64,000 nucleotides of DNA, taken from a virus. The notes below the pieces were generated by a model. The model saw only the letters and a list, made by a program, of their open reading frames with translations. It was not told the DNA's origin and ran no database searches. Both the position numbers and the translations under genes were made by a program. Of this stretch, positions 1 through 64,000 are shown piece by piece; the stretch's first letter is position 1, and every line of letters begins with the position of its first letter. The stretch is from positions 1 through 64,000 of IMG/VR virus record IMGVR_UViG_3300045988_137804, one strand, 5' to 3'.

Positions 1-55
1 TCAAATTCACAGAAGTTTACCAGTTTCCAATCTTTTTTGAATGAATTTATGCTTT
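1..55. repeat. Left arm of a perfect 55-bp inverted repeat. It is the reverse complement of 185..239 and is cut by the window edge, so it may extend further left.
   Basis: Direct comparison: revcomp(185..239) equals 1..55 exactly. The match breaks at 56 and 184. Confidence 0.9.
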
Positions 56-167
56 TATCAGTATTCATAAAAATCCCTTATTTATAGGGGATTGCGCAAT
101 CTCTTTATTCTAGAATTTACCTGTTTTCACCTTTCTTAATTTTAAAAACTCCTCGCTTTCAAGGCAT

Positions 168-1679
168 TTGCAACTACCATGTGAAAGCATAAATTCATTC
201 AAAAAAGATTGGAAACTGGTAAACTTCTGTGAATTTGATAAGTATGCAACAAAATCATACTGTGCAATTCATGGTGTAGATGAATCATTGAATCTTGGTG
301 ATATTACAAAAGTTGATGAGACAAATCTTGAACAATTTAATATGATTTGTGGAGGTAGCCCGTGTCAGGATTTTTCTGTAGCAGGTAAACAAAAGGGTTC
401 TGTTTGGACTTGTAAAGAATGTGGACATGAATATAATCCATTAACAGTTCATTGGGCTGAACGTGATAAGTGTCCAAATTGCAACAGTGAAAATATTGAA
501 AAGACAAGATCATCATTACTTGTTGAATATTTAAGAGTTATCAGAGCAAATAAACCAAATTTTGGAATTTATGAGAATGTAAAGAACATTGTCGGTAGAC
601 AGTTTAAAGACACAACATTTAAATTGTTTACTGATGAGTTGGAAGAATACGGATATAACGTGTATTGGAAGGTGCTTAATGCAAAGAATTATGGTATTCC
701 ACAAAATAGGGAGCGTGTGTATCTGATTTTTATTAAGAAAGATTTGGATAATGGTAAGTTTAAATTTCCAGAACCATTTGATAATGGTGTTAGATTGAAA
801 GATTTATTGGAAGACGTTGTTGATCAAAAATATTATCTTAGCAAAGAAGTTCAAGATAGATTCAAGCTAACTGATGATACTTTTACAAAAAATATTATTG
901 GCACAACAAAACCAGAGTTTAGAACAATCGGTCAAAGAGATTTGGTATATCAGAAAGATTCCGTAATGGGTGCATTAGTAGCAATAGATTATAAGCAACC
1001 GAAACAGATTTTGGATAATGATATTAAAACAGTTGCAATTCCACAAGCCACCAAAAAAGGTTACATAGAATGTGAAATTGGTGGAGTTGCAGATTTATCA
1101 TATCCAGATTCTAAAACTAGACGTGGAAGAGTACAAGATGGTGGTAATATTTGTCCAACATTAACTGCTACAGAGACAGGTGTATGTAGAATCGAATCTG
1201 TTGAAGACAAGCCTAAAGAAAGATTTTTTAGACAAGCATTAGATACATTTGATGATTCCGATGCAGAATATGGAGATACAATTGATGCATTTAATAAAAG
1301 AGTAAATAAATCGGGCTGTTCACCTACATTAACGACAAGACCAGAAGGGTTTAAAACAGCTATTTTGCCAGTAACAAATAATTTACGAGTAAGAAAATTA
1401 ACTCCGAAAGAATGCTTTAGACTTATGGGATTTTCGGATGAAAATTTCAATGCAGCACATAATGCAGGTATTTCAAATTCGCAGTTGTATAAGCAAGCTG
1501 GAAATTCAATCGTGGTAGATGTTTTATATTACATATTTGTTGAGCTGTATAAAGCCATGCCATATCTTTTTGATGATTTAAAGTTAAGCAGTTTCTTCTC
1601 AGGAATCGGAGCATTTGAAGTGGCATTGGACAGATTATACAAAGGAATTAATTTTGGAAATTTTACAAATTCACATTAA
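168..1679 (+). CDS. DNA (cytosine-5)-methyltransferase of the Dcm/M.HhaI family. Motif order is permuted, with motif I at the C-terminus, and a zinc ribbon is inserted between motifs IV and VI.
   Basis: GGSPCQDFSVAG (motif IV, PCQ), ENV (motif VI), QNRERVY (motif VIII), RKLTPKECFRLMGF (IX) and QAGNSIVV (X) are all present. FFSGIGAFEVAL (motif I, FxGxG) comes last. The N-terminus NFCEFDKYATKSY aligns with the region that follows motif I in M.HhaI. There is a CxxC...CxxC insert. Confidence 0.85.
   Translation: MQLPCESINSFKKDWKLVNFCEFDKYATKSYCAIHGVDESLNLGDITKVDETNLEQFNMICGGSPCQDFSVAGKQKGSVWTCKECGHEYNPLTVHWAERDKCPNCNSENIEKTRSSLLVEYLRVIRANKPNFGIYENVKNIVGRQFKDTTFKLFTDELEEYGYNVYWKVLNAKNYGIPQNRERVYLIFIKKDLDNGKFKFPEPFDNGVRLKDLLEDVVDQKYYLSKEVQDRFKLTDDTFTKNIIGTTKPEFRTIGQRDLVYQKDSVMGALVAIDYKQPKQILDNDIKTVAIPQATKKGYIECEIGGVADLSYPDSKTRRGRVQDGGNICPTLTATETGVCRIESVEDKPKERFFRQALDTFDDSDAEYGDTIDAFNKRVNKSGCSPTLTTRPEGFKTAILPVTNNLRVRKLTPKECFRLMGFSDENFNAAHNAGISNSQLYKQAGNSIVVDVLYYIFVELYKAMPYLFDDLKLSSFFSGIGAFEVALDRLYKGINFGNFTNSH
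185..239. repeat. Right arm of the 55-bp inverted repeat. It lies inside the methyltransferase coding sequence, codons about 6-24.
   Basis: Same comparison. It encodes ESINSFKKDWKLVNFCEFD in the + frame. Confidence 0.9.
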
Positions 1680-1699
1680 GCGAAAGGAACTGTCTATAT

Positions 1700-1993
1700 A
1701 TGGATAATTATTGTCTTAAATATTCAATTTATATTTTTGACGAAGAAGGAAAACTTTATGATTTAGTACATTCTAAATTTGGAATAAAAATAATTATGCA
1801 TACGAAAGAGAAAGGTCATAAAGAACCACATGTGCATGTCAAGTACGAAAATAAAGAAGCAGTGCTAAGTTTGATAGATGGAAGATTTATGAAAGGAAAC
1901 ATACATCCAAACAAAAGGAAATATGCGGAAGAATGGGTAATGAATAACAAAGAGGAACTTCTAAAAAGGTATAAAGAAGTGATTGTTTTATGA
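1700..1993 (+). CDS. DUF4160-family protein
   Basis: Signature KEPHVHVKYENKEAVLSLIDG (the conserved xPHFHVxY core). It is followed by an ORF that overlaps by 4 bp. Confidence 0.6.
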   Translation: MDNYCLKYSIYIFDEEGKLYDLVHSKFGIKIIMHTKEKGHKEPHVHVKYENKEAVLSLIDGRFMKGNIHPNKRKYAEEWVMNNKEELLKRYKEVIVL

Positions 1994-2247
1994 ATCACAT
2001 AGAGAACACAATAGCTGTAAAATATGAAAACTTTAAGGAGAGAATAAACATTATGACGATTAAATTTATTAAAGATGTTGTCTTCAAAGACCAAAAAGAA
2101 GACAGTGTAAAGATTAAAAAAGGAAAGATTCTCACAGCAAAGGTTGTAAGAAACGAAGATGGTAAGGAAGAATATGAGATTACTCATAGGAAAAATACAT
2201 TCATGATTCCATCTTCTATGAAAGATGTAGTATTTGAGATTTTGTAA
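1990..2247 (+). CDS. Small protein, probably the DUF2442-like partner of the DUF4160 gene
   Basis: ATGA stop/start overlap with the upstream gene. Size and pairing are typical of the DUF4160/DUF2442 couple. Confidence 0.4.
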   Translation: MNHIENTIAVKYENFKERINIMTIKFIKDVVFKDQKEDSVKIKKGKILTAKVVRNEDGKEEYEITHRKNTFMIPSSMKDVVFEIL

Positions 2248-2309
2248 ATTTGTTCAGATTCTTTTGGAGAATAAGTAAGTATACAAATAATGATTGCGAG
2301 GTATATAAA

Positions 2310-2819
2310 ATGCTTAACAAAGAACAAAAGAATCTGGTGGAAGAAAATTATAATCTTACATATAAATATGCAAAAGATCACAAGTTGGATATGGAAGAAT
2401 TCAGTGGATTGCTTTCTATTGGTTTGTGTAAAGCTGCGTTAAATTACGATTCAGATAAAACAAAGTTCTCTACGTTTGCATACAGATGTATGGGAAATGA
2501 AGTAAGTAATTATCTGAGAAAAGTTAATGCAGGTAAATACTTGAGACATGATGAAGTATATTCCATGGAAGCATTGAATGAAAACGAGAATAGAGCTATA
2601 GAAGAGACATTTCTTATGACTTCATCGGAGAATATTGAGATAGACTATATGTTCAAGGCTAAGTTTCAGAAAGAATATGACAAGCTGAAAGACCAGGTTA
2701 AGAACATTGTTGCTCTCAAATATCATGGATACACAAACAATGAAGTTGCAGAAATTATGAATATAAAAGCATCTACTATAAGTATGGCTTTGAAAAAGTT
2801 CAAATATGCGCTGGTATAA
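2310..2819 (+). CDS. Sigma-70 family RNA polymerase sigma factor (phage-encoded)
   Basis: Region-2-like segment LVEENYNLTYKYAK...FSTFAYRCMGNEV and region-4 HTH ALKYHGYTNNEVAEIMNIKASTISMALKKF. GAGGT sits upstream of the ATG at 2310. The ORF frame is open from 2250. Confidence 0.7.
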   Translation: MLNKEQKNLVEENYNLTYKYAKDHKLDMEEFSGLLSIGLCKAALNYDSDKTKFSTFAYRCMGNEVSNYLRKVNAGKYLRHDEVYSMEALNENENRAIEETFLMTSSENIEIDYMFKAKFQKEYDKLKDQVKNIVALKYHGYTNNEVAEIMNIKASTISMALKKFKYALV

Positions 2820-2870
2820 ATGCTATATTATGAGATATATAGATAATATTGTGTGTTGCAATAAATCGTA

Positions 2871-2916
2871 ATACTACATGTAGTATATAAATATATCATC
2901 ACACACTATATATAGT
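2871..2916. promoter_or_regulatory. 16-bp perfect palindrome ATACTACATGTAGTAT (2871..2886) followed by the motif ACACACTATATATAGT (2901..2916). The same motif recurs at 11948..11963.
   Basis: Seen directly. The second copy overlaps a TTGACA -35 element. Confidence 0.5.
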
Positions 2917-2977
2917 ATTAAAATATAGATGAAATGCGAATTTCATTGGTGGAGAATATATAAGCGGAGGTGATAAC

Positions 2978-3502
2978 GTGGGAACAAATTATTACATGAT
3001 GATGAAGGACAAGGAACTTGCAATGAAGTATTTCGATAATGAGTACGAGCTTACAGATACTCCGTATTTTGGCTATGAAGTACATATCATGAAACTGAGT
3101 TATGGTTGGAAACCTTTATTTGAGTGGCATGGGAATGCGTATAAATCAGTAGAAGATATGCTAAAGTTCTTGGAATTTCATAGAATGGATATTGATATTT
3201 TTGACGAATATAATCGAGAATATACCATTGAAGAATTAAAAGAAGAGTTCGTAAGTCATAAAAATGTAAAACCAAGATATATGAAACATATTCCAGAAGG
3301 CATTCCGAATCATACATTTGGTGGTAGAGATTATTTAGCTGAGTCCACTGAGGATGATTATGACATTAAAATGCCATATGACCATGTAGAGTATCATAAA
3401 TTAGATCCTTACAATGAAAAAAGATGGATAGATGAAAGTAGAGAGCCATTATATTTTCACGATAAGGATGGTTATGATTTTACGAAAGGATGGTTCGAAT
3501 AA
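2978..3502 (+). CDS. hypothetical protein
   Basis: ORF with a GGAGGTG ribosome-binding site. No motif recognised. Confidence 0.5.
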   Translation: MGTNYYMMMKDKELAMKYFDNEYELTDTPYFGYEVHIMKLSYGWKPLFEWHGNAYKSVEDMLKFLEFHRMDIDIFDEYNREYTIEELKEEFVSHKNVKPRYMKHIPEGIPNHTFGGRDYLAESTEDDYDIKMPYDHVEYHKLDPYNEKRWIDESREPLYFHDKDGYDFTKGWFE

Positions 3503-3612
3503 TGAATAAACCAACATTATGGGTTATGGTTGGCTTGTCTGGAAGTGGTAAATCAAGTGTTGCAAAAGAAATCGCAGAGAATAATCCTAAGAAGGAGATG
3601 AATAACAAATAA
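3502..3612 (+). pseudogene. 36-codon remnant of a P-loop NTPase/kinase (Walker A GLSGSGKSS), truncated just upstream of the homing endonuclease
   Basis: MNKPTLWVMVGLSGSGKSSVAKEIAENNP then a stop. TAATG coupling to the upstream gene. No continuation was found downstream. Confidence 0.5.
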
Positions 3613-3641
3613 CAAAAAGAAAAATTTATTGTGGAATATAT

Positions 3642-3998
3642 ATGATACGCAATAAAATAAACGATAAAAAATATATAGGTCAAAGTATAGATATATGGTA
3701 TAGATATAGAAATCATTTGAGTGAATCATATAATGTAAACAAAAAAGCTTACAATATGGCAATTCATAAGGCGATAAGAAAATATGGTAAAAGTAATTTT
3801 GAATTAATTGTTTTAGAAGAATGTCCAAAAGAAAAATTAAATGAACGAGAAATTTATTGGATAGAATATTACGATACATACAATGATGGTTACAATCAAA
3901 CAATTGGTGGGGATACATTAAAAAATACAATTGATAGAGCAAATATATATATCGTCTGTGGGATGAAGGAAAATCTATTAAAGACATTCGTGAAATAA
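3642..3998 (+). mobile_element. GIY-YIG homing endonuclease, catalytic domain ORF
   Basis: KYIGQS...YRYRNH...NEREIYWIEYYDTYNDGYN, typical of the I-TevI-like GIY-YIG domain. Confidence 0.8.
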
Positions 3999-4477
3999 CT
4001 AAGCATGGAAAACATCAAATTATTCGTATTTTAGAAGGTTATGATAAATATTCACCTGAAGAAAGCAAGAGAAGAGGATTTTCGTCTGCTTCAAAGACTA
4101 GGGGCAAAACTGTGTATAGATATCAAATGAATGGTGAATATATAGATGAATTTTGGTCAATTGCTGAAGCCGGAAGAAAAACAGGAACAAGAAATACAGA
4201 TATAAGTTTATGCTTAAATGGTTCTCAACAATCTGCAAATAATTATAGATGGAGTTTTGAGAAAAAAGATAATATCGGAGAATACAAAGCGGAGATGGCA
4301 AACAAAAAGAAAGCAGTTATAAAATATGATGAGGACAATAATTTTATTGAAGAATTTGCATCAATTACAGATGCGGCGAAATCAGTAGGGCTAAAAGGTT
4401 TATCTGGAATAATAAAATCATGTGAAAAAGATGTTTTGTGCAAAGGGTATAAGTGGAAATATAAATATCAAATCTAA
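3938..4477 (+). pseudogene. C-terminal DNA-binding part of the same homing endonuclease (NUMOD-like HTH repeats), in the -1 frame relative to the catalytic ORF. The frame switch sits at a (TA)5 repeat, 3943..3952.
   Basis: Manual translation: frame 2 is open from 3938 (…YRLWDEGKSIKDIREITKHGKHQIIRILEGYD…) and continues into the listed ORF 4112..4477, which has two G..W/SI.EA..-type repeats. Confidence 0.6.
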
Positions 4478-4552
4478 GGAACGTTGGAAGAAAAGGTTTG
4501 GAGAATATAAATATCAGATGCTTTTGGATTTTCATGAATGTGATAAAGTGAG

Positions 4553-4909
4553 GTGAGATACATGAGATGTAATACAGATTTGGAGACTTGGCTGCATGAT
4601 TTCGAAGACGATATATTCCGTATCTTAGTTTACAGAAAGCCTGGTCAGTATACTCCATACGAAGTGGAGAATAAGTTTAGTGATGAGTCTTTATATGTAG
4701 ACAATGAATACAAGAAAGTATTTATTGAAGACGTAATTGAACTACCGGACAAAGATGTTCTGATTGGATTTAGAGAAGTTCTTGATGTGAATCAAAATAA
4801 AGACGGAGAATATGAATGTGAGTTGGCAGATAGCATTGAATATTATAAGCTTTCTGAAATTAAACTGGAATGTTTTAAATGTGATCAAGTGATTGGAGGT
4901 GAGTTCTAA
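4553..4909 (+). CDS. hypothetical protein
   Basis: ORF only. Confidence 0.4.
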   Translation: MRYMRCNTDLETWLHDFEDDIFRILVYRKPGQYTPYEVENKFSDESLYVDNEYKKVFIEDVIELPDKDVLIGFREVLDVNQNKDGEYECELADSIEYYKLSEIKLECFKCDQVIGGEF

Positions 4910-5169
4910 TGGATATTTTCCAAAACATTGTATTGATCTTCATGGGAGTATTGCTCTTAGGAATTTTGGTTGCATTTTCAATCCTATTAGAGAAGTTCAT
5001 GGAGCTGTCAGACGAAGTACATAAGAAACTCTTTGAAATGTCAGTAGAGAATAATACAAATGTAGATGATGGATTCATTCTTGGAGATGAGTTCTTGACA
5101 GAAGACGAATTGACAAATGAAAGCGATGAAGATTCAAGAGAAGAATTCGGAATTTATTCTGAACGATAA
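4909..5169 (+). CDS. Small membrane protein with an acidic C-terminus
   Basis: Hydrophobic N-terminal segment. TAATG overlap with the upstream gene. Confidence 0.4.
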   Translation: MDIFQNIVLIFMGVLLLGILVAFSILLEKFMELSDEVHKKLFEMSVENNTNVDDGFILGDEFLTEDELTNESDEDSREEFGIYSER

Positions 5170-5384
5170 AAGAGTAATAGTATTATGGTTATACGTCAGA
5201 TATGAGGACAAATTCTTGCCGTAATCGTTCAAGATTAACAATTGGATACTGAAAAATAAAGAACTGAATTTGCTCTATGTATATATCAAATAGTAAGCAA
5301 TATATGATGTATTTTTGGACTTAAATTAGCTTAATTAAACTAACTAATTTTTGTATAAATATTTAAAAAAGAGGAGAAAGAAAA

Positions 5385-6965
5385 ATGGTAAATGAGATTA
5401 TTAATGGACTTGGTGTTTTAGTTCCTGTAGTGATTGTAGGAGCAGGTGGAATTGGAATTGTTGGTTCTGGATATGTAAAAGCATCGCCAGATAAAGCCTA
5501 TATCATTTCTGGTTTAAGAAAAGATCCAAAAGTTCTTATTGGAAAAGCTGGGCTTAAGATTCCATTCTTTGAAAAGAAAGACGAGCTAAATCTTCAGTTA
5601 ATTCCAATTGATGTAAAAACATCAAGTGCAGTTCCAACAGCAGATTACATCAACATTAACGTTGATGCAGCAGTAAACGTAAAGGTAAGTAGCGACACAG
5701 AAAGACTTAAACTTGCAGCAGAGAACTTTCTTAATAAACCAACTGACTACATTGGACAGGTTGCAAGAGAAGTTCTTGAGGGTAATATGCGTGAGATTGT
5801 TGGCAAAATGAACTTGGAAGAAATGGTTTCCGATCGTCAGAAGTTTGCAGAACTCGTAAAAGAAAATGCCGAACCAGATCTTGCTGCAATGGGACTCGAC
5901 ATTGTGAGCTTCAATGTACAGAATTTTGTTGATGAAAATGGAGTAATTGAAAATCTTGGTGTTGACAACATTGTTAAAATTCAGAAAAATGCAGCTATTT
6001 CAAGAGCTGATAGCGAAAAAGAAATTGCCAAGGCTCGTGCTATGGCTAAAAAAGAAGCGAATGATGCAGAGGTAACTTCTGAATTGGAAATTGCAAATGC
6101 TCAGGCTGAAGCACAGAAGAAGAAAGCAATTGTACAGGCTAACGCAGATAGAGAGTCAAGAGAAGCTCAAATTGCAGCAGACACACTTATTGCACAGAAA
6201 GAAAATGAACTTGAAATTAAAAAAGCAGAACTTCAGAAAGATGCTGATACGAAAAAGGCTTCAGCAGATGCAGCTTATAGTATTCAGGAAGAAAATGAAA
6301 GAAAATCTGTGGAGATTGCTACGGCAGATGCTAATCTTGCTAAACAGGAAAAAGCTGTGGAGATTAAAGAGAAAGAGATTGCACTCACAGAAAAAACTCT
6401 TGAAGCTACTGTAAAGAAACAGGCTGAAGCAGAAAAATATGCAAAACAGCAGGAAGCAGATGCAAGACTGTATGAAACACAGAGAAAATCAGAAGCAAAT
6501 CTTTTTGAGAGACAGAAAAATGCTGAAGCAGAGAAGTTTGAACGTGAGAAAGAAGCTGAAGCTATGAAAGCAACAGCAGAAGCTAACAAATATGCTATGG
6601 AACAGGAAGCAGAAGGTATTCGTAGTAAAGGACAGGCTGAAGCCGATGCAATCAAAGCAAAAGCTCTTGCAGAAGCAGAAGGTATTCAGAAGAAAGCAGA
6701 AGCAATGAAACAGATGGGTGAAGCAGCAGTTCTTGATATGTATTTCAAAGCTATGCCAGAAATCGCCAAGAATATCGCAGAACCTCTTGCCAAAGTTGAC
6801 AAAATTACAATGTATGGAGATGGAAACTCTTCAAAATTGATGAAAGATATCATGAACACTCTTAATCAGGTTACAGATGGTATGAAAGAGTCAACTGGAA
6901 TCGACTTAAATTCTATTCTTGCAGGTTTTGCAGGTGCTAAAATTGCTGAATCTACAGACAAATAA
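5385..6965 (+). CDS. Flotillin-like SPFH/band-7 protein (FloA/YqiK type)
   Basis: An N-terminal transmembrane segment, an SPFH domain, then a long Ala/Glu/Lys-rich coiled coil. Strong ribosome-binding site AAAGAGGAG. GC content is visibly higher than in the flanks. Confidence 0.8.
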   Translation: MVNEIINGLGVLVPVVIVGAGGIGIVGSGYVKASPDKAYIISGLRKDPKVLIGKAGLKIPFFEKKDELNLQLIPIDVKTSSAVPTADYININVDAAVNVKVSSDTERLKLAAENFLNKPTDYIGQVAREVLEGNMREIVGKMNLEEMVSDRQKFAELVKENAEPDLAAMGLDIVSFNVQNFVDENGVIENLGVDNIVKIQKNAAISRADSEKEIAKARAMAKKEANDAEVTSELEIANAQAEAQKKKAIVQANADRESREAQIAADTLIAQKENELEIKKAELQKDADTKKASADAAYSIQEENERKSVEIATADANLAKQEKAVEIKEKEIALTEKTLEATVKKQAEAEKYAKQQEADARLYETQRKSEANLFERQKNAEAEKFEREKEAEAMKATAEANKYAMEQEAEGIRSKGQAEADAIKAKALAEAEGIQKKAEAMKQMGEAAVLDMYFKAMPEIAKNIAEPLAKVDKITMYGDGNSSKLMKDIMNTLNQVTDGMKESTGIDLNSILAGFAGAKIAESTDK

Positions 6966-6998
6966 TCTGTACATAGTTTAATTTTACACATTCCAACT

Positions 6999-7535
6999 TT
7001 GCATAGTGTCACAGCTATGCAGAGTATTTCTAAAAATAATATGAGAGGAAGTGATTGTGTGGTTAATTTAGAACCACGGATGATGCAAAAAGTACAAAAG
7101 TGTTTAGAAACACATGTTGGTGGTGAAGCATATTTTAATGAATTAGACGCTGCGATTAAATCAGATGAAAATCTTTTGAAGTCTTTCATTAATCGCATTG
7201 TCATAGAAACGAAGTGTCGCAACTTTGTAATGTCAGGTGAAATTGGTGTTGTATATTCTAAATTATATTCATACGATGACATTCATTTGTTGTTGCTGCC
7301 AGGTGGCTTGAGACACGATAAAGAAATTCCTTATGACATTGGGAGAATATATGAAGGAATGGAATTTGTATTCGTAGACGATTCATATTACTCAGGAAAA
7401 ACTTTGAATGCTGTGAAGAAATATATGGAATCTACTGGTGCAAAAATCATTGCAAATTATGTTTTCTACGATGGTAGCAGAGAAAATAAAGATAATGTGA
7501 GATCAATTTACAGATATTATGATCATCACGAATAA
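6999..7535 (+). CDS. Type I phosphoribosyltransferase-fold protein
   Basis: PRPP-binding motif EFVFVDDSYYSGKTL. The true start is uncertain; M candidates at 7043 and 7078. Confidence 0.6.
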   Translation: MHSVTAMQSISKNNMRGSDCVVNLEPRMMQKVQKCLETHVGGEAYFNELDAAIKSDENLLKSFINRIVIETKCRNFVMSGEIGVVYSKLYSYDDIHLLLLPGGLRHDKEIPYDIGRIYEGMEFVFVDDSYYSGKTLNAVKKYMESTGAKIIANYVFYDGSRENKDNVRSIYRYYDHHE

Positions 7536-7549
7536 GGAGAATAACATAT

Positions 7550-7747
7550 ATGGGAAGAAAATTCAGATGGTTGGATGCAATCAGGACAATGAATGTAAAT
7601 GATCTTGCACCATATTTAATAAAGGAATGTTTCAATTTTCATGATGGAACATGGTGGTCATCTCCAAGTGGTAATAAATTTGATTATCATGATGATGCTC
7701 TTGAAGATTGTATTCGGTGGTTAAATTCTAAATATGATGGGAGATAA
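7550..7747 (+). CDS. hypothetical protein
   Basis: ORF with a GGAGA ribosome-binding site. Confidence 0.35.
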   Translation: MGRKFRWLDAIRTMNVNDLAPYLIKECFNFHDGTWWSSPSGNKFDYHDDALEDCIRWLNSKYDGR

Positions 7748-7755
7748 TAATTATT

Positions 7756-8127
7756 ATGGGATGGTATGAAGAGTACAAGACTGATGAATATATAAAAAGT
7801 CTCCAGTCTGTAGTAGAAGGATTAAAAACAAAAGATAAGACAATTAATTCACTACAAGAAGAGAATAATAGATTGAGAGATGAACATTACAAGGATGGAG
7901 AGTTAAAGAAATTGCAAGAAAAAATTGATAAGTTGCAAGGCGACTGTAATAGAGGATTTCCAATTAGTTTCAATGAGCAAGAAGTGATTGATGAATTTCG
8001 AGAAGAACACAAGAAGGAATGTCCTCATTGTAGCTTCAAATACATATTTGAGCCTTATTCGATTGTTGAGTTTGGATATCTAAAATGCAATGTTTGTGGT
8101 GAAGAAATAAAATTTGCAGAACGGTGA
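7756..8127 (+). CDS. Coiled-coil protein with a C-terminal zinc ribbon (CPHC...CNVC)
   Basis: Seen in the translation. Confidence 0.4.
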   Translation: MGWYEEYKTDEYIKSLQSVVEGLKTKDKTINSLQEENNRLRDEHYKDGELKKLQEKIDKLQGDCNRGFPISFNEQEVIDEFREEHKKECPHCSFKYIFEPYSIVEFGYLKCNVCGEEIKFAER

Positions 8128-8169
8128 TGGAGAATAAGTAATTAAAGGTTATAGAAAGGAGTTTGTGAA

Positions 8170-8592
8170 ATGAGATTTTCTGAAGCAATCGAACATCTTC
8201 TTAACGGAGAACGCATAAAGGAAGCGTGTTGGGAAAATGGTTATTACATCAAGCTGGAAAACGACAAAATTGTGGATTGTGATGGATCAGCAGAAGTGTT
8301 CGATAGTAAAGACATTATATCTAACGATTGGGAGCTATATCAGCCTAAATTAGATGTAGGTGCGGTTATTCAATACAATGACGGTACAATCGGAATTGTG
8401 CTTAGTTTATCTGAACTAGATAAGGAATACATCATTTTAGATGAGAATTGGTGCGTAGAAACAGTGAATGAAAGCCAGGTTTCATTAATCAATATTGACT
8501 ATGGAAAAGTTAGTTTGCATGAAGATTCTGCGAGTAAAAATCTCAAAAGTATAGTTTTATCATTACAGATGATTTCAGAGTTAGTAAATTAA
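8170..8592 (+). CDS. DUF2829-like protein, a possible Tad2-type anti-Thoeris sponge homolog (tentative)
   Basis: N-terminus MRFSEAIEHLLNGERIKEACWENGYYI resembles the F-EAl--Lk-Gk-v-R-gW opening of DUF2829. Called from memory of that family only. Confidence 0.3.
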   Translation: MRFSEAIEHLLNGERIKEACWENGYYIKLENDKIVDCDGSAEVFDSKDIISNDWELYQPKLDVGAVIQYNDGTIGIVLSLSELDKEYIILDENWCVETVNESQVSLINIDYGKVSLHEDSASKNLKSIVLSLQMISELVN

Positions 8593-8666
8593 TGATTTTA
8601 TCCACTACGAAGTGGAGAATAAATAAGTATAAAGTTTAAGTTTCAAAGATTAAAGGAGAAAACATT

Positions 8667-9311
8667 ATGAGTACAATTGAGAAAATGAGTGTTCACAAAG
8701 CATTAGCAGAGTTAAAGATTATTGATTCCAGAATTGAGAGATCAATTGATGATGCACAGTTCTGTGTAGCAAACAAACATTCTAATGAAAAGATTAATGG
8801 TATTCCGGTTGAGGACGCTAAGAAGTTAATGGTTGGAAGTTACGACAAAGCATCAGATCTTATTAAGAGAAGAAATGCAATCAAGAGAGCAGTTGTGCTT
8901 TCTAATGCTAAGACAATTGTTACGATTGCAGACAGAGAATATACTGTTGCAGAAGCAATTGAGATGAAAAATCATGGCATTGAGTTTGAGGAATTTCTTT
9001 TAAATGAAATGAGATGTCAATACGCAGATGCTAATAGAACTATCTCAGCAGAGAATGGCGAAAAACTGAGTGAAAGAGCAGATAAATTTGTCATTGACAT
9101 GTATGGATCAAAAGAGGGTAAAACAAATACTGCTGATTTTGAGAAAGCAAAGAAAGATTTTATCACAGCAAATTCTTATGACTTGGTTGATCCACTTGAT
9201 ATCAAGAAGAAGATTGATGAATTGGAAGAATATATCTCAAACTTCAAGACAGAAGTAGATGCTGCATTAAGTGTTAGCAATGCTATTACAGAAACTACTG
9301 TAGAGTATTAG
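8667..9311 (+). CDS. hypothetical protein
   Basis: ORF with an AAAGGAGAA ribosome-binding site. Confidence 0.5.
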   Translation: MSTIEKMSVHKALAELKIIDSRIERSIDDAQFCVANKHSNEKINGIPVEDAKKLMVGSYDKASDLIKRRNAIKRAVVLSNAKTIVTIADREYTVAEAIEMKNHGIEFEEFLLNEMRCQYADANRTISAENGEKLSERADKFVIDMYGSKEGKTNTADFEKAKKDFITANSYDLVDPLDIKKKIDELEEYISNFKTEVDAALSVSNAITETTVEY

Positions 9312-9504
9312 AGAATATATAAATAGGAAATTATTTCACTGTTTGCTGAAAACTTAGAACTACAATCATTCAGACTTTTGCAAGTATAGCCTGAATCAAA
9401 ATAATAAAGAAGCTTGCAACATAATAAAACATAAAAAGCAAGTATAGCAAATTATTACAGGAATGCTTGATGCACAGTGTTGAGCGTTTATAAATTACAA
9501 GATG

Positions 9505-9605
9505 ACTGTAAAGAGTAAAGTTCAAATGTCAAGTAGTAAAGCTCAAAATTCAAAGATTATTTTTTATGTAAAGTTTAAGCAGTAAATAGTAAAGATATAA
9601 AGTTT
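9505..9605. repeat. Iteron-like cluster of about 6 (A/T)GTAAAG repeats and TTCAAA repeats in a non-coding region upstream of the tRNA cluster
   Basis: Seen: tgtaaagagtaaagttcaaatgtcaagtagtaaagctcaaaattcaaag…tgtaaagtttaagcagtaaatagtaaagatataaag. Confidence 0.5.
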
Positions 9606-9744
9606 TATAAAATCTTCGACAAACAGTTTTCAGTATGATTGTACTTGGCTGTAAGTTGTCTGCGAAGCTAGTAAATGGTGAATTAATTAATAAATGTCAA
9701 CCTACATAATAATATGCATAGTTGTCGTGAGGGTTGGCAAATAT

Positions 9745-9833
9745 GGATCATTACATCAACTGGTAAGATGAGCTGCCTCATAAGCAGAAAGCCCTAATAA
9801 GGTATAAACTGGGTTCGACTCCCAGATGATCCA
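9745..9833 (+). tRNA. tRNA-like gene with class-II architecture (about 20-nt variable arm) and anticodon CAU. Identity is atypical or unknown.
   Basis: Hand fold: acceptor ggatcat/atgatcc; D-stem catc/gatg; anticodon stem gctgc/gcaga with loop ctCATaa; T-arm ctggg-ttcgact-cccag; discriminator A. Confidence 0.5.
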
Positions 9834-9969
9834 CTGTATCTGAATATTCACAGAATGTGTTATTCGTTTCCTTTCTTTCTATGAACATTCTAGTTCAGAT
9901 ACAATGTTTTTCATAACTTCCTTTTGTTTGGTTGGCAACTTACCATATAGACAAAAAAGTTGCAATAAT

Positions 9970-10038
9970 GGGCTGTGGTGTAATGGTAGCACATAATACT
10001 TTGACTATTATAGATCCAGTTCAAATCTGGACAGCCTA
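9970..10038 (+). tRNA. tRNA-Gln (anticodon UUG)
   Basis: Hand fold: acceptor gggctgt/acagcct (G1·U72); anticodon stem taata/tatta with loop ctTTGac; T-arm ccag-ttcaaat-ctgg. Confidence 0.7.
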
Positions 10039-10124
10039 GCTTGTGAGATTTTGGAACGTCTCACAAATATTACTCCTTTCATGGGTTATTTATAGTGCAA
10101 AAGATGTGCAGAAATGCACATCGA

Positions 10125-10210
10125 GCTGGCATGGCGGAATTGGTAGACGCAATGGACTTAAAATCCATCGGTAAAAACACACCATACGAGTTCGAGTCTC
10201 GTTGCCAGTA
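10125..10210 (+). tRNA. tRNA-Leu (anticodon UAA), class II
   Basis: D-arm tggcggaattggtagacgc is identical to the bacterial tRNA-Leu consensus. Anticodon stem atgga/tccat with loop ctTAAaa. Long variable arm. T-arm acgag-ttcgagt-ctcgt. Acceptor gctggca/tgccagt. Confidence 0.8.
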
Positions 10211-10367
10211 TTAGCCATATGAGACACTTATTCCCTGAGCAAGAATGATGAAGTCGGTACAAAAGTGCTCAATTTCTGTATTTTACATTCGTGTGTTATG
10301 CAAGCAGCACGAATGACATATGGCATTAACCCCCAACATAGGGTATTTACATTTTACAAAAATGGTT

Positions 10368-10437
10368 TGGCTGTTAGTTCAGTGGGAAGAACATCTATTG
10401 CAAGAGAGGGTCACAGGTTCGAGTCCTGTACAGTCAA
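10368..10437 (+). tRNA. tRNA-like element, probably degenerate. Acceptor, D-arm and T-arm are canonical but no regular anticodon arm can be drawn.
   Basis: Acceptor tggctgt/acagtca; D-arm gttc-agtgggaa-gaac; T-arm acagg-ttcgagt-cctgt. The middle segment contains the self-complementary TTGCAA. Confidence 0.35.
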
Positions 10438-10505
10438 CTTGACGCAGAAAACATTTGATTTTTGCATTCATGTTTTGCACGCCTCATTTCTTCAATGTGC
10501 AAAGT

Positions 10506-10627
10506 AGATTGTTAGTTCATTGGTAGAATATCTTATTGAAAAATAATGTAATCCTGTTCTTTTCGCTTTCTTAACGATGTGATGCATTATTAATAGGAAG
10601 AAACACGTTCGAATCGTGTGCAATCTA
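10506..10627 (+). other. Split or interrupted tRNA-like structure. Acceptor/D-arm at 10506..10530 and T-arm/acceptor at 10603..10627, separated by about 70 nt. A cttatt/aatagg stem encloses a 54-nt insertion.
   Basis: Hand pairing of agattgt with gcaatct. T-arm acacg-ttcgaat-cgtgt. Confidence 0.3.
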
Positions 10628-10714
10628 TCAGTCTTGGTTGACTTACCACTTTCAAACGAGGACTTTAAATTCGGTAGTAAAGTGGAGAATAATAATCATA
10701 GGTGGTGAAAAATT

Positions 10715-11056
10715 ATGAGATGTCCGTATTGTGACAAAGAAATGATTAAGAAGTACAAGATTAAGCACTTCTGTAATTTCGATGATCCGTGTGACTCATG
10801 GGAAAAAGAAATACATATCTGTAAGAAGTGTGGTATCAAGAAAGTAGATGGCAAGTGGAAGATTCCACATAAGTACAGAAGACCATCAACTAATCAGATT
10901 CGCAGATGCAAGACTTTAGCTAAGATACACGACATAGATTTTGAGCCACTTCTTGCCAGACAATGCAAGAGATTCATCACAACAATGCTGAAAAAGTTAT
11001 ATGTTCAGGATCATTATTGTGATGGAGAACTCCATATCATTGGAGAGAATAAATAA
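10715..11056 (+). CDS. Cys-rich zinc-finger protein, hypothetical
   Basis: CPYC...C..C...CKKC motifs. Confidence 0.45.
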   Translation: MRCPYCDKEMIKKYKIKHFCNFDDPCDSWEKEIHICKKCGIKKVDGKWKIPHKYRRPSTNQIRRCKTLAKIHDIDFEPLLARQCKRFITTMLKKLYVQDHYCDGELHIIGENK

Positions 11057-11074
11057 GAAAAGGAGATAAGAAAC

Positions 11075-11314
11075 ATGACAAGAGAAGAAAGAATGCAGAA
11101 AAGAAGAGACGCAGGTAAGGTTTATACTTACAAGAAAAATCCTTACGAGAAAGGAACTAAAGAGTGGGTTAAGGAAGAATGTGCGAGAGCAGAGAAAAGA
11201 AAATCCAAGAAACCACATTACGCTAAGATGACTTCTGTGTTTGCCAAGTTAGATAATGAGCTTGCAAAGGCTGAACTTGCTGCAAAGAAGAAGTCTAAAA
11301 AAGAGGGTAAGTAA
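11075..11314 (+). CDS. Small basic protein, hypothetical
   Basis: Lys/Arg-rich ORF with a GGAGA ribosome-binding site. Confidence 0.4.
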   Translation: MTREERMQKRRDAGKVYTYKKNPYEKGTKEWVKEECARAEKRKSKKPHYAKMTSVFAKLDNELAKAELAAKKKSKKEGK

Positions 11315-11551
11315 ATGAGAGAAACTTTATTTTGGATTACCATTATCGTTGGAATCGGACTTGGTATTTACACTGGTGGTTGGTTGTTATTTATTAAACC
11401 GATTATTGTTGCATGTGCTGCATATGACGCAGGGACACTTACAGGAAGTATGATTGGATGGACAATTATCAAATGTTTGGTGTTTGCACCAATTGTTGCA
11501 AGAGTAATTATAAATGTTACACTTACGATTGCAGGAGATATTTTGGATTAA
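11315..11551 (+). CDS. Small membrane protein
   Basis: Two hydrophobic segments. Confidence 0.4.
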   Translation: MRETLFWITIIVGIGLGIYTGGWLLFIKPIIVACAAYDAGTLTGSMIGWTIIKCLVFAPIVARVIINVTLTIAGDILD

Positions 11552-11572
11552 TTTCAATAGGAGAACAAACCA

Positions 11573-11848
11573 ATGATAGAGATTATCGAAACTAATCTTG
11601 CTATAGATGAGAATAAAGATATTAGAGATCATCAGTCTAGAGTAGTTCTTGCAGATGATTGGGAGTCTTATTGCGAAGCATATGAAAAGTATGACGGATC
11701 AAGAGTGACATTTCCATCAAAGAGTCCTGGTGCTAGTATCTATGAAGACAGTAAAATAGAAGATTTAGAATATGACGAGTATCATTTGCATTGCAGAATT
11801 AATAAAGTATATTTTACAGATACAAGATTGGCATACAAAATCAGTTAA
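11573..11848 (+). CDS. hypothetical protein
   Basis: ORF with a GGAGAA ribosome-binding site. Confidence 0.4.
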   Translation: MIEIIETNLAIDENKDIRDHQSRVVLADDWESYCEAYEKYDGSRVTFPSKSPGASIYEDSKIEDLEYDEYHLHCRINKVYFTDTRLAYKIS

Positions 11849-11943
11849 TCACTTTTGAGCAATTCGCTCACAATTTCAAATCAAAATTGAATAGAGAATA
11901 TAAATTTAGAGGTTGCACAGCGTACCTTTGGTTTCTTGTAAAA

Positions 11944-11972
11944 TTGACACACTATATATAGTGTTTATAAAT
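11944..11972 (+). promoter_or_regulatory. Candidate sigma-A-type promoter (TTGACA, 16-17 bp, TATAAA). The 14-bp perfect palindrome CACTATATATAGTG lies in the spacer, as an operator would.
   Basis: Seen directly. It shares the 16-nt motif ACACACTATATATAGT with 2901..2916. Confidence 0.5.
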
Positions 11973-12133
11973 AATATAAATACAATATATTGACATAAAA
12001 ACACCATAAAATCGCTGTTTCATATAGATTTTTGCATAAATTTATTTTTGTGTTCCGTCCGGTTGGGCGTTTAGATAGATTGTTTTATTAACAATATTTA
12101 CATAAATTTTTTATTTTTAAGGAGGATTTTCTG

Positions 12134-13162
12134 ATGGCAGAAAAGAAAAAAGGTATTGATTTACCACAGACAAAAGGAACATTTCAGGTAAGAGGTAAGG
12201 TTAGTGGTACACAGAAAGATAATTTCTATGTCGAAAAGCTTACAAAAACAAACAAGCCTTGGAGATCAACAAGTTTTGGAATTGAATTCAATCCAGGTTC
12301 TACAATGTATGTTGGTTTAAATGGAATGGAAAGAGATGTTGTCAAGTTTTCAAAAAAAGATAACGAAACAGGTAAATATGTTTCAAAAGATGTTCCTTGG
12401 AAAGACCGTTTTACATTCAATGAGGAAGGTTATGGGCTGATGGGTGTAAAAGTTGGTGTTGAAAAAGTAAAAGACGAAAAAGGCAACGATGTAAACAATA
12501 AGAAAACTCTTGTTGAATTTGATGCTGCAAAAGAGATTTCCGACCATCTCGTTGATGATAAGACAGTATTTGTAAAAGGAAGAATTGAGTATGGAAGTTA
12601 CAATGACAGTCATACAACAAAATTTGTTCCTAGTCAGGTATCACTTGCAAAAGATATTGACTTTGAAGCAGAAGATTTTAATTCACTTGCAGACTTCACA
12701 CAGACAATTGTATTTATGTCAGTCACACCAAACGATGATAAAACAAAAGCGACTGTTGAAGCAAAGATTGTTAATTACGATTCCATTGAAGATGCAGAAT
12801 TTGTAATTACAGATATGGGTCTTGCTCGTGTATTCGCAAAACAGCTTAAGCCATACACAAGTATCAAAGTATGGGGAAATATTTCTGTAGAAAAAGATAC
12901 AACAGAAGTTGAGACAACAGATTGTTGGGGACAGAAAAATAATATGGAGCGTGTAAACACACCTACAGTTCGTGAACTTATTATCACTGGTGCTGATCCG
13001 GAGACAATCGACACAGAAACATACACAGAAGCAGAGATTGACAGAGCAATCGAAACAATCAAGGCATCCAAAGAAGCTGCTAAAGACTTTGGTGGTTCTG
13101 AAAATGGTACATGGGGTTCAGTTCACGCAGGTTCAGAAGATGATGATAATGCAGGTTGGTAA
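12134..13162 (+). CDS. Putative ssDNA-binding protein with an acidic C-terminal tail (tentative)
   Basis: C-terminus ...SEDDDNAGW. It sits immediately upstream of a Sak4-like ATPase. Confidence 0.35.
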   Translation: MAEKKKGIDLPQTKGTFQVRGKVSGTQKDNFYVEKLTKTNKPWRSTSFGIEFNPGSTMYVGLNGMERDVVKFSKKDNETGKYVSKDVPWKDRFTFNEEGYGLMGVKVGVEKVKDEKGNDVNNKKTLVEFDAAKEISDHLVDDKTVFVKGRIEYGSYNDSHTTKFVPSQVSLAKDIDFEAEDFNSLADFTQTIVFMSVTPNDDKTKATVEAKIVNYDSIEDAEFVITDMGLARVFAKQLKPYTSIKVWGNISVEKDTTEVETTDCWGQKNNMERVNTPTVRELIITGADPETIDTETYTEAEIDRAIETIKASKEAAKDFGGSENGTWGSVHAGSEDDDNAGW

Positions 13163-13217
13163 AAACCAATCTGCAACTAACGAAGTGATTATTTTTAAAA
13201 TTTAGGAGGAATTACAC

Positions 13218-14384
13218 ATGGCAACAGGACGTGGTGGAAAGAAAATTAAGACAAGACTTGGATTTTTACTTTATGGAGCATACGGAACATGGAAATCTAG
13301 CTTTTGTCTTGAGTCAATGAAACTTGTAAATGAAGATGGAAGTCCGTTTAAGGTATTGTTTATTGATCCAGAAAACGGTGGTATTGACACATACTTAGAT
13401 AAGTACGAAGAAGAGGGTTATGATCTTCAGAATATTTACATCGTATACACACAGTCACTTTCCGAGGTGAGCGAATTTATTAAGAGGGCAAAAGACGGAG
13501 ATGACTTTTACGAATTTGATGATGACGGAAATGAAACAGATGAAGTATATCTTGATTCTGATGGAAAACCATTTAGACCAGACATGATTGTTGTTGACGG
13601 AGCAACACTTCTTTACACAGCAAAACAGCAGAGTATTATTGAATTCTCAAAGAAGAGAGCAACCGTAAGAGCTAAGAAAAATGAACTTACAGGAATGTCA
13701 AAAGAAGTTGCAATCGAAGGCGCAGGAATGGAGCAGAAAGATTGGGGAACACTGAAGTTTGATGGTCAGAATTTAATTCTTGATCTTCTTGCATCTGGAA
13801 AACACTTTGCTGTTACATCAAGAGAGAAACCAGAAACCGATCAGTTTAAAGACAAGAATGGTGAGTTTAAAACTGTAAGAACTGGTGCATTTGTTCCTGA
13901 TGGATTTAAAGATGTTGGATACAACTGCAAAACTGTAATCCGTATGTTTAAAGACGATGATGGAATTATCAAAGGTCTTATTGACAACAAAGACAGAACT
14001 CTTGTACATCAGCAGAATGAAGTAATTATTGAACCATCCATTCTTGATTGGCAGACAGCAATCACAAAGAATAAAGACAAAAAAGACTTTGTTGTACAGA
14101 ACAACATGAACTCTGCGATCCAGAAAGAACTCAAGGCTGTTGAAAAAGATAATGCTAAGTATGATTCAGAGTTTGAAGAGAAGTCTGAAACAAATGTAGG
14201 TTCAGACCTTAAAACAGTAGAGGATTACTGTGATGCAATCAAAGCTGTTATTACAGCACTTCCTGCAACAGAAAAGAACAAAAAACAGACAGAGATTACA
14301 AAAGCAGGTCTTCCAAAGGCTTATATGAAGTTGACAGACATTGAAGAACTGAAGAAATATTACGATATTGTTTCTGCTAAATAA
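13218..14384 (+). CDS. RecA-fold ATPase, Sak4/AAA_24-like recombination protein
   Basis: Walker A-like LLYGAYGTWKSSF and Walker B MIVVDGATLL. Confidence 0.6.
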   Translation: MATGRGGKKIKTRLGFLLYGAYGTWKSSFCLESMKLVNEDGSPFKVLFIDPENGGIDTYLDKYEEEGYDLQNIYIVYTQSLSEVSEFIKRAKDGDDFYEFDDDGNETDEVYLDSDGKPFRPDMIVVDGATLLYTAKQQSIIEFSKKRATVRAKKNELTGMSKEVAIEGAGMEQKDWGTLKFDGQNLILDLLASGKHFAVTSREKPETDQFKDKNGEFKTVRTGAFVPDGFKDVGYNCKTVIRMFKDDDGIIKGLIDNKDRTLVHQQNEVIIEPSILDWQTAITKNKDKKDFVVQNNMNSAIQKELKAVEKDNAKYDSEFEEKSETNVGSDLKTVEDYCDAIKAVITALPATEKNKKQTEITKAGLPKAYMKLTDIEELKKYYDIVSAK

Positions 14385-14448
14385 ACTAAATTTATAAAAA
14401 CGTTACGCCAGTATATTTTTATATGCTGGTGTAACTATTGGAGAAAAA

Positions 14449-15135
14449 ATGGCTAGAAGTAAAAAATACAAATGCGGATATTGTAAAAATGAAATAAATT
14501 TAGAAAAAGAAGATGAGCAATCATATTTTTTTATAGTAGACGAAAAAAGAAATACTAGAAAATGTTTTCATTGTGATTGTTTTGTAGAACATCAGACTTC
14601 AAAAAAGAAAAAACCATTAACTGTCGATGAATGTATTGAAAAAATTGACCAATATAGAACATTGGAAAAACAGTACGAAGATAAAATCCAAAAAAGTGAA
14701 AATCCAAGAAATCAATTGTTTGAATATGTAATGGACATGTATGATTTAACTTTTGTGCCATCATATTTTTATGTAAGAATGAGCGAAGTTTTTAATGGTA
14801 GTTACAAAGGACTTAGCAAGCCAGTTCCACCGGAAGACTTATTGGACATGTGGCAACAAAAAAGAAATTTTCTTTTACAGAATGCGGAAAAACAAAGAAA
14901 ACGTGACAAGAATATAGATGGTATTTCAAGAGTATGGTATGACATGTCTATTTTGCTTTCCAGATACGATGCGTATTTAGATTGGAAAGAAAAACAAAAA
15001 TTAGCAATGATTGATATAGAAGAAAAGAAGAAAGAAAGCATTGACTTTGTTAAATACAATGACATTGTTAAAAATTCAAATACAAAGAAAGAGAATAATG
15101 CAATAGATATCAATTCAATGCTTGATGAAATTTAA
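14449..15135 (+). CDS. Hypothetical protein with an N-terminal Cys cluster; possible helicase loader by position
   Basis: CGYC...CFHCDC motifs. It lies directly upstream of the DnaB-like gene. Confidence 0.35.
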   Translation: MARSKKYKCGYCKNEINLEKEDEQSYFFIVDEKRNTRKCFHCDCFVEHQTSKKKKPLTVDECIEKIDQYRTLEKQYEDKIQKSENPRNQLFEYVMDMYDLTFVPSYFYVRMSEVFNGSYKGLSKPVPPEDLLDMWQQKRNFLLQNAEKQRKRDKNIDGISRVWYDMSILLSRYDAYLDWKEKQKLAMIDIEEKKKESIDFVKYNDIVKNSNTKKENNAIDINSMLDEI

Positions 15136-15141
15136 AGGCAG

Positions 15142-16671
15142 GTGTTTTCAATGGAGATAATTAGTAACGTAACAAATGAAATATTGCTCGTTGGAAGCAT
15201 ATACAAAAAACCAGATTTGTTTGTAGAACATGGTAATAACATTAGGTCAAAATATGATTTTTATGATGAAGCAACAAAGTTCTTTTATGACAATGCAGAA
15301 ATTTTATATAAGACTCGCAGCCAGGAATTTAACAGAAGTATTGTTAGTACATACATGGCAGAAGAATCTGAGAGATTAAGCCTGTATAAAAAATATGGTG
15401 GATGGAAAACAATTGAAAAATGGATGGAACTTTCAGTACCAGACAATATGGCTGGGTACTATGAAGTCCTTAAAAAGTATTCGTTACTTAGAGAATATCA
15501 AAGAAATGGTTTTGATGTAAGTAAGATTGTTTCTCATCCTAAATTTGAAATGTTATCAGCAATGGATATTTACAGATTGATCCGTTCAAAAACAGATAGA
15601 ATTCATACTGTAATTTTAACGAACGAAGAAGCTGAAATATTAAATAGCAATATTCGTACAACATTATTGCACTGTATGGAAACACCTGACTTGGGACTTC
15701 AAATGCCATTTCCTATTATGAATGATATCACAAGAGGAATGAAAAAGAAGTCTGTAATGGCTGTTGGTATGCTTAGTAATGCAGGTAAAAGTAGACTTAT
15801 GACAAAGTTAATTGCTTATATTACTTTGGTATTAAAAGAAAAAGTCTTTGTTCTTTTAAACGAGATGTCTGTTGAAGAAATAAGATATGCATTAATAACA
15901 ACTGTTATTAACAATCCAGAGTTCCAAGAAATTCACGGATTAAAGATAAAAAAGAAAGAAAAAGAATTCACTCTTGGGTTATACAAAGATAACAAAGGTG
16001 AATTTATTTATCAGAAACGTGACGAATGGGGAGATATTACAGAATCTATTGAAGATTATATAGAGAGAGTCGCTGCAAACTCTGACGAATACATAAAGAT
16101 TATGCAGATTGCAGACTGGATCGAACAAGAGACACAAGGTCTTATTTTTGTAAAAGATGTTGCTTCTGCATATGATGATAAAACACTTGAATTCGAAATA
16201 AGAAAAGCACATCTTACTCTTGGAATAGATTATTTTTTCTATGATACATTCAAAAATGACATTTCCACAACTGGTGATTGGGCAGCAATGAAAGTAACAG
16301 CAACAAGGCTTACAGAAGTTGCGAAGGATCTTAATATGTTTGGCTACTTGTCAATTCAGTTGACGGACGATGCAAACTTTGTAAAACCAGACGAGCTTAC
16401 ATCAAGTAACATTGCAAACTGTAAATCAATCAAACATGTCTTACATACATTGTTTTTATTCAAAGAAATTCCAAAATCAGATTTTCATAAATATGGATAT
16501 ACTACAACAACAGATTGGGGGACTAATACAGTTCATTCGTTAGACGAGACAAAACGATATTATTGTTGTGTTTGTGATAAGAACAGATTTGGCGCAAAGA
16601 AAAAAACATTATTTGAAATAAATTTAGATTACAACATTTGGTTGGAAGTCGGAGAAATTATTAAAAAATAA
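15142..16671 (+). CDS. DnaB-like replicative DNA helicase
   Basis: Walker A GMLSNAGKS, Walker B-like LGIDYFFYDTF, and an H4-like LNMFGYLSIQL. Confidence 0.65.
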   Translation: MFSMEIISNVTNEILLVGSIYKKPDLFVEHGNNIRSKYDFYDEATKFFYDNAEILYKTRSQEFNRSIVSTYMAEESERLSLYKKYGGWKTIEKWMELSVPDNMAGYYEVLKKYSLLREYQRNGFDVSKIVSHPKFEMLSAMDIYRLIRSKTDRIHTVILTNEEAEILNSNIRTTLLHCMETPDLGLQMPFPIMNDITRGMKKKSVMAVGMLSNAGKSRLMTKLIAYITLVLKEKVFVLLNEMSVEEIRYALITTVINNPEFQEIHGLKIKKKEKEFTLGLYKDNKGEFIYQKRDEWGDITESIEDYIERVAANSDEYIKIMQIADWIEQETQGLIFVKDVASAYDDKTLEFEIRKAHLTLGIDYFFYDTFKNDISTTGDWAAMKVTATRLTEVAKDLNMFGYLSIQLTDDANFVKPDELTSSNIANCKSIKHVLHTLFLFKEIPKSDFHKYGYTTTTDWGTNTVHSLDETKRYYCCVCDKNRFGAKKKTLFEINLDYNIWLEVGEIIKK

Positions 16672-16688
16672 AGGAAGTGGTGGTTTAA

Positions 16689-17711
16689 TTGGATATCGAA
16701 TCTCTCAAAGAAAATATACTAGAAAATGATTTAATACCAGTAGTTTTAGAAGAAGTTGGATGTCATCATATCAAACATAGAGATGGGTTTTATCAATGTG
16801 CAAATCCAGATGGTGATAACACAACAGCGGTTTGTGTGTATGAAAATACCAATTTAACCACCATTAATTATACAAGAGATATAACAAACGGAAGAAAAGG
16901 TTCTGATTTAATCTCTTTAGTTGAATTTTATAAGAACGAAACATTTCCACATGCAATCAAATGGATTTGTGATGTTCTTGATATAGATTACTATTCTAAT
17001 CCAGAAGATGAACTTCCAGAAAGTCTTAAATTGACGAAAATGTTGTTAGATTTACAGGAAAATGACAATGTGGAAGAAGAGGAAAAACCATTAAAACCAA
17101 TCTCTGAAAGAATTCTTTCCTATTATAAGCCTTATGTAAATGACATGTTTCTTGAAGATAATGTTGATTACGATACACAGTCAGAATTTGAGATTGGATA
17201 TGATGAAGAAAGTAACAGAATAACAATTCCTATAAGAGATGATTTGGGAAATTTAGTTGGTGTAAAAGCAAGGTATTTTTATAGAGAAGTGCCAGAAGAT
17301 ACTATGAAATTTATCTATCTTGAAAAATGTGCAAGGTCACAAATCTTATACGGTCTGTATAAAACAATCAATTTTATAAAACAGAAAAAAAGAGTATTTG
17401 TTGTAGAAGCAGAAAAGGGTGTTCAGCAATTATGGAATGCTGGATATCAAGAAGCTGTTGCAACTGGTGGAAAAAAGATAACGCAATGTCAAATTAATAA
17501 ACTAACAAGACTTTGTGTTCCGATCATTTTTGTTTTTGACAAGGATGTTGAAAAAGAAGAATTGGATTCTATAGCAAAGCGTTTTATAGACGAAGTTGAG
17601 ATTTATGCATTGATAGATAAAGATGGAATTTTATCTAAGAAAGAATCACCGACAGATAATATAGAAAAATTTGAACAATTATTAAATAAGAATATTTATA
17701 AATTACGATAG
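16689..17711 (+). CDS. DNA primase (zinc-binding N-terminus plus TOPRIM)
   Basis: CHH...C zinc motif. TOPRIM VFVVEAEKGVQQLW...FVFDKDVE. TTG start at 16689 with an AAGGAAGTGG ribosome-binding site. Confidence 0.7.
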   Translation: MDIESLKENILENDLIPVVLEEVGCHHIKHRDGFYQCANPDGDNTTAVCVYENTNLTTINYTRDITNGRKGSDLISLVEFYKNETFPHAIKWICDVLDIDYYSNPEDELPESLKLTKMLLDLQENDNVEEEEKPLKPISERILSYYKPYVNDMFLEDNVDYDTQSEFEIGYDEESNRITIPIRDDLGNLVGVKARYFYREVPEDTMKFIYLEKCARSQILYGLYKTINFIKQKKRVFVVEAEKGVQQLWNAGYQEAVATGGKKITQCQINKLTRLCVPIIFVFDKDVEKEELDSIAKRFIDEVEIYALIDKDGILSKKESPTDNIEKFEQLLNKNIYKLR

Positions 17712-17718
17712 GAGTGAT

Positions 17719-19446
17719 TTGTTGAAATATAGATTAATCAAAGACTCATTAAACGATGAGTACAACGTACAAAAAACGATCCTACTAAATCGTGGTGTAG
17801 AAAATTGGAAAGAATATTTAAACATAGACGAATCATGTATTAACGACTATTCGATGCTCGACAATATTCACGAAGCAGTTTTATGTTATATATCACATTT
17901 AGACAGAGGGTCAAAAATTCATGTAATTGTAGATCCTGATGTTGATGGCTTTTGTTCTGCCAGCGAGATTATAAGATATACAAAAAAGATAAATTCTGAA
18001 GCAAATATAACATATTCATTGCATACGCAAAAACAGCATGGAATTTCTGAAGATATTACAATTCCAGAAGATATAGATTTATTAATTGTACCAGACGCAG
18101 GAAGTAATGATGTAATTCAATGTAAGGAATTGAATGAAAACGGAATTGACGTTATCGTTTTAGATCATCATATTTGTGATAAAAAGAATCCGTATGCAAT
18201 TGTTGTAAATAATCAGATGTGCGATTATCCAAACAAAAACTTTTGTGGTGGCGGTATTGTATATAAGTTCTTAAAAGCTGTAGATGATGAGCTTTGGGAG
18301 AATTACGCAGATGATTTTCTTGATATGGTAGCACTGTCAAACATTAGTGATGTAATGGACATGAGAGAATTTGAGACAAGATATTATGTCAATACAGGAT
18401 TAAACAAGATTAGAAGTAAGGTTTTTAAAGCACTTATTGATAAGCAATCATACTCAATGAAAGATGTTGTGAACATTATTTCTGTGCAATTTTACGTAAC
18501 ACCAATCTTAAATGCAATGATTAGAGTTGGTAATCAGGATGACAAAGACTTATTATTCAGAGCGTTTATTGAAACTGATGAAGTGTTTAAGTATAAAAAA
18601 CGTGGTGCTACAGAAGAAACGGATGAAGATATTTACACAAGAGCAGCAAGACTTTGTTATAACGCTAAAAATAGACAGGGAAAAGAAGTGTCTAAAAGCG
18701 TTGATGAAATTGATAATATTATAAAACAGAACGAGTTATATAAGAACAAAGCAATTTTTGTCAATGTCTCTAATGTTCTTAGCCAAACATTGACTGGTCT
18801 TGTAGCAATGAAAATTGCAGATAAATATAATAAACCATGCTTATTATTACGAAGACAGAAGTTACGTGATGATGGTGGAATGTTCTATGGTGGTTCTTGC
18901 AGAAACTTTGATCATAGTCCAATTGGCAGTCTAAAGAATGAACTTGATAGCACCAATCTATTTGAGTTTGTACAAGGTCATGATAATGCAGCAGGTTTTA
19001 GTATCAACAGAAACAATGTTGAAAAAGCAATTAGTAGAATAAATACAATGTGGAAAAACATTGATTTTACAGCATATTACGAAGTTGATTTTGACAAAGA
19101 TGTTAGTGAGATTGATATATCATTTGTAAAAGAAATTGATGATATAAAAGACTTGTTTGGACAAGGGATCAAAGAACCTTATGTTCATATATCAAATATT
19201 CCTGTTGTAAAAGAAGATACATTTGTTATGGGGAAAGAGTCAAATAGTTGGAAAGTCATTTACAATGATGAACTTGCATTTGTAAAGTTCTCAGTTGATA
19301 AAGAAAAAGATGCAATTATCAATAGTATGTTTTCTGATACGGACGGACTTCTTGGAACAATGGATGTTGTAGGAACAGTTAGTTTAAATAATTACAAAGG
19401 AATTTTAACACCACAAGTAATTGTAAAAGACTATGAATTTAAGTAG
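17719..19446 (+). CDS. DHH-family phosphoesterase, RecJ-like ssDNA exonuclease
   Basis: DHH motifs: DPDVDG, VPDAG, VLDHH. Confidence 0.7.
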   Translation: MLKYRLIKDSLNDEYNVQKTILLNRGVENWKEYLNIDESCINDYSMLDNIHEAVLCYISHLDRGSKIHVIVDPDVDGFCSASEIIRYTKKINSEANITYSLHTQKQHGISEDITIPEDIDLLIVPDAGSNDVIQCKELNENGIDVIVLDHHICDKKNPYAIVVNNQMCDYPNKNFCGGGIVYKFLKAVDDELWENYADDFLDMVALSNISDVMDMREFETRYYVNTGLNKIRSKVFKALIDKQSYSMKDVVNIISVQFYVTPILNAMIRVGNQDDKDLLFRAFIETDEVFKYKKRGATEETDEDIYTRAARLCYNAKNRQGKEVSKSVDEIDNIIKQNELYKNKAIFVNVSNVLSQTLTGLVAMKIADKYNKPCLLLRRQKLRDDGGMFYGGSCRNFDHSPIGSLKNELDSTNLFEFVQGHDNAAGFSINRNNVEKAISRINTMWKNIDFTAYYEVDFDKDVSEIDISFVKEIDDIKDLFGQGIKEPYVHISNIPVVKEDTFVMGKESNSWKVIYNDELAFVKFSVDKEKDAIINSMFSDTDGLLGTMDVVGTVSLNNYKGILTPQVIVKDYEFK

Positions 19447-19456
19447 GAGATAAAAT

Positions 19457-22400
19457 ATGGCTAGTTCATTACATAATCATAGTGAGTATTCAGTTTTGGA
19501 TGGATTTTCCCATCCTGAAGAATACTTAAAAAGAGCGCAAGAGATTGGACTACATGCTTTTGCCATTACGGAACACGGAAATGAATACAGTTGGATTTAT
19601 TTTGACAAGTTAAAAAGTAAGTATCCAGATGTGAAAATGATTTACGGAGTAGAACTTTACGAATGTTTTGATATAAAAGTGCAAGATCCAGACAATAAAT
19701 ACTTTCACTTGGTTGCACTTGCGAAGAATGAAAAAGGAAGAATTGCTTTAAACGAGATTGTTACAAAAAGTAATTTTGAAGGATTTTATTACAAGCCTAG
19801 AACAGATTTGAAAATGTTAAAACCATACGCAAAAGATTTAATCATTCTTTCTGCATGTTTGGCATCCAAAATTGCTCGTGAAAAAGACTTTGATAAATGC
19901 GTAGATTATATCAATGAATACAAAAGTATTTTTCCAAATTTCTTTCTTGAAATGCAAAGTCATAAAACAGAAGACCAATCTATTTACAATCAAAAAATTC
20001 TTAAATTATCAGAAGTAACAAATACACCATATACAATTACAACTGATTCTCATGCTGCCACAGAAGAAGATTTGTATTATCAAGCAAGACATGTTCAGAT
20101 TGCTCGTGATAATGAAACAATGACAGAACTATATGATGGTTGCTATGTACAATCAGAAAATGAAATTCATTCAATAATGGACAAACAAATCGGACATGAT
20201 AATGTGTCAAAAGGAATTGAAATGTCTGATTACATTGCTGATATGGTTGATGATGTAAGTATGCCATTTCAGTCTCCGCAGTTGCCTACATTTCCATTGC
20301 CTGATGGTTTTAAAGACAATTTTGAATACTTGAAATATCTTTGTGAAGATGGTTGGAAAACAAGAAAACTAGATGAATTGTCAGAAGAAGATAAAGAAAT
20401 AAGAAGAAAAAGACTTGATTATGAGCTTGGAATCATTCATCAAATGGGTTTTGACGGTTATTTCCTTATAGTTTGGGATTTTATAAAATGGTCAAAACAT
20501 AATGGCGTTTACGTAGGTGACGGAAGAGGAAGTGGCGGAGGATCTATTGTAGATTATCTGCTTGGAATTTCTCAGCTTGATCCAATTACATACAATCTGA
20601 TTTTTGAACGTTTTCTTAACCCAGAACGTGTATCTATGCCTGATATTGATACCGATTTCTCTGATAGAGAAAAAGTTGTTCAGTATCTAATGGATAAATA
20701 CGGTGCAGATAGGGTATGTCAGATTATCAACTTTTCTTATATCACTCCGGTTGTAGCGATTAAAGATGTTGGTCGTGTATTAAAGATTCCATATAAAATC
20801 TGTGACAAAATCAGCAAGAAGTTTACATATCCTACGTTTGAAGAATGCGTAGATAACAATCCATCATTGTATGAAGAATATGCAGACTACAAAGAACTAT
20901 TTGACATCGCAGGAAAAATAAGTGGAAGAGTTAGACAGACATCCGTTCATGCAGGTGGAGTTGGAATTGTAGATACAAAAGTTACAGATTACATGGCTAT
21001 GAAAGTTGGTAGCAAAGGTGAGCATGTAATTCAAGTAGACAAAAAGAACGTTGAAGAAATTGGAATTATTAAGTTTGACTGTTTGGGATTGGCAGATACA
21101 TTAAATACAATCAAATACGCTGTTGAATATGCAGGTATTGATGAATGGGAGATTGATGCAAATAATCCAGATTTCTTAAACAATAAGGAAATGTATGAAC
21201 TACTATGTTCAGCAAAAACAAATGGTGTGTTCCAAGTTGAATCACAGGGAATGAAAGACCTTCTATTAAGACTTCAACCATCAAATCTAGAAGATGTATC
21301 TGCTGTATTGGCTCTGTACAGACCTGACAGTATGGGTGCGTTGGATGAATATATTGAGTGCAAACACGGTAGAAAGACAGTTGAATATATGCATCCAGAT
21401 ATGAAACCAATTTTGGAAAGCACTTATGGTTGTATGATCTATCAAGAAGAAATGATGGATATAGTACGTATTTTTGGTGGAAGAACTTACGGTGGAGCAG
21501 ACAAGTTTCGTAAGGCTGTAGGCAAGAAGGATGTAAAGCTTATAAAAACAGAGTCTGAAAAAATATATAAAGAAATTATTGACTGTGGATATGGAGAAGA
21601 TATTGCAAAAGAAATTAGTGATTTTTTAGCAAGTAAGGGTAATTACCTCTTCAACAAAAGTCATTCCGCCCTGTACTCGCTTTTGACTCTTAAAACAGCA
21701 TATCTTAAAGCAAAATATCCAGTTGAATTCTTTTGTGCATTATTAAATCAAAAAAGAGATGATTATGGCGCATTGAACAAATATATTCTTGATGCAAAAG
21801 ACTTTGGAGTTGAACTTTTACCACCACATCTTAATCGTTCTGAACGTGGATTCAAAGTATTTAATGGCAAGATTTTGTTTGGTCTTGAAGCAATCAAGGG
21901 TGTTGGAGAAAAATTCGTAGATGCATTGATCGAAGAAAGAAATAAAAAACCATTTGAGAACTTTAAAGATTTCTACGAAAGAATGTCTCCGTCAGTGTCT
22001 ATTGTAGTATCACTTGCAAAGGCTGGTGCAATTCCATGTAAGGATAAGCGTCAATTATTAATTAATTTTGCAGCAGGTCAATATCAGAAAAAAGAATTTA
22101 CACCAGTAAAAACATTGCCAAAACTATCAATTCTTAAAGAAAAATATGGAATTGATGGTGGAGTTATCAAAGACAAAGAAGAGAGAATAAGATTATATAA
22201 CATAGAAAAAGAAAAAGAATTCAATAAATTGCAAAAAGAGAAGTTTGACAAGTCAATGCAGACGTTCTGTGACAAATACCTACAGAATGAAAACCTATGG
22301 GAATTTGAAGCATTATCTGTTTTTATTGACAAAAATCCATTTGTAGAAGCATACCAATATATTCAAAAAGATTTTGACGAAGTTGAAGATGGTGGAGATG

Positions 22401-22663
22401 GAGTTGTTGTAGGTATTGTTGCAAACATTCAAAAGAAAAAAGACAGAACAGGAAAACAGTTTGCTTTTGTATGGTTGTATTCTGCATATGGGCTTATAGA
22501 AGTAACTTGTTGGCATTCTCAATTAAAATCTTATGAAGACTTAATTAAAAAAGGAACACAAGTTTCTGTGTTGTATAGAAAGAGTGATGACAAAGCGATT
22601 GTAAAAGAGATGAAAACATACGAACAATGGCTTTCGGATCGTCACATACAAATGTCAAAATAA
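19457..22663 (+). CDS. dnaE: DNA polymerase III alpha subunit (DnaE-type, with N-terminal PHP domain)
   Basis: PHP HNHSEYSVLDGFS. Also GFDGYFLIVWD, PDIDTDF, the right length, and an OB domain at the C-terminus. Confidence 0.85.
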   Translation: MASSLHNHSEYSVLDGFSHPEEYLKRAQEIGLHAFAITEHGNEYSWIYFDKLKSKYPDVKMIYGVELYECFDIKVQDPDNKYFHLVALAKNEKGRIALNEIVTKSNFEGFYYKPRTDLKMLKPYAKDLIILSACLASKIAREKDFDKCVDYINEYKSIFPNFFLEMQSHKTEDQSIYNQKILKLSEVTNTPYTITTDSHAATEEDLYYQARHVQIARDNETMTELYDGCYVQSENEIHSIMDKQIGHDNVSKGIEMSDYIADMVDDVSMPFQSPQLPTFPLPDGFKDNFEYLKYLCEDGWKTRKLDELSEEDKEIRRKRLDYELGIIHQMGFDGYFLIVWDFIKWSKHNGVYVGDGRGSGGGSIVDYLLGISQLDPITYNLIFERFLNPERVSMPDIDTDFSDREKVVQYLMDKYGADRVCQIINFSYITPVVAIKDVGRVLKIPYKICDKISKKFTYPTFEECVDNNPSLYEEYADYKELFDIAGKISGRVRQTSVHAGGVGIVDTKVTDYMAMKVGSKGEHVIQVDKKNVEEIGIIKFDCLGLADTLNTIKYAVEYAGIDEWEIDANNPDFLNNKEMYELLCSAKTNGVFQVESQGMKDLLLRLQPSNLEDVSAVLALYRPDSMGALDEYIECKHGRKTVEYMHPDMKPILESTYGCMIYQEEMMDIVRIFGGRTYGGADKFRKAVGKKDVKLIKTESEKIYKEIIDCGYGEDIAKEISDFLASKGNYLFNKSHSALYSLLTLKTAYLKAKYPVEFFCALLNQKRDDYGALNKYILDAKDFGVELLPPHLNRSERGFKVFNGKILFGLEAIKGVGEKFVDALIEERNKKPFENFKDFYERMSPSVSIVVSLAKAGAIPCKDKRQLLINFAAGQYQKKEFTPVKTLPKLSILKEKYGIDGGVIKDKEERIRLYNIEKEKEFNKLQKEKFDKSMQTFCDKYLQNENLWEFEALSVFIDKNPFVEAYQYIQKDFDEVEDGGDGVVVGIVANIQKKKDRTGKQFAFVWLYSAYGLIEVTCWHSQLKSYEDLIKKGTQVSVLYRKSDDKAIVKEMKTYEQWLSDRHIQMSK

Positions 22664-22675
22664 AGGAGATATTCA

Positions 22676-24922
22676 ATGAAAGTTGGAGAAGAAGTAAAGT
22701 TTAAATGTGTTCCAGTTACAGAAAGATATTACAATGATGATTCTTCGTATGGGGTATTTGTATTCCATACGAAGGACGAAATACCAGAATACGATGAAGT
22801 TCCTGATTCTCCATTTGAAAGTATTGAATCAACTTCTGGTAAACGAATGTCTATATTAGCTGGAAACATGCAGCAGTTATATGTTGGATCAGAATACGAA
22901 GTAACTGCTACGTTAGATTACAATAGTAAATACAAATCTTATCAGTATAAGCCAAAGATTATTACATCTATAACGCCCAAAACAGAAGAACAACAAAAGA
23001 AATTCTTGCAATCAATTGTTACGAAAAACCAAGCAGAAACATTATTAGCAAAATATCCAAATATTGTAGAAGATATTATTAATGGCAATGATAATGTTGA
23101 TATTCGTTCTTTGAAAGGAATAGGGGACAGGACATATGCTTCAATTAAAAAGAAAGTAATTGATAATTATGTTATTTCAGACATTCTAACATTGCTTCAA
23201 CCACTTGGAGTTACTTATGCAAAAATCAAAAAGTTGCTTTCCAATGAACCAAATCCAACATTATTAAAAGAAAAGTTGCTAAGTAACCCATATATCATGC
23301 TTAATATTAGAGGGTTTGGATTCAAGACAGTGGATCAACTTGCGTTAAAACTAAATCCAGGAATCAAATGTTCTGCAAAAAGAACTTACGCTTTTATAAA
23401 ATATTACCTTAAAGATATTGGAAACAATCAAGGACATACATGGGTTGATATAGATGCACTTGAAAATGCTGTCATTGACAACATTAACGAATGCACAGAT
23501 ATTTTTAAATCAATCATTGAGAATGAGAAAAATAAAGAAATAAATCTTCATTTCTATTATGACAAAGTTGGTCTTATGGAGTATTACGAATCTGAAAAAA
23601 ATGTATTTGAACAGTTAAAAAGATTAAATAATACAACTCCGTTAAAGATAACTGAAGAAGATATAAGAATAGGAATAGAACAGTCAGAAAAGGATCAAGG
23701 TTTTACACTTACAGAAGAACAAAAAGAACTTGTCAAAAACAGCGTAAAAAGCAATGTTGTAATAGTAGTTGGATTCGCAGGTGTTGGTAAAACTTGTGTT
23801 TCAAGAGCAATTCTTAATGTTTACAAACATGCAAAATATTCAATTTCCTGTTGTGCTTTATCAGCAATGGCAGGTCAGAGAATAACTGAAGCAACAGGTT
23901 TTGAAGCATCTACAATTCATAGATTACTTGGCTATAGTCCAAATGGTTTTGCATTTAACTCAGATGTACCATTACAACAAGACGTTATTTTCGTAGATGA
24001 ATGTTCGATGATTAATTCGTATCTATTTGAATCAATCGTTTCTGCAATACAGACTGGCAAAAAAATTATCATGTGTGGTGATAACAGACAGTTACCACCA
24101 ATAGGATATGGAAATATATTTGGTGATTTGCTTGAAAAAACAGATGATTTCTCAATATTCAAATTGACAAAAGTTCTTAGACAGGCTGAAAAGTCTGGAA
24201 TTCTTATGGACGCAAATAAAATTCGTGAAGGAAAATTTCCAATAAAACAACCGGAATTGAAAATTATCAACGGTGAACTGCAAGATATGACATATATGTT
24301 CAGAGATTCAAGAGAAAGTCTATCGTCAATTGCAATAAAAACATATATGAAAGTAGTTGAAAAAGATGGTCTTGATAATGTTGTAATCATAACACCAAGA
24401 CGTGAGAATTGTGAGAACAGTGCAAACGAAATGAACAAAAAGATTGTGAATTTAATAGCAGACAAGACTCAAAAATATATGAAAATCGGAGATAAGACAT
24501 TTTATGTTGGTTCTAAAGTGATGCAGACAGATAACAACTATGACAAGAATGTATTTAATGGCGAGATAGGATATATCAAAGATATTAAAACTGAGTATGA
24601 CGGTAATGAAAAAACAACAGTTTTTAATGTTGAATATAAGATGAATGGGAAATCGAAAGTTGTTAAATACAATAGAAACGAATTAGGTCAGATTGATTTG
24701 GCGTATGCTATGACAGTTCATAAAGTACAGGGACAATCAATTAAATCTGTAATTATTATTACGGATATGACTCATTACACATTGCTTGATACATGTTTAT
24801 TATATACAGCAATAACTAGAGCAAAAGAAAGATGCTTGCTATTATCAGAGCCTATGGCATTTAAAATCTGTATGGAGAATAACAAAAGTAGAAACAGACA
24901 AACATGGTTAAGTTTAATGTAA
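22676..24922 (+). CDS. RecD-like (RecD2/PIF1-type) SF1 DNA helicase
   Basis: Walker A GFAGVGKT, Walker B VIFVDECSMI, and C-terminal SF1 motifs VHKVQGQS. Confidence 0.8.
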   Translation: MKVGEEVKFKCVPVTERYYNDDSSYGVFVFHTKDEIPEYDEVPDSPFESIESTSGKRMSILAGNMQQLYVGSEYEVTATLDYNSKYKSYQYKPKIITSITPKTEEQQKKFLQSIVTKNQAETLLAKYPNIVEDIINGNDNVDIRSLKGIGDRTYASIKKKVIDNYVISDILTLLQPLGVTYAKIKKLLSNEPNPTLLKEKLLSNPYIMLNIRGFGFKTVDQLALKLNPGIKCSAKRTYAFIKYYLKDIGNNQGHTWVDIDALENAVIDNINECTDIFKSIIENEKNKEINLHFYYDKVGLMEYYESEKNVFEQLKRLNNTTPLKITEEDIRIGIEQSEKDQGFTLTEEQKELVKNSVKSNVVIVVGFAGVGKTCVSRAILNVYKHAKYSISCCALSAMAGQRITEATGFEASTIHRLLGYSPNGFAFNSDVPLQQDVIFVDECSMINSYLFESIVSAIQTGKKIIMCGDNRQLPPIGYGNIFGDLLEKTDDFSIFKLTKVLRQAEKSGILMDANKIREGKFPIKQPELKIINGELQDMTYMFRDSRESLSSIAIKTYMKVVEKDGLDNVVIITPRRENCENSANEMNKKIVNLIADKTQKYMKIGDKTFYVGSKVMQTDNNYDKNVFNGEIGYIKDIKTEYDGNEKTTVFNVEYKMNGKSKVVKYNRNELGQIDLAYAMTVHKVQGQSIKSVIIITDMTHYTLLDTCLLYTAITRAKERCLLLSEPMAFKICMENNKSRNRQTWLSLM

Positions 24923-24940
24923 AGGAGAAATAAGAATCAA

Positions 24941-25747
24941 ATGATTAAAATTTCATGTAAAGAATACGCAGCCAATCTAAAAGAAGAACTAAAAGAGTTA
25001 TGCGAAAAATCACCAAGACAGCGTTGCCTTACAGTGGTTCAGATTGGGAATGATGCAGCAAGTAACTCTTATGTAAATGGCAAAAGAAAAGATTGTGAGT
25101 ATGTTGGGATCAAGTTCAATCATGTACATATTACAGATTATGAAAATCTTGACGAATCAGATCTATGCCAAATTATTAAAGAACTTGATAAATCAGAGGA
25201 AGTAGATGGAATCATCATCCAGCTTCCTATTCCAGACAAATACAATGTAAAAATATTGCAGCAGTTCATTAGTCCAGAAAAAGATGTTGATGGTTTCAGA
25301 AAGGATTCGCTTTACAATCCATGCACTCCGCAAGGAATTATTGATTGGCTCGAAGCTAATGACATTGATTTAAGAGGTAAGTTAATAACTGTATTAGGAA
25401 GAAGTGAGATAGTAGGTAAGCCACTTGTAAACATGTTGATTGATAATGGTGCAACAGTTATTAATTGCAACAGCAAAACACCAGAGAATAAAATAAAGTA
25501 TTTTACTAGAATGTCAGATATTGTTGTTTCTGCAATTGGTAAACCACTTAAGTTAGATTGGATTTATTTTGATGATTATACAATTATTGTAGATGTTGGA
25601 ATCAATAGAGATAAGGACGGTAAGTTATGTGGAGATGTAAATACGAAAGACTTTGATAAATTCTTTTCATCTAATTATGTAACACCTGTTCCGGGTGGTG
25701 TTGGTCTGTTAACAAGGGTTACATTGCTGAAAAATGTGATGAGATAA
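24941..25747 (+). CDS. folD: Bifunctional methylene-tetrahydrofolate dehydrogenase/cyclohydrolase
   Basis: VQIGNDAASNSYVNGKRK, DGIIIQLPIP, PVPGGVGLLT. Confidence 0.85.
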   Translation: MIKISCKEYAANLKEELKELCEKSPRQRCLTVVQIGNDAASNSYVNGKRKDCEYVGIKFNHVHITDYENLDESDLCQIIKELDKSEEVDGIIIQLPIPDKYNVKILQQFISPEKDVDGFRKDSLYNPCTPQGIIDWLEANDIDLRGKLITVLGRSEIVGKPLVNMLIDNGATVINCNSKTPENKIKYFTRMSDIVVSAIGKPLKLDWIYFDDYTIIVDVGINRDKDGKLCGDVNTKDFDKFFSSNYVTPVPGGVGLLTRVTLLKNVMR

Positions 25748-25782
25748 GCAGATGAAAGAATCGTTTCATTAGGAGGAAACAT

Positions 25783-26112
25783 ATGAAAATGTTGTATACA
25801 GTAATGATTATTGCTTGTGCTATTGCTTACGTTGTTAGTGTTATTTCTCTTCTAAACCCAGATGGATGGAAAAGGAAGAAGTTCACAGCAGATGAGGCTA
25901 GGAAGATATCTGATGATTATTCTGAAGATATTGCCTTTATCGAGAAAGAAATTAAACAAACCGCTAAACAAAACAAAACTTCTGTCGAACTGACTATTAA
26001 CAGTGAAGAAGTAGTGAAGCATTTCGAGAACGCTAAATTTGTTGTAACACATGTCGATAAATGTATTTATAACATTGATTGGAGCAATGATGCAGAAAGT
26101 AAAAGACATTAG
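25783..26112 (+). CDS. Membrane-anchored hypothetical protein
   Basis: N-terminal transmembrane segment. Confidence 0.4.
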   Translation: MKMLYTVMIIACAIAYVVSVISLLNPDGWKRKKFTADEARKISDDYSEDIAFIEKEIKQTAKQNKTSVELTINSEEVVKHFENAKFVVTHVDKCIYNIDWSNDAESKRH

Positions 26113-26232
26113 AGAATATTCAATAGAGGAAATAATCTATCCTAAAACATTGGAACTCCGAGTCAGTATGGAAGATTTCAAACGCTGGCTTGGAGTCGAT
26201 GAAGAAAGAAAATTTGGTTACACATTGGAGGA

Positions 26233-26932
26233 GAATAAAATGGGAACAGTAATAATTACAAAAGACACAACAAAATATCCTATCACAATGATTGGAAGAT
26301 ATGCAGGTGTATGTTGGGGAGCAAATACATCAGACAATGAAAAAAATTACAAACGTGGTTTGGATTGCATTGAAAGTGAACACGGAAGGACATGGGAGTT
26401 TCCAGATGTATATGCAATTATTGATGGATATTCAGCCAAGGTTTTGCGTGAATGGTATACACATGTAGGAGGTTTGCCAACCAGATTACAAGCATCTACG
26501 AGATATATCAATTATTCTAAGGGTGAAGGATTTAAATATGTAACTCCACCTACAATTGCAAATAATAATGATGCGTTGGCAGAGTGGTCATCAATGATGA
26601 GTAATATTAATGATATGATTAGCAAATTTATCAATGTATATAATATTCCGGTCGAAGATGCGACAATGGCACTACCTATAGCATATCAAAGTAAAATGGT
26701 AGACAAACGTAATTTTAGAAACGTTGTAGATATGTCAAATCAGAGAACTTGTACAAGAGCATATTGGGAATATAGAAATCAGTTAATGAAAGATTACCTT
26801 CATGCATTAAGAGAATATTCAGAAGAGTGGAAGACATTAATAGATATGAAATGCAAACCAAAATGTGAGAAAACAGGATTCTGTACAGAAAAGAAGACAT
26901 GTGAAAGAAAACCAAAAAGAGACGAAAAATAG
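26233..26932 (+). CDS. thyX: Flavin-dependent thymidylate synthase
   Basis: ThyX signature RHR-like ...HVGGLPTRLQASTRYINY. Strong ribosome-binding site GGAGGAG before the ATG at 26233. The frame is open from 26051. Confidence 0.75.
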
Positions 26933-26945
26933 GAGAGTATTTATT

Positions 26946-27125
26946 ATGAATAAAAATATCGAAAAAGAAATTTTAAACAATCAAAAAGTAATTATGAGAG
27001 TATTACGCACAATTACGTCAGAAAAATACAATAATAACGATAATTCTAAATTGGATTATGACCTGCTCGAATACAGAATTGGGAAAACAGGTGAACTTTT
27101 AAGAACCTTGGAGGATGAAAATTAA
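26946..27125 (+). CDS. hypothetical protein
   Basis: ORF only. The frame is open from 26865. Confidence 0.3.
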   Translation: MNKNIEKEILNNQKVIMRVLRTITSEKYNNNDNSKLDYDLLEYRIGKTGELLRTLEDEN

Positions 27126-27331
27126 TGAGAGATCCGAATAGAACATATCCATTTTGCAGAGAATTAGCAACAATTTGGAGTGAAAAATATCCTGACTTAA
27201 GATTTGGTCAGCTTATGTATAACTTCATTGTTTGGTGCAGCAATACAAAGAAGCGTGATATTTTCTTTCCAGAAGAAAAAGAATTTATGGAACTGTTTAA
27301 AGAATTTTGTGGAGTTGAAGAAGGAGAATAA
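27125..27331 (+). CDS. hypothetical protein
   Basis: ATGA overlap with the upstream gene. Confidence 0.35.
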   Translation: MRDPNRTYPFCRELATIWSEKYPDLRFGQLMYNFIVWCSNTKKRDIFFPEEKEFMELFKEFCGVEEGE

Positions 27332-27334
27332 AGA

Positions 27335-27832
27335 ATGAACACATTAATGGGTTATTTATTACAACCAGACACAGTGATTTTCTTTGATGTGGACGGAGTA
27401 TTAGCACCGTATGAATTTGGTGTTAATAAACATTGTATTGATGACGAAGAATGGGATAGAAAAATGACAGCAGGAGAAGACATGTATTCTACGGTATCTC
27501 CAATTAGATTGTTCCAAAATTTTATTGAAAGAAAAGGAACAGATAATGTATATGTTTGCTCTAAAGCATCGACAGAAGAGTATGCGTCCAAAATGAAATT
27601 CTGCCAAGATGGATATGGTATTCCATCTGACCACATTTTTCTAGTTGCTTCTAAAAAGGAAAAGCTTGATATCCTGAGAAGTTTTTCAGTTGCTCTTGGT
27701 ATTCCAGAAGAAAAGATTGCAATGGTAGAGGATACAGTAGAAACGCTTGATATGATTTTTAATAATACAAATTGTGCAACAGTACATGTATCTTCGTTCC
27801 TTGATTATAATGATGAGGTAATTTATGAATAA
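27335..27832 (+). CDS. HAD-superfamily hydrolase; probable nucleotidase
   Basis: HAD motif I FFDVDGVL. Confidence 0.55.
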   Translation: MNTLMGYLLQPDTVIFFDVDGVLAPYEFGVNKHCIDDEEWDRKMTAGEDMYSTVSPIRLFQNFIERKGTDNVYVCSKASTEEYASKMKFCQDGYGIPSDHIFLVASKKEKLDILRSFSVALGIPEEKIAMVEDTVETLDMIFNNTNCATVHVSSFLDYNDEVIYE

Positions 27833-29780
27833 AGTAGATAGAATTAAAGAATTAATTTCAACACTCAACAAAGCATCAGACGCTTATTATAACAGTGGTA
27901 ATCCTATTATGACAGATTATGAATGGGATAACTTATATGATGAGCTTGCGAAATTAGAGAGAGAAACAGGTGTTGTTTATCTTAATAGTCCTACGCAACA
28001 GGTTGGATATGAGGTTAAAACAAAACTTGAAAAAGTAACTCATTCACATCCAATGCTTTCTCTTGGGAAAACAAAGTCTGTTAATGATTTAGTGAAATTT
28101 TCCAATGGGAGAGATTGTATTATTTCTCTTAAAATGGATGGTCTTACGGTTTTAAATACATATGAAGATGGCAAATTGACCCAAAGTGAGACTAGGGGGA
28201 ATGGTGAGGTTGGTGAATTGATTACTCACAACGCCAAAGTATTTGATAATTTACCTGTATCTATTGATATGGATAAGAAGTTTGAGATTGAGGGAGAAGC
28301 AATTATCACAAAAGAAGACTTCCACAATATTAATTTAAAACTTAAAAATGGTGAGAAATATAAGAACCCTCGTAACTTGGCAAGCGGATCAGTTAGACAG
28401 TTAGATAGTAAAATTACAAAAGACCGTCATGTAAAATTTATTGCTTGGAAGATTCCTCATGGATTTACAAGATTTACAGATGGTTTCAAATTTGCAGAAG
28501 AATTAGGCTTTGATGTTGTGCCTTATTCAAAATATAACAGTAAAACAGATGATATTAATGTAATTGTTGAATATCTAAAAGACCTTGCAGACGTAAAAGG
28601 TTATCCGATTGATGGTCTTGTTATTACATATGATAATGTAGAATATGGCAAATCACTTGGTAACACGGGACACCATCCTAGACATTCGTTGGCGTTCAAA
28701 TTTTATGATGAAGAAGAAGTTACCATATTAAAAGATATTGAATGGGGAATGGGTAAAACAGGACAGCTCACGCCAGTAGCAATTTTCGATGACGTAGAAA
28801 TTGATGGTACAACAGTTAATAGAGCATCACTCCATAATGTTTCCATTCTTAAAGAACTGCAACTTGGTATTGGGGATAAGATTACAGTATATAAAGCCAA
28901 TCAGATAATTCCTCAGCTACGAGAAAATCTTACAAAAAGCAATACAATCACAATCCCATCAACCTGTCCTATTTGTGGAAAACCTACAAAGATTGTAAAA
29001 GATAACGATTCAGAAGTTCTTATGTGTACGAATGATAACTGTGCAGGTAAACTTCTTGGTAAACTTTGTCATGCAGTTAGCAAAAATGCATTGAATATTG
29101 ATGGTTTATCTGAAGCAACAATTCAGAAATTCATTGACCTTGGCTGGTTAAAATCAATCAGAGATATCTATTACCTGCATCTTCATAAGATGGACATGTA
29201 TAAACTCGAAGGATTTGGTAAGAAGTCAGTAGATAAACTTCTTAAATCAATTGAAGAAAGTAGAAATACAGACTTAGTTAGATACATTTATGCACAATCA
29301 ATTCCTTTAATTGGACACACTGCAAGTAAAGCAATTTCTAGAGTGTGTAATGGAGATTTTGACATATTTTTAATGCGTATGTCTGGAATGGAGGATTATA
29401 ATTTTTCATCAATAGATGGCTTTGGGACAGAAATGGTCAAATCACTTAGTAGTTGGTGGGATAAAAATGCTTGGCAATTTACAGATACTGGTCACAACGA
29501 ATTTACATTTAAGAAGAAAGAAACAGTTAATGTATCAGGAACAGATTTAACAGGAAAAGTATTCGTAATCACCGGAAGCCTTAGTCAATTCAGAAATCGT
29601 GATGAGTTAAAAGAAGTGATTGAGAGTCTTGGTGGTAAAGTTTCTGGATCAGTAAGTACCAAAACAGCAGCTTTAATTAACAACGATATTGAATCTTCAA
29701 GTAGTAAGAATAAGAAAGCAAAAAGTCTTGGTATTCCGATTCTTACAGAGAATATGTTTATGGAGAAATATCTAAGATAA
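27825..29780 (+). CDS. ligA: NAD-dependent DNA ligase
   Basis: KxDG adenylation motif (LKMDGLTV), a Zn-finger CPICG...C, HhH motifs, and a C-terminal BRCT. Confidence 0.85.
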   Translation: MNKVDRIKELISTLNKASDAYYNSGNPIMTDYEWDNLYDELAKLERETGVVYLNSPTQQVGYEVKTKLEKVTHSHPMLSLGKTKSVNDLVKFSNGRDCIISLKMDGLTVLNTYEDGKLTQSETRGNGEVGELITHNAKVFDNLPVSIDMDKKFEIEGEAIITKEDFHNINLKLKNGEKYKNPRNLASGSVRQLDSKITKDRHVKFIAWKIPHGFTRFTDGFKFAEELGFDVVPYSKYNSKTDDINVIVEYLKDLADVKGYPIDGLVITYDNVEYGKSLGNTGHHPRHSLAFKFYDEEEVTILKDIEWGMGKTGQLTPVAIFDDVEIDGTTVNRASLHNVSILKELQLGIGDKITVYKANQIIPQLRENLTKSNTITIPSTCPICGKPTKIVKDNDSEVLMCTNDNCAGKLLGKLCHAVSKNALNIDGLSEATIQKFIDLGWLKSIRDIYYLHLHKMDMYKLEGFGKKSVDKLLKSIEESRNTDLVRYIYAQSIPLIGHTASKAISRVCNGDFDIFLMRMSGMEDYNFSSIDGFGTEMVKSLSSWWDKNAWQFTDTGHNEFTFKKKETVNVSGTDLTGKVFVITGSLSQFRNRDELKEVIESLGGKVSGSVSTKTAALINNDIESSSSKNKKAKSLGIPILTENMFMEKYLR

Positions 29781-29793
29781 GGAGAACAAGAAT

Positions 29794-29997
29794 ATGATAG
29801 AAACTATGATCGTATTTTTTCTATTTCTATTTATAAATTCATTTGTAATTTCTATATTCTTTTCAGGAATTAGTGGTCTATCATTATGTAGGCGTATATT
29901 ATATTCCTTATTACTTGCTTTAGTACTTTCCGGTTTATTAACATTTTCAACTTTAGCTGTTTACTTTATAGATACAGGAGTGAATTTATTAATATGA
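29794..29997 (+). CDS. Small membrane protein
   Basis: Two transmembrane segments. Confidence 0.35.
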   Translation: MIETMIVFFLFLFINSFVISIFFSGISGLSLCRRILYSLLLALVLSGLLTFSTLAVYFIDTGVNLLI

Positions 29998-30545
29998 TTT
30001 ATGTATTACTTGGCAAAACAGCCAGTGGTAAGGACACCATAGCTTCAAAACTGGCTAAAAAAGGACTTAAACGGGTTGTAACTTACACAACCCGTCCACC
30101 AAGAAAAGGTGAAAAAGATGGCGAGAATTATCATTTTATCACTAACGATGAATTTGAAGGATTGATTCAAAGCGGATTTTTCGCAGAGTGGAGGTCTTAC
30201 GACACTGTAGATGGTGTTTGGTATTATGGATCGTCAATAGATAGCTATGATACAGATGAAGATAGAATTATAATTTTGAACCCTGATGGGTTTCATCAAA
30301 TCAAAAAAATCTTAGAACCTGAAAAGGTCAAATCAATTTATGTATATTCAAACATAAAAACAATCAGAAATAGATTAAAAAAACGTGGAGACAAGAAAGA
30401 AGAAGCTGAAAGACGTATTGAACACGACTTAATTGACTTCAAAGGTCTTGAAAATGAAGTAGATAAGATTATGTATAACAACGAAGATGATAATCTCGAT
30501 GACGTAGTTCAAAAAATTCTTTCTTATATAACAGAGAATAAGTAA
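29994..30545 (+). CDS. Guanylate kinase-like nucleoside monophosphate kinase
   Basis: P-loop GKTASGKDT and TTRPPRKGEKDGENYHF. Confidence 0.7.
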   Translation: MIYVLLGKTASGKDTIASKLAKKGLKRVVTYTTRPPRKGEKDGENYHFITNDEFEGLIQSGFFAEWRSYDTVDGVWYYGSSIDSYDTDEDRIIILNPDGFHQIKKILEPEKVKSIYVYSNIKTIRNRLKKRGDKKEEAERRIEHDLIDFKGLENEVDKIMYNNEDDNLDDVVQKILSYITENK

Positions 30546-30561
30546 GTGGAGGATTAGTTAA

Positions 30562-30756
30562 TTGGTATCAACGACAGCACAATTAGCTAGAGACTTGCAT
30601 AATTTAGGTGACAATTTTGTAATTGCAGTGGATGAAGATGGTGTGGAATACATCATCGATTCCATTGGCAAAGCGTGTAGACATTATGATAACCCATACG
30701 AATATTGTTTAGCACTTAAGTTAAAAAGAGCAAGTTCTGGCTGTATTAAAAGATAG
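30562..30756 (+). CDS. hypothetical protein
   Basis: ORF only. Confidence 0.3.
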   Translation: MVSTTAQLARDLHNLGDNFVIAVDEDGVEYIIDSIGKACRHYDNPYEYCLALKLKRASSGCIKR

Positions 30757-30768
30757 GAGAATATAGAA

Positions 30769-31002
30769 ATGTATATTAATTTTGCAACAGTTAATGACGT
30801 AGCATTATTTACAACAACGTGTGATAAATATGATGAAGATATAGATATCTACTTTGGTCACATGTGTTTTGATGCAAAATCTCTTGGAGCTAATATGAAT
30901 CTAATTGGCAAAGATGCAAAAGTTGTTATTCATACAGATGATGAGTCTGTGGAGAATAAATTTAAAGAGGATGTAAATTTGTGGATTGTAAAGAAAGGGT
31001 GA
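30769..31002 (+). CDS. Small protein, possibly with an HPr-like fold (paralog 1)
   Basis: DAKSLGANMNLIG resembles the HPr Ser46 region KSIMGVMSLG. Called from memory only. Confidence 0.3.
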   Translation: MYINFATVNDVALFTTTCDKYDEDIDIYFGHMCFDAKSLGANMNLIGKDAKVVIHTDDESVENKFKEDVNLWIVKKG

Positions 31003-31008
31003 TTAAAG

Positions 31009-31248
31009 ATGTGGATTCTATTGAACGACACAACTGAATTAGTTGCATTTAGGAATGGTGCAAGGTTCTTTGATGGAACAATTGAAGTGCAGCAGGGCAG
31101 ATATATTATTGATGCCAAAAGTACACTTGGTCTGTTTAGCTTGGATCTTTCAAAGCCTGTAGATGTGACCATCACATGTGATAGTGAGAGAGTAAAAAAT
31201 AATTTCTATGATTATGTCAAGAAGTGGAGAGCAGAAGATGGCATTTAG
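31009..31248 (+). CDS. Small protein, possibly with an HPr-like fold (paralog 2)
   Basis: DAKSTLGLFSLDLSKPVDVTI. Paralogous to the 30769 ORF. Confidence 0.3.
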   Translation: MWILLNDTTELVAFRNGARFFDGTIEVQQGRYIIDAKSTLGLFSLDLSKPVDVTITCDSERVKNNFYDYVKKWRAEDGI

Positions 31249-31603
31249 GTATTCTGCATACAATACAACAATTTTCAATTGTCCATGTAAATGCTGTTTG
31301 ACGTGGGAAGAATGTAGCGTTACACAACCATCAAAATGTCAAAGAATATTGGATAATTATGTGGACTACTACGAAAGTAAAAAGAAAATAACTAATAAAA
31401 CAAGATATTCCGAAACAAAGAAATCTAAAGCTATCCGTGAAAAACTTGAGAAAGATTCAAATGACATTGAGAAGTTAATTCTGCAATTGTCAAAAGATGG
31501 ATGTAAAAACGACAATAACGAACTTGTTTTTCTCACATCCAGGTATTCATACATAAAAGAATTGCTTAAAAAATATTGGAAAGATGGTGAGAAAAATGAA
31601 TAA
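31208..31603 (+). CDS. Cys-rich hypothetical protein
   Basis: CPCKCC motif. The start may be M at 31238. Confidence 0.35.
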   Translation: MIMSRSGEQKMAFRYSAYNTTIFNCPCKCCLTWEECSVTQPSKCQRILDNYVDYYESKKKITNKTRYSETKKSKAIREKLEKDSNDIEKLILQLSKDGCKNDNNELVFLTSRYSYIKELLKKYWKDGEKNE

Positions 31604-32192
31604 ACCTAAACTATTTTTAGATTTTGACAACACAATCGTAGATACAATCGCAGCAGTTGTGTCTCTATACAATGAAGATTACGCATCTAATGAAGGCTTT
31701 GTTCAGATTAATCCTGAAGATGTAACAAGTTGGGAGTTTACCGAATGTAATCTTGCTACATATGAAGAGATTGACAGATATTTTGGTGATGAAAGATTCT
31801 TCCAAAGAGTCAAATTGTATCCAAGTGCAGGTCAAGTCTTACGATCGTTATCCCATAGATATGATATCACTATTGTCTCACATGGGTATGCTAACAATTT
31901 GAGACTGAAAGAAAAATGGGTAAAAGATAATTTGTTTAAAGAAATCTTCGATAGTAGTTGCAATGCTGAATTTGTTGGTGTTGATTGGGAAACACATAAC
32001 GACAAATCTCATGTAGACATGTCTAATTCTATTTTCGTAGATGATTCTATCAGAAATCTCGAAACAAGTAGTGCAAAATATAAAATCTTATATGGAGAAT
32101 ATATGGATTGGAATAATACAAATATTGAGTTCATTCGATGCAAGAATTGGCTCGATTTGAACAATCAGATTTGTCTGATCGAAAGATTTTAA
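31584..32192 (+). CDS. HAD-superfamily 5'(3')-deoxyribonucleotidase-like protein
   Basis: LFLDFDNTIVD (DxDxT). Alternative start at 31596. Confidence 0.6.
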   Translation: MVRKMNKPKLFLDFDNTIVDTIAAVVSLYNEDYASNEGFVQINPEDVTSWEFTECNLATYEEIDRYFGDERFFQRVKLYPSAGQVLRSLSHRYDITIVSHGYANNLRLKEKWVKDNLFKEIFDSSCNAEFVGVDWETHNDKSHVDMSNSIFVDDSIRNLETSSAKYKILYGEYMDWNNTNIEFIRCKNWLDLNNQICLIERF

Positions 32193-32206
32193 GGAGGTAT
32201 CTGAAA

Positions 32207-32383
32207 ATGGTAGTAACTAATTTTTTATGTTTTTTAGTTGGTGCAGTTATTGGAGTCATAATGACGTGTTTTTGTAATGTTAATTACGATGATTCTCGTG
32301 AAAGAGAATGGAATGAATGGAAAAGTGATATGGAAGAATTCGAACTTGATGAAGATTTGAAAGAAACAAAGGAGGATAAGTAA
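32207..32383 (+). CDS. Small membrane protein
   Basis: AAGGAGG ribosome-binding site. One transmembrane segment, then an acidic tail. Confidence 0.35.
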   Translation: MVVTNFLCFLVGAVIGVIMTCFCNVNYDDSREREWNEWKSDMEEFELDEDLKETKEDK

Positions 32384-32385
32384 TA

Positions 32386-35300
32386 ATGGTAAGAGTTATT
32401 AAAAGAGATTGCTCTGAAGTTGATTTTGATAAGAATAAAATTTCAACGGCAATCTTAAAGGCTATGAAAAATGGTAGCGGAATTGTTAAACCCAAAATTG
32501 CGGAATCTATTGCAGATGAGATTGAAAAGGAATGTAAGGATCGAGAAGAGATTGATATTTCTGAAATTGAAGCAATGGTATTTGACAAGCTGATTACCAA
32601 AAAACAGAGACTTACTGCAAGAGCATATGAAGGTTATAGAAGTACAAGAGAATTCCAGAGAGAGAATGAGAATACTGTTGACGAGGAAATTCTTGGAATT
32701 GTAGAAGCAAACAACGAAGAATGGAAAGATGAAAATGCGAATAAAAATCCAGCATTAAACCCTACAATTCGTGATTATATTGCTGGATCTGTAAGTAAAG
32801 ACGCAACAAAAAGATTTTTATTATCTCCAGAAATTATTCAGAGTCATTTAGAAGGAATTATTCATTTCCATGATTCAGATTACTTTATTCAACATATGCA
32901 TAACTGCGGATTAGTAAATCTTGAAGATATGCTTCAGAATGGTACTGTTATTAGTGAAACAATGATTGAAAAGCCACATAGTTTTTCTACAGCATGTACC
33001 GTGACTACTCAGATCATTGCTCAAGTTGCATCTAGTCAGTATGGTGGACAGAGTATCTCACTTGCACATCTGGCACCGTTTGTGGATGTTTCCAGAGAGA
33101 AGATCCGTAAGGAAGTGATCAGCGAGCAGGAACTGGTCGGAATGGAATATCCGGAAGATGTGCTCAATGAGATCGTAGAGAGAAGACTGAAAAAAGAGAT
33201 TACAAAAGGTGTTCAAACAATTCAGTACCAGTTAATCACACTTATGACAACAAATGGGCAAGCACCGTTCATCACAATTTTTATGTATCTGAATGAAGCA
33301 AAGAATGAGAGAGAAAAGAAAGACCTAGCGATGTTAATTGAAGAAATGTTACTTCAGAGAAAACTTGGTGTGAAAAATGAAGATGGTGTTTATATTGCAC
33401 CAGCATTTCCAAAACTCATTTATGTTCTTGAGGATGACAATTGTAACGAATCAACAGAATATTGGTATTTAACAGAACTTGCTGCCGAATGCACGTCAAA
33501 AAGATTAGTTCCAGATTACATCTCTGAAAAAGTAATGAAAGAACTTAAAGGTGATGTGTATACATGCATGGGATGTGTTGATGGAAAAGAACTTGTTACA
33601 TATACATATAACAATAATCTTTACGTTGAATCATTTGAAAGAATGTGGAATAGACTTTCTGATAGATTTGAAATAAAACATCAGTATAATGACAACAACC
33701 CAAATCTATATATGGATTTGAGCGATGTAGAAATCTATGACACAGACAAAGGATTTGTTAATACAGAGAGAATAATCAGAAATATATCAACCTCTTGGCT
33801 TGATGTTAATTTTTCCAACGGAAGAAGATTACTTTGTACAGAAGATCACCCACTTACATTAAGAGATGGAAGAACAATCCATGCATCTGAATTAAAATTA
33901 AAGGATAGAATTCTCATTAATTCACATCAGTATAATGAAGAAAATATTGTATTCAATGAAGACAAGGCGTGGTTGTTAGGTTTTATGCTTTGTGATGGAT
34001 GTTATCAAGGCTCTTTATTTTCTTCAATTGCAGCAGAAAATGAAGATGAAATTGCAGATAAGTTTTCAGAAACAATGAAGAAATATTTTGATCTCGATAT
34101 TGAAAAAAAATTACAGCAAAGAGGTAAGAAAGGAACATATTACGATTTGATTGCACATAGTCAGAATGAAAAAATATCTGTGTATTGTAATTATTTCGCT
34201 AAAAAATTCGAAGGTCTGAATAAGATTGATAGACATGTTCCTAATGAAGTATTTTCATGGAATTATTCGTCAAAACTTGCTTTCCTGGCAGGAATGATTG
34301 ATGCAGATGGGTACATTAATAGTTCTCAGAATAAAGGATTTTCTATAGTTCAAATTGGTTCTACAAACAAAGAACTTGCATTACAACAAATGGCACTTGC
34401 ACAGTCTTTAGGTATGCCAGCAAAGCTGTACCATAACCATTACAGTAAACGTAACCCAGAATTGATTAGATACAGAGTTGAGTTTTATCCAACAGATGAA
34501 CTAATTAATTATATTGTATGTAAAAAGAAATATGATAATTATATTGATTCAAATGTATCTAGTTATAATCATGAATCTGAAGTTACTGAAATCAACAAAA
34601 TTAATAAAAAAATGTTTTCTTACGATGTAACAACAACAAGTGAGCATTTTGAAATTAGCGGAATCTATAGTCATAATTGTAGGTCTTTTTTAACTGTTGA
34701 TAGATTTTCTGATAAAGTTGGAAACATTTCTAACGCTAAAAACTTTAATGGAAAACATAAATATTACGGAAGATTTAATCAGGGTGTTGTTACAATTAAT
34801 CTTCCAGATATTGCATTTTCATCTGATGGCGACATGGATAAGTTTTGGGGAATTTTCGAAGAAAGAACAGAATTATGCCATAAGGCTTTAAAGGCTAGAC
34901 ATAACCGTTTGCTTAAAACTTCTTCTGATATTGCACCAATCCTGTGGCAGAACGGAGCATATGCAAGACTTAAAAAACATGAACCAATTGACAAACTTTT
35001 ATTTGATGGATATTCAACGATTTCTCTTGGATATGCAGGACTTTATGAGTGTGTGAAATATATGACAGGAAAATCCCATACAGATGGTGATGTAGGAGAA
35101 AAGTTTGGATTGGAAGTAATGCAAGCATTAAATGATAAATGTAATCAGTGGAAAGAAGCTGAAAACATTGATTATAGTTTGTATGGCAGCCCAATCGAAA
35201 GCACTACGTATAAATTTGCAAAGTGCTTAAAAAATAGATTCGGTGATGATATTTTTATTAAACTTGATGGATTTGATAGAAATTATATTACAAATAGTTA

Positions 35301-35730
35301 TCACGTTCCTGTGTTTGAAAGAATTACAGCATTTGACAAATTTAAAATTGAATCAAAATTCCAAAACCTTAGTCCAGGAGGCGCAATTTCGTATTGTGAA
35401 ATCCCATCAATTAACGTAAATATTCCAGCATTATTGGAAGTAATTAAATTTATTTATGACAATATTATGTACGCAGAAATCAATACAAAAGATTGTTATT
35501 GCGAAGTGTGTGGATACGATGGAGACATTCCACTTATTGACGATGATAACGGTAAACTTGTATGGGAATGCCCTAATTGTGGCAACACAGATAATACAAA
35601 AATGGACATCGCATTTAGAGTTTGTGGTTATGTTGGTACTGCAAAAAATGGTGGAAACCAAGGAAGATATGGAGATATCCACGATAGAGTTTACCACATC
35701 GATGACTTTGAATACGAGGAAAATGAATAA
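32386..35730 (+). CDS. nrdD: Anaerobic ribonucleoside-triphosphate reductase (class III) carrying an in-frame intein
   Basis: ATP-cone N-terminus. C-terminal Zn ribbon CEVCGYDG...CPNCGN and glycyl-radical motif RVCGYVG. Intein at 33574..34677. Confidence 0.85.
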   Translation: MVRVIKRDCSEVDFDKNKISTAILKAMKNGSGIVKPKIAESIADEIEKECKDREEIDISEIEAMVFDKLITKKQRLTARAYEGYRSTREFQRENENTVDEEILGIVEANNEEWKDENANKNPALNPTIRDYIAGSVSKDATKRFLLSPEIIQSHLEGIIHFHDSDYFIQHMHNCGLVNLEDMLQNGTVISETMIEKPHSFSTACTVTTQIIAQVASSQYGGQSISLAHLAPFVDVSREKIRKEVISEQELVGMEYPEDVLNEIVERRLKKEITKGVQTIQYQLITLMTTNGQAPFITIFMYLNEAKNEREKKDLAMLIEEMLLQRKLGVKNEDGVYIAPAFPKLIYVLEDDNCNESTEYWYLTELAAECTSKRLVPDYISEKVMKELKGDVYTCMGCVDGKELVTYTYNNNLYVESFERMWNRLSDRFEIKHQYNDNNPNLYMDLSDVEIYDTDKGFVNTERIIRNISTSWLDVNFSNGRRLLCTEDHPLTLRDGRTIHASELKLKDRILINSHQYNEENIVFNEDKAWLLGFMLCDGCYQGSLFSSIAAENEDEIADKFSETMKKYFDLDIEKKLQQRGKKGTYYDLIAHSQNEKISVYCNYFAKKFEGLNKIDRHVPNEVFSWNYSSKLAFLAGMIDADGYINSSQNKGFSIVQIGSTNKELALQQMALAQSLGMPAKLYHNHYSKRNPELIRYRVEFYPTDELINYIVCKKKYDNYIDSNVSSYNHESEVTEINKINKKMFSYDVTTTSEHFEISGIYSHNCRSFLTVDRFSDKVGNISNAKNFNGKHKYYGRFNQGVVTINLPDIAFSSDGDMDKFWGIFEERTELCHKALKARHNRLLKTSSDIAPILWQNGAYARLKKHEPIDKLLFDGYSTISLGYAGLYECVKYMTGKSHTDGDVGEKFGLEVMQALNDKCNQWKEAENIDYSLYGSPIESTTYKFAKCLKNRFGDDIFIKLDGFDRNYITNSYHVPVFERITAFDKFKIESKFQNLSPGGAISYCEIPSINVNIPALLEVIKFIYDNIMYAEINTKDCYCEVCGYDGDIPLIDDDNGKLVWECPNCGNTDNTKMDIAFRVCGYVGTAKNGGNQGRYGDIHDRVYHIDDFEYEENE
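33574..34677 (+). mobile_element. Intein of 368 aa with a LAGLIDADG homing-endonuclease domain, inserted in NrdD between ...YTCMG and CRSFL
   Basis: Starts with Cys (CVDGKEL) and ends ...SHN followed by Cys. LAGLIDADG motifs LLGFMLCDG and LAGMIDADG. Confidence 0.8.
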
Positions 35731-36275
35731 TGAAATATAACTCAATTAGATACATGGACATCAGTAATGGAGAGGGCGTTGGAGTCGCCCTTTTCGTACA
35801 AGGCTGCAATTTCCATTGTCCTTCTTGTTTTAACCAAGATACTTGGGACTTCAATGGTGGCAAAGAATGGACAGAAAAAACTAAAGAAACATTTCTTAAA
35901 TTAGCAGATAAACCATACATAAAAAGAGTTTCATTTCTTGGTGGAGAATGTTTAGCAAATGAAAATCTTGAAGGAGTTTATGATGTTATCAAAGATGTAA
36001 ACGAATTATTTCCTGATAAAAAGATATGGATGTATACAGGCTATACTTGGGAATCTATTTTTAATCCAATTGTGACTGACAATCTTGATCTGGAAAGAGA
36101 TAGACTTATTGAACTCAGAAAAATGATTGTTAAAATGACAGATGTTCTTATTGATGGACAATATATTCATGAACAAAGAGATATGAATTTAAAATTCCGT
36201 GGCAGCAAAAATCAGTGTGTTATTGATACAAAAAAATCTCTTGATCAGGGCAAAATAGTTCTATATCTTGATTAA
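35730..36275 (+). CDS. nrdG: Anaerobic ribonucleotide reductase activating protein (radical SAM)
   Basis: QGCNFHCPSC cluster. ATGA overlap with nrdD. Confidence 0.8.
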   Translation: MKYNSIRYMDISNGEGVGVALFVQGCNFHCPSCFNQDTWDFNGGKEWTEKTKETFLKLADKPYIKRVSFLGGECLANENLEGVYDVIKDVNELFPDKKIWMYTGYTWESIFNPIVTDNLDLERDRLIELRKMIVKMTDVLIDGQYIHEQRDMNLKFRGSKNQCVIDTKKSLDQGKIVLYLD

Positions 36276-36278
36276 TTA

Positions 36279-36330
36279 ATTATAATGAGGACGCATTAAT
36301 TTGTGTCCTCTTAATTAAAAGGAGCAACAA
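36279..36330 (+). terminator. Probable rho-independent terminator after nrdG
   Basis: Hairpin gaggac...gtcctc followed by a T/A-rich tail. Confidence 0.4.
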
Positions 36331-36331
36331 A

Positions 36332-36604
36332 ATGAACGAAGAAATCAAACCAAAACAAGTTCTATATTATGCACAAATTCTTCCGACAGTTGGTATTTAT
36401 CATGTATTAGAAATGAAAGTAGCAACAGTCTATGATACTTATTTTGCAGTCACAGAAAAGCGTGATAAACATCGCTATTTGTTCAATTATGAAGATGTTG
36501 GTAGAACCATTTTCTTCAATAGAAGTGAGTGTTTAGAAAAAGTAAAATACGCTGAAGCTCATGGCAAAAAAGTAAGCAACGAAACATATTACGAAGAAGA
36601 TTAA
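36332..36604 (+). CDS. hypothetical protein
   Basis: AAAAGGAG ribosome-binding site. Confidence 0.45.
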   Translation: MNEEIKPKQVLYYAQILPTVGIYHVLEMKVATVYDTYFAVTEKRDKHRYLFNYEDVGRTIFFNRSECLEKVKYAEAHGKKVSNETYYEED

Positions 36605-36615
36605 GGTGATAAAAC

Positions 36616-37365
36616 ATGGCGAATAAATTATTAGAATATAAAAATAGATTTCGTTTACGTGTACCTATTTGCGAATCAACTCATGATTTTTCACGTAAGC
36701 TAGATGGAAGTTTAGAAGATATTGATATCTATGTTGATTGTGCTTGTGATTGTAAAATTTTTCATTATGGTCATAAAATTTTTGAAGCATATATTCCATC
36801 TATACAAAGAGGACATAACATTTTAAAACAATTATATTATGAAAATATTAATCCAAATAATGTAAATGTTACTGAGAAAGAAATGGTAGCAAGAGGAACA
36901 AAAACAACAAAACTTTCTTACCATATCATCGACAATGATCTATATAAATCAGAATTAAAATCATCAGATTTTTTCCCATTTATTCAGGAATCAGATTCAG
37001 AAGTTATCTTTAGATTTCACGAAAAAGATTTTGAGAAAGTAATTAAATTATTAAAACCAAAAACTCTTGGTGCAGGTATTTCTCCATTCAGTACGAAGAA
37101 TTTACCTAAACGAAAGTATGAAATAAGTGATGACCAGTTAAGAGAATATAAGAGTATAAACGACTCTATTCCTCAGTCTGATAAATTAAAGCTCTCAAGA
37201 ATTACGAGCGATTTTATCAACAATATTATGTCGAAAAACAAACGATATAATATTGTTGATATGAAAAAATTAATGAGAAAAAAGATGCTAAATGGTAAAG
37301 AATTTATTCACGAAGAAGGTTTCTGGAATGAATATATTTCTTATTTAAAGAAGAGATTGTGGTGA
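36616..37365 (+). CDS. hypothetical protein
   Basis: ORF only. Confidence 0.45.
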   Translation: MANKLLEYKNRFRLRVPICESTHDFSRKLDGSLEDIDIYVDCACDCKIFHYGHKIFEAYIPSIQRGHNILKQLYYENINPNNVNVTEKEMVARGTKTTKLSYHIIDNDLYKSELKSSDFFPFIQESDSEVIFRFHEKDFEKVIKLLKPKTLGAGISPFSTKNLPKRKYEISDDQLREYKSINDSIPQSDKLKLSRITSDFINNIMSKNKRYNIVDMKKLMRKKMLNGKEFIHEEGFWNEYISYLKKRLW

Positions 37366-37371
37366 AGAAAA

Positions 37372-37719
37372 ATGAAACAATTAAAGTTGAGTAAAAAATG
37401 CAAGCATGAAGATTTAGTTGCGTATGGTTTCAGAAAACACGGACTGAATTATAAACTTTCAGTTCCATTATATACATATAAAAAGATTCCGGTTATTAGT
37501 GTAAGTTTTCTCGTTTCATGTCTTGATAATTATGTTGGTTATGATGTGATCGACAACAATTCTGACATGATTTACACAGCTTATTATGACACAAGTTTGT
37601 GCGGAGAGAATAAAGTATTAGAGAAAGTTAAACGAAAACTTGATGAAGTTTTTGAGGAAATGACTGAGAAAAATATTTTAAAAGGAGATAAAGAAGATGC
37701 AGAGAATTGCGAAATTTAG
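37372..37719 (+). CDS. hypothetical protein
   Basis: ORF only. Confidence 0.4.
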   Translation: MKQLKLSKKCKHEDLVAYGFRKHGLNYKLSVPLYTYKKIPVISVSFLVSCLDNYVGYDVIDNNSDMIYTAYYDTSLCGENKVLEKVKRKLDEVFEEMTEKNILKGDKEDAENCEI

Positions 37720-38203
37720 TAAAGTTAGTTTTGAACAGTTTAAAAAAGATTGGATTGATACATTTGGAGATGTAACAGAAGATAAGATTAAAGAGGTTTA
37801 TGATAACATTAAATTGCCAAAAAGAGCTACTGCAATGTCAGCAGGTCATGATATAAGCATTCCATTTGATACAAGTATTAAGAATGGCGAGGTTGTAAAA
37901 ATTCCTACCGGAATTCGATGCAAAATGGATGATGGATATGTAATGTTTGTGTTCCCCCGAAGTAGCATGGGAATTAAAAAAGGAATGGTAATTTGTAATA
38001 CTATTCCTGTAATTGATGGAGATTATTTTGGAGCAGATAACGAAGGTCATATCTTTATTTGTGTCACAAATACATACAAAAAATCAATAGAATTAAATTC
38101 TGGGGATAATATTGTACAGGCAGTTTTCACTAAATTTGGTGTAGCAGATGACGAAAAAATTACAGAAAAACGATTGGGAGGAGTTGGTAGCACTGGATTA
38201 TAA
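37697..38203 (+). CDS. dut: dUTP diphosphatase (trimeric dUTPase)
   Basis: SAGHDI, PRSS, IDGDYFG, and C-terminal motif V RLGGVGSTG. Confidence 0.8.
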   Translation: MQRIAKFSKVSFEQFKKDWIDTFGDVTEDKIKEVYDNIKLPKRATAMSAGHDISIPFDTSIKNGEVVKIPTGIRCKMDDGYVMFVFPRSSMGIKKGMVICNTIPVIDGDYFGADNEGHIFICVTNTYKKSIELNSGDNIVQAVFTKFGVADDEKITEKRLGGVGSTGL

Positions 38204-38855
38204 ACCTATAGATTTTGACGAATCAAAAGAAGTATGGAAATTATGTGATGATTATCCTGGCAATTATATTAGTAATTATGGAAGAGTTAAAAGGGATTCT
38301 TATACATATCATTATAAAAATGGAAAAATAAAAAATTACAAGCCTATAATAAAAAAATTAACTGAAACTAGCAAAAGGAAAGGTACAATTCAAGGGTATT
38401 TATGTACTCGAATGATTGGTTCTGATGGAAATAGTAAATGTGAAATGGGTCATAGGCTTGTAGCAAAAGCTTTTATTCCTAACCCAAATAACCTACCTAC
38501 AGTAAATCATAAAAATGGCAATAAACATGATAACCGAGTAGAAAATTTAGAATGGACTTCTTATTCTGACAACAATCAACATGCATACGCAAATGGCTTA
38601 AAAGGCGATAATGTTATAATGCTACAAGTTGACCAAGATAATTATATCAAACAAATATATTTTTCTGAAGAATATGCAGCGTTATGTAATTGTTTATCTA
38701 CGAAAAACATTAGAAATAGTTCTGAGAAAAATACGTTAGATTATTATAATAATAAATGGATTAGATTTTATCCAAACAAATACAAAATTACAGTAGACGA
38801 CAACGCAACGGAAGTTCGCAATGGTGGTTTCGGATCTACAACAAAATCTAAATAA
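38148..38855 (+). mobile_element. HNH homing endonuclease (NUMOD4-like N-terminus, then HNH)
   Basis: WKLCDDYPGNYISNYGRVKR; HNH core VNHKNGNKHDNRVENLEW. Overlaps the dut 3' end by 56 nt. Confidence 0.75.
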
Positions 38856-38877
38856 ACACATGTAATAATTATTGACA

Positions 38878-38920
38878 GGAATGCATAGTGTGGTAAAATG
38901 ATACTAACAAATGCATTCCT
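38878..38920. other. 10-bp-stem hairpin aggaatgcat...atgcattcct downstream of the HNH gene
   Basis: Seen directly. Confidence 0.5.
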
Positions 38921-39193
38921 CTATGTCCCTATGCAATCCAAATTTGCATTTTTTCATCAAAATTGTGTAAATTATTTTTGCACTTTTGTCGAGCGTCAAA
39001 TAAACGAAATAGTTTACAAAATAGACATAGAAGGTAGTGTTTTTGGGAAAATCTAAGAAAATGGTTTTAGTACCCAATTTTTGCTCTATGTCGAGTTCGA
39101 AAAATGGCTTAAAATAAGGCTTTTTTGAGGGTCAAAATCCTAATGAAATACCAATTTCATTCGAACTCAAAATCCACATTAAAAAGTAAAAAT

Positions 39194-39240
39194 AAAGGGT
39201 ACTAGACTTAGCAAATTGCTGGTTTAGTACCCTTTTATAA
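39194..39240 (+). terminator. Strong hairpin aaagggtact...agtacccttt, then a T-run. Terminator-like, with no gene immediately upstream.
   Basis: Seen directly. The loop contains a second palindrome, agcaaattgct. Confidence 0.45.
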
Positions 39241-39289
39241 AACGCAAAAATTATTTGCCCCAAAAGTGCAAAATTAGATTACACAATGA

Positions 39290-39450
39290 CATAGAGAATT
39301 TCCCAAAAACGATTTTTGGGAAGAAGATGAAAATGCCGATAAAGCCCGTGGTTGACACGTTTTCTCTTTCCCAAAAATTTTCCCAAAAATGAAGAAAAAG
39401 TTCCCAAAAACGATTTTTGGGGAAAATAGCCATTTTTGGGAAGCTTTATT
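39290..39450. repeat. Array of at least 7 copies of TTCCCAAAAA / TTTTTGGGAA. Two are arranged as the 23-bp palindrome TTCCCAAAAACGATTTTTGGG(G)AA. It lies immediately upstream of the TnsA-like gene and is a candidate transposon end (TnsB sites) or operator array. One inverted copy sits at 39041..39053.
   Basis: Seen directly. Confidence 0.6.
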
Positions 39451-39518
39451 CTTACACATGAATGCATTTGTTATTCATCAAAAACTGTATAAACATACAG
39501 ATGAAAGGAGCAAATGCT

Positions 39519-39863
39519 ATGCAGAAAAAGAATTACAAAGGTCGCTGCGAGAAATTAACAGTGCCAAAATCTAAGGATGTCTGCCATATCTATAATGACA
39601 TCCAAAAGTCTTATCTATTACAACTTCAGGACGATCCAAACATCAAAGAGATAAAATGTAATGTCCTTATGCTTGGATTGGAACTTGGAGAATTCACATC
39701 TGATTTTCAGTGTGTTACAGCAGACAACAATCTAATAGTGCGTGAATGTATCTCACGAGATGCTATCGCCAAACCAATGACAGCAAAACGATTAGATGCT
39801 TCAAGAGAGTATTGGTTTCGTCATGGCATAACAGATTGGGGGATTGTAACCGATGAAAAATAA
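39519..39863 (+). CDS. tnsA: TnsA-like endonuclease (short form) of a Tn7-like element
   Basis: Position and overlap with tnsB. Restriction-endonuclease-like D...E.x motif region SDFQCVTADNNLIVRECIS. AGGAG ribosome-binding site. Assignment is tentative. Confidence 0.45.
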   Translation: MQKKNYKGRCEKLTVPKSKDVCHIYNDIQKSYLLQLQDDPNIKEIKCNVLMLGLELGEFTSDFQCVTADNNLIVRECISRDAIAKPMTAKRLDASREYWFRHGITDWGIVTDEK

Positions 39864-41661
39864 GAGTCTATTTTATAATCCAAAAACCAAAGAAATATTT
39901 CGTGTGTTAGACAGTAAAGGTTCAAAAGTTCTTATCATTAATTGCACAAAGAAACAGATGCCTTATTGGACAGAATTCGATTCAATTTCTTCCTGTCGTT
40001 TAATCACAGAAGATGAATTACAGGACATGACTGGCACACATTTTCAAGAACTAACTGTACCATCAAAAGAATACAGATATGTTCAAGAAAGGTTTTCACT
40101 GATTTCAAATATCATTCCTATCATCGGAAATAAAAGCAAGCGTACTCAGATGATACGAATCATATCTGAAACAAATAATTGCAGTAAACAAACAATCAAA
40201 AACATCTTGTGCCAGTATCTCATCTATCAAAATATTTCTGCATTAGCACCGCAAAAGAGCAATGAAAAAGAACTAACAACAGATGAGAAAAACATGCGTT
40301 GGGCATTAAATAAGTTCTTCTATACAAAGAATAAGAATTCATTATCAACCGCTTACGTCATGATGCTTAAAGAAAAATATACAGATGAATACAACAACTT
40401 ATTACCACACCCAACCATTCATCAGTTCCGTTATTTCTATCGCAAAACAAAAAAGATGGAAACGTATTATATCTCAAGAGATGGCATAAAAGATTACCAA
40501 AGAAATCACAGACCATTGCTAGGAGAAGGAATTAGAACAGTTGCAAATAGCATTGGAACAGCTATGTTGGATTATACAATCTGTGATATTTATCTCGTAA
40601 ACGATAAACAAGAATTAATTGGTCGTCCATTAATGACAGCTTGCATTGATGTCTACAGCGGATTGTGTTGTGGTTACTCATTAACATGGGAAGGTGGAAT
40701 GTACAGTTTGCGTTCTTTGATGTTAAATGTGGTCACTAATAAGAAAGAACATTGTAGAAAGTTTGGAATAAATATCGAAGAATCCGACTGGAATTGTCAT
40801 CAATTACCTGCAACATTAATCACAGATAAAGGTTCAGAATATGCGTCAGAAAACTTTGAACAACTTACAGATTTAGGAGTGTCTATTATAAATCTACCAG
40901 CCTATAGACCAGAGTTAAAAGGATCAGTTGAAAAGTTTTTTGATATGATTCAATCACTTTATAAGCCACAGTTACTAGGAAAAGGTGTCATAGAATCTGA
41001 TTTCCAGGAACGTGGCTCACATGATTATAGAAGAGATGCTTGTCTAACATTAGAACAATTTGAAAAAATAATTCTTCGTTGCATCATCTATTATAATACA
41101 CAGAGAATTATCAAAAATTCACCACTGATTGAACAAAATATTCCGCCACATTCTTGTGACATATGGAACTATTATTTGACCTATAATGATGACTTTTTGA
41201 TAAGAATATCGCCACAGAATCTACTTTTATGTTTGCTACCAAGAACGAAAGGAGTGTTTAAAAGAAATGGTTTAAACGTCAATAGTCTCCGCTATAAGCA
41301 TAAAACATACACCGAAATGTATCTTGTAGGAGGAGATGTAACAGTAGCCTACAATCCAGAAGATGTTTCTTACATTTGGCTCATTGAAGAAAATGGAACG
41401 TATGTAAAATTTGAATTAATCAATTCTCAGTTCTATGGAAAGGATTTATCATTTGTAGAAAAATATATGGAGTCATCTAAGAAGCTAATTGCAGAAAATA
41501 CCGATGATAATTTACGAGCAAAAGTTACGCTTTCAAAAGATATAGATTTTGTAATTTCTGAAAGTGTACGTTCTAATGTAAGCACAAAAAATATCCGCAA
41601 GAATCGTCAGAAAGAACAGGAACTTACTCATAGAGATTTCGTAAAGGAGTATGAATTATGA
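39853..41661 (+). mobile_element. tnsB: TnsB-like DDE (Mu/rve-type) transposase
   Basis: DDE core DYTICDIY...TACIDVYSG...ITDKGSEYAS. Size and gene order fit. Confidence 0.8.
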
Positions 41662-42917
41662 TTAATATGAATAAAGTAATCAAAGAACTTCCTGATATGC
41701 TGTCCGGAAATGAACTTCAGAAAGCAATGTCTATTATTCCAAAATACGACAAACAGATTCAGGAAGATGGAAGTATGACCGAAAGACTTTTGAAATTATC
41801 TGACCTTTATAGCATTTATATTCCATCACAAATGTCTACTGAAATTTATAGCAAACTATATCTTGGAATCATTCGTTCTATGCAGAAAAAAGGAAACAAG
41901 TTAACTGTACAACAATTCAATTCAACTTATAGAACGATGCAGAATATTAAGAATAAAACTGGCAATCAGCAATATGATGGAATCATAGGTGGATCAGATT
42001 CATTTACAATTATTGGTGCAAGTGGGATAGGAAAATCATCAGCTATTTCTCGTGCATTGAATCTGATTGAAGCAAATCATGTAATAGAAATTGAACAGCC
42101 TTACACTAAAATACTTCCATGCTTAACAGTGCAATGTCCATTCGATTCTTCTGTAAAAGGATTATTACTTGAAATTCTTCGCAAAGTTGATGAGCAGTTA
42201 GGAACAGATTATGCACAAACAAAAAGGTTCACGACTGATATGCTTATAGGTGCTGTTAGTCAGGTGTGTTTAAATCATATTGGCTTGCTTGTTGTAGACG
42301 AAATACAGAACGTAGTTAATTCAAAGAACGGCAAGAACTTAATCGGATCATTGACGCAGCTAATCAACAATTCAGGCATTAGCATCTGCATGGTTGGAAC
42401 ACCAGATAGTGAAATATTCTTTGAACAGGCTATGCAATTAGCTCGTAGAAGTGTCGGATTAAAATACACAGCTTTGCCATACGATGAACATTTTTGCGAA
42501 GTATGTGAATGCTTATTTTCTTACCAATATGTAAAAAATATCACATATATAAATAGCACGACTATAGAATGGTTGTATCAACACAGTGCAGGAGTTATCT
42601 CTATTGTTGTATCATTAATTCATGATGCACAAGAGATTGCAATCTTAAATGGGAGAGAAGTATTAGATATTAAATCGTTAGACGAAGCATACAACAATAG
42701 ACTTTCTATGTTGCACGATTATATTAGACCTACTATGAGAAAGAAATCTATCGGCAATAATAAAATAAAGAAACAAAATATCATTACAACTTTGTCGATA
42801 AAAAATAGCGCAGATATTCAAACAGATTTAATACAAAGTCTTGCGAAAGAATGTAAGAAAGATGGAACAGATATTGTAGAAATACTGAGTCAACATATTA
42901 CAATTGAGGTGATTTAA
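41658..42917 (+). CDS. tnsC: TnsC-like AAA+ ATPase
   Basis: Walker A IIGASGIGKSS and Walker B LLVVDEIQN. Confidence 0.75.
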   Translation: MINMNKVIKELPDMLSGNELQKAMSIIPKYDKQIQEDGSMTERLLKLSDLYSIYIPSQMSTEIYSKLYLGIIRSMQKKGNKLTVQQFNSTYRTMQNIKNKTGNQQYDGIIGGSDSFTIIGASGIGKSSAISRALNLIEANHVIEIEQPYTKILPCLTVQCPFDSSVKGLLLEILRKVDEQLGTDYAQTKRFTTDMLIGAVSQVCLNHIGLLVVDEIQNVVNSKNGKNLIGSLTQLINNSGISICMVGTPDSEIFFEQAMQLARRSVGLKYTALPYDEHFCEVCECLFSYQYVKNITYINSTTIEWLYQHSAGVISIVVSLIHDAQEIAILNGREVLDIKSLDEAYNNRLSMLHDYIRPTMRKKSIGNNKIKKQNIITTLSIKNSADIQTDLIQSLAKECKKDGTDIVEILSQHITIEVI

Positions 42918-44318
42918 ATGATTGGATTTATGCCTAAATTATATCCAGATGAATTAGTGTATAGTTGGATTGCTAGGTATCATGTAAGAACTGGACATTA
43001 TAGTTATCAGCAAACAGCAAAACATCTACTAGATAAGAAAGCAAATATTGTCTCGAAAAAGTTTTTAAACGAATACTCAAATGAATTTTTTAACATCATC
43101 AAAAAGAATATTCCAATAAAAGAGTTAGTAATAAATCATAGTATGCTGTCAGCTTATATTAAATTTTTGCCAAAAGATAAGCGCAATAATCTAATAGAAT
43201 CCTATGAAAACAATTTAAGATATAAAGAGTCATCAATTGGATTTAAGACAAGAAGTAATGGTATTAGTATGCGATATTGTCCTATATGTGTAAAGGAAGA
43301 TCGAGAAAAATATGGAGAAACTTACTGGCACAGAGAACATCAATTTGTTGGAATTAATGTATGCACAAAGCATAAATGTTATCTTATAGATTCCAAAATG
43401 TCTGTAAAAAGTATTGATAAGTCTGAGTTTTATACCGCAGAATATGTCATAGAACAACATGATGATGTTAAGATTTCCAATAATGAGTATGAGATAAAGT
43501 TTGCCAAGTATTTTACAGAAGTCATAAATACAGAGTCAAATAATGACTCAAATATTGTGGAATATCTCAATACTATATTATTGAACTCAAAGTATAGAGC
43601 AAATGGATGTATGCTAAAAGATTTTAATAAATTGTACGATGATTATTCTGAATTATGCGAAAAGATTAATGTAAATATAATTTCTTCACAACCATCGTTA
43701 AGAGAGATATTAAAAAATAAACGCAGAACATTGGATATTTGTATCCTTGGAATGCTATTGAATATTTCGCCTTACGATCTCGTGAATAGAGTATTGCCAA
43801 ATACAAACAAAGAGGATATCAGAGAGCAAGTCATATTTTTAAGAGATGTAAAAAAGATGAGTTATAATCGTATTGCAAAAGAATTAAACGCAAGTAGAAG
43901 AGCAGTTGGTACAATATATCATAGTAAAAAAACTGAAAATGATTTAGATGTTCTTAAACTTCTTAAAGATGAACTGCCAAAATTCTATAATGGAGATTTA
44001 ACTAATGGAAGACCGCAAAAAATAACAGTATACACAGTTGAAAAACAATTTGATATTCCACAAAAAGTATTAATAAATAATAAATCCTATTATAACGAAA
44101 TAATCAAGTATGAAGAGTCTTATCCTGAATATTGGGCGAGAGAATTAGTATGGTCTTATAATAAACTAAAGGAAGATAAAGCATATATAAGTCAAAATAA
44201 AATAACCAAACAAATAAATATTCGTAAGGAGCAACCTGTAAAAGCTATACCATACATCTCTAAATATACAGACAAAGAAACTGCTGAAGCTATTAAATCA
44301 TTATTGCAAAAATCGTAA
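42918..44318 (+). CDS. tniQ: TniQ/TnsD-family target-selection protein
   Basis: N-terminal TniQ motif LYPDELVYSWIARYH and zinc ribbon CPICVKE...CTKHKC. Confidence 0.75.
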   Translation: MIGFMPKLYPDELVYSWIARYHVRTGHYSYQQTAKHLLDKKANIVSKKFLNEYSNEFFNIIKKNIPIKELVINHSMLSAYIKFLPKDKRNNLIESYENNLRYKESSIGFKTRSNGISMRYCPICVKEDREKYGETYWHREHQFVGINVCTKHKCYLIDSKMSVKSIDKSEFYTAEYVIEQHDDVKISNNEYEIKFAKYFTEVINTESNNDSNIVEYLNTILLNSKYRANGCMLKDFNKLYDDYSELCEKINVNIISSQPSLREILKNKRRTLDICILGMLLNISPYDLVNRVLPNTNKEDIREQVIFLRDVKKMSYNRIAKELNASRRAVGTIYHSKKTENDLDVLKLLKDELPKFYNGDLTNGRPQKITVYTVEKQFDIPQKVLINNKSYYNEIIKYEESYPEYWARELVWSYNKLKEDKAYISQNKITKQINIRKEQPVKAIPYISKYTDKETAEAIKSLLQKS

Positions 44319-44368
44319 AAAAATGGGGAATAGAAGAGTATTAAATCTCAACTATTCCCCATAATTAA
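44317..44368. terminator. Bidirectional rho-independent terminator (11-bp stem atggggaatag/ctattccccat) between tniQ (+) and the endolysin (-)
   Basis: Seen directly. A/T runs on both sides. Confidence 0.6.
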
Positions 44369-44378
44369 TTATAGAAAA

Positions 44379-45524
44379 TTATTTTAAAGCACCGCTTGAA
44401 TTAAAGCTATATTCTTTTCCACCTATTTTAATTATTTCATTACAAGCCATTGATCCATCATCTTTAAGATAATATTTTGTGCCTTTATCTGTAACCCAAT
44501 GATTTCTCATCATTGCTCCGACTGGGATACAATCCTTATCTTTATTATACCAATACCATTTATTATTTTTTTTTAACCAACCAGTTACCATTGAACATCC
44601 TGGAAATCCAGAGACTTCTCCACTTGATACAAAATAATAATCATTTGTCCCATCATTATATTCGCCTAAAACTGCTGAACCAGTTTGATGATTTTTACCT
44701 CCACTTGTTCTCAATAGATACCAAAAACCATCAATTTTTCTCCAACCCGTAACCATCGCACCGATTGCATAATATGGCGTATTAGATTCACTTAAATAAT
44801 ACCAGTCGCCATTATCACAAAGCCAACCAGTTTTCATACTGCAATCATCATTAAAATAATACCAATGTCCATTTATTGATTCCCATTTATTATTTATAGC
44901 ATAACCATTTTTGTCAAAGTAGTACCAAACGTTATCTAGACATTTCCACTGTTCCTTTGGGTATGATTCGTCATCATTTCTATACCACCAGCCAATATTG
45001 TCTTTTTTCCAACCAACAGATATTTTATTAGTAATATCTTTCTTGAACTGATTCCAAATAGAAGAGTCACAACCGTTTGCACCCCAACCTGTCCAACCTG
45101 GACAAGACTTAGAGCATACATCCCAATGACGAACAACATGAGCTGCATCGATGTTATATTTCTTCATAAGTGTTTTAGTAAGTTCAACTGTATTTCTATA
45201 TGTTCCATCAGAAATCTTTCCGTCTGTAGAACACATTTCGATGCTAATTGAATTACTATTCGTACATTTTCCAAATAAGTTATTTGAACCGTAATTTCTT
45301 CCAACAGCCCAAGCCGTGTCACTATCGGAAACTACCTGTACTACGTTCTCTGTATCAACGAAATAATGAGCAGATGCACCACGGTTAGTACTTTTAAAGT
45401 AGTTGCCGTTGTTCACAGATTTGTCCCACCAATTTCCTGTGTAGTGAATTACAATATACTTTCTTCCGTTATTACCTTTTGTGTAATTAACTTTAGTAAG
45501 GTTTTGAATAAGTTTGTAAGCCAT
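44379..45524 (-). CDS. Endolysin: N-acetylmuramoyl-L-alanine amidase (Amidase_2/PGRP) with C-terminal choline-binding-type cell-wall-binding repeats
   Basis: YIVIHYTGN...SAHYFVD. Repeated GW..DNGDWYY / TGW.K.dg.WYY modules. Confidence 0.8.
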   Translation of the reverse strand: MAYKLIQNLTKVNYTKGNNGRKYIVIHYTGNWWDKSVNNGNYFKSTNRGASAHYFVDTENVVQVVSDSDTAWAVGRNYGSNNLFGKCTNSNSISIEMCSTDGKISDGTYRNTVELTKTLMKKYNIDAAHVVRHWDVCSKSCPGWTGWGANGCDSSIWNQFKKDITNKISVGWKKDNIGWWYRNDDESYPKEQWKCLDNVWYYFDKNGYAINNKWESINGHWYYFNDDCSMKTGWLCDNGDWYYLSESNTPYYAIGAMVTGWRKIDGFWYLLRTSGGKNHQTGSAVLGEYNDGTNDYYFVSSGEVSGFPGCSMVTGWLKKNNKWYWYNKDKDCIPVGAMMRNHWVTDKGTKYYLKDDGSMACNEIIKIGGKEYSFNSSGALK

Positions 45525-45562
45525 AAAAATACCTCCTTTGAAATAAAAGAACTTTATAGATA

Positions 45563-45599
45563 CAAAAAGAGAGCAACGAATAAAATCGTCACTCTCTGA
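45563..45599 (-). terminator. Hairpin plus T-run on the - strand after tail gene 45625..46887
   Basis: agagag...ctctct stem followed by ttttt on the - strand. Confidence 0.4.
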
Positions 45600-45624
45600 A
45601 TTAATAAAATTAGATATTTAGTTG

Positions 45625-46887
45625 TTAGATTCCTCTGGTTACTAGTAATGTTCCACTTGTAAGATCTGGTAATCCTGTAAGTTTTCCATTAGATACCCCT
45701 AGTGTAATAGAAGTGGCAGATGGTGTTCCATATGTTACAGATTTATAATAACTTGTTCCGTTGAATGCATACATAGTAGTGGTTGAAGTTCCCCATGAAC
45801 TTGAACTGGAAGCTGTAGCATAACCATACGCTTTGATTGTCCCAGATGTAGTTTTAAATGATACTGTTGGGTTTGTAACATCAATCAAATAAGCTTCGCA
45901 ATTGTTATTGGACGATGTTGAAGATGAAGAATCTCCAGTATATGTACCAGTTACTCCAAGAATTGATACTCCAGATTTGATATTAGAAGCAATAATTTTA
46001 TTTTGTTCTGTAGAAGAAATTGATACTTTTCCAGAGCCATTATGGTATCCGGATGGAATAGTATATGTTCCAGCTTTAGTAGAAATTGTTCCAGTAACCG
46101 CACCATTATTTGTCATTGTACCTGTAGTTTTACCACTACTAATATAAGCGGTTTTACCAGAGAGAATGTTTGTTGCTGTAGCTGTTGCATCTGAAGTGTT
46201 TGTGCCTGTGGAAGTACCAGAAGAGGAGACATCGAGTGTTCCAGTCAATTTAACGCCGTTAATTGATGTAAATGTAACACCTTTTTTTACTTCTCTAACA
46301 GAAGCATTACCAAATTTGCTTGCATCCACAAGCAAAGTCAAATCTTGATCACCTACATATGCGCCGATTTTATCATCATTATTAGGATTCCAAGTCCCAG
46401 TTATTTTTGCAAATTTTAAATTATAACCTCCAATCGAGCTTACATGTGTTTCTACTGAAGACACGGTATGTGCAACATCTGGATTTCTAGGTAATGTTCC
46501 ACTAATATTTACGCCATTCGCACTTGTAAAAGTATAGCCTGATACAACAGCGTCTTGTGGCGCGTCACCAAATTTATTAGCTCTTGTTGTTGTTGTTAAA
46601 ATATCGCCCTGTTGAACAATTGCTTTGTTTGTATCTGCATTAGATCCCAAATTATTTACATTTTGTGAAATACTAATACTTGCTGATGTACCGCTTTTAT
46701 TATATATAGGATCTGTACCAACTGAGCCATATTGAAACAAATCTGTTCTATGTTCAAGCGTACCAGTAATAGCAGTACCACTTTTATTATGAGCCTTTAC
46801 GCCACTTGCCATACCACTCGCAGTAACCGTATCCCCTGTCAAATCAATCAGAGTTTTTCCATTATAAACAACTTTATTTGTCGCCAT
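45625..46887 (-). CDS. Tail or receptor-binding structural protein with internal repeats (GVTFTS.NGV.ISGTL)
   Basis: Ser/Thr/Gly-rich with a repeated module. Located in the tail block. Confidence 0.5.
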   Translation of the reverse strand: MATNKVVYNGKTLIDLTGDTVTASGMASGVKAHNKSGTAITGTLEHRTDLFQYGSVGTDPIYNKSGTSASISISQNVNNLGSNADTNKAIVQQGDILTTTTRANKFGDAPQDAVVSGYTFTSANGVNISGTLPRNPDVAHTVSSVETHVSSIGGYNLKFAKITGTWNPNNDDKIGAYVGDQDLTLLVDASKFGNASVREVKKGVTFTSINGVKLTGTLDVSSSGTSTGTNTSDATATATNILSGKTAYISSGKTTGTMTNNGAVTGTISTKAGTYTIPSGYHNGSGKVSISSTEQNKIIASNIKSGVSILGVTGTYTGDSSSSTSSNNNCEAYLIDVTNPTVSFKTTSGTIKAYGYATASSSSSWGTSTTTMYAFNGTSYYKSVTYGTPSATSITLGVSNGKLTGLPDLTSGTLLVTRGI

Positions 46888-46899
46888 ATAATCCCTCCT

Positions 46900-48618
46900 T
46901 TATCCTATTGTTACAGTAGTACCAGAGCTATTTGACTCTTCCTTATACGGAATCGCACTTACTGATACGTTATCTTTCATGACCTTACCGCTTGTACTAA
47001 GTGACTGTGTGGTAGCTGACGGAGTTACACTATATGAGCCTGAATAAGTCTCTGGAAGTTTAGCGATAATTGCTTTAAGAATTGAAGTCACATCTGAGCC
47101 ATAAGATGAGAGAGAAGATAAGTCTCCCAGTTTTGTATTGATTTCTGATTCTGTGTAATAACGATCATCGTGCGTATGACTTGAAGCTGCTTTTCCATTA
47201 AGAGCGGTAGTAATTGTACTCTGTGTCATAGTACCATCTGTTGCAGTACCCGTACCTGTATAAAGTTTTGTAAGACCTGCTGTTGATGTTGTTCCTGTAC
47301 TGTAAGTAGTATTTGTAGGAACTACCCATGTACCATCTCCACGTAAAAATGATGCTTGTTTTCCAGCCGCAGGAGCCGGAACTAAACCTGCTTTTCCAGC
47401 AGCACTTGCTGTAGCGGCAGTCATATTGCTATAAGTTGTATTATTATCCGGTGGAACAGTCCAAGTTCCATCCTCTCTAAGATATTTTGTAGTACCTGCT
47501 GTTGTAGATGGAGCAGGTACAAGACCAGCCTTTGCTCCAGAACCAGACTTAACAAAATTTGAATATGTTGTGTTGTTATCTGCTCCCCAAACAGCAGTAC
47601 CATCCGCTGACCATCTAAGAATTTGCCCAGAAGACCCTCCGGATGGAATATGTTTATTTCCAGATGTTGTTGGGTGAGTATATACTGTATCTGTGAATTT
47701 TGCCCCGGATGGAACATCTGCATTAACTGTATGATTATTTACTTTTGATGCATTTGTTGCAGTTGAAGCATTTCCACTTAAAGCACCTTTAAAGGTTGTT
47801 GCTCTGATTGTTCCAGAAGACGGCTGAACAGACAATCCAGCACTTGAGAAAACTTGATCCGTAACAGTTGTTGGCGAGAATCCTTCTGTAGCACTATTTG
47901 AAGCACCCCAAACCAATGATCTCCAGTTTGTATAATCTGAATCTTTTACAGCTGCCTGTGTTACCTTTGTGTCCGTATTCGTATCACTTCCAGGAATACC
48001 TAATCCTGTAATATCTGCCTTTGTAACAGCAGTAGCAGCACTAACATGTCCTGTTGCATCAACTGTAACTTTGTAAAGTCCAGAAGATTTTGCTGTGTAA
48101 CTTGGATGGGTATAAACTGTATTATTATCAGTTAATTCGATAGTTGTGTTCCCAGATTGGTTCATAGTAAAAGTCCCTTTACTAGTGCCATTTTGTTTGA
48201 CAGTCACTGTACCATTACCAACTGACGGTATTGTAGCAGAACTATAAGCAAGAGAACCAAGTCCAAGCCATGATTTCAATGCGTCTTTACTGACATCCTT
48301 GATTTTTGCAATATTTGAACCACCGTCTCCGCCTGTATATCCTGCAATGAATTTAATGTTATCTCCTGTAATTCCACTTCCGCTATAACCAATCTTAATA
48401 TTTTTTGATGTATTTCCATAATCGACTACAGTAGTAGCCGAATCCGCACTTGTTGCTTTAGTCGCAGTATCTGCATTTCCCTGTAATTTTCCAATAAATG
48501 TTGGAGCTGTAACTGAGTCGCTTACATATAATTTTGACAAAAGCCTCGAAACTCCCGTTACGATTAGATTGCTTAACTGAGCCAAGTTAACTCCTCCTTT
48601 CGTATATTTAAAAATCAA
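46900..48618 (-). CDS. Tail fibre protein with Phage_fiber_2-type repeats
   Basis: YTHPSYTAKSSGLYKVTVDATGHVS module and C-terminal SHTHDDRYYTESEIN. Confidence 0.65.
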   Translation of the reverse strand: MIFKYTKGGVNLAQLSNLIVTGVSRLLSKLYVSDSVTAPTFIGKLQGNADTATKATSADSATTVVDYGNTSKNIKIGYSGSGITGDNIKFIAGYTGGDGGSNIAKIKDVSKDALKSWLGLGSLAYSSATIPSVGNGTVTVKQNGTSKGTFTMNQSGNTTIELTDNNTVYTHPSYTAKSSGLYKVTVDATGHVSAATAVTKADITGLGIPGSDTNTDTKVTQAAVKDSDYTNWRSLVWGASNSATEGFSPTTVTDQVFSSAGLSVQPSSGTIRATTFKGALSGNASTATNASKVNNHTVNADVPSGAKFTDTVYTHPTTSGNKHIPSGGSSGQILRWSADGTAVWGADNNTTYSNFVKSGSGAKAGLVPAPSTTAGTTKYLREDGTWTVPPDNNTTYSNMTAATASAAGKAGLVPAPAAGKQASFLRGDGTWVVPTNTTYSTGTTSTAGLTKLYTGTGTATDGTMTQSTITTALNGKAASSHTHDDRYYTESEINTKLGDLSSLSSYGSDVTSILKAIIAKLPETYSGSYSVTPSATTQSLSTSGKVMKDNVSVSAIPYKEESNSSGTTVTIG

Positions 48619-49295
48619 TATTCGATAAAGTCATCGAACTCTATTTTGTTTTCGTATATCTTGTTTGAATTTGGGATAGAATAAATCCCGTGAATTTGAT
48701 CATTATAAGACGGTCTATAAATTTCTGTTCCTTCATGGATTCTAAGACCTGTAAATAAAATGTATCCTTGTGTAAACGTATTTTCCAAATTTGGGTTTGG
48801 GTAAAACATAATATAAATCTTTCCATCATCTGCATTTGATCTAAATTTTGCCCAAACCAATATCACTTTTCCTTTTGTAGTGTCTACAATACTCCACGAG
48901 TTACCGTTTGTATTATATTTTTCTGTATACGAACAACCATGTTCTAAATGTAATCGAAAATCCGCATCACAATCCTCAGAAACATAAGCGTACATGCTTA
49001 CTGTGAAATCTCCATTTTTTATTCTTTCTTTTTGCCAATCGAGAATATAAGAGTAAACCATGAATCGTTTTGTATTATTCCAATATTTTCGTTTCTCCTC
49101 TGATACGGGATTAATTTTTTTACAAGTATCAAATCCATAAGGAAGAAAAATATCCGTCTTATAGTTAGATTCACAGGTACAATTACTATTTGCTATATTT
49201 TGTTTTCCTAAATATAAATTTTGCGGGGGGGGGGTAACAGAATAGTTTACATCAATTATCCCATTTTCATTAAGTTGCGTCATTCTATCCTCCAA
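48615..49295 (-). CDS. Tail-module hypothetical protein with a C10 homopolymer at codons about 21-24 (TPPP)
   Basis: G10 on the + strand at 49225..49234. Confidence 0.5.
   Translation of the reverse strand: MEDRMTQLNENGIIDVNYSVTPPPQNLYLGKQNIANSNCTCESNYKTDIFLPYGFDTCKKINPVSEEKRKYWNNTKRFMVYSYILDWQKERIKNGDFTVSMYAYVSEDCDADFRLHLEHGCSYTEKYNTNGNSWSIVDTTKGKVILVWAKFRSNADDGKIYIMFYPNPNLENTFTQGYILFTGLRIHEGTEIYRPSYNDQIHGIYSIPNSNKIYENKIEFDDFIEY
49225..49234. repeat. G10/C10 homopolymeric tract inside a coding sequence
   Basis: Counted directly. It encodes ...VTPPPQ. Confidence 0.8.
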
Positions 49296-49313
49296 AAATC
49301 CATTTAAATAAGG

Positions 49314-49709
49314 CTAAAATTCAATGAAATCTGCCGATGAAATTCCACTTTCATTAAAAGTACATTTTGATGTTATTTCTGTGTCTATGCGGTAATATAA
49401 GTCGTAATAACCATCTATAACCACTTCTCCAAGTGTAGATGGAATACCACCATTAAATTTATTCCAACAACCGATAGCTCCCCACCAGTTACTGCTATAT
49501 GTATTGTTCATACAGAGATAAGTATTACCTTTCTTTAGATAAACTCCACCGTAACTACTTGAAGTCCAATATTCATCACCTGTATAGACCTCAACATCAT
49601 CGTGACCCACATCTGCGAAAGCAGCAGTCATCGGATTTACATTTTGAATAAACCTATATTTAAAATCTGGATTACTTTCTGTTATTTTTGAATTGTCATA
49701 AGTTCCCAT
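49314..49709 (-). CDS. hypothetical tail-module protein
   Basis: ORF only. Confidence 0.45.
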   Translation of the reverse strand: MGTYDNSKITESNPDFKYRFIQNVNPMTAAFADVGHDDVEVYTGDEYWTSSSYGGVYLKKGNTYLCMNNTYSSNWWGAIGCWNKFNGGIPSTLGEVVIDGYYDLYYRIDTEITSKCTFNESGISSADFIEF

Positions 49710-49960
49710 TTGCCTGACGTGTTGTAATTACATAATGAAACATTAAACCATGCATTTTCGTTCTTGTATACATGTGTTGCAAATGAGTCAGATTCTGAGA
49801 ATAAGTTAAAAGAACCGTCAGATAAGACGGGAGTATGATGAAAGACTCTTACCCATACTGATCCATCTGATTCAGTATAAAAGTTTGAGTCATACATATT
49901 AATAATAGGAGAGGTAGCAAATGCAGTTGCAAGGATGTTTCCATTTTTACAAATATTCAT
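49682..49960 (-). CDS. hypothetical tail-module protein
   Basis: ORF only. Confidence 0.4.
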   Translation of the reverse strand: MNICKNGNILATAFATSPIINMYDSNFYTESDGSVWVRVFHHTPVLSDGSFNLFSESDSFATHVYKNENAWFNVSLCNYNTSGKWELMTIQK

Positions 49961-49962
49961 AA

Positions 49963-50523
49963 TTACACCTCCTCAATCTGTATTGCTACGATTTTATCTG
50001 AAGCAATTGAACCAGATTTAGTAGAGTTGTCAATAGCATATTCTGCTGGCATAACCTTGATATTTGAGAATGTAATTCTTCCTATACCATTCGAATAGTC
50101 ACTACGAACTCCTAAGTATTGTCGTGTCCATTTGTCGTCTTTATTATTAAAGAATCCAGATACAAATTTTGATCCAGATTTTGCACTAAGAACCAAATCT
50201 TTGTTTAATACTTTATTTACAACAGTACACATCGAGTTTCCACTAGACCAATAATATGTATTATCATTTTTGTTAAACGTTGATCCTTGCGCCCATATAT
50301 CAAAATTATCTGCAACATTTTCTTGAAATCCGTCCCAAGAAATAAGAAGCTCAATGTAATACCTTTTAGTTCCTTCAAATCCAGCAATTGATTCTCCAGT
50401 TAATGTTGAGTTATTAGTATCTTTCCTTGGAACATATGTAACACTTTTGACATTATTCATCAACACTCCACCATGCTCATACATTTCAGTTCCAGTTACA
50501 TTACCATTCTTATATATACTCAT
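49963..50523 (-). CDS. hypothetical tail-module protein
   Basis: ORF only. Confidence 0.45.
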   Translation of the reverse strand: MSIYKNGNVTGTEMYEHGGVLMNNVKSVTYVPRKDTNNSTLTGESIAGFEGTKRYYIELLISWDGFQENVADNFDIWAQGSTFNKNDNTYYWSSGNSMCTVVNKVLNKDLVLSAKSGSKFVSGFFNNKDDKWTRQYLGVRSDYSNGIGRITFSNIKVMPAEYAIDNSTKSGSIASDKIVAIQIEEV

Positions 50524-50524
50524 A

Positions 50525-50770
50525 TTAAACCACCGCCTTCCGGTAATTTAGATTTCCATAACTTCTCTTGTTGGTCTGTTTTGTCATATAATAATATATT
50601 TTTCCTGGCGTTATATGGCAATACTGATTTGTTATTGTATATATATCATTACTTATTCCGGAAAGAACATATGGATTTTCTTTTGTATATTTCTCAGAAT
50701 TTACTAATATATTCATCGCATCTGATTCATATATATTTTCTTTTTTAATATTTCCATTTTTATTTATCAC
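50525..50770 (-). CDS. hypothetical small protein
   Basis: ORF only. Confidence 0.35.
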   Translation of the reverse strand: MINKNGNIKKENIYESDAMNILVNSEKYTKENPYVLSGISNDIYTITNQYCHITPGKIYYYMTKQTNKRSYGNLNYRKAVV

Positions 50771-52575
50771 TGCTCAATAAATTCTCCTTGTGTCATTAGA
50801 GTACCTGTATTAGTAATAGATACAGGTGTCTTATATAAGTTCATAACATCTTCAGCAGAGAGTGCTGTGGCGTAGATACGAAAGTCAGAAAGATAACCGT
50901 TAGTCCAATTACCTTTTGGGATTCCATTATCAGAATTTTCCGATCCTCCAATTGTCCCTTTTGTGCCAACTCCTTGTAATGTCCCAACTTCATCTTTTGT
51001 CGAAACTAAATTTCCATCTACGTATAATTTTTTGGCTGTGTTACTTCTTGTTACACAAATATGATGCCAACAATTTGTGGTCACAAGATAATCAAATTCT
51101 GTATGTACTTCATCATCAAGTCTTATTACACCTCCAAGAAAGAATACGGCTACTCCAACACCAACGGCTGTTCTTGCAGTATATATAGTGTGCACAGTAT
51201 TTTTTGTAAAATAAGCCCAACAAGCAATAGAAAAATCTGTAGCTGTAGAATTGATTGGATTTTGGACTCCGATATAATTTGAACTACCATTAAATTTATA
51301 ACAACAATTATATCTAGGTGAATCATTATAGATGGTAGGAGCAGAAGAGGAAGTAATCCATCCGTGATGACCAAAGCCAGAAGTATCATAGATTGTGTTA
51401 TCATACATTTCTGGAGTATCTTTTAGAGATGTCATATAAGGAGTGGGAGATGAACCAAGTTCCACTTTTGCATTCTTTACATAAAGATCAGCATTATATC
51501 CGCCTCCGACACAAAAGTAATCAGAATCTTTGCCAGTATACAAATCTCTTAATGTCACGGTTACAGAATATCTTGTCCATTCATCACTTTTAACATCATC
51601 CATTAAATCTCCAAACTCGCGTCTGTTCCAGAAATCAATAGAAGAAGTTGTTGTACTCCAATACTGAATATAAGGACTTCCGCTATCTATAGTTCCTTTT
51701 ACATCAACTGAAAAGGTTACAACATCTCCTGTTTTTAATCCGGAATTCTTACGTTCAAAATTTATACAAATCCCATTTGAATTAAAAATGCCAGTATTTC
51801 CAGTTTTAAAATGCCAACCTTCCGATGTTACTTCGTTGATGATGATATTATTTATTACACCATCACCCCAGTTTCTCCCATTCCAATCAATTAACCCTGA
51901 AGAATCTAATAAGTTTCTTCCAATGATATTTCCATCAATCATACTCATCGGATAATGGCACATTAACCCTTGAGATAAAAGACGAACTTCTTTAGGAGAT
52001 ATGGCATTATTGTAAATACGATAATCATTAAACATATGATATTCTGAATTGTAAATCATCTGTGTGTCATAAGCAAATGTAGAAGAGTTACTAACTTTTC
52101 CGCCTTCAGACCATTTTAGTTGTCCATTAATATAGATATTAATAGTAGGATTTTTATATACAACTGCAACATGTGTCCATTGATAGGATGGAAGTACACC
52201 TTTTATAAAATTTCCACAAAATATTGTATTTTCAGCATCATTCATCCAACTCCAATGAAAGTCATTACATGTAGGATATTGAAATAATGAAAACTTTCTA
52301 CTATTGTTTGCTGTCATATTATCGTTTCCAAATATCCTTGTGCGATTTGTAGTACTTCCTTCTTCCGCATTTACATATATCCAGAAAGCAATAGTAAGTT
52401 CATCATTATTTAGAACCTTTTCTGTACCTTCAGCCGGAATCAAAACTCCGCCTTTATTTAAACACTTTCCAAGTTTTCCGTCTTTGTAAGTTGCTCCTGT
52501 AACTTGTAAATCTACGTCCAGTAATCCCTGATTATTAGTATGTCCGTTCAGTGGCAGGTGTATCATCAAACTCAT
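50767..52575 (-). CDS. Receptor-binding or tail-fibre protein with LamG/concanavalin-like lectin domains (paralog A)
   Basis: DYRIYNNAISPKEV and DFRIYATALSAEDVMNLY, which are LamG-type signatures. The C-terminus TPVSITNTGTLMTQGEF is shared with the upstream paralog. GGAGG ribosome-binding site. Confidence 0.6.
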   Translation of the reverse strand: MSLMIHLPLNGHTNNQGLLDVDLQVTGATYKDGKLGKCLNKGGVLIPAEGTEKVLNNDELTIAFWIYVNAEEGSTTNRTRIFGNDNMTANNSRKFSLFQYPTCNDFHWSWMNDAENTIFCGNFIKGVLPSYQWTHVAVVYKNPTINIYINGQLKWSEGGKVSNSSTFAYDTQMIYNSEYHMFNDYRIYNNAISPKEVRLLSQGLMCHYPMSMIDGNIIGRNLLDSSGLIDWNGRNWGDGVINNIIINEVTSEGWHFKTGNTGIFNSNGICINFERKNSGLKTGDVVTFSVDVKGTIDSGSPYIQYWSTTTSSIDFWNRREFGDLMDDVKSDEWTRYSVTVTLRDLYTGKDSDYFCVGGGYNADLYVKNAKVELGSSPTPYMTSLKDTPEMYDNTIYDTSGFGHHGWITSSSAPTIYNDSPRYNCCYKFNGSSNYIGVQNPINSTATDFSIACWAYFTKNTVHTIYTARTAVGVGVAVFFLGGVIRLDDEVHTEFDYLVTTNCWHHICVTRSNTAKKLYVDGNLVSTKDEVGTLQGVGTKGTIGGSENSDNGIPKGNWTNGYLSDFRIYATALSAEDVMNLYKTPVSITNTGTLMTQGEFIEQ

Positions 52576-52622
52576 ACAACTACCTCCAGAATATTCAGAC
52601 AGTTTCTATCTATTTTTTTTTT

Positions 52623-52640
52623 TTTTTTTGAATAATTTCT
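52623..52640. repeat. T18 (A18 on the coding strand) homopolymeric tract in the 84-bp spacer between the two LamG receptor-binding protein genes, 48-65 nt upstream of the paralog-A start codon
   Basis: Counted directly. Confidence 0.8.
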
Positions 52641-52659
52641 TCGCATCTCGTTCATTTTC

Positions 52660-54503
52660 CTACATCTCCTTAAATTCACCCTGAGTCATTAATGTTCCAG
52701 TATTCGTAAGTGACACTGGCGTATTGTATAATTCTTTTATATCTTGATCCGATAGAGCAGTAGCATACATTCTGAAATCTGATATAGAATAATCAGAAGT
52801 GGAAGAGCTGTCCTCACTATAACAATTACCAATACGATGTAATGCATGTGCTGATGCATACTCGGTATCTATATTGCTGTGTGTAACAGTTTTTCTCAAC
52901 ACGCCATTTAAATAATATTTGGCTGTATGTGTTTCTAAATCCCATGTGATTGTGAACATATTCCATACATTTAAATTAACATCAAACGTACATGTATTAC
53001 TGCAACAATCCATTGTAATAGCTTGTGCCCCTGTAGAACCAATTATAATAAAATCATATTTGTTTCCTGTCCAGTTATAACCATTTGCAAAAAATAGATA
53101 AGTTCTCCATGTATTGCTAGTTGAATGTCTATTAATCCAGAGATTTGCTGTTCCCTGAGACATATTTTCAAATGAAAAATTCGGTGTAATTATTCCTGTT
53201 TGCGCACCATTTAATAGTTTGCATGAACCATCATATCTTGGAGCATCGTTGTTATATGAAATATAATCTTTATTATACATTGTTCCATGATTCCCATAAC
53301 CACTTGTATCATAAACAATTCCATCATTCCAAGCACCATTACTTATAGGAGTATCAACATCACATTCTGATACTTGCACATCTTTAAGGTCAAAATCAAA
53401 TGAAAAAGTTGCGTCTTTAGTAGCCATAGCACTTGTATAAAATTCTAAGATTGGGTTAGTTTTATAAGTTGTTCCAGATCTATCTGATGTTTCTTCAAGT
53501 TGGATAATTAAATGATGTTCTCGCCATTTACCATCAGCCAAACTTGACGAGCAGACTGTTGAATTTTTAGGTCTAGCCCAGTCATTATCCATTCTACTTG
53601 CTCTTAATTCAAAAGATACATTAGAAGTACATGTATTGCATCTAGTCTTACAACTATAATCATATTTCTTTCCTGCCGTGAAATTAAATACTGGAAAGCT
53701 AATTGACTTCCAACTATTTGTTCCAGTACCTGTATATGTATATTTATAATTATATCCACGTTCATCTGTTAGCTTTGTACATGTTATATCATTTACACCA
53801 CCATTGGCTCTTCCTTCAAAGAAATCTCCGGAATATTTATTAATAGAAGCAGTAGGATACGGATCGTTTAAAGGATAGTGACAGATCATACCTTTTGCTA
53901 ATTCTTTAATTTCGCGTGGTGATAGGGCGTTGTCGTAGATGCGGATGTCTGACATATAAGATTGATACATCATATCGCCTTTAATTCTAGAGCCAATTGT
54001 AATTGATTTGTTTGAACCCCAAATATCAGACAAGTTATTAACCTTTGTTTTTTCTACTATTAAAGAACCATTAACATAAAATTTTCTACTTGTTCCATCA
54101 ATTATAAATGCAATATGATGCCATTTGTCATTTGACAAATTAAAAAGACATGTATTTCCACCAATTAAACCTTTTGAGTCTGAAAACCAATAGTAACCAG
54201 TCGTCGTATTTACTTCTAACCGATTATCATATTCGCCTATTGCAAATATATCTGACCATGCTCTAGGTGTCTTTGGTTTTACCCATAATGCAATAGTCAA
54301 TTCTTCTGAGTCATATTCCCACGGGACTCTTAAACAATAATCTCCCATAGATATACTCTTACCAAATTTATCATCTATATACGAAGGACTTGATGATGCT
54401 GTAATATTCATCGTACCAAGTCCATGATTTTCTAAGTTGTTCTGTGTGTTTAACCACACTTGTAAAGCCAATAAAGACCACTCCCTTTCTTTGAAAAAAG
54501 GAG
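52660..54503 (-). CDS. Receptor-binding or tail-fibre protein with LamG-like domains (paralog B)
   Basis: DIRIYDNALSPREIKEL and DFRMYATALSDQDIKELY. The start was reassigned to the ATG at 54503 (AAGGAG ribosome-binding site), because the maximal ORF start at 54609 overlaps the upstream gene. Confidence 0.6.
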
Positions 54504-54526
54504 CAGAATTCATCCGCTCCTTAATA

Positions 54527-57500
54527 TTAATTAAATGTAAAGTCAATACACTTATTTGTGCTGTTGTATGTAATAGTCGCTCCGCCACCAAGCTGGAATG
54601 ATGTGGCACTTGTTTCTAGTTTACCTGATGCAGAAGAACCAATATTACATAAATTTGTTCCATCTGATTTAACAAAAGTTGCTTTAGGTGATCCATTAAG
54701 ACCTTTAATTCCAAGTGAACCAGTTTTATCATGGTCGCCAATGGCAACATCGTCACCAAGCGTATTCCATGTATTATTTGCAAGGTTTAATGCGCCCGTC
54801 ATGGTTCCTCCAGAGAGTTTTAAATATGTTGAATCATGATTGTGTGTAGCCGGAGTAAATGTACTTGGTTTTCCAGATACATTAGCCCATGTAACTGAGT
54901 TAGCTACTTTTGCTACATCCGCAGTTCCAGCTGTGTTTGCTTTACCAGAATAAATACCGTTGGTATCAATGTATGTATGTGTTGCACCTGCAATACCATT
55001 ATTGCAATTAGTGTAAAAGTCAATATTGCCATCATTTGTAAGGAATAATTTTTCATCTCCGCCATTACTAAGCAATGATTTAGCTGCATCTGCGGATTCT
55101 CCACCACCAACGATAGTTGCTCCACCTCCGCCAATTACAACACCATTACCATATACATCTGAGGTATTGTCGATAAATTTAATCATCTCATAAGTAGATT
55201 TTGAACCTTTGTAGCTAATATTCCCTGTCATCACACCACCAGTTAGCTTCAAATAACTACTATCATGATTATGACTACTTGGTGGGTAAGTAGCAGGTTT
55301 ACCAGTAATTCCACTCCAAGGTGCAGAAGTAGCACTACCAGCGGTATAAACTGTATATCCATCTTCAGAAGATAACTTCGTATCATCTATAACGAAATAC
55401 ATCTTTCCTGTGCCTGTAACTTTTACAGTATCACCTTTCTGGATACTTGCTGTAGTTAATTTAAAACGATCCGTATCGTCAGCTACAATAACACAGCGTT
55501 CTAATGCACCTTGAGGAAGACGAGCAATATCAATTGTTCCTGTAGTGATTTTACTTGCATCTACAGATGTAATAGTAGAATTATCATGATTATGAGTTGA
55601 TGGAGTATAAGTAGATGGTTTATTTTTTACATTATTCCATTCTACAGATTGTGCAGAAGCTGCGGTTGTCGCAGATGTTGCGCTTTTAACTGAAGCATTT
55701 GCAATATCTGTAATCTGAGAAATTGTATGATTGTGAGAAGTGTTTGCCTTACCACTAAGTTTTGAATCTACTTCAGATTCAGTGTAATATCTATCATCAT
55801 GGGTGTGAGAAGATGGTGTGAATGTGGAAGGTTTGCCTGTGACATTTCCCCAAGCTACAGCACCAGCAGAATTTGCGTAGTTTACAGAACCTCCGTCGGA
55901 CGAAGTAACTGTTGCTGTTGGAGTGGCGGATTCTGGTGTGTCATTACTTTTTATTTCCATGTTCCAATTGTTAGAAGTGTTAGTTGACTCTAAAACACGG
56001 ACTTTCATTCTGCCATATTGATTTTGATGGTTATAAATATAAAGAGTCCACGTATTTCCATTTGTGTTGATGATTGCATCACCAGGCAAGAAAGCTGTGC
56101 CTGTTCTTGATTCCCATTTTAATTCTCTTACATATATAGTGGTAGAATTATCACATCTTATATGCAAATCTAAAATAGCAGAACCGATATTACCATATCC
56201 ATATGTAAAGAGTAATCTCGCAACATGATTTGAGTATCCGGTTAATGTCGTACTATAAACTTTATACCAACCTGCTGTATTAGCCTTATCTGAACCAATA
56301 TAAGCTACGCTACCTATTTTGTCTAGTGAGACATGTGTATGCCCCGTATCTGATTTCCCATCCAAAACACTCTTAATAGCAGCTTGTGTCATTGTTCCGT
56401 CAGTAGCTGTTCCGGTTCCAGTATATAACTTAGTCAATCCGGAAGTAGAAGCAGTACCCGTAGAATATGTTGTATTTGTACTTGGGATTCCAAGAGCTGT
56501 GATATCAGATTTTGCTACCGCAGTTGTTCCAGAAACATGACCTGTAGAATCTACAGTTACTTTGTATAATCCATTTGTTTTAGCAGTATAAGAAGGATGC
56601 GTGTAGACGGTATCGGTGAGTTTTTCTTCTGTCCAGTTTCCCCATGTGCCATCTTGACAAAATCTTCTATACGATTTGTTTATTGTTGTAGAGCCAGTTG
56701 TAAATAGAATTTGGGTATAATATGTTCCATTTGCTGTATGCGATACAATTAATCCAAAATTGTCAACTCCAGATGGTTTATTTGAAACGGTATTTCCACC
56801 ACCAGCGTTATAAAAACCAGGAGTAGTAACACTATTTAAATTTTGATTTGTAAGTGTCATCATTGCGGCTTTATTTTCATTTAACCACTTACCCTGTGCT
56901 GCACTCAAACTTTTATCTGTCGCTGTAGAAGTAAGATTATCTATAACATCACGCCATGTATTTGTATTATTATCTGTAAGTTCAATAGTGGTTGCACCAG
57001 ACTGATTAGTTGTAAATGATCCTTTTACAGCTCCAGCCTGCTTTATTGTAATTGTTCCATTACCTACACTTGGAATAGTAGGCTTATTAGAAAGATCATT
57101 ATAAGAACCACTGATAGCAACCTTATGTAATTTACTTTTAATGTATTCAAATAATGCTTTCAATGGTCTACGATGATAAGTAGTTGTTGTAGTTCCTCCA
57201 CCTGCGTATTGAGACACGTAATAGTCATCATCATTCGGTGTGGCAGTTCCGGTTGTTAACGTATTAATCATCGTAGATAAATCATGTGTATGATTTGTAT
57301 TTGATTTTCCAGCCAAAGCAGAATTTACAACTTTATTTTGCACTGGATTTGTAGAAGTAGAACTCAACGCAGAGTCTACAGTTGTTTTATTGGCTCCAGA
57401 TGCGATGCCATCAAGTTTGGAACGGTCGTCTGGAGATAAGGATTCGTAAAGTGGAAGTTCTGACCATTTCTTAGAACCATCTCCAATTTTAAAATTGCCA

Positions 57501-57607
57501 GAATTTTTTACAAACCCGAGTTCGTCTTCACCGAGAACTGGGTTGGTGGATTCCCAGTTCTTTTCAGTGTCTGATCTTTGTAAAAGTTTAACTGATAAAG
57601 TTTTCAT
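54527..57607 (-). CDS. Large tail fibre protein (1026 aa) with multiple Phage_fiber_2-type repeats
   Basis: Repeated SHTHD...YYTESEVD, HNHT and HNHD modules. Shares a module of about 100 aa with the 60286..62025 protein. Confidence 0.7.
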   Translation of the reverse strand: MKTLSVKLLQRSDTEKNWESTNPVLGEDELGFVKNSGNFKIGDGSKKWSELPLYESLSPDDRSKLDGIASGANKTTVDSALSSTSTNPVQNKVVNSALAGKSNTNHTHDLSTMINTLTTGTATPNDDDYYVSQYAGGGTTTTTYHRRPLKALFEYIKSKLHKVAISGSYNDLSNKPTIPSVGNGTITIKQAGAVKGSFTTNQSGATTIELTDNNTNTWRDVIDNLTSTATDKSLSAAQGKWLNENKAAMMTLTNQNLNSVTTPGFYNAGGGNTVSNKPSGVDNFGLIVSHTANGTYYTQILFTTGSTTINKSYRRFCQDGTWGNWTEEKLTDTVYTHPSYTAKTNGLYKVTVDSTGHVSGTTAVAKSDITALGIPSTNTTYSTGTASTSGLTKLYTGTGTATDGTMTQAAIKSVLDGKSDTGHTHVSLDKIGSVAYIGSDKANTAGWYKVYSTTLTGYSNHVARLLFTYGYGNIGSAILDLHIRCDNSTTIYVRELKWESRTGTAFLPGDAIINTNGNTWTLYIYNHQNQYGRMKVRVLESTNTSNNWNMEIKSNDTPESATPTATVTSSDGGSVNYANSAGAVAWGNVTGKPSTFTPSSHTHDDRYYTESEVDSKLSGKANTSHNHTISQITDIANASVKSATSATTAASAQSVEWNNVKNKPSTYTPSTHNHDNSTITSVDASKITTGTIDIARLPQGALERCVIVADDTDRFKLTTASIQKGDTVKVTGTGKMYFVIDDTKLSSEDGYTVYTAGSATSAPWSGITGKPATYPPSSHNHDSSYLKLTGGVMTGNISYKGSKSTYEMIKFIDNTSDVYGNGVVIGGGGATIVGGGESADAAKSLLSNGGDEKLFLTNDGNIDFYTNCNNGIAGATHTYIDTNGIYSGKANTAGTADVAKVANSVTWANVSGKPSTFTPATHNHDSTYLKLSGGTMTGALNLANNTWNTLGDDVAIGDHDKTGSLGIKGLNGSPKATFVKSDGTNLCNIGSSASGKLETSATSFQLGGGATITYNSTNKCIDFTFN

Positions 57608-57628
57608 TAATTATTTACTCCAATCTTT

Positions 57629-60271
57629 TTATTCAAGTTTCGTATTTATAAGTTTATACAAAGATGCTCCAAAATCTATAGGAGTGCCTTTGTACCCAGC
57701 CGACACAGCTCCAGCATATATACTACCAGCAATGTCTATCTTTTCTCCTTTTAAATCATAACAATAAACACTACCTTTTTCTGTAATATATAAAGCGTTT
57801 CTAAATTTTGAAGGAGTTAAATTTTCCTGTTCTTCATTAATTCTACATAATCTCAACGAAGCATTAGTGGATGATTTTCCACGTATGGACACCTCCTCGT
57901 CCAAATCATACATATATACATCATCTAATGTTAATGTTACATTTGTACCGAATCCAAAACTTTGGAAGCCAACACACAAGCTTGTTGCATTATCTGGAAT
58001 GGTATATCTTATACAACATATTTTTTCACCAGACCACACATCTGATTTATTTTTTGTATTACTATACAAACGCACTGTGTTTGGATTATCTGTATTAACT
58101 CCTAATCCAAAAGCATAATTTACCCATCCGTTAGATGCTGTTCCTAATCCAGTTGATCCATCAGAAAACACAAATGTTGAACAGCCAAGTTCTATAGTGT
58201 GTCCTCTTAAAGCTATGACATCATCTCCACTATATTTGTATTTAGACCATCCCCATGCATTAGTATGTGATATATTGTAATCATATACTTTCCAACCATT
58301 CTTTGTATCTGGTGTCATTTTTGCACTCATTTCTGATGAATTATTGAAGCTTGTTGGAAAAATATTTGTATACCATTTTTTTGAAACTTCGTCTGAATGT
58401 TCGCCAAGATCAATGAGGTATGCGTTTTTAAGTGTCACTGTTCCATTAAACTTTTCGTTCTCTGGTGCATGAAACCATACTCTTATATTGTAAGAAGTAA
58501 ATATATCTTCAGACGTTTTATCATAGTATCCAGTTGCCGTACCAAGATCACTTCCAACACCACTGATTTTATAGTTTGTTACAGCATCCCCGTTTAAAGG
58601 TTGCATATCAACATAGATGTAAAAAGATGGCACAGACCATAACCATTTCGCATCATATACTGTTCCATTTGGTAAAGTCCAACTATCTTCTGACATATCA
58701 AACACAACGTCAGAAAAACCGAATTCTAGCCCTTTACCTGTTTGTTTAAAGTCTTCGTAGTTTGTTGGTTGTATAACATTCAAATAAATTCCACCTTGGT
58801 TCAAATCTGTATAGCTACAAACAATATCAGTTGTTCCATCAGAATTTTGAACAACTTCAATCGCTCCTCCAGAAATTCCATGACTTTCTGAGTCAGTTGA
58901 TATAAAATTTGTGTAATCCGAAAATGATAATGTGTTATTCCAGTCATCGATTGCCATTCTCCAGTATGAAACAGCGTTTCTTTTTGAATCAGCAGTGGCA
59001 TTATTTACAAGGTCTGATAAGGTAGTAATTTCGTCCATCAGTTCATGTTCAATAACTGGTGCAGTTAGGAATCCATTATTGAACTTATGTCCATCTAAAA
59101 TACAGTAATTTTTAATTGCTGTTTCTTTAGATACTTTACCAGATAAATTTTTCCATTTATGAACCTCTAAAACATGAGAATTAACTTTTAATTGATAGAT
59201 ATTGTCATCAATTTTTTTGATAACTTTTGTATTCCCTTTAGAAAACATATCTACAAATTCAGGCTTTTCAATACAATTAAACGTCCCCATAGATACATAT
59301 CCACCGCCACAAGCTAGTGTTGTGGCGCATAAATATGTAAGCAAAATATCTTTATAGTCTCCAGCATCATTTGGAAGATAATTCAATGTCCAAATTTTTG
59401 CTTTACATTTTCCAGTTGAATACCAATTCGCACAATAATCATATATGTTTGTTTGACCGTTTTGCCAAGCATAATCATCTTTATAATTTGTTGAAGAAAT
59501 CAAACACGATTCTAAACATATAACGTCATCAGCATTTAGAGATGAATACCAATCCCCAACAGTAAATGGCATTCCACCATTAGTGATAACAAATAAACCT
59601 CTTGAATAACAGGCATTGATAAGAGTAATCCATTTCTGATTTAATGCTTCGTTTTTATCTTTGAAGTTATCTGGCTTCCATCCAAATTGATAACAAATAT
59701 CTTCTTTTGTAAAATCATATCCCCAATCATCAAAGAACACACCATCTGTGCCAGATCCTTTAAAATAATCTAACCAGTCACAAATTTGCTGGAATGTATA
59801 TATTCTTGTACAACCAGATAAATCTGCTGTTGAACCGTCCCATGAACCATCTGAATTCAGATGTGCATGATCTCCGTTATATGTAAAATCAGTACGTCCA
59901 CTTTCTGATTGGAGATATTCAAATGTACGTAATTTTGGATTTAATTCTTTGGCACGTTTTAGTATTTTTGTTGTATTATCTGTGAAAGTCGGTCTTGAAT
60001 CGGCTAATCTATTTAAATTTAAACGTTGCATTCCAACAAGATCATGTTTTGAAAACATAATTGCATCATTTTCAATTCCGTTTCCACGTTCAATATTATT
60101 ACTCCAACCTAACCAAACAAGTCCCAAACTTTGATCTATAGGCATTGTGTTTTCATATTTCTCAAGCGATTTATTGATTTCATCAATTGAATTTCGAGAT
60201 GCTTCATCCATAATCTCATATACTGGAGAATTATTTATGGCAAAAGTTTTCATAACTTTATTCGTGCTCAA
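57629..60271 (-). CDS. Tail-associated putative glycoside hydrolase or depolymerase (TIM-barrel-like) with a C-terminal beta-rich region
   Basis: GTDGVFFDDWGYDF resembles the GH114/GHL10-type motif. Tentative. Confidence 0.4.
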   Translation of the reverse strand: MSTNKVMKTFAINNSPVYEIMDEASRNSIDEINKSLEKYENTMPIDQSLGLVWLGWSNNIERGNGIENDAIMFSKHDLVGMQRLNLNRLADSRPTFTDNTTKILKRAKELNPKLRTFEYLQSESGRTDFTYNGDHAHLNSDGSWDGSTADLSGCTRIYTFQQICDWLDYFKGSGTDGVFFDDWGYDFTKEDICYQFGWKPDNFKDKNEALNQKWITLINACYSRGLFVITNGGMPFTVGDWYSSLNADDVICLESCLISSTNYKDDYAWQNGQTNIYDYCANWYSTGKCKAKIWTLNYLPNDAGDYKDILLTYLCATTLACGGGYVSMGTFNCIEKPEFVDMFSKGNTKVIKKIDDNIYQLKVNSHVLEVHKWKNLSGKVSKETAIKNYCILDGHKFNNGFLTAPVIEHELMDEITTLSDLVNNATADSKRNAVSYWRMAIDDWNNTLSFSDYTNFISTDSESHGISGGAIEVVQNSDGTTDIVCSYTDLNQGGIYLNVIQPTNYEDFKQTGKGLEFGFSDVVFDMSEDSWTLPNGTVYDAKWLWSVPSFYIYVDMQPLNGDAVTNYKISGVGSDLGTATGYYDKTSEDIFTSYNIRVWFHAPENEKFNGTVTLKNAYLIDLGEHSDEVSKKWYTNIFPTSFNNSSEMSAKMTPDTKNGWKVYDYNISHTNAWGWSKYKYSGDDVIALRGHTIELGCSTFVFSDGSTGLGTASNGWVNYAFGLGVNTDNPNTVRLYSNTKNKSDVWSGEKICCIRYTIPDNATSLCVGFQSFGFGTNVTLTLDDVYMYDLDEEVSIRGKSSTNASLRLCRINEEQENLTPSKFRNALYITEKGSVYCYDLKGEKIDIAGSIYAGAVSAGYKGTPIDFGASLYKLINTKLE

Positions 60272-60285
60272 AAAATCACCTCCAT

Positions 60286-62025
60286 TTAAATAGTTAAAAC
60301 AACGTTGCCGTTATCATCATCTGCTACAGAAATTTCCTTCCCAGCAAGCTGTGTGTCTCCGTTACTATCAGTAACAGTAGAACTTACAACACTGGTAACT
60401 TTAAGATTTCCATCATTATTTGATACATAAGTTGTTGCGCCACCGGCATTTCCACCATCAAGAATTAATAATTCAGTCCCTTGAACCAAATAATTTGTTG
60501 ATACATTCGCCTCTACAGGAATACCATTTGCAAAATATACTGGATGTGTTGTAGAACCTGCGTTTGTTCCTAATTTACTTGCAGTTGTAGCATTAGTAGC
60601 AGAACTAGCAGATCCTGCACTTGTTGCATATTTAACAGATTTATCCTTATCTGCCGTATTATCTACATTTCCAAGACCTACTTCCGATTTCGTGTAAGTT
60701 GGCTTTTTTGCTGCTTTCGCCCATGCAGGAACGTCAGATGCAGGTAGAGTAGTAGGATAAGCTGGAAGAGTTACCGTAGTTCCGGATTTATATTCTGTTG
60801 TACCAATTTTTACAGACTGAACAGCGCTATCAGCTTTTGCTCCCTGTGCAGCCGTAGCTTTTCCATCAAGAGCAGCCTGTAATCCTGTAATAGTGCTAAT
60901 TGCCTGATTATGCGCAGATGGTGTATATGATGTTGGTTTGCCTGTTACACCAGACCACGGAACAGAAGTAGCTGATCCGGCTGTGTAAATCTCATAACCT
61001 TCTTCACTTGAAAGTTTGCTTTCGTCAACAACATAGTACATTTTTCCAGTACCAGTTACTTTGACTGTATCACCAAGCTGTACATTAGTTTTTGTAAGCT
61101 TAAATCTTGCAGTGTCATCTGCAACGATTGTTAATCTTTCAAGAGCACCTTGAGGCAATCTTGCGATATCAATCGTTCCTGTTGTAATCTTTCCTGCATC
61201 AATTGCTGTGATATCAGCATTTCCATGTGTATGATGTTTAGCGGCGGCATCTGTAATTCCATAACCACCTAAAGTTGTAGGATTAGAACCACCTGTTACA
61301 TGTCCCTGTGCATTCACCGTAACTTTAGTGTATGTACCAGCAGAAACTCCGGAAGTAGGATGTGAATATTTTGTATCTGTAGAATTGACTACAATTGCCC
61401 CATTAGCATCTGTTGTTACAGAAGTAGCTCCGGAACCTTTAATTGTAACAGACTGTTTCTTGGAGTCGCTGTCTACAATATCTACGGTCGCATTACCATT
61501 CGTTGCATTTGTTGGAGTTCCAAGAGTGTATGTTGTATTTTTATAAGAAGAAATATAATTCTTATCGTTTGTAAGTTCTGAGACTTTGGTTGGTACTTTT
61601 ACATTTACAGCCTTAGAATTTGGTGTGAGGGCAGTACCATTTACTTTCACAGTCTCAATTACGTTAGCCTGTGCATTACTTGGAGCATGTGCTGACTGAG
61701 AATGCGTAAAAGCTTTATCATAATTTGATTTTAATCCTGTTGTAAATGAAGCTGTAATAGCATCTAGGATCGCTTTATTTGAGTGAGAATGTGAAGCTGC
61801 CTTAACCGCAGCATTAATAGCATTTGTAATTTCTGTTGGAGTATTTGTAAGATAAGGAAGGTCTGCAAATTTGTCTGTACCATTACCAACCTTTACTTTC
61901 GGTTCTCCGCTTTCAGGAAATTCAATAGCGTACTCACCTTTTAGCAGTACTTTTTCAGAAGTCCCCCAATTTGCAGTAGTATCGTTACAAATAACCAGTC
62001 TTGTGTTTAAAGTATTATTTGCCAT
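60286..62025 (-). CDS. Tail fibre protein with Phage_fiber_2-type repeats
   Basis: HSHSN, HHTHG and ITTGTIDIARLPQGALER modules. Confidence 0.65.
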   Translation of the reverse strand: MANNTLNTRLVICNDTTANWGTSEKVLLKGEYAIEFPESGEPKVKVGNGTDKFADLPYLTNTPTEITNAINAAVKAASHSHSNKAILDAITASFTTGLKSNYDKAFTHSQSAHAPSNAQANVIETVKVNGTALTPNSKAVNVKVPTKVSELTNDKNYISSYKNTTYTLGTPTNATNGNATVDIVDSDSKKQSVTIKGSGATSVTTDANGAIVVNSTDTKYSHPTSGVSAGTYTKVTVNAQGHVTGGSNPTTLGGYGITDAAAKHHTHGNADITAIDAGKITTGTIDIARLPQGALERLTIVADDTARFKLTKTNVQLGDTVKVTGTGKMYYVVDESKLSSEEGYEIYTAGSATSVPWSGVTGKPTSYTPSAHNQAISTITGLQAALDGKATAAQGAKADSAVQSVKIGTTEYKSGTTVTLPAYPTTLPASDVPAWAKAAKKPTYTKSEVGLGNVDNTADKDKSVKYATSAGSASSATNATTASKLGTNAGSTTHPVYFANGIPVEANVSTNYLVQGTELLILDGGNAGGATTYVSNNDGNLKVTSVVSSTVTDSNGDTQLAGKEISVADDDNGNVVLTI

Positions 62026-62050
62026 TGTTCCTCCAATCTAAAAAGGAACT

Positions 62051-62482
62051 CTAAGAGTTAGAGTTCCCACAGTTTATAATATTAATTTCATCATAATTGC
62101 TACCTACGCAATAGTATTTTGTATTCTCGTTGTCCCAACGATAAATACGATTTGTTTTAGTAGCAACATAAATATGATATGTATCTCCCATAGTCGGGAA
62201 AGAATATATTGTATCTTTTGTCACGATAGGAGATTCATTCAGTTCAATCCATTCTCCGTTAAAATAATATAATGTATTTGGTAAGAGCAAATAAATTTTA
62301 TTAGCTAATGGAGCAAGAGGAAGTTCTGAACAAATAACCAAATCAGATGACATTTTTATTCGTGTTGTTGCATCATCTTTATAAAAATTCCCCGTATCTC
62401 TACAGAAAATCAATTGACCATCTGTAATAGGGATGTCTGACAAACGAGACTGTGATGCTTCTGTAAGAGATAAAAATCCCAT
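62051..62482 (-). CDS. hypothetical tail-module protein
   Basis: ORF with a GGAGGA ribosome-binding site. Confidence 0.45.
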   Translation of the reverse strand: MGFLSLTEASQSRLSDIPITDGQLIFCRDTGNFYKDDATTRIKMSSDLVICSELPLAPLANKIYLLLPNTLYYFNGEWIELNESPIVTKDTIYSFPTMGDTYHIYVATKTNRIYRWDNENTKYYCVGSNYDEINIINCGNSNS

Positions 62483-62517
62483 ATCATCCTCCTTTTATAA
62501 CATCCCATAAGGAAAAA

Positions 62518-63456
62518 TTATGCAATTTCTGTCCAAGTAATTGCGTTTTCAGTTGCTTTTACTCTTGTATCCATTGCTCCATTAAGACCATCGGCATAGG
62601 CTTTTGCATCATTAAGAGCCTTTGTAGCTTTTTCCTGTGCATCTGTTGCAGCCGCATCGATCGCAGCCTGTTTTGCTGTATCAATAGCAGAATTGATAGT
62701 CTGTACTTTTTCATCAATCTGCTCTTTTGTATAGTAGTCCTCAAGAGATTTTGTAACTTCTGCAAATTTGTCATTGATTGCTTTTGTCACAGCTTCAGTT
62801 GTTGCATAAGCAGAGAGGTCTACTGTAAATCCAAGAAGCTCCCAAGCTGTTCCTGTATATACATACTCTTTACCATCGTCATTTGTATGCCATACATCAC
62901 CTGTAACCATACCCTTAACTGCTTCGAGTTCTTTGTAATTCTCTTTAGCTCCTTTAAATCTAAAAACGGACGCTACCTTAGAATCAATCTGCTGCTGAAG
63001 TTCTGATTTTGCGTCATTAACTTTCTTTGTTGCGTCAGCAGAAGCTGTTTCTGTTGCAGACTTAATAGCATCCTCTTTTGCTGCATCAATCTTAGCCTGA
63101 ATTGCTTCGGAGCCTTCTACGCCCTTAAGCTTTTTGGCAAGATAAGTCTTTACGGCAGCCTGTGTTACAACTTTTCCATCATTGTCTGTTGTATCACCAA
63201 TAGTACCGATTGTACCTACTGCAAGATCAACATAATCTGCACCTGTATAAATTTTTGCTGAATAATCATCCAGAACATAAATTACTCCCTGTGATGGTGT
63301 TCCTGGAAGAGCAGAAACTTTTACAACTTTCTGGCTGTATACTTTGTCTCCTTTAAAAATCTGACCATCTGCAAAATAGAGTGTGTCATTGTCTTTTGTT
63401 TCAATTGCATTATACTTATCAAGAGTACCAAATTTAAAATTAATAATGTTATTCAT
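62518..63456 (-). CDS. Tail fibre or baseplate-associated protein with an Ala/Lys-rich coiled-coil C-terminus
   Basis: Its N-terminus is similar to the 63472 ORF (KFG...L..Y.AIE). Confidence 0.45.
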   Translation of the reverse strand: MNNIINFKFGTLDKYNAIETKDNDTLYFADGQIFKGDKVYSQKVVKVSALPGTPSQGVIYVLDDYSAKIYTGADYVDLAVGTIGTIGDTTDNDGKVVTQAAVKTYLAKKLKGVEGSEAIQAKIDAAKEDAIKSATETASADATKKVNDAKSELQQQIDSKVASVFRFKGAKENYKELEAVKGMVTGDVWHTNDDGKEYVYTGTAWELLGFTVDLSAYATTEAVTKAINDKFAEVTKSLEDYYTKEQIDEKVQTINSAIDTAKQAAIDAAATDAQEKATKALNDAKAYADGLNGAMDTRVKATENAITWTEIA

Positions 63457-63471
63457 CGATTTTCTCCTTTA

Positions 63472-63837
63472 CTAAAATTCTGTCCATACCATACCTGCAC
63501 CGGAAATCTGTGTAATTACTGGTTCTACAGTAAATGAAGAAGTTCCCTGTTGTACAAGATATGGATAAAACTTACCGTCTGAAGCACTTTTAATTACTAC
63601 TGGTTGTCCGGCATATGTATCTGAGCTTTTATTGACTGTAGTAGTAGCTTCCTCAGTACTATTGAAACAAAGAATACGTGGGCGAATTGCCTGTTTTTCT
63701 TTGTTGTCGGTAATATAGAAAAGCTCTGCTGTATCTTTTGTCAGAACCAAATCTCTTTCATCAATGATTCCATTTTCAATTGCAGTATCAAGATTCGCAA
63801 TATTACCGTAACCAAATTTCATAGATGTGTCTGCCAT
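63472..63837 (-). CDS. hypothetical tail-module protein
   Basis: AAGGAGG ribosome-binding site. Confidence 0.45.
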   Translation of the reverse strand: MADTSMKFGYGNIANLDTAIENGIIDERDLVLTKDTAELFYITDNKEKQAIRPRILCFNSTEEATTTVNKSSDTYAGQPVVIKSASDGKFYPYLVQQGTSSFTVEPVITQISGAGMVWTEF

Positions 63838-63861
63838 GATGTACCTCCTTTGAATTTATTA

Positions 63862-64000
63862 AAATTCGACCACTTCAATTTTGCCTGGATTATCAGTGCC
63901 AGGATCAGGACTTGTTCCTTTTGAAATGTCAATTTTATTTCCAATTGGTGTACCATTTGCAAGTAACTGGAGAATATTATCTCTAAGAGTAATATTGTCA
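63862..64000 (-). CDS. C-terminal fragment of a further - strand structural gene, cut by the window edge
   Basis: Open frame that ends ...GKIEVVEF* at 63862. Confidence 0.4.

What the first reader, a model, noticed from the sequence alone, without database searches (positions are those of the whole stretch)
39519..44318. Tn7-like TnsA-TnsB-TnsC-TniQ operon inside a phage genome, with no second end before the lysis module
A complete heteromeric transposase plus target selector sits exactly where the + strand early arm meets the - strand lysis/tail arm. It comprises a short TnsA-like protein, a DDE TnsB with the TDKGSEY motif, an AAA+ TnsC and a TniQ with a zinc ribbon. Only 60 bp, forming a bidirectional terminator, separate tniQ from the endolysin. 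Either the left end and cargo lie beyond the tail genes, so the phage late region or the whole phage is the cargo of a Tn7-like element. Or the phage uses TnsABC-TniQ instead of an integrase, as a Tn7-type transposable phage. Or an element inserted here and lost one end. No CRISPR-Cas is present, so it is not a classical CAST. Any of these outcomes is unusual.
Basis: partly seen in the sequence, partly recalled or inferred. Interest (0 to 1): 0.75.

Follow-up and report, generated by a model that had tools for sequence, protein, structure and literature searches.

The report
Phage lysogeny via Tn7-like mini-transposon
A roughly 205-kb gut phage carries Tn7-type transposition genes beside a 368-bp mini-transposon, and it appears to use them instead of an integrase to insert its whole genome at one chromosomal site, which I found described in no paper.

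Summary
Four co-oriented genes (39519-44318) encode a short TnsA-fold protein, a TnsB with an intact DDE triad, a TnsC AAA+ ATPase and a TnsD-like TniQ. They lie between the early and late arms of a phage of about 205 kb.

A 368-bp unit (38924-39291, 5'-TGTC...GACA-3') has two TnsB-site-like repeats at each end, and the tns genes lie outside it.

Related contigs show lysogens as chromosome | 368 | tns-late...early-HNH | 368 | chromosome, with 5-bp target duplications. The insertion point is 34-38 nt after the stop codon of a polysaccharide deacetylase gene. I also found single-copy joined forms like the window, a solo 368-bp copy with a perfect duplication, and a re-integration next to a resident solo copy.

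The TnsA-like protein lacks two of the three Tn7 TnsA catalytic residues in all 42 homologues examined. Smaller relatives in cultured Clostridia share the architecture and often carry a serine resolvase.

Best reading: the prophage is an unresolved cointegrate made by replicative transposition of the mini-element. The "lost end" and "ordinary insertion" options are refuted. Literature searches found no description of this.

The parts
38924..39291 (+). 368-bp mini-transposon holding both transposon ends (5'-TGTCCC...ATGACA-3'). This is the unit that appears at both prophage junctions and as solo copies.
   Evidence: Homology between the window and host-junction contigs starts exactly at 38924 (L001, L021, L104, L018) and ends exactly at 39291 (L009, L106, L108, L109, L111, L120). 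A solo copy in L103 has a perfect 5-bp duplication, AAGGT. Contigs break k or k-1 nt inside each boundary for k=31, 55, 115 and 141.
38924..38954 (+). Terminus TGTC plus TnsB-site-like repeat A (end 1).
   Evidence: Inverted-repeat pair I1 and motif scan. It aligns with the reverse complement of 39261-39291.
38964..38988 (+). TnsB-site-like repeat B, direct with A.
   Evidence: Pair I4 has 27-nt arms that are 89% complementary to 39261-39287. The motif occurs nowhere else in the 64-kb window at 3 mismatches or fewer.
39237..39260 (-). TnsB-site-like repeat D, inverted and weaker (about 16 of 25 positions match repeat B).
   Evidence: Read directly from the sequence. This assignment is tentative.
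39261..39291 (-). TnsB-site-like repeat C plus terminus (...GACA on the + strand; end 2).
   Evidence: The right homology breakpoint falls here in six junction contigs.
39197..39236 (+). Strong hairpin plus T-run inside the mini-element (GGGTACTAGAC...GTTTAGTACCC TTTT).
   Evidence: Present in the RNAfold structure of the interior and invariant in the window, L001, L002, L007 and L009. Its function is unknown.
38872..38899 (+). Best promoter-like site in the region (TTGACA, 16 nt, TG-n-TAAAAT). It lies in the phage backbone just outside end 1 and points into the mini-element.
   Evidence: 11 of 12 matches plus an extended -10. The total number of promoter-like hits in the region equals the chance expectation, so this is only a lead.
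39299..39443 (.). Operator-like palindromes TTCCCAAAAACGATTTTTGGGAA (39299-39322 and 39401-39424) plus related half-sites, between the mini-element and the tnsA-like gene.
   Evidence: D1, D3, I8. A similar motif follows the mini-element in the distant relative L060.
39519..39863 (+). Short TnsA-like protein (114 aa). It has the catalytic-domain fold only and lacks the equivalents of E63 and K132.
39853..41661 (+). TnsB DDE transposase (602 aa).
41658..42917 (+). TnsC/TniB AAA+ regulator (419 aa).
42918..44318 (+). TniQ/TnsD-like target selector (466 aa) with an N-terminal TniQ domain and a C-terminal HTH.
44323..44362 (.). Hairpin between tniQ and the endolysin gene.
   Evidence: -20.7 kcal/mol.
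38148..38855 (+). HNH_3/NUMOD4 endonuclease gene, the last backbone gene before the mini-element. Whether it belongs to the module is uncertain.
   Evidence: A 39%-identical homologue sits just before the mini-element in the small relative L041, but there is none in L072 or L060.

Best explanation
The window is the single-copy, joined (circular or concatemeric) form of a phage of about 205 kb. Its lysogeny module is a Tn7-type machine built 'inside out'.

Both transposon ends sit in one 368-bp mini-element (38924-39291). The genes for a nuclease-dead TnsA-like protein, TnsB, TnsC and a TnsD-like TniQ lie just outside it.

Proposed steps:
1. TniQ recognises the 3' end of a host polysaccharide deacetylase gene and recruits TnsC and TnsB.
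2. TnsB nicks the 3' ends of the mini-element and joins them to a target staggered by 5 bp, about 35 nt downstream of the stop codon.
3. Because the 5' strands are not cut, replication across the 368 bp turns this intermediate into a cointegrate. The whole phage genome is then in the chromosome between two direct copies of the mini-element.
4. Excision is cointegrate resolution, meaning recombination between the two copies. It regenerates the circular phage and leaves a solo mini-element.

Shown: the architecture, the junctions, the duplications, the site preference, the solo copies, the residue changes and the family-wide conservation.

Inferred: the replicative chemistry, the role of TniQ in choosing the site, and how the phage resolves the cointegrate. 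No recombinase was found in the 64 kb examined.
For: 1. Both boundaries are defined to the base by comparing junctions.
- Left junctions, chromosome|TGTC-368-tns: L001, L021, L104, and the contig start of L018.
- Right junctions, HNH-368-GACA|chromosome: L009, L106 (plus 11 similar places), L108, L109, L111, L120.
- Host flanks have about 42% GC against about 32% for the phage, and they carry RecQ, SulP, LacI, ABC-F and Ppk genes.

2. Five-bp duplications.
- ACACA on L001 (left) and L009 (right).
- AAGGT on both sides of the solo copy in L103.
- ATAAA in L072 and AGGGT in L075, both genome assemblies named as cultured strains.

3. The two host flanks reconstruct one 18-bp hairpin (-32 kcal/mol) between convergent deacetylase and ABC-F genes. 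Insertions fall at three adjacent loop positions, AACAC, ACACA and CACAC.

4. The single-copy form HNH-368-tns occurs in at least 7 independent assemblies.

5. L109 reads HNH-mini-ACACA-mini-ACACA-host, which is a re-integration beside a resident solo copy.

6. The TnsA-like protein lacks the equivalents of E63 and K132 in all 42 homologues. It is established knowledge (May and Craig 1996) that Tn7 catalytic mutants of TnsA switch to replicative transposition and give cointegrates.

7. About 30 distant relatives (50-60% TnsB identity) in Clostridia and Negativicutes have the same inverted-repeat pair at about -440 and -217 from tnsA.
- L072, L075 and L060 show mini-tnsABCQ-cargo-mini.
- L041 is a contig of circular type.
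- Serine resolvases lie in the cargo of at least 8 relatives.

8. Sister phages, 94% identical through the HNH gene, have an excisionase-like HTH_17 gene and a host junction at the same genome position instead of the mini-element and tns genes.
Against: - A non-canonical nuclease site (D62, R75, E76) cannot be excluded.
- No resolvase or other recombinase was found in the window, and about 140 kb of the genome was not seen.
The 226-kb contig behind L120 is only inferred to start in the left copy.
- The same final structure would arise from a linear genome with 368-bp terminal repeats, or from a concatemer.
- L021 and L106 show insertions into a truncated resident copy, which I explain only loosely.
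- L108 and the solo L103 lie at other sites, so targeting is not absolute.
Confidence: 0.65

Rival explanations
1. Same machinery, different donor. The substrate is linear virion DNA carrying a 368-bp direct terminal repeat, or a head-to-tail concatemer. TnsB joins the outermost TGTC and GACA termini to the target without replication, as retroviral or Mu infecting DNA does. The window's single-copy junction is then the collapsed terminal repeat or the concatemer junction.
For: The integrated structure (direct repeats each bounded by TG...CA, plus a 5-bp duplication) has the same topology as an LTR provirus. The phage replicates with its own DnaE-type machinery and probably forms concatemers. 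Assemblers collapse terminal repeats into circles. No resolvase was found in the window.
Against: Small relatives of 11-12 kb have no phage genes, carry serine resolvases, and in one case form a contig of circular type. The same architecture therefore exists without virions or concatemers. Family-wide loss of two TnsA catalytic residues fits a nick-only pathway. Solo copies with perfect duplications are the expected end product of replicative transposition, although recombination between terminal repeats would also leave them.
Confidence: 0.2
2. The tns genes are a passenger. The phage integrates through an unseen site-specific recombinase whose attP happens to coincide with the mini-element.
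For: One variant, L007, has an intact tyrosine recombinase near the lysis genes. Sister phages use an Xis-type module at this genome position.
Against: The junctions are at TGT...ACA termini with 5-bp duplications of differing sequence (ACACA, AACAC, CACAC, AAGGT, and TCCAC/CATTA-type flanks). They do not share a common core, so they are not att-site crossovers. The tyrosine recombinase gene is fragmented in L003-L005 and absent from the window, yet those lineages still show branching at the mini-element boundary.
Confidence: 0.04
3. An ordinary small Tn7-like transposon landed in a phage, or it lost one end, and is irrelevant to the phage life cycle.
For: The four-gene operon is common in non-phage contexts.
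Against: There is only one mini-element in the phage. The tns genes are not bracketed by ends. Host junctions coincide with the mini-element boundaries on both the early-arm and late-arm sides.
Confidence: 0.03
4. The junction contigs are assembly chimeras created at a repeat.
For: All phage evidence comes from short-read metagenome assemblies, and the 368-bp repeat does break them.
Against: The same junction types recur in more than 10 independent samples and assemblers, with base-exact boundaries and matching duplications. Genome assemblies named as cultured strains, holding relatives, show the same structure with both copies on one contig.
Confidence: 0.02

Closest known systems
Tn7 (TnsABC+TnsD pathway, attTn7 downstream of glmS)
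   Same: All four proteins have Tn7 TnsA, TnsB, TnsC and TnsD as their best solved relatives. Also shared are TGT...ACA termini with repeated sites, a 5-bp duplication, and orientation-specific insertion a fixed short distance downstream of a conserved gene's stop codon, with the tnsA-proximal side next to that gene.
   Different: Both ends lie together in a 368-bp unit and the tns genes are outside it. TnsA is reduced to the catalytic domain and lacks the equivalents of E63 and K132. The product is a whole replicon flanked by direct copies of the unit rather than a simple insertion. There is no TnsE.
Tn7 TnsA catalytic mutants and TnsA-less type V-K CASTs (replicative transposition giving cointegrates)
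   Same: The predicted chemistry is the same: 3' nicking only, then fusion of donor and target with the element duplicated in direct orientation. This rests on established knowledge from May and Craig 1996 and the V-K CAST literature. Benler et al., PMC8649781, discuss the replicative pathway for tnsA-less relatives.
   Different: In those systems cointegrates are a laboratory artefact or an unwanted by-product. Here the cointegrate appears to be the selected, stable product, namely the prophage or integrated element.
Tn5053/Tn402 family (TniA, TniB, TniQ, TniR)
   Same: A TnsB/TnsC/TniQ-type machine coupled to a serine resolvase. It transposes through a cointegrate that is then resolved. Small relatives of the present module carry serine resolvases.
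   Different: Tn5053 genes lie between its ends, it has no TnsA-like protein, and it targets res sites. No resolvase was found in the phage window.
Bacteriophage Mu and other transposable phages
   Same: A phage that enters the chromosome by DDE transposition, using a MuA/TnsB-family transposase and a MuB/TnsC-family ATPase (phrog_310 and phrog_296), with a 5-bp duplication.
   Different: Mu's ends are at the termini of its linear genome. Mu inserts almost at random and replicates by transposition. This phage has both ends adjacent, is largely site-specific, encodes its own DnaE-type replication apparatus, is about five times larger, and has TnsA-like and TniQ components.
IS21 tandem 'reactive junctions' and IS circle junctions (replicon fusion)
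   Same: The two ends are brought close together on a circular donor, and the result is a whole replicon inserted between two element copies.
   Different: In those systems the abutted ends face outward, a few bp apart, and the donor already holds two copies or is the excised circle itself. Here the ends face inward across 368 bp and the donor holds one copy.

Membership tests
Tn7-like transposons | TnsB-type DDE transposase with an intact catalytic triad | tested here: met
   Tn7 TnsB 7pik, E=1e-37. D240, D325 and E360 align with D273, D361 and E396 and are invariant in 17 relatives.
Tn7-like transposons | TnsC/TniB AAA+ ATPase | tested here: met
   Pfam TniB and AAA_22. Tn7 TnsC, E=1e-18. 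Walker A and B read directly from the translation.
Tn7-like transposons | TniQ/TnsD target selector | tested here: met
   Pfam TniQ, E=6e-21, plus HTH. Tn7 TnsD 8glu, E=2e-9.
Tn7-like transposons | TnsA endonuclease fold | tested here: met
Tn7-like transposons | TnsA catalytic residues (E63, D114, K132 in Tn7) | tested here: not met
   Q29, D62 and I78 occupy these positions. Q is present in 38 of 42 and never E or D. I or V is present in 42 of 42 and never K. The alignment is at low identity but agrees with the structural match.
Tn7-like transposons | Ends 5'-TGT...ACA-3' with several TnsB-binding repeats | tested here: met
   TGTC...GACA with repeats A and B (direct) and D and C (inverted). 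Binding itself was not tested.
Tn7-like transposons | 5-bp target-site duplication | tested here: met
   AAGGT (L103), ACACA (L001/L009 and L109), ATAAA (L072), AGGGT (L075).
Tn7-like transposons | tns genes and cargo lie between the left and right ends | tested here: not met
   Both ends lie within 38924-39291 and the tns operon starts at 39519, outside them. The same is true in about 30 relatives.
Tn7-like transposons | TnsD-type homing downstream of a conserved gene | tested here: inconclusive
   The phage sits 34-38 nt after the deacetylase stop codon in L001, L104 and L021. Relatives sit 13 nt after gpmI (L072, L075) and after ppdK (L060). L103 and L108 lie elsewhere. No binding data exist.
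Transposable phages (Mu-like) | Transposon ends are the termini of the packaged linear genome, with host DNA attached | not testable with these tools
   Virion DNA ends are needed. In the assembled map the ends are adjacent and face inward.
Transposable phages (Mu-like) | Genome replication by repeated replicative transposition | not tested
   The phage encodes DnaE-type Pol III alpha, a RecD2-like helicase, RecJ and ligase, which argues for autonomous replication.
Tn5053/Tn402 family | Serine resolvase TniR and a res site within the element | tested here: not met
   No resolvase by tblastn in the 64-kb window. One is present in the cargo of small relatives.
CRISPR-associated transposons | Cas effector genes and a CRISPR array next to tniQ | tested here: not met
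   tniQ is followed after 60 bp by the endolysin gene. There are no array-like repeats in 38500-46000.

The most novel reading that the evidence does not exclude
A previously unrecognised class of integration module, in which lysogeny is a 'frozen cointegrate'. A non-autonomous mini-transposon of 250-370 bp holds both ends. An adjacent TnsA(dead)-TnsB-TnsC-TnsD operon lies outside it. Usually a resolvase is also present. Together they let any circular replicon, from 11-kb islands to a 205-kb phage, integrate site-specifically by replicative transposition and leave by resolution. The module is widespread in gut Clostridia and in Negativicutes. Pipelines that look for ends flanking the tns genes would miss it.
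Probability: 0.55. Interest if true: 0.9.

Novelty: new variant of a known kind. Interest (0 to 1): 0.82.

Why it matters
If this reading is correct, three things follow.

1. It adds a third way for tailed phages to lysogenise, beside site-specific recombinases and Mu-type transposition, and it does so in a phage above 200 kb.

2. It is a natural case in which inactivating TnsA has turned the cointegrate from a by-product into the functional product. It implies that a Tn7-type machine can place more than 200 kb at a defined site using only a 368-bp donor sequence. That is directly relevant to engineering large-cargo insertion with CAST and Tn7 systems.

3. It shows that a large family of Tn7-like loci in Clostridia and Negativicutes has its ends upstream of tnsA rather than around the cargo. 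Their boundaries and cargo are therefore probably mis-called in existing surveys.

The predictions can be tested directly with existing read sets and a three-plasmid assay.

Tried and rejected
- Megablast of the region and of the early arm against INPHARED phages gave no match.
- An IMG/VR scan with TnsB peptides and one with a mini-element DNA pattern found nothing.
- An exact mini-element pattern in species-representative genomes found nothing.
- Rfam gave only a sub-threshold rli56 hit over the operator region, which I judge to be chance.
- A single-sequence search and a profile search of the short protein against PDB sequences found nothing. Only the fold comparison worked.
- I looked for a conserved RNA structure in the mini-element interior. 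The long-range stem predicted for the window is broken in the L001, L007 and L009 variants, so I dropped the idea.
- I looked for a recombinase in the window by tblastn with family resolvases and the L007 integrase, and found none.
- I tried to obtain both junctions on one contig through cluster members. The 226-kb contig's tns end was not displayed, so this remains inferred.
- Seven literature searches and two papers read found no description of this architecture or of phage integration by TnsABC-TniQ. The library is not complete.
- The source record LR756492.1 (204,597 bp) is, from my memory only, one of the published 'huge phage' genomes. I could not verify this.

Full report
**1. What is at the stated coordinates**

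Four co-oriented, overlapping or abutting ORFs occupy 39519-44318. Each was tested.

- TnsB (602 aa) matches Pfam Mu-transpos_C. Among solved structures it is closest to Tn7 TnsB (7pik, E=1e-37). The aligned DDE residues D240, D325 (in TDKGSEY) and E360 are invariant in 17 relatives spanning 55-93% identity.
- TnsC (419 aa) matches Pfam TniB and AAA_22 and Tn7 TnsC (E=1e-18).
- TniQ (466 aa) has an N-terminal TniQ domain and a C-terminal HTH. Its closest solved relative is Tn7 TnsD.

The operon lies where the GC skew flips. On one side is an early arm encoding DnaE-type polymerase, a RecD2-like helicase, RecJ, NrdDG, ThyX, FolD and dUTPase. On the other side is a late arm of endolysin, tail and virion proteins.

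**2.

The 663-bp non-coding stretch upstream (38856-39518) contains an inverted-repeat structure. Two direct copies of a site of about 25 nt lie at 38930-38954 and 38964-38988. One clear inverted copy lies at 39261-39285, with a weaker one beside it. The motif occurs nowhere else in the 64 kb. The outer limits read 5'-TGTC...GACA-3'.

**3. Relatives define the unit to the base**

TnsB homologues 91-96% identical occur on many metagenome contigs.

In L001, a 288-kb contig, the operon is followed by the same lysis and tail genes. It is preceded by 42%-GC bacterial genes (RecQ, SulP, a polysaccharide deacetylase) rather than by the phage early arm. Homology to the window starts exactly at TGTC (38924).

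In L009 the phage early arm and HNH gene are followed by the whole 368-bp segment. After GACA (39291) comes bacterial DNA with an ABC-F gene.

Further left junctions are L021 and L104. L104 is 100% identical to the window over 1,956 nt. L018 starts exactly at TGTC. Further right junctions are L106 (with 11 similar places), L108, L109, L111 and L120.

The lysogen therefore reads chromosome | 368 | tns-late ... early-HNH | 368 | chromosome.

The window's arrangement, HNH-368-tns, is the single-copy joined form. It occurs in at least seven independent assemblies.

Contigs that stop inside the segment stop k or k-1 nt from a boundary for the assembler's k: 30 nt for k=31, 55 for k=55, 115 for k=115 and 141 for k=141. 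This is the signature of an assembly-graph branch exactly at 38924 and 39291.

Contigs of 205,447 and 209,343 bp end at the segment. The window maps to a 204,597-bp record, LR756492.1. The phage genome is therefore about 205 kb.

**4. Hallmarks of transposition**

- The five bases flanking L001 on the left and L009 on the right are both ACACA.
- The two flanks reconstruct a single 18-bp hairpin (-32 kcal/mol) between the convergent deacetylase and ABC-F genes.
- Other lysogens have the right flank starting AACAC or CACAC. These are independent insertions at three adjacent positions in the hairpin loop.
- The insertion point is 34-38 nt after the deacetylase stop codon in three left junctions. 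This holds even in a host lineage where the local sequence differs. That pattern fits recognition of the gene's 3' end, as with TnsD and glmS.
- A JGI contig (L103) carries a solo 368-bp copy inside an unrelated gene, with a perfect AAGGT duplication.
- L109 reads HNH-mini-ACACA-mini-ACACA-host, with the two copies 364/368 identical. This is a phage integrated at the same 5 bp beside a resident solo copy.
- L021 and L106 are insertions into a truncated resident copy.

Solo copies are what cointegrate resolution, or recombination between the two repeats, leaves behind.

**5. The TnsA-like protein**

I recalled the Tn7 TnsA sequence from memory. One search showed it matches 1f1z_A over all 273 residues (one difference). 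Profile alignment of the short-protein family to it gives Q29=E63, D62=D114, E76=Q130 and I78=K132. This is consistent with the structural match.

Across 42 homologues, position 29 is Q in 38 and never acidic. Position 78 is I or V in all 42 and never K. D62, R75, E76 and C77 are invariant. Two of the three residues whose mutation abolishes 5' cleavage in Tn7 are therefore absent family-wide.

It is established knowledge that such Tn7 mutants transpose replicatively and produce cointegrates.

**6. A family feature, not a phage oddity**

A scan of species-representative genomes found the same four-gene operon at 50-60% TnsB identity in 80 loci. These come from Lachnospiraceae, Oscillospiraceae and Ruminococcus, and from Negativicutes such as Sporomusa, Pelosinus, Megamonas and Pectinatus.

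About 30 of these loci have an inverted-repeat pair at about -440 and -217 from tnsA.

In assemblies named as cultured strains, both copies are on one contig:
- Blautia sp. MSJ-9 (L072): two copies 100% identical, duplication ATAAA.
- Ruminococcus sp. AM22-13 (L075): duplication AGGGT. As in L072, the insertion is 13 nt after the gpmI stop codon.
- Anaerotruncus sp. G3 (L060): insertion after ppdK, flanks ATTTT/ATTTC.

L041 is an 11.6-kb contig with a 78-nt terminal overlap, so it is circular or collapsed. Serine resolvases lie in the cargo of at least eight relatives.

**7. Module swap**

Sister phages (L105, L110, L117) are 94% identical through the HNH gene. At the same genome position they have an excisionase-like HTH_17 gene followed by host DNA, instead of the mini-element and tns operon. 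This position is therefore the phage's integration-module slot.

**8. Mechanism**

The topology consists of one copy in the donor, direct copies at both junctions, a 5-bp duplication, solo copies afterwards, a nuclease-dead TnsA, and resolvases in relatives. It is exactly that of replicative transposition arrested at the cointegrate.

I rank this first, at about 0.65. The broader statement, that the tns module and the mini-element are the phage's integration system, deserves about 0.9.

The main rival, at about 0.2, is direct integration of a linear genome with 368-bp terminal repeats, or of a concatemer unit. It gives the same end structure and cannot be excluded without virion-end data.

Passenger-transposon, hidden-integrase and assembly-artefact explanations are contradicted by the base-exact junctions, by duplications of differing sequence, and by the single-contig structures in the strain assemblies.

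**9. Comparison and novelty**

The proteins make this a Tn7-like system. Two defining features fail the test: the tns genes are not between the ends, and the TnsA catalytic residues are not conserved.

It works like a TnsA-mutant Tn7, a V-K CAST or Tn5053 (cointegrate then resolution). It serves the purpose that Mu's transposase serves, but with inward-facing adjacent ends, site specificity and autonomous replication.

Literature searches found no description of it. These included the Tn7 cargo survey (PMC8649781) and the target-selector survey (PMC10293859). I rate it a new variant of a known kind, of high interest.

Noticed in passing
window 32386-35730: The NrdD anaerobic ribonucleotide reductase is 1,114 aa, against about 718 aa in sister phages. 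It carries intein and LAGLIDADG homing-endonuclease domains. Other relatives have the gene split by HNH or I-HmuI-like endonuclease genes instead.
   Followed up: partly
window 39299-39443; L060 about 9441-9480: Palindromes TTCCCAAAAACGATTTTTGGGAA (two full copies plus half-sites) lie between the mini-element and the tnsA-like gene. A similar TTCCCAAA...TTTTGGGGAA motif occupies the same place in a relative with only about 52% TnsB identity. This is probably an operator for an unknown regulator.
   Followed up: partly
window 38872-38899: A near-consensus extended -10 promoter lies in the phage backbone and points into the mini-element. In a lysogen it would be separated from the tns operon and would face the host flank. 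This could act as a switch dependent on the integration state, but a terminator-like hairpin (39197-39236) lies in between.
   Followed up: no
L007 18636-19631; L003 7208-7965; L004 and L005 about 7150-7650: One phage variant has an intact 331-aa tyrosine recombinase beside the lysis genes, in addition to the tns module. In three other variants the gene is fragmented, and it is absent from the window.
   Followed up: partly
L105, L110, L117 (after the HNH gene): Sister phages lack the mini-element and the tns operon. They carry an HTH_17 excisionase-like gene followed directly by host genes (LacI, oxidoreductases). The integration module has been swapped at the same genome position.
   Followed up: partly
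L021 105-134; L106 7596-7714: In one host lineage the site downstream of the deacetylase gene holds a truncated resident mini-element (interior positions 229-368), followed by a Gp49/HTH toxin-antitoxin pair. New phage insertions land inside this remnant. How the remnant arose is unexplained.
   Followed up: partly
window 38148-38855; L041 9807-10439: An HNH_3/NUMOD4 endonuclease gene immediately precedes the mini-element both in the phage and in an 11.6-kb non-phage relative (39% identity over 127 aa). It is absent before the second copy in L072 and L060. It may have travelled with the module or be a separate homing element.
   Followed up: partly
window 9745-10438: A cluster of four tRNA genes (Met, Gln, Leu, and one with an unassignable two-base anticodon call).
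   Followed up: no
window 168-1679, 5385-6965, 24941-25747; L102 8945-9871: The phage encodes two C5 cytosine methyltransferases, an SPFH/flotillin-like protein, FolD and, upstream of the window, an adenylosuccinate synthetase. These are unusual auxiliary genes for a phage that also lysogenises.
   Followed up: no
L103 (reverse complement) 1675-3643: The solo mini-element interrupts a single reading frame that continues on both sides, so it appears to inactivate a host gene. I guessed from its sequence that this is a radical-SAM-type protein, but a Pfam scan of a 37-aa fragment found nothing.
   Followed up: no

What the first reader, a model, noticed from the sequence alone, without database searches (positions are those of the whole stretch)
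49225..49234. C10 homopolymer inside a tail-module gene: slipped-strand phase variation candidate
A run of 10 G (C on the coding strand) encodes TPPP at codons about 21-24 of the 226-aa protein 48615..49295. Slippage of one or two units would truncate the protein after about 25 residues. Tracts this long are hypermutable contingency loci. In a tail-fibre block this suggests on/off switching of a tail accessory protein or host-range factor.
Basis: seen in the sequence. Interest (0 to 1): 0.6.

Follow-up and report, generated by a model that had tools for sequence, protein, structure and literature searches.

The report
Slippery poly-C switch in phage tail gene
A run of ten C's near the start of a small tail-module gene of an uncultured ~200-kb gut phage changes length between otherwise identical phage genomes, switching the gene in and out of frame, which is the same bet-hedging trick already known from Campylobacter phages and T-even phages.

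Summary
The G10 run (C10 on the coding strand) is real, at 49225..49234. It is the only G/C run longer than 5 in 64 kb of 33%-GC DNA (about 0.002 expected). It lies at codons 17-20 of a 222-aa gene (ATG 49283, stop 48615) in a tail-fibre block.

Four contigs from other samples match the window over 1.4-10 kb, and their only difference is C9 instead of C10, which cuts the ORF to 24 codons. Relatives carry C6, C7, C9 and C10 in frame, and C8, C9, C8ACC and C3AC5ACC out of frame. A lineage only 55% identical in protein keeps a C9/C10 tract at the same position.

Frames downstream of out-of-frame tracts stay open (202-216 codons) with dN/dS 0.14-0.3, so this is not plain gene decay. CCC is 0.8% of proline codons here, so the run is a DNA-level feature.

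The protein models as a carbohydrate-binding-module-like beta-sandwich. In other phages the domain is fused to Laminin_G_3 tail proteins. Neighbouring tail genes carry further variable homopolymers.

The mechanism is already known (Fletchervirus polyG tracts, T2/T4 contingency loci), so this is a new member of a known kind. Read-level heterogeneity and any phenotype remain untested.

The parts
49225..49234 (-). C10 homopolymer (G10 on + strand), codons 17-20 of the gene. This is the hypermutable tract.
   Evidence: unique outlier. (sole difference from the C9 contigs L021-L024). (alleles C6, C7, C8, C9, C10, C8ACC, C3AC5ACC in relatives).
48615..49283 (-). 222-aa tail-module protein: an N-terminal 'NENGII' hairpin motif, the Pro linker (tract), a CBM-like beta-sandwich core from about residue 30 to 185, and a C-terminal 'DFIEY' motif.
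   Evidence: identical P0001, 222 aa. (model pLDDT 73.7, pTM 0.76). (CBM4/16/22/35-like; phage tail fibre/RBP models). (domain fused to Laminin_G_3 proteins elsewhere).
49289..49293 (-). Shine-Dalgarno GGAGG, 5 nt upstream of ATG 49283.
   Evidence: Conserved in L001, L002 and L007.
49314..49960 (-). Adjacent upstream module gene, intact at 215-217 aa in relatives. In the window it is broken into 92-aa and 131-aa ORFs at a mid-gene poly-A run (A5 at 49685..49689 plus a 2-nt deletion).
   Evidence: alignment: A10 intact (L025, L028), A7 intact (L002), A9 split (L029), A15 split (L007), A5 split (window); poly-A and poly-C are the only indels between L029 and L025.
52613..52629 (-). Intergenic A17 (T17 on +), about 40 nt upstream of the start of the 602-aa Laminin_G_3 gene. 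Its length is variable.
   Evidence: A18 in L016 is the only difference in 12.7 kb. A17 in L021, A18 in L022. G9 at the same relative position in L008.
50767..52575 (-). 602-aa tail protein with two Laminin_G_3 domains, ending in 'GEFIEQ'.
52660..54513 (-). 617-aa tail protein with two Laminin_G_3 domains (listed as a 649-aa ORF from an upstream GTG), ending in 'GEFKEM'.
49963..50523 (-). 186-aa small module gene with an N-terminal 'IYKNGNV' motif.
   Evidence: Conserved as a 186-aa gene in L001, L002, L007 and L025.
50525..50770 (-). 81-aa ORF starting 'VINKNGNI' directly after the 602-aa gene, possibly a remnant module.
   Evidence: 76 aa in L002, followed there by an IS110 insertion.
46900..48585 (-). 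Downstream 561-aa fibre-like gene with its own RBS (AGGAGGAG) and TTG start 30 nt after the stop of the 222-aa gene. It is therefore probably not translationally coupled to the switch.
   Evidence: Weak PHROG hits.

Best explanation
The C10 run is a simple-sequence contingency locus. During phage DNA replication the polymerase slips on the homopolymer and adds or removes a C. Because the run lies 50 nt into the ORF, lengths of 7, 10 or 13 give the full 222-aa protein, and every other length stops translation after 23-32 codons. A phage population therefore keeps producing a mix of virions with and without this protein. The protein is most likely a small glycan-binding (CBM-like beta-sandwich) module of the tail-fibre apparatus. 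It is the free-standing version of a domain that other phages carry fused to Laminin_G_3 tail proteins. The tract encodes a proline linker between the N-terminal 'KNGxI' joint motif and the domain core, a position that tolerates 1 to 4 prolines. Switching would change which receptor-binding or decorating modules the tail displays, which is bet-hedging on adsorption or host range. Shown here: the tract, its hypervariability between otherwise identical genomes, the frame consequences, purifying selection on the ORF, and the tail context. Inferred: slipped-strand mispairing as the cause, reversibility, virion location, glycan binding, and the adaptive value.
For: (1) The run is a unique outlier, about 0.002 expected. 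(2) L021, L022, L023 and L024 come from four other samples and match the window with 0 mismatches over 10.0, 4.3, 2.5 and 1.4 kb downstream of the A-run. The single difference is C9 vs C10, which gives a 24-codon ORF. (3) Allele series in close relatives: C6AG, C7G, C9AG and C10G in frame; C8AG, C9G, C8ACC and C3AC5ACC out of frame. L025 and L029 have identical post-tract ORFs but different tract alleles, and the only indels between them in 5.6 kb are in the poly-C and poly-A runs. (4) Full-length/truncated protein pairs with 100% identical C-terminal parts: P0001/P0020, P0024/P0023, P0028/P0032, P0030/P0034, plus P0046/P0007 at 99.5%. That means at least 5 independent events. (5) A lineage only 55% identical in protein (dS saturated) has a C9 (out of frame, L015) or C10 (in frame, P0046) tract at the same codon position. 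(6) All out-of-frame alleles keep 202-216 open codons after the tract, and dN/dS is 0.14-0.32 even for pairs both sampled out of frame. (7) CCC is 3 of 391 Pro codons (0.8%) in the window, and no other Pro-Pro pair uses CCC, so the run is kept at the DNA level. More distant homologs lack the PPP insertion altogether. (8) The tract lies in a low-confidence linker (residues 1-20) ahead of a beta-sandwich core. (9) Fold matches are CBMs and phage tail fibres/RBPs, and the domain is fused to Laminin_G_3 tail proteins in P0057/58/60/63/65. (10) The same behaviour is seen in neighbouring genes and in distant relatives. (11) Precedent: Fletchervirus polyG tracts in RBP genes and T2/T4 contingency loci.
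Against: No reads were available, so heterogeneity within a single population, the switching rate and real-time reversibility are not shown. About two thirds of assembled contigs of close relatives carry a truncated call (34 vs 18 contigs). Some lineages have interrupted, out-of-frame tracts in every sample seen (C3AC5ACC in L025-28/30/33; C5TCC in L010-14), or a decayed 5' end with two frameshifts and no tract (L008/L009). That could equally mean the gene is dispensable and often lost. The function is inferred from a moderate-confidence model with modest TM-scores (0.4-0.57). There is no Pfam or PHROG hit. The host is unknown.
Confidence: 0.72

Rival explanations
1. Neutral mutational hotspot in a dispensable, decaying gene. 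The tract slips, but the on/off states are not used adaptively, and the gene is on its way to becoming a pseudogene in many lineages.
For: Truncated calls outnumber full-length ones (34 vs 18 contigs in clusters 1-5). Interrupted tracts are fixed out of frame in several lineages. L008/L009 have two 5' frameshifts and no tract. The neighbouring 216-aa gene is also broken in the window and other contigs, once by a nonsense mutation (L001).
Against: The post-tract frame is open for 202-216 codons in every out-of-frame allele. dN/dS is 0.14-0.32, including OFF-OFF pairs. A C9/C10 tract built from the rarest Pro codon persists at the same site in lineages with saturated dS. Several in-frame lengths (C6, C7, C9, C10) exist on closely related backgrounds, which implies repeated returns to frame.
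Confidence: 0.15
2. Recoding. 'Out-of-frame' alleles still yield full-length protein through ribosomal frameshifting on CCC_C proline codons or through transcriptional slippage on the run, so the tract tunes the amount of protein rather than switching it off.
For: Out-of-frame alleles dominate, yet the ORF is under purifying selection. From general knowledge, runs of CCC codons are +1-frameshift-prone and long homopolymers promote RNA polymerase slippage (reviewed in PMC5009743, listed but not read here).
Against: There is no downstream stimulatory element or extended alternative-frame product, and both other frames stop within 5-12 codons of the tract. The lineages fixed out of frame have interrupted tracts (C3AC5ACC, C5TCC) that would slip poorly. 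Alleles need corrections in both directions (-1 and +1). In-frame genomic alleles exist on the same backgrounds, so DNA-level switching is sufficient.
Confidence: 0.08
3. Sequencing or assembly artefact. The length differences are homopolymer miscalls, and the true tract is invariant.
For: G/C homopolymers of 9-10 are error-prone on short-read platforms. L024 has only about 1.6x coverage. No reads could be examined.
Against: C9 was recovered in four samples from two projects and two assemblers. C6 was recovered in five samples, C3AC5ACC in six contigs including 201-209 kb genomes, and C8ACC in three. Alleles differ by 2-4 nt and by interrupting bases, not only by +/-1. In-frame peptide variants TPQQ/TPPQ/TPPQQ/TPPPQ are seen in independent records. 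The same pattern occurs at other tracts (G7 vs G9 as the sole difference in 8.6 kb).
Confidence: 0.05

Closest known systems
Hypermutable polyG tracts in receptor-binding-protein genes of Campylobacter Fletchervirus phages (Sorensen et al. 2021, Cell Rep 35:109214; cited)
   Same: G/C homopolymer of 7-11 nt inside a tail/host-recognition gene of a large virulent phage. Length changes shift the frame and create phenotypically mixed progeny. Several tracts per genome.
   Different: No sequence homology: tblastn of the 222-aa protein against 50,697 phage records found nothing. The phage lineage (uncultured ~200-kb human-gut phage, DNA polymerase 34% identical to Brevibacillus phage Sundance) and the probable Gram-positive host (choline-binding endolysin) are both different. 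Here the switched gene is a small free-standing CBM-like module rather than a large RBP. Phenotype is untested.
Contingency loci of coliphages T2/T4 (Gomez, Barrick & Waters 2025, bioRxiv 10.1101/2025.10.21.683753)
   Same: Homopolymer SSRs in phage ORFs that give reversible frameshifts by polymerase slippage, interpreted as bet-hedging.
   Different: Those tracts are mostly runs of 6 or more in AT-rich genomes and in genes such as agt and rIIA. That study found SSRs under-represented in tail-fibre genes of BASEL coliphages. Here a C10 outlier sits in a tail module, and tail genes are where the tracts cluster.
Bacterial SSR phase variation (Campylobacter, Haemophilus and Neisseria contingency genes; general knowledge, reviewed in PMC11868660 and PMC8355987, listed)
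   Same: A 5'-proximal intragenic G/C homopolymer, ON/OFF by frameshift, and surface-interaction genes.
   Different: It is encoded by a virus, so switching happens during phage replication and diversifies virions rather than cells.
Other phage tail-fibre diversification systems: Mu Gin / P1 Cin invertible segments and diversity-generating retroelements (BPP-1) (general knowledge; cited)
   Same: The same presumed purpose, a mixed population with alternative host-recognition equipment.
   Different: Entirely different mechanisms (site-specific inversion; reverse-transcriptase mutagenesis). No invertase or RT is involved at this locus.

Membership tests
SSR contingency locus (slipped-strand phase variation) | Simple-sequence repeat long enough to slip (homopolymer of about 7 or more) inside an ORF or promoter | tested here: met
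   C10 at codons 17-20, the only G/C run longer than 5 in 64 kb.
SSR contingency locus (slipped-strand phase variation) | Tract length is polymorphic among otherwise identical or near-identical genomes | tested here: met
   C9 vs C10 is the sole difference over 1.4-10 kb in four contigs. C8ACC vs C3AC5ACC occur on identical ORFs. Lengths C6-C10 occur among relatives 82-100% identical in protein.
SSR contingency locus (slipped-strand phase variation) | Length changes toggle the reading frame, and off-lengths give early termination | tested here: met
   Observed ORFs of 24-32 codons in C8/C9/C8ACC/C3AC5ACC alleles. All non-3n lengths were simulated.
SSR contingency locus (slipped-strand phase variation) | Switching is recurrent and reversible (both directions) | tested here: inconclusive
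   At least 5 ON/OFF pairs on identical backgrounds and four different in-frame lengths imply repeated events, and purifying selection persists. Direction and reversibility cannot be read from static assemblies.
SSR contingency locus (slipped-strand phase variation) | Mixed tract lengths within one population at a rate far above the base mutation rate | not testable with these tools
   No read data were available.
SSR contingency locus (slipped-strand phase variation) | ON and OFF states differ in phenotype | not testable with these tools
   The phage is uncultured and the host unknown.
Fletchervirus polyG-tract RBP genes | Sequence homology to Fletchervirus receptor-binding proteins | tested here: not met
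   tblastn of the 222-aa protein against 50,697 phage records gave no match at E<=1e-3. No PHROG hit.
Fletchervirus polyG-tract RBP genes | G/C tract of 7-11 nt located in a host-recognition (tail) gene | tested here: met
   C10 in a gene inside the tail-fibre block. The domain is fused to Laminin_G_3 tail proteins in other phages. A receptor-binding role itself is not shown.
Programmed ribosomal frameshift site (e.g. tail chaperone G/GT type) | The alternative frame encodes an extended, conserved product | tested here: not met
   Both alternative frames stop 5-12 codons after the tract.
Carbohydrate-binding-module-like beta-jelly-roll (CBM4/16/22/35 fold class) | Structural similarity of a confident model to solved CBMs | tested here: inconclusive
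   Model pLDDT 73.7, pTM 0.76. Foldseek E 2e-5 to 1e-3 to CBMs and a hyaluronan-binding module, but TM is only 0.4-0.57. Viral hits are tail fibres and RBPs. No Pfam hit, and no ligand-site analysis was done.

The most novel reading that the evidence does not exclude
The tract is one switch of a multi-switch tail 'phasome'. This clade of large gut phages builds the distal tail from small plug-in CBM-like modules that dock through a conserved '...EFIE' C-terminal / 'xKNGxI' N-terminal joint, the same joint that links the domains covalently in fused homologs. Independent homopolymers are placed in the linkers next to these joints or upstream of module genes: C10 in the 222-aa gene, poly-A in the 216-aa gene, A17/G9 upstream of a Laminin_G_3 gene, C9 before the C-terminal joint in L008, and G7-G9 in L017-L020. 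Each module would be switched separately, giving combinatorial virion populations. In the OFF state the 24-aa product still contains the N-terminal joint motif and might cap the docking site.
Probability: 0.3. Interest if true: 0.72.

Novelty: new member of a known kind. Interest (0 to 1): 0.5.

Why it matters
If it holds, homopolymer-driven phase variation of host-recognition genes extends from Campylobacter phages and T-even coliphages to a clade of large, uncultured human-gut phages with probable Gram-positive hosts. Public metagenome assemblies alone can reveal ON and OFF alleles on identical backgrounds. There is also a practical consequence for annotation: in these phages many 'truncated' or 'split' tail genes in assemblies are switch states rather than pseudogenes or errors, and host-range predictions from a single consensus genome will be incomplete. 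The clustering of tracts in the tail module contrasts with the reported depletion of SSRs in coliphage tail-fibre genes.

Tried and rejected
- **Nucleotide search of the tail block** against 50,697 phage records found no match.
- **Exact-pattern scans** for the tract's 5' flank in IMG/VR and JGI metagenome contigs found no matches. The relatives came instead from protein look-ups in ENA/Logan assemblies.
- **Pfam and PHROGs** on the 222-aa protein and its small neighbours gave no family.
- **Profile-profile comparison** with the window's own 602-aa and 649-aa Laminin_G_3 proteins showed no homology. The domain is not a copy of their middle domains.
- **Host identification** through bacterial genomes found no relative.
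- **tblastn against cultured phages** found none.
- **Programmed frameshift with an alternative C-terminal product** is rejected, because both other frames stop within 12 codons.
- **G-quadruplex or terminator roles** were considered and dropped. A single G-run cannot form an intramolecular quadruplex, and the run lies inside an ORF with no adjacent inverted repeat. This is my reading of the sequence, not a tool test.
- **An internal restart at Met75** as a functional short isoform is unlikely. I saw no Shine-Dalgarno motif upstream of it, and the product would lack the first two core strands of the model.

Full report
**1. Observation**

The + strand carries ten G's at 49225..49234, which is C10 on the coding (-) strand. 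The window is 33.2% G+C. Apart from this run, no G or C homopolymer exceeds 5 bases, and the expected number of G10 runs is about 0.002 (iid) or 0.0005 (first-order Markov).

The ORF 48615..49295 exists, but its TTG overlaps the Shine-Dalgarno GGAGG at 49289..49293. The start is ATG 49283, which gives 222 aa. This agrees with the identical database protein P0001 (222 aa, on contigs up to 204,834 bp, named 'MAG TPA Caudoviricetes sp.') and with all homologs. The tract is GTT ACC CCC CCC CCG CAA, encoding V-T-P-P-P-Q at codons 16-21.

**2. Context**

The gene lies in a minus-strand tail block:
- a 1026-aa fibre protein (Phage_fiber_rpt);
- two proteins of about 600 aa, each with two Laminin_G_3 domains;
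- small ORFs of 81, 186, 92+131 and 222 aa;
- two fibre-like proteins of 561 and 420 aa;
- an Amidase_2 / choline-binding-repeat endolysin.

The rest of the window encodes replication and nucleotide-metabolism genes: a DnaB-like helicase, RecJ, a PolIII-alpha-type polymerase, exonuclease V and NrdD. The polymerase is only about 34% identical to that of Brevibacillus phage Sundance. No cultured phage or bacterial genome encodes a homolog of the 222-aa protein. This is therefore an uncultured human-gut phage of about 200 kb, with a probable Gram-positive host. The host assignment is an inference from the endolysin.

**3. The tract is hypervariable**

The homology search found 19 proteins, several of them N-terminally truncated. 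Their DNA shows the following alleles.

| Locus or protein | Tract allele | Reading frame |
|---|---|---|
| Window, L016, L001 | C10+G | in frame |
| L002-L006 (five samples) | C6+AG | in frame |
| P0033 | C7 (peptide TPPQ) | in frame |
| P0021 | C9 (peptide TPPQQ) | in frame |
| L007 | C8+AG | out of frame, 24 codons |
| L021-L024 (four samples, two projects) | C9+G | out of frame, 24 codons |
| L029, L031, L032 | C8ACC | out of frame, 32 codons |
| L025-L028, L030, L033 (includes 201-209 kb genomes) | C3AC5ACC | out of frame, 25 codons |

The decisive comparison is with L021-L024. They match the window with zero mismatches over 10.0, 4.3, 2.5 and 1.4 kb, and the single difference is C9 versus C10.

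L025 and L029 have identical post-tract ORFs but different tract alleles. The only two indels between them in 5.6 kb are in this poly-C run and in a poly-A run of the neighbouring gene.

Among cluster members, full-length and truncated proteins with 100% identical C-terminal parts occur four times (P0001/P0020, P0024/P0023, P0028/P0032, P0030/P0034) and once at 99.5% (P0046/P0007). By contig counts, close relatives show 18 contigs with full-length calls and 34 with truncated calls. Only P0020, P0022, P0004, P0005, P0007 and P0008 were verified at the DNA level.

**4. Depth of conservation**

A lineage only 53-55% identical in protein carries, at the same codon position, three forms:
- C9+ACCC, out of frame (L015);
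- C10, in frame (P0046, APPPPT);
- interrupted ACACCCCCTCCT, out of frame by one base (L010-L014, five samples).

L008/L009 have no tract and two frameshifts in the first 25 or so codons. More distant homologs (P0009-P0019) lack the proline insertion entirely.

**5. Selection**

Every out-of-frame allele keeps 202-216 open codons after the tract. Nei-Gojobori dN/dS over that region is 0.14-0.32 for nearly all pairs, including pairs both sampled out of frame (L010-L015 0.145, L007-L025 0.21). The exception is the closest ON-ON pair, at 0.50.

CCC is 3 of 391 proline codons in 28 large ORFs of the window, and none of the seven other Pro-Pro dicodons uses CCC. The run is therefore maintained as DNA, not as a by-product of coding prolines.

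All non-3n lengths stop within 23-32 codons, and no extended alternative-frame product exists.

**6. What the protein is**

There is no Pfam or PHROG match. An exhaustive profile search found only 35 representative clusters. In several of them the domain is part of proteins of about 760-960 aa with Laminin_G_3 domains, either C-terminal (P0057, P0058) or between two Laminin_G_3 domains (P0060, P0063, P0068 and others).

In P0057/58 the junction reads '...HGFEFIE DESKQS IYKNGQI...'. The same '...EFIE[stop]' / 'xxxKNGxI' pattern occurs at the gene boundaries of the window: 602 aa ends GEFIEQ, 81 aa starts VINKNGNI, 186 aa starts MSIYKNGNV, 92 aa starts MNICKNGNI, 131 aa ends ADFIEF, and 222 aa starts MTQLNENGII and ends DFIEY. 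The small genes therefore look like split-off versions of distal tail-protein domains.

The AlphaFold model (pLDDT 73.7, pTM 0.76) is a beta-sandwich from about residue 30 to 185, with a low-confidence N-terminal 20 residues that include the tract. Foldseek matches are carbohydrate-binding modules (CBM4/16/22/35, a hyaluronan-binding module). Among viral models the matches are tail fibres and receptor-binding proteins. TM-scores are only 0.4-0.57. The window's own Laminin_G_3 proteins do not contain the domain.

**7. More tracts nearby**

- **Upstream gene.** It is 215-217 aa when intact and has a mid-gene poly-A run: A10 or A7 intact; A9, A15, or A5 plus a 2-nt deletion split. The window copy is the 92+131-aa split form.
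- **Intergenic run.** The run upstream of the 602-aa gene is A17 in the window and L021, and A18 in L016 and L022. In L016 that is the only difference from the window in 12.7 kb. L008 has G9 at the same relative position, and also a C9 encoding STPPQ just before the C-terminal GEFVEY motif of its 181-aa module gene.
- **Distant IMG/VR relatives.** L017-L020 carry G7-G9 tracts in flanking tail genes. L020 and L017 are identical over 8.6 kb except for G7 versus G9, which splits a 319-aa gene.

**8. Interpretation**

The best explanation is a slipped-strand contingency locus that switches a small CBM-like tail module on and off (confidence about 0.7). The main rival is a neutral hotspot in a dispensable gene. 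It is weakened by the purifying selection, the open frames and the maintenance of the tract with the rarest Pro codon. It is not excluded, because out-of-frame alleles dominate and some lineages look locked off. Recoding and sequencing artefact are minor rivals (see the rival explanations).

**9. Comparison with what is known**

Functionally this matches the polyG tracts in receptor-binding-protein genes of Campylobacter Fletchervirus phages (Sorensen 2021, cited) and the contingency loci recently described in T2/T4 (10.1101/2025.10.21.683753). That preprint also mentions polyG tracts in BPP-1 and PB1-like phages.

There is no sequence homology to any cultured phage protein, so this is not a member of the Fletchervirus RBP families. 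It works like them. The preprint reports SSRs to be under-represented in tail-fibre genes of coliphages, whereas in this clade the tracts cluster in the tail module.

I rate it a new member of a known kind, with interest 0.5. The comparative evidence is unusually clean and the multi-tract tail module is worth following. The principle is established, and the key population-level and phenotypic tests could not be run here.

Noticed in passing
window 49314..49960 (- strand); poly-A remnant at 49685..49689: The gene upstream of the target is a frameshifted copy (92-aa + 131-aa overlapping ORFs) of a 215-217-aa gene that is intact in L002, L025 and L028. The break is at a mid-gene poly-A run whose length varies among relatives: A5, A7, A9, A10, A15. 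L001 has A10 but a TAT->TAG nonsense mutation. This is a second variable homopolymer next to the first.
   Followed up: partly
window 52613..52629: T17 on the + strand (A17 on the coding strand) lies between the two Laminin_G_3 genes, about 40 nt upstream of the 602-aa gene's start. A18 in L016 is the only difference from the window in 12.7 kb. L008 has G9 at the same relative position. L021 diverges from the window immediately upstream of this run, so it may also mark a mosaic boundary. Its effect on expression is unknown.
   Followed up: partly
L017-L020 (IMG/VR contigs of 47-379 kb), about 1463, 5011 and 7000: Distant relatives (42% protein identity) carry G7-G9 tracts in tail genes flanking the homolog. 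L020 and L017 are identical over 8.6 kb except for G7 vs G9, which splits a 319-aa gene. L017 (G8) vs L019 (G9) changes whether two ORFs are fused.
   Followed up: partly
window 48615..52575 gene boundaries; P0057/P0058/P0060: A recurrent joint motif. Tail-module proteins end in '[DE]F[IKV]E[x]' and the next begins 'xxxKNGxI'. In fused homologs the same two motifs are contiguous within one polypeptide ('GFEFIEDESKQSIYKNGQI'). This suggests gene fission and fusion at a conserved inter-domain joint, and possibly non-covalent docking of the free modules.
   Followed up: partly
L008:4046 (C9) in the 181-aa gene 3568..4113: A C9 tract encoding S-T-P-P-Q lies about 18 codons before the C-terminal GEFVEY joint motif of the homolog of the window's 186-aa module gene. 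The window copy has no tract there.
   Followed up: no
window 39853..44318 (+ strand): Three genes beside the endolysin encode a Mu-transposase-C-domain protein (602 aa), TniB (419 aa) and TniQ (466 aa), a Tn7/Tn5053-like transposition module inside a phage genome. It is conserved at the same place in relatives (L016, L021, L025, L027).
   Followed up: partly
L002 and L003, 2497..3618: An IS110-family transposase (DEDD_Tnp_IS110/Transposase_20) is inserted between the 76-aa ORF and the 186-aa module gene of the tail block in two samples.
   Followed up: no
window 9745..10438: A cluster of four tRNA genes (Met, Gln, Leu, and one that ARAGORN reports as tRNA-??? with a two-base 'gc' anticodon).
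   Followed up: no
window 32386..35730 (+ strand): A 1114-aa NrdD-like anaerobic ribonucleotide reductase. The PHROG match covers mainly residues 762-1106 in two stretches, so the protein is much longer than the matched profile (718 positions) and may carry an insertion or an extra N-terminal domain.
   Followed up: no

Follow-up and report, generated by a model that had tools for sequence, protein, structure and literature searches.

Among the closest described counterparts of the locus analysed here are the poly-G tracts of Campylobacter phages, which are hypermutable too (Sorensen et al. 2021, Cell Rep 35:109214, as cited in PMC12823448). In both cases, a phage homopolymer lies in the tail or receptor-binding module, and its length varies between progeny or strains. 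The poly-G tracts reportedly reside within coding sequences and switch them ON or OFF by frameshift; the present tract is A/T, 11-18 nt long and intergenic, and only shifts the frame of a 27-aa mini-ORF. Simple-sequence repeat (SSR) contingency loci that mutate by polymerase slippage have also been described for T2, T4 and other phages (Gomez, Barrick and Waters, bioRxiv 10.1101/2025.10.21.683753). According to that work, they are mostly runs of at least 6 nt within open reading frames (ORFs), few are intergenic, and they are under-represented in tail fibres. Like some of these loci, the present repeat is intergenic; unlike them, it is much longer, belongs to the tail module and is accompanied by other variable tracts in the same block.

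A poly(A) tract is also found in the vlp promoters of Mycoplasma hyorhinis, a precedent cited in PMC10502178. Here too, insertions and deletions affect an A homopolymer ahead of a surface-protein gene. The vlp tract belongs to a defined promoter, with a separate transcript for every vlp gene, whereas the tract described below sits in a packed operon with no evident −35/−10 pair or transcript of its own. The Bordetella fim promoters, with their C tract, are a further example of phase variation by spacing. Phage tail proteins are also diversified by other systems, namely G-segment inversion in Mu and diversity-generating retroelements (PMC12823448). Both are presumed to lead to the same result, a single phage lineage whose receptor-binding equipment is heterogeneous, but by entirely different mechanisms (site-specific inversion and reverse-transcriptase mutagenesis, respectively).

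The locus is located in a 64,000-nt stretch of viral DNA (positions 1 to 64,000 of IMG/VR record IMGVR_UViG_3300045988_137804), referred to below as the window. Two tandem genes for LamG-domain tail proteins, paralog B and downstream of it paralog A, are separated by a spacer that harbours the tract. By sequence-level criteria, the tract belongs to the known class of phage contingency loci, because it is a perfect repeat with length polymorphism on identical backgrounds; its intergenic position and its length are unusual for the class. If tract length alters the output of the second LamG protein, an uncultured gut phage would hedge its host recognition without inversion or retroelement, and this bet-hedging would operate via an intergenic repeat, not via in-gene frameshift. 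Together with the C9-11 and A5-13 tracts of the same block, the locus would then form a multi-locus contingency system in a phage of ~160 kb, extending the cited cases (Campylobacter phages; coliphages, i.e. T-even phages and T7; Vibrio phages ICP1/ICP2).

The tract and its genomic setting

Read from the window sequence, the tract comprises 17 A on the coding (−) strand, corresponding to T17 on the + strand (Table 1). The first-pass annotation had correctly recognised a long homopolymer, but had given it as T18 at 52623..52640, which is one base too many and 10-11 nt too high; A18 is a length seen in sibling assemblies, not in the window. The distances to the neighbouring genes shift likewise. 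The tract starts 30 nt (not 20 nt) past the stop codon of paralog B (TAG at 52662..52660) and ends 37 nt short of the ATG of paralog A (52575..52573), spanning −38 to −54 instead of 48-65 nt upstream. Its placement in a non-coding spacer ahead of the second LamG paralog, as given by the first-pass annotation, is supported.

Table 1. Coordinates of the features at the LamG intercistronic locus (positions refer to the window).
Feature	Position	Strand	Remarks
LamG paralog B, 617 aa	52660..54513	−	ATG at 54513, TAG 52660..52662; 617 aa according to gene callers
AAGGAG, possible Shine-Dalgarno site	52666..52671	−	within the final codons of paralog B; 10 nt ahead of the mini-ORF ATG
Predicted mini-ORF, 27 aa, MNEMRRNYSKKKKKIDRNCLNILEVVV*	52572..52655	−	contains the tract; ATG 5 nt after the paralog B stop
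Intercistronic spacer B-A, 84 nt	52576..52659	−	only long gap of the tail operon without a terminator
Invariant GAAATTATTC block	52630..52639	−	adjoins the tract on its 5' side; ATTC anchor common to the G-tract clade
Hypervariable homopolymer A17	52613..52629	−	lengths 11, 15, 16, 17 and 18 in 14 related copies, uninterrupted
Small hairpin UAGAUAG-AAA-CUGUCUG	52596..52612	−	directly 3' of the tract; −4.9 kcal/mol, no better than shuffles
GGAGG Shine-Dalgarno site of paralog A	52583..52587	−	7 nt before the ATG; invariant in all copies
LamG paralog A, 602 aa	50767..52575	−	downstream of the tract; two Laminin_G_3 stretches

The A17 tract far exceeds chance. Base composition predicts ~1e-3 runs of at least 17 A, and ~1e-4 of T, in 64 kb, and the second-longest A/T run in the window measures 9. 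All six matches to A12 in the window fall inside the tract, compared with 0.72 expected from dinucleotide shuffles. Perfect homopolymers of at least ~8 nt are capable of slippage, and the A17 tract, pure in 14/14 copies, is well above this length.

Both LamG proteins contain two Laminin_G_3 domains (PF13385, 101 and 117 bits; cut-off 27.6), and can be aligned from end to end at 26% identity (E = 5e-29), their C-terminal tails being nearly identical. The mechanical ORF of paralog B reaches further than the called gene, to a GTG at 54609; the protein is 100% identical to P0129, annotated in NCBI nr as a ConA-like lectin of 'MAG TPA Caudoviricetes sp.'. Ahead of the pair, in a block of tail-like genes, is the gene of a 1026-aa tail-fibre protein that matches Phage_fiber_rpt and Mtd_N. 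Domain scores above the Pfam threshold and the position in the tail module identify both as LamG/concanavalin-A-like lectin tail proteins. An AF2 model of paralog A, of low to moderate confidence (pLDDT 62.8), resembles laminin LG and neurexin LNS domains and the receptor-binding domains of clostridial neurotoxins; these matches are generic for LamG or neurotoxin-binding domains. In proteins from close relatives (P0002, P0003 and P0018), the N- and C-terminal parts of paralog A are ~80% identical, with residues ~212-364 replaced. Replacement of a central domain between conserved ends is the usual signature of a specificity domain, and the exchange suggests a modular swap of such a domain. Given the LamG/lectin folds and the tail-module position, it is reasonable to infer that the two paralogs bind receptors; they may also set host range, and the host-range switch of the first-pass annotation is a putative one on the same grounds.

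Gaps between genes of the tail operon do not exceed 35 nt, and two of the junctions are ATGA overlaps. The exceptions are the 84-nt spacer and a 100-nt gap ahead of the endolysin gene; the latter holds a clear terminator hairpin.

The window has a GC content of 33% and encodes DnaE, RecD, an intein-bearing NrdD and NAD ligase; a near-identical contig (L001) is 160.8 kb long. The source is a gut phage of ~160 kb that uses Shine-Dalgarno sites and has a polycistronic late tail operon. Shine-Dalgarno use hints at a Firmicutes host; a genome scan for the host returned distant matches only, among them a Coprococcus genome and a Lachnospiraceae MAG. The 4-kb locus had no match among INPHARED phages (megablast, blastn). 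Neither a single-protein scan of IMG/VR nor the exact flank patterns of the A and G spacers retrieved anything there, and the close clade is therefore taken as absent from IMG/VR.

Three consecutive + strand genes at 39853..44318 encode Mu-transposase C-terminal, TniB and TniQ domains and make up a Tn7-like transposition module, which sits within the phage just before the strand switch to the lysis/tail block. The anaerobic ribonucleotide reductase NrdD (32386..35730, +) is split by an intein with a LAGLIDADG homing endonuclease.

Length variation among close copies

Searches for exactly matching proteins retrieved the locus from a large number of independent metagenome assemblies. In the 14 copies, the tract is A11 (two copies), A15 (four), A16 (one), A17 (four) or A18 (three), always without interruption. 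The window (A17) and L001 (A18) are 100% identical in the 600 nt on either side. Four contigs from four samples (L007-L010) have 0 mismatches over 1500 nt per side and carry A16, A15, A17 and A15, respectively; in the same contigs, a C tract 3.4 kb downstream reads C9, C11, C10 and C11. Repeat number hence differs on an identical background, as is typical of contingency loci, with the data being short-read assemblies. At the assembly level, the earlier proposal of a hypermutable locus is thus supported, both by the A11-A18 range in 14 independent copies and by the 15/16/17 series among four contigs otherwise identical over 3 kb.

The tract persists where its surroundings diverge. Sublineages whose flanking 600 nt are only 73-80% identical keep a pure tract, namely A11 twice and A15 twice, in independent samples. 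The blocks next to it, GAAATTATTC and TAGATAGAAACTGTCTGAATATTC, are invariant across copies except for one G-to-A change in L014/L015, and a 12-nt patch 5' of GAAATTATTC differs strongly among sublineages. Several of the contigs are Illumina assemblies at 3-4x coverage, so that some of the ±1 length differences may be technical; as a whole, the pattern of lengths in these sequences argues for real heritable differences and a high mutation rate. We infer slipped-strand mispairing during replication as the probable cause of the length drift.

The sister clade and more distant relatives

A comparison of homologous spacers in related phages, which the first-pass annotation had proposed, was run, and variable tracts were found in two clades: A runs in the close clade and G9-G11 in a sister clade. 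In the latter (L016, L168 and L170), the LamG genes are again in tandem. Paralog B of this clade shares 63% identity with its 612-aa counterpart in the A clade (L007-type, P0123) and 46% with the 617-aa protein of the window. Its spacers consist of the stop codon, 29 nt, a tract of G9, G9 or G11, 33 nt and the ATG (e.g. G9 at L016 2959..2967). The G-tract lengths differ on nearly identical flanks, and the ATTC anchor before the tract is common to both clades. Downstream of the G run lies a CUCCUC, complementary to the Shine-Dalgarno site, with which the run could also pair. That one inter-paralog site holds tracts of two different bases is hard to explain by neutral drift alone.

In about 70 more distant relatives, at 24-54% identity and with phage genomes of 150-177 kb, the fibre gene is followed by one LamG gene only, and there is no spacer tract. 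They are essentially devoid of long homopolymers, and many have a hairpin and T-run in the gap. In L030-L055 and L107-L120, the conserved hairpin GGAGAGTAG...CTACTCTCC, followed by a T-run, is located ~60 nt upstream of LamG; this fibre-LamG hairpin may be an attenuator setting the expression of LamG relative to the fibre. A derivation of the post-tract leader from the ancestral fibre-LamG gap of these single-gene relatives was considered, but the similarity was not significant (best 15/500 shuffles). The tail block of L012, a tract-less relative with one LamG gene, carries an inserted IS110-family transposase (5474..6595).

Tract density is 3.06 per 10 kb in the loci of the clade, compared with 0.16 per 10 kb in the loci of 54 relatives of similar GC content. 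Another clade with tandem LamG genes, L126 and L127 (IMGVR_UViG_3300043101_000190 and 3300043080_000590), lacks a spacer tract. Its LamG genes are both broken at coding poly-G runs, G7 vs G8 at the first site and G8 at the second (~3127 and ~5972), so that every LamG gene is split into two ORFs in both contigs. Because of the G-spacer clade, the coding runs of L126/L127 and the density contrast, homopolymers are regarded, at the sequence level, as a recurrent, lineage-specific trait of these tail genes.

Signals in the spacer

The first-pass annotation proposed that length changes would alter either promoter spacing or the structure of the untranslated region. Neither idea is supported by the scans. 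No σ70-like −35/−10 pair was found in the spacer by a promoter scan for σ70-like motifs, with counts not above those of shuffles; a phage-specific promoter type may differ from these motifs. The best reading with the tract as promoter spacer, TTATTC-A17-TAGATA, agrees at 5/12 positions, and its −10 element is without the invariant final T. A tract between −35 and −10 or next to an activator site, as in promoters of the vlp, fim or porA type, is therefore not present for σ70. The flanking blocks, viewed as a possible phage promoter motif, gave chance-level matches only elsewhere in the window. A terminator scan of the spacer detected none after paralog B. Together with operon gaps of at most 35 nt, this makes read-through transcription the default.

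With regard to RNA structure, the fold of the spacer is not significant (z = 0.16); z-scores for the spacer, the post-tract leader and the + strand are 0.16, −0.16, 0.01 and −1.28 overall. RNA folding gave no significant pairing of GAAATTATTC with GAATATTC, and an Rfam search of the spacer at a permissive E-value returned no family. The G-to-A change in L014/L015 converts one U.G pair of the post-tract hairpin to U-A, which is weak support for this hairpin. The GGAGG of paralog A is downstream of the tract, and its spacing to the ATG is hence independent of tract length.

An intrinsic terminator is likewise not formed, since the sense-strand run is A, not U, and the + strand stem is weak. Nor is the A tract a coding-frame switch of the Campylobacter phage poly-G type, a description that fits the neighbouring C tract. 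Followed upstream from the ATG, the frame of paralog A meets a TAG at 33 nt, with no intervening start codon. An N-terminal extension of paralog A that includes the tract, or a B-A fusion frame, was rejected because of in-frame stops and because the mini-ORF is out of frame with paralog A.

A mini-ORF and proposed frame-dependent coupling

The predicted mini-ORF enters the tract as TCA and continues in AAA codons. At A17, its TGA (52574..52572) overlaps the ATG of paralog A, and the resulting ATGA resembles that of translationally coupled genes. The frames, worked out for each length, fall into three groups. The mini-ORF bridges the spacer at A11, A14, A17 and A20 only; at A12, A15 and A18 it ends two codons past the tract, and at A13, A16 and A19 it ends at once, in either case ~30 nt earlier. 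The AAGGAG upstream of it is conserved in all copies and in the G-tract clade, although it also encodes a conserved Lys-Glu. Every spacer haplotype of both clades has the mini-ORF together with this AAGGAG. The G clade has a comparable layout: with G9, the frame crosses the spacer and ends at a TAA located 7-9 nt into paralog A, and with G11 it stops four codons past the tract. Judged from sequence, the predicted mini-ORF and its AAGGAG would thus provide a stop/start overlap suited to coupling, at lengths of 11, 14, 17 and 20 alone.

The most likely cis effect of the tract, which we put forward tentatively, is frame-dependent translational coupling of paralog A to paralog B. In this view, the tract is a genuine hypermutable SSR in the intercistronic leader of the second tandem LamG gene, and its length probably drifts through slipped-strand mispairing in replication. 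Ribosomes that finish paralog B would start the mini-ORF and read through the tract. At lengths of 11, 14, 17 or 20, termination at the TGA would deliver them onto the ATG of paralog A; at other lengths, they would stop ~30 nt upstream of the paralog A start. Tract length modulo 3 would then set how tightly A is coupled to B, and the ratio of the two tail proteins would vary among progeny. To our knowledge, no system has been described where the reading frame of a coupling mini-ORF is determined by a hypermutable repeat.

Coupling is consistent with the length polymorphism between invariant flanks, with the purity of the tract despite diverged flanks, and with a variable G tract at the same geometry in the sister clade. 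Tracts are clade-specific (3.06 vs 0.16 per 10 kb), other homopolymers of the block toggle ORFs (C9/10/11), L126/L127 carry coding G7/G8 runs within both LamG genes, and ATGA overlaps are used elsewhere in this operon. The scans yielded no competing promoter, terminator, RNA family or significant structure. On the other hand, the chance of a bridging mini-ORF is ~0.11-0.12 per clade according to shuffling, a value that is suggestive without being compelling, and the clades do not count as independent. Bridging lengths are not enriched (6/14 in the A clade, 2/3 in the G clade), the mini-ORF peptide is not conserved between clades, and ±1 differences in assemblies of 3-4x coverage could be technical. 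The strong GGAGG of paralog A may by itself give equal translation in all states. RNA polymerase slippage on so long a run would add leakiness to a frame switch. Ribosomes, moreover, slide on poly(A) or iterated AAA codons (PMC4363877; PMC11194080), which would blur the frame set by the DNA.

A more elaborate version appears doubtful: the spacer would be a translational phase switch with three states, retained by both sister clades (A11-18, G9-11), and would together with the coding tracts of the tail block constitute a multi-locus 'phasome'. If such a switch exists, one lineage would keep yielding progeny with different ratios of two receptor-binding proteins.

Alternative explanations

Nearly as likely as coupling is a functionless, slippery spacer, in which slippage has expanded a run within an AT-rich, unconstrained gap that mutates fast and has no effect on expression; the gap was possibly created when the LamG gene was duplicated. 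The scans of the spacer detected no regulatory element, all three mini-ORF frames occur with no preferred length, and the Shine-Dalgarno spacing of paralog A is untouched by the tract. Long homopolymers, once formed, tend to persist via slippage, which also counts in favour of this explanation. It accounts less readily for a tract that stays pure where its flanks differ by 20-27%, for sequence invariant on both of its sides, and for G9-G11 at the same site in a sister-clade phage of 34% GC. Moreover, there is no other such intergenic tract in the window, and almost none in ~380 kb of relatives' loci.

Phase-variable spacing of a promoter or activator site is an unlikely alternative. One-base changes would here alter the spacing or helical phase between sites for RNA polymerase, a late activator or a σ factor. 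Lengths of 15-18 are near the canonical 17-bp spacer, invariant blocks flank the tract on both sides (GAAATTATTC on one, TAGATAGAAACTG then GAATATTC on the other), and the spacer is the only long, terminator-free gap of the operon. The vlp promoters, as mentioned in PMC10502178, offer a precedent. A contig with a different upstream region also bears on this point. In L002 (1..232; ERZ28619677 scaffold_1955), DNA of ~60% GC replaces paralog B upstream of the tract; it contains an ORF end as well as a hairpin that strongly resembles a terminator (GGAGGCCGGAAAACCGGCCTCC plus a T-run), shares with the phage spacer just the 10-mer GAAAATGAAC, and, over its 230 GC-rich nt, has no match in the window, IMG/VR or INPHARED. 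Were the join genuine, this hairpin would have to be followed by a promoter. A mis-join at the homopolymer is the likelier origin of the junction, with the shared GAAAATGAAC keeping a real recombinant possible. Promoter spacing is further weakened by the lack of a σ70-like site, with the key last T of −10 missing from the best reading, by flanking motifs that do not recur in the window, and by the expected read-through. In the G clade, comparable blocks are only 14 nt apart.

It is improbable that, the tract itself being real, its length variation is technical, arising from PCR or sequencing stutter and consensus errors in short-read assemblies. Apart from the low coverage of several contigs, three independent assemblies (L003, L004 and L006) end at the tract or no more than 12 nt from it, and one contig, L002, is joined to unrelated GC-rich DNA; breaks and mis-joins of this kind are typical of assembler trouble at homopolymers. 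The breaks are also compatible with high-frequency switching within populations, though not diagnostic of it. Yet the same length recurs in independent samples of one sublineage (A11 in L011/L013; A15 in L014/L015; A15 in L008/L010), lengths range over 7 nt, and in the same contigs the C tract, though shorter, varies by as much as 2 nt. Since the tract breaks or mis-joins short-read assemblies, tail-module annotation and strain comparison in this phage group need long reads.

Two further ideas are very improbable. One is an antisense (+ strand) intrinsic terminator, for which the inverted repeat CAGACAG-TTT-CTATCTA directly before T17 might speak; against it, two C.A mismatches disrupt the + strand stem, the region is no more stably folded than its shuffles, the scan does not call a terminator, and the G-clade counterpart on the + strand is C9-C11, unfit as a U-run. 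The other is a tract that fills a recombination junction, as the departure of L002 from phage sequence near the tract might imply; against it, the post-tract sequence is not significantly similar to the ancestral fibre-LamG gap.

Other variable homopolymers in the tail block

The first-pass annotation had described the A tract as another hypermutable locus beside a C10 tract in the same tail block, and the C9/C10/C11 series in the same contigs agrees with this. The C10 run of the coding strand (G10 on +) at 49225..49234 is located inside a 226-aa ORF (48615..49295, −), and is C9, C10 or C11 in otherwise identical contigs. C10 gives the full ORF (222-226 aa), whereas C9 and C11 give truncated calls (148 or 170 aa, sometimes with an additional 32-aa fragment). 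From the ORF calls, the C tract looks like a genuine coding-frame phase switch.

A third variable tract, also of A, is found at 49685..49689 on the coding strand (ACAATTC-A5-TAACAG, 49679..49696), where ORFs 49682..49960 and 49314..49709 overlap. It is A5 in the window and in L001-L003, A9 in L007-L011 and A13 in L013; in the latter, the two small ORFs are fused into one 218-aa gene. The context 'ATTC-An-TA' is common to this tract and the main tract.

The sole other A/T run of at least 9 in the window is a T9 on the + strand (A9 on the coding strand) at 44566..44574, within the endolysin ORF (44379..45524, −). All three long homopolymers of the window are in the − strand late block, with 0 in the 44 kb of + strand genes.
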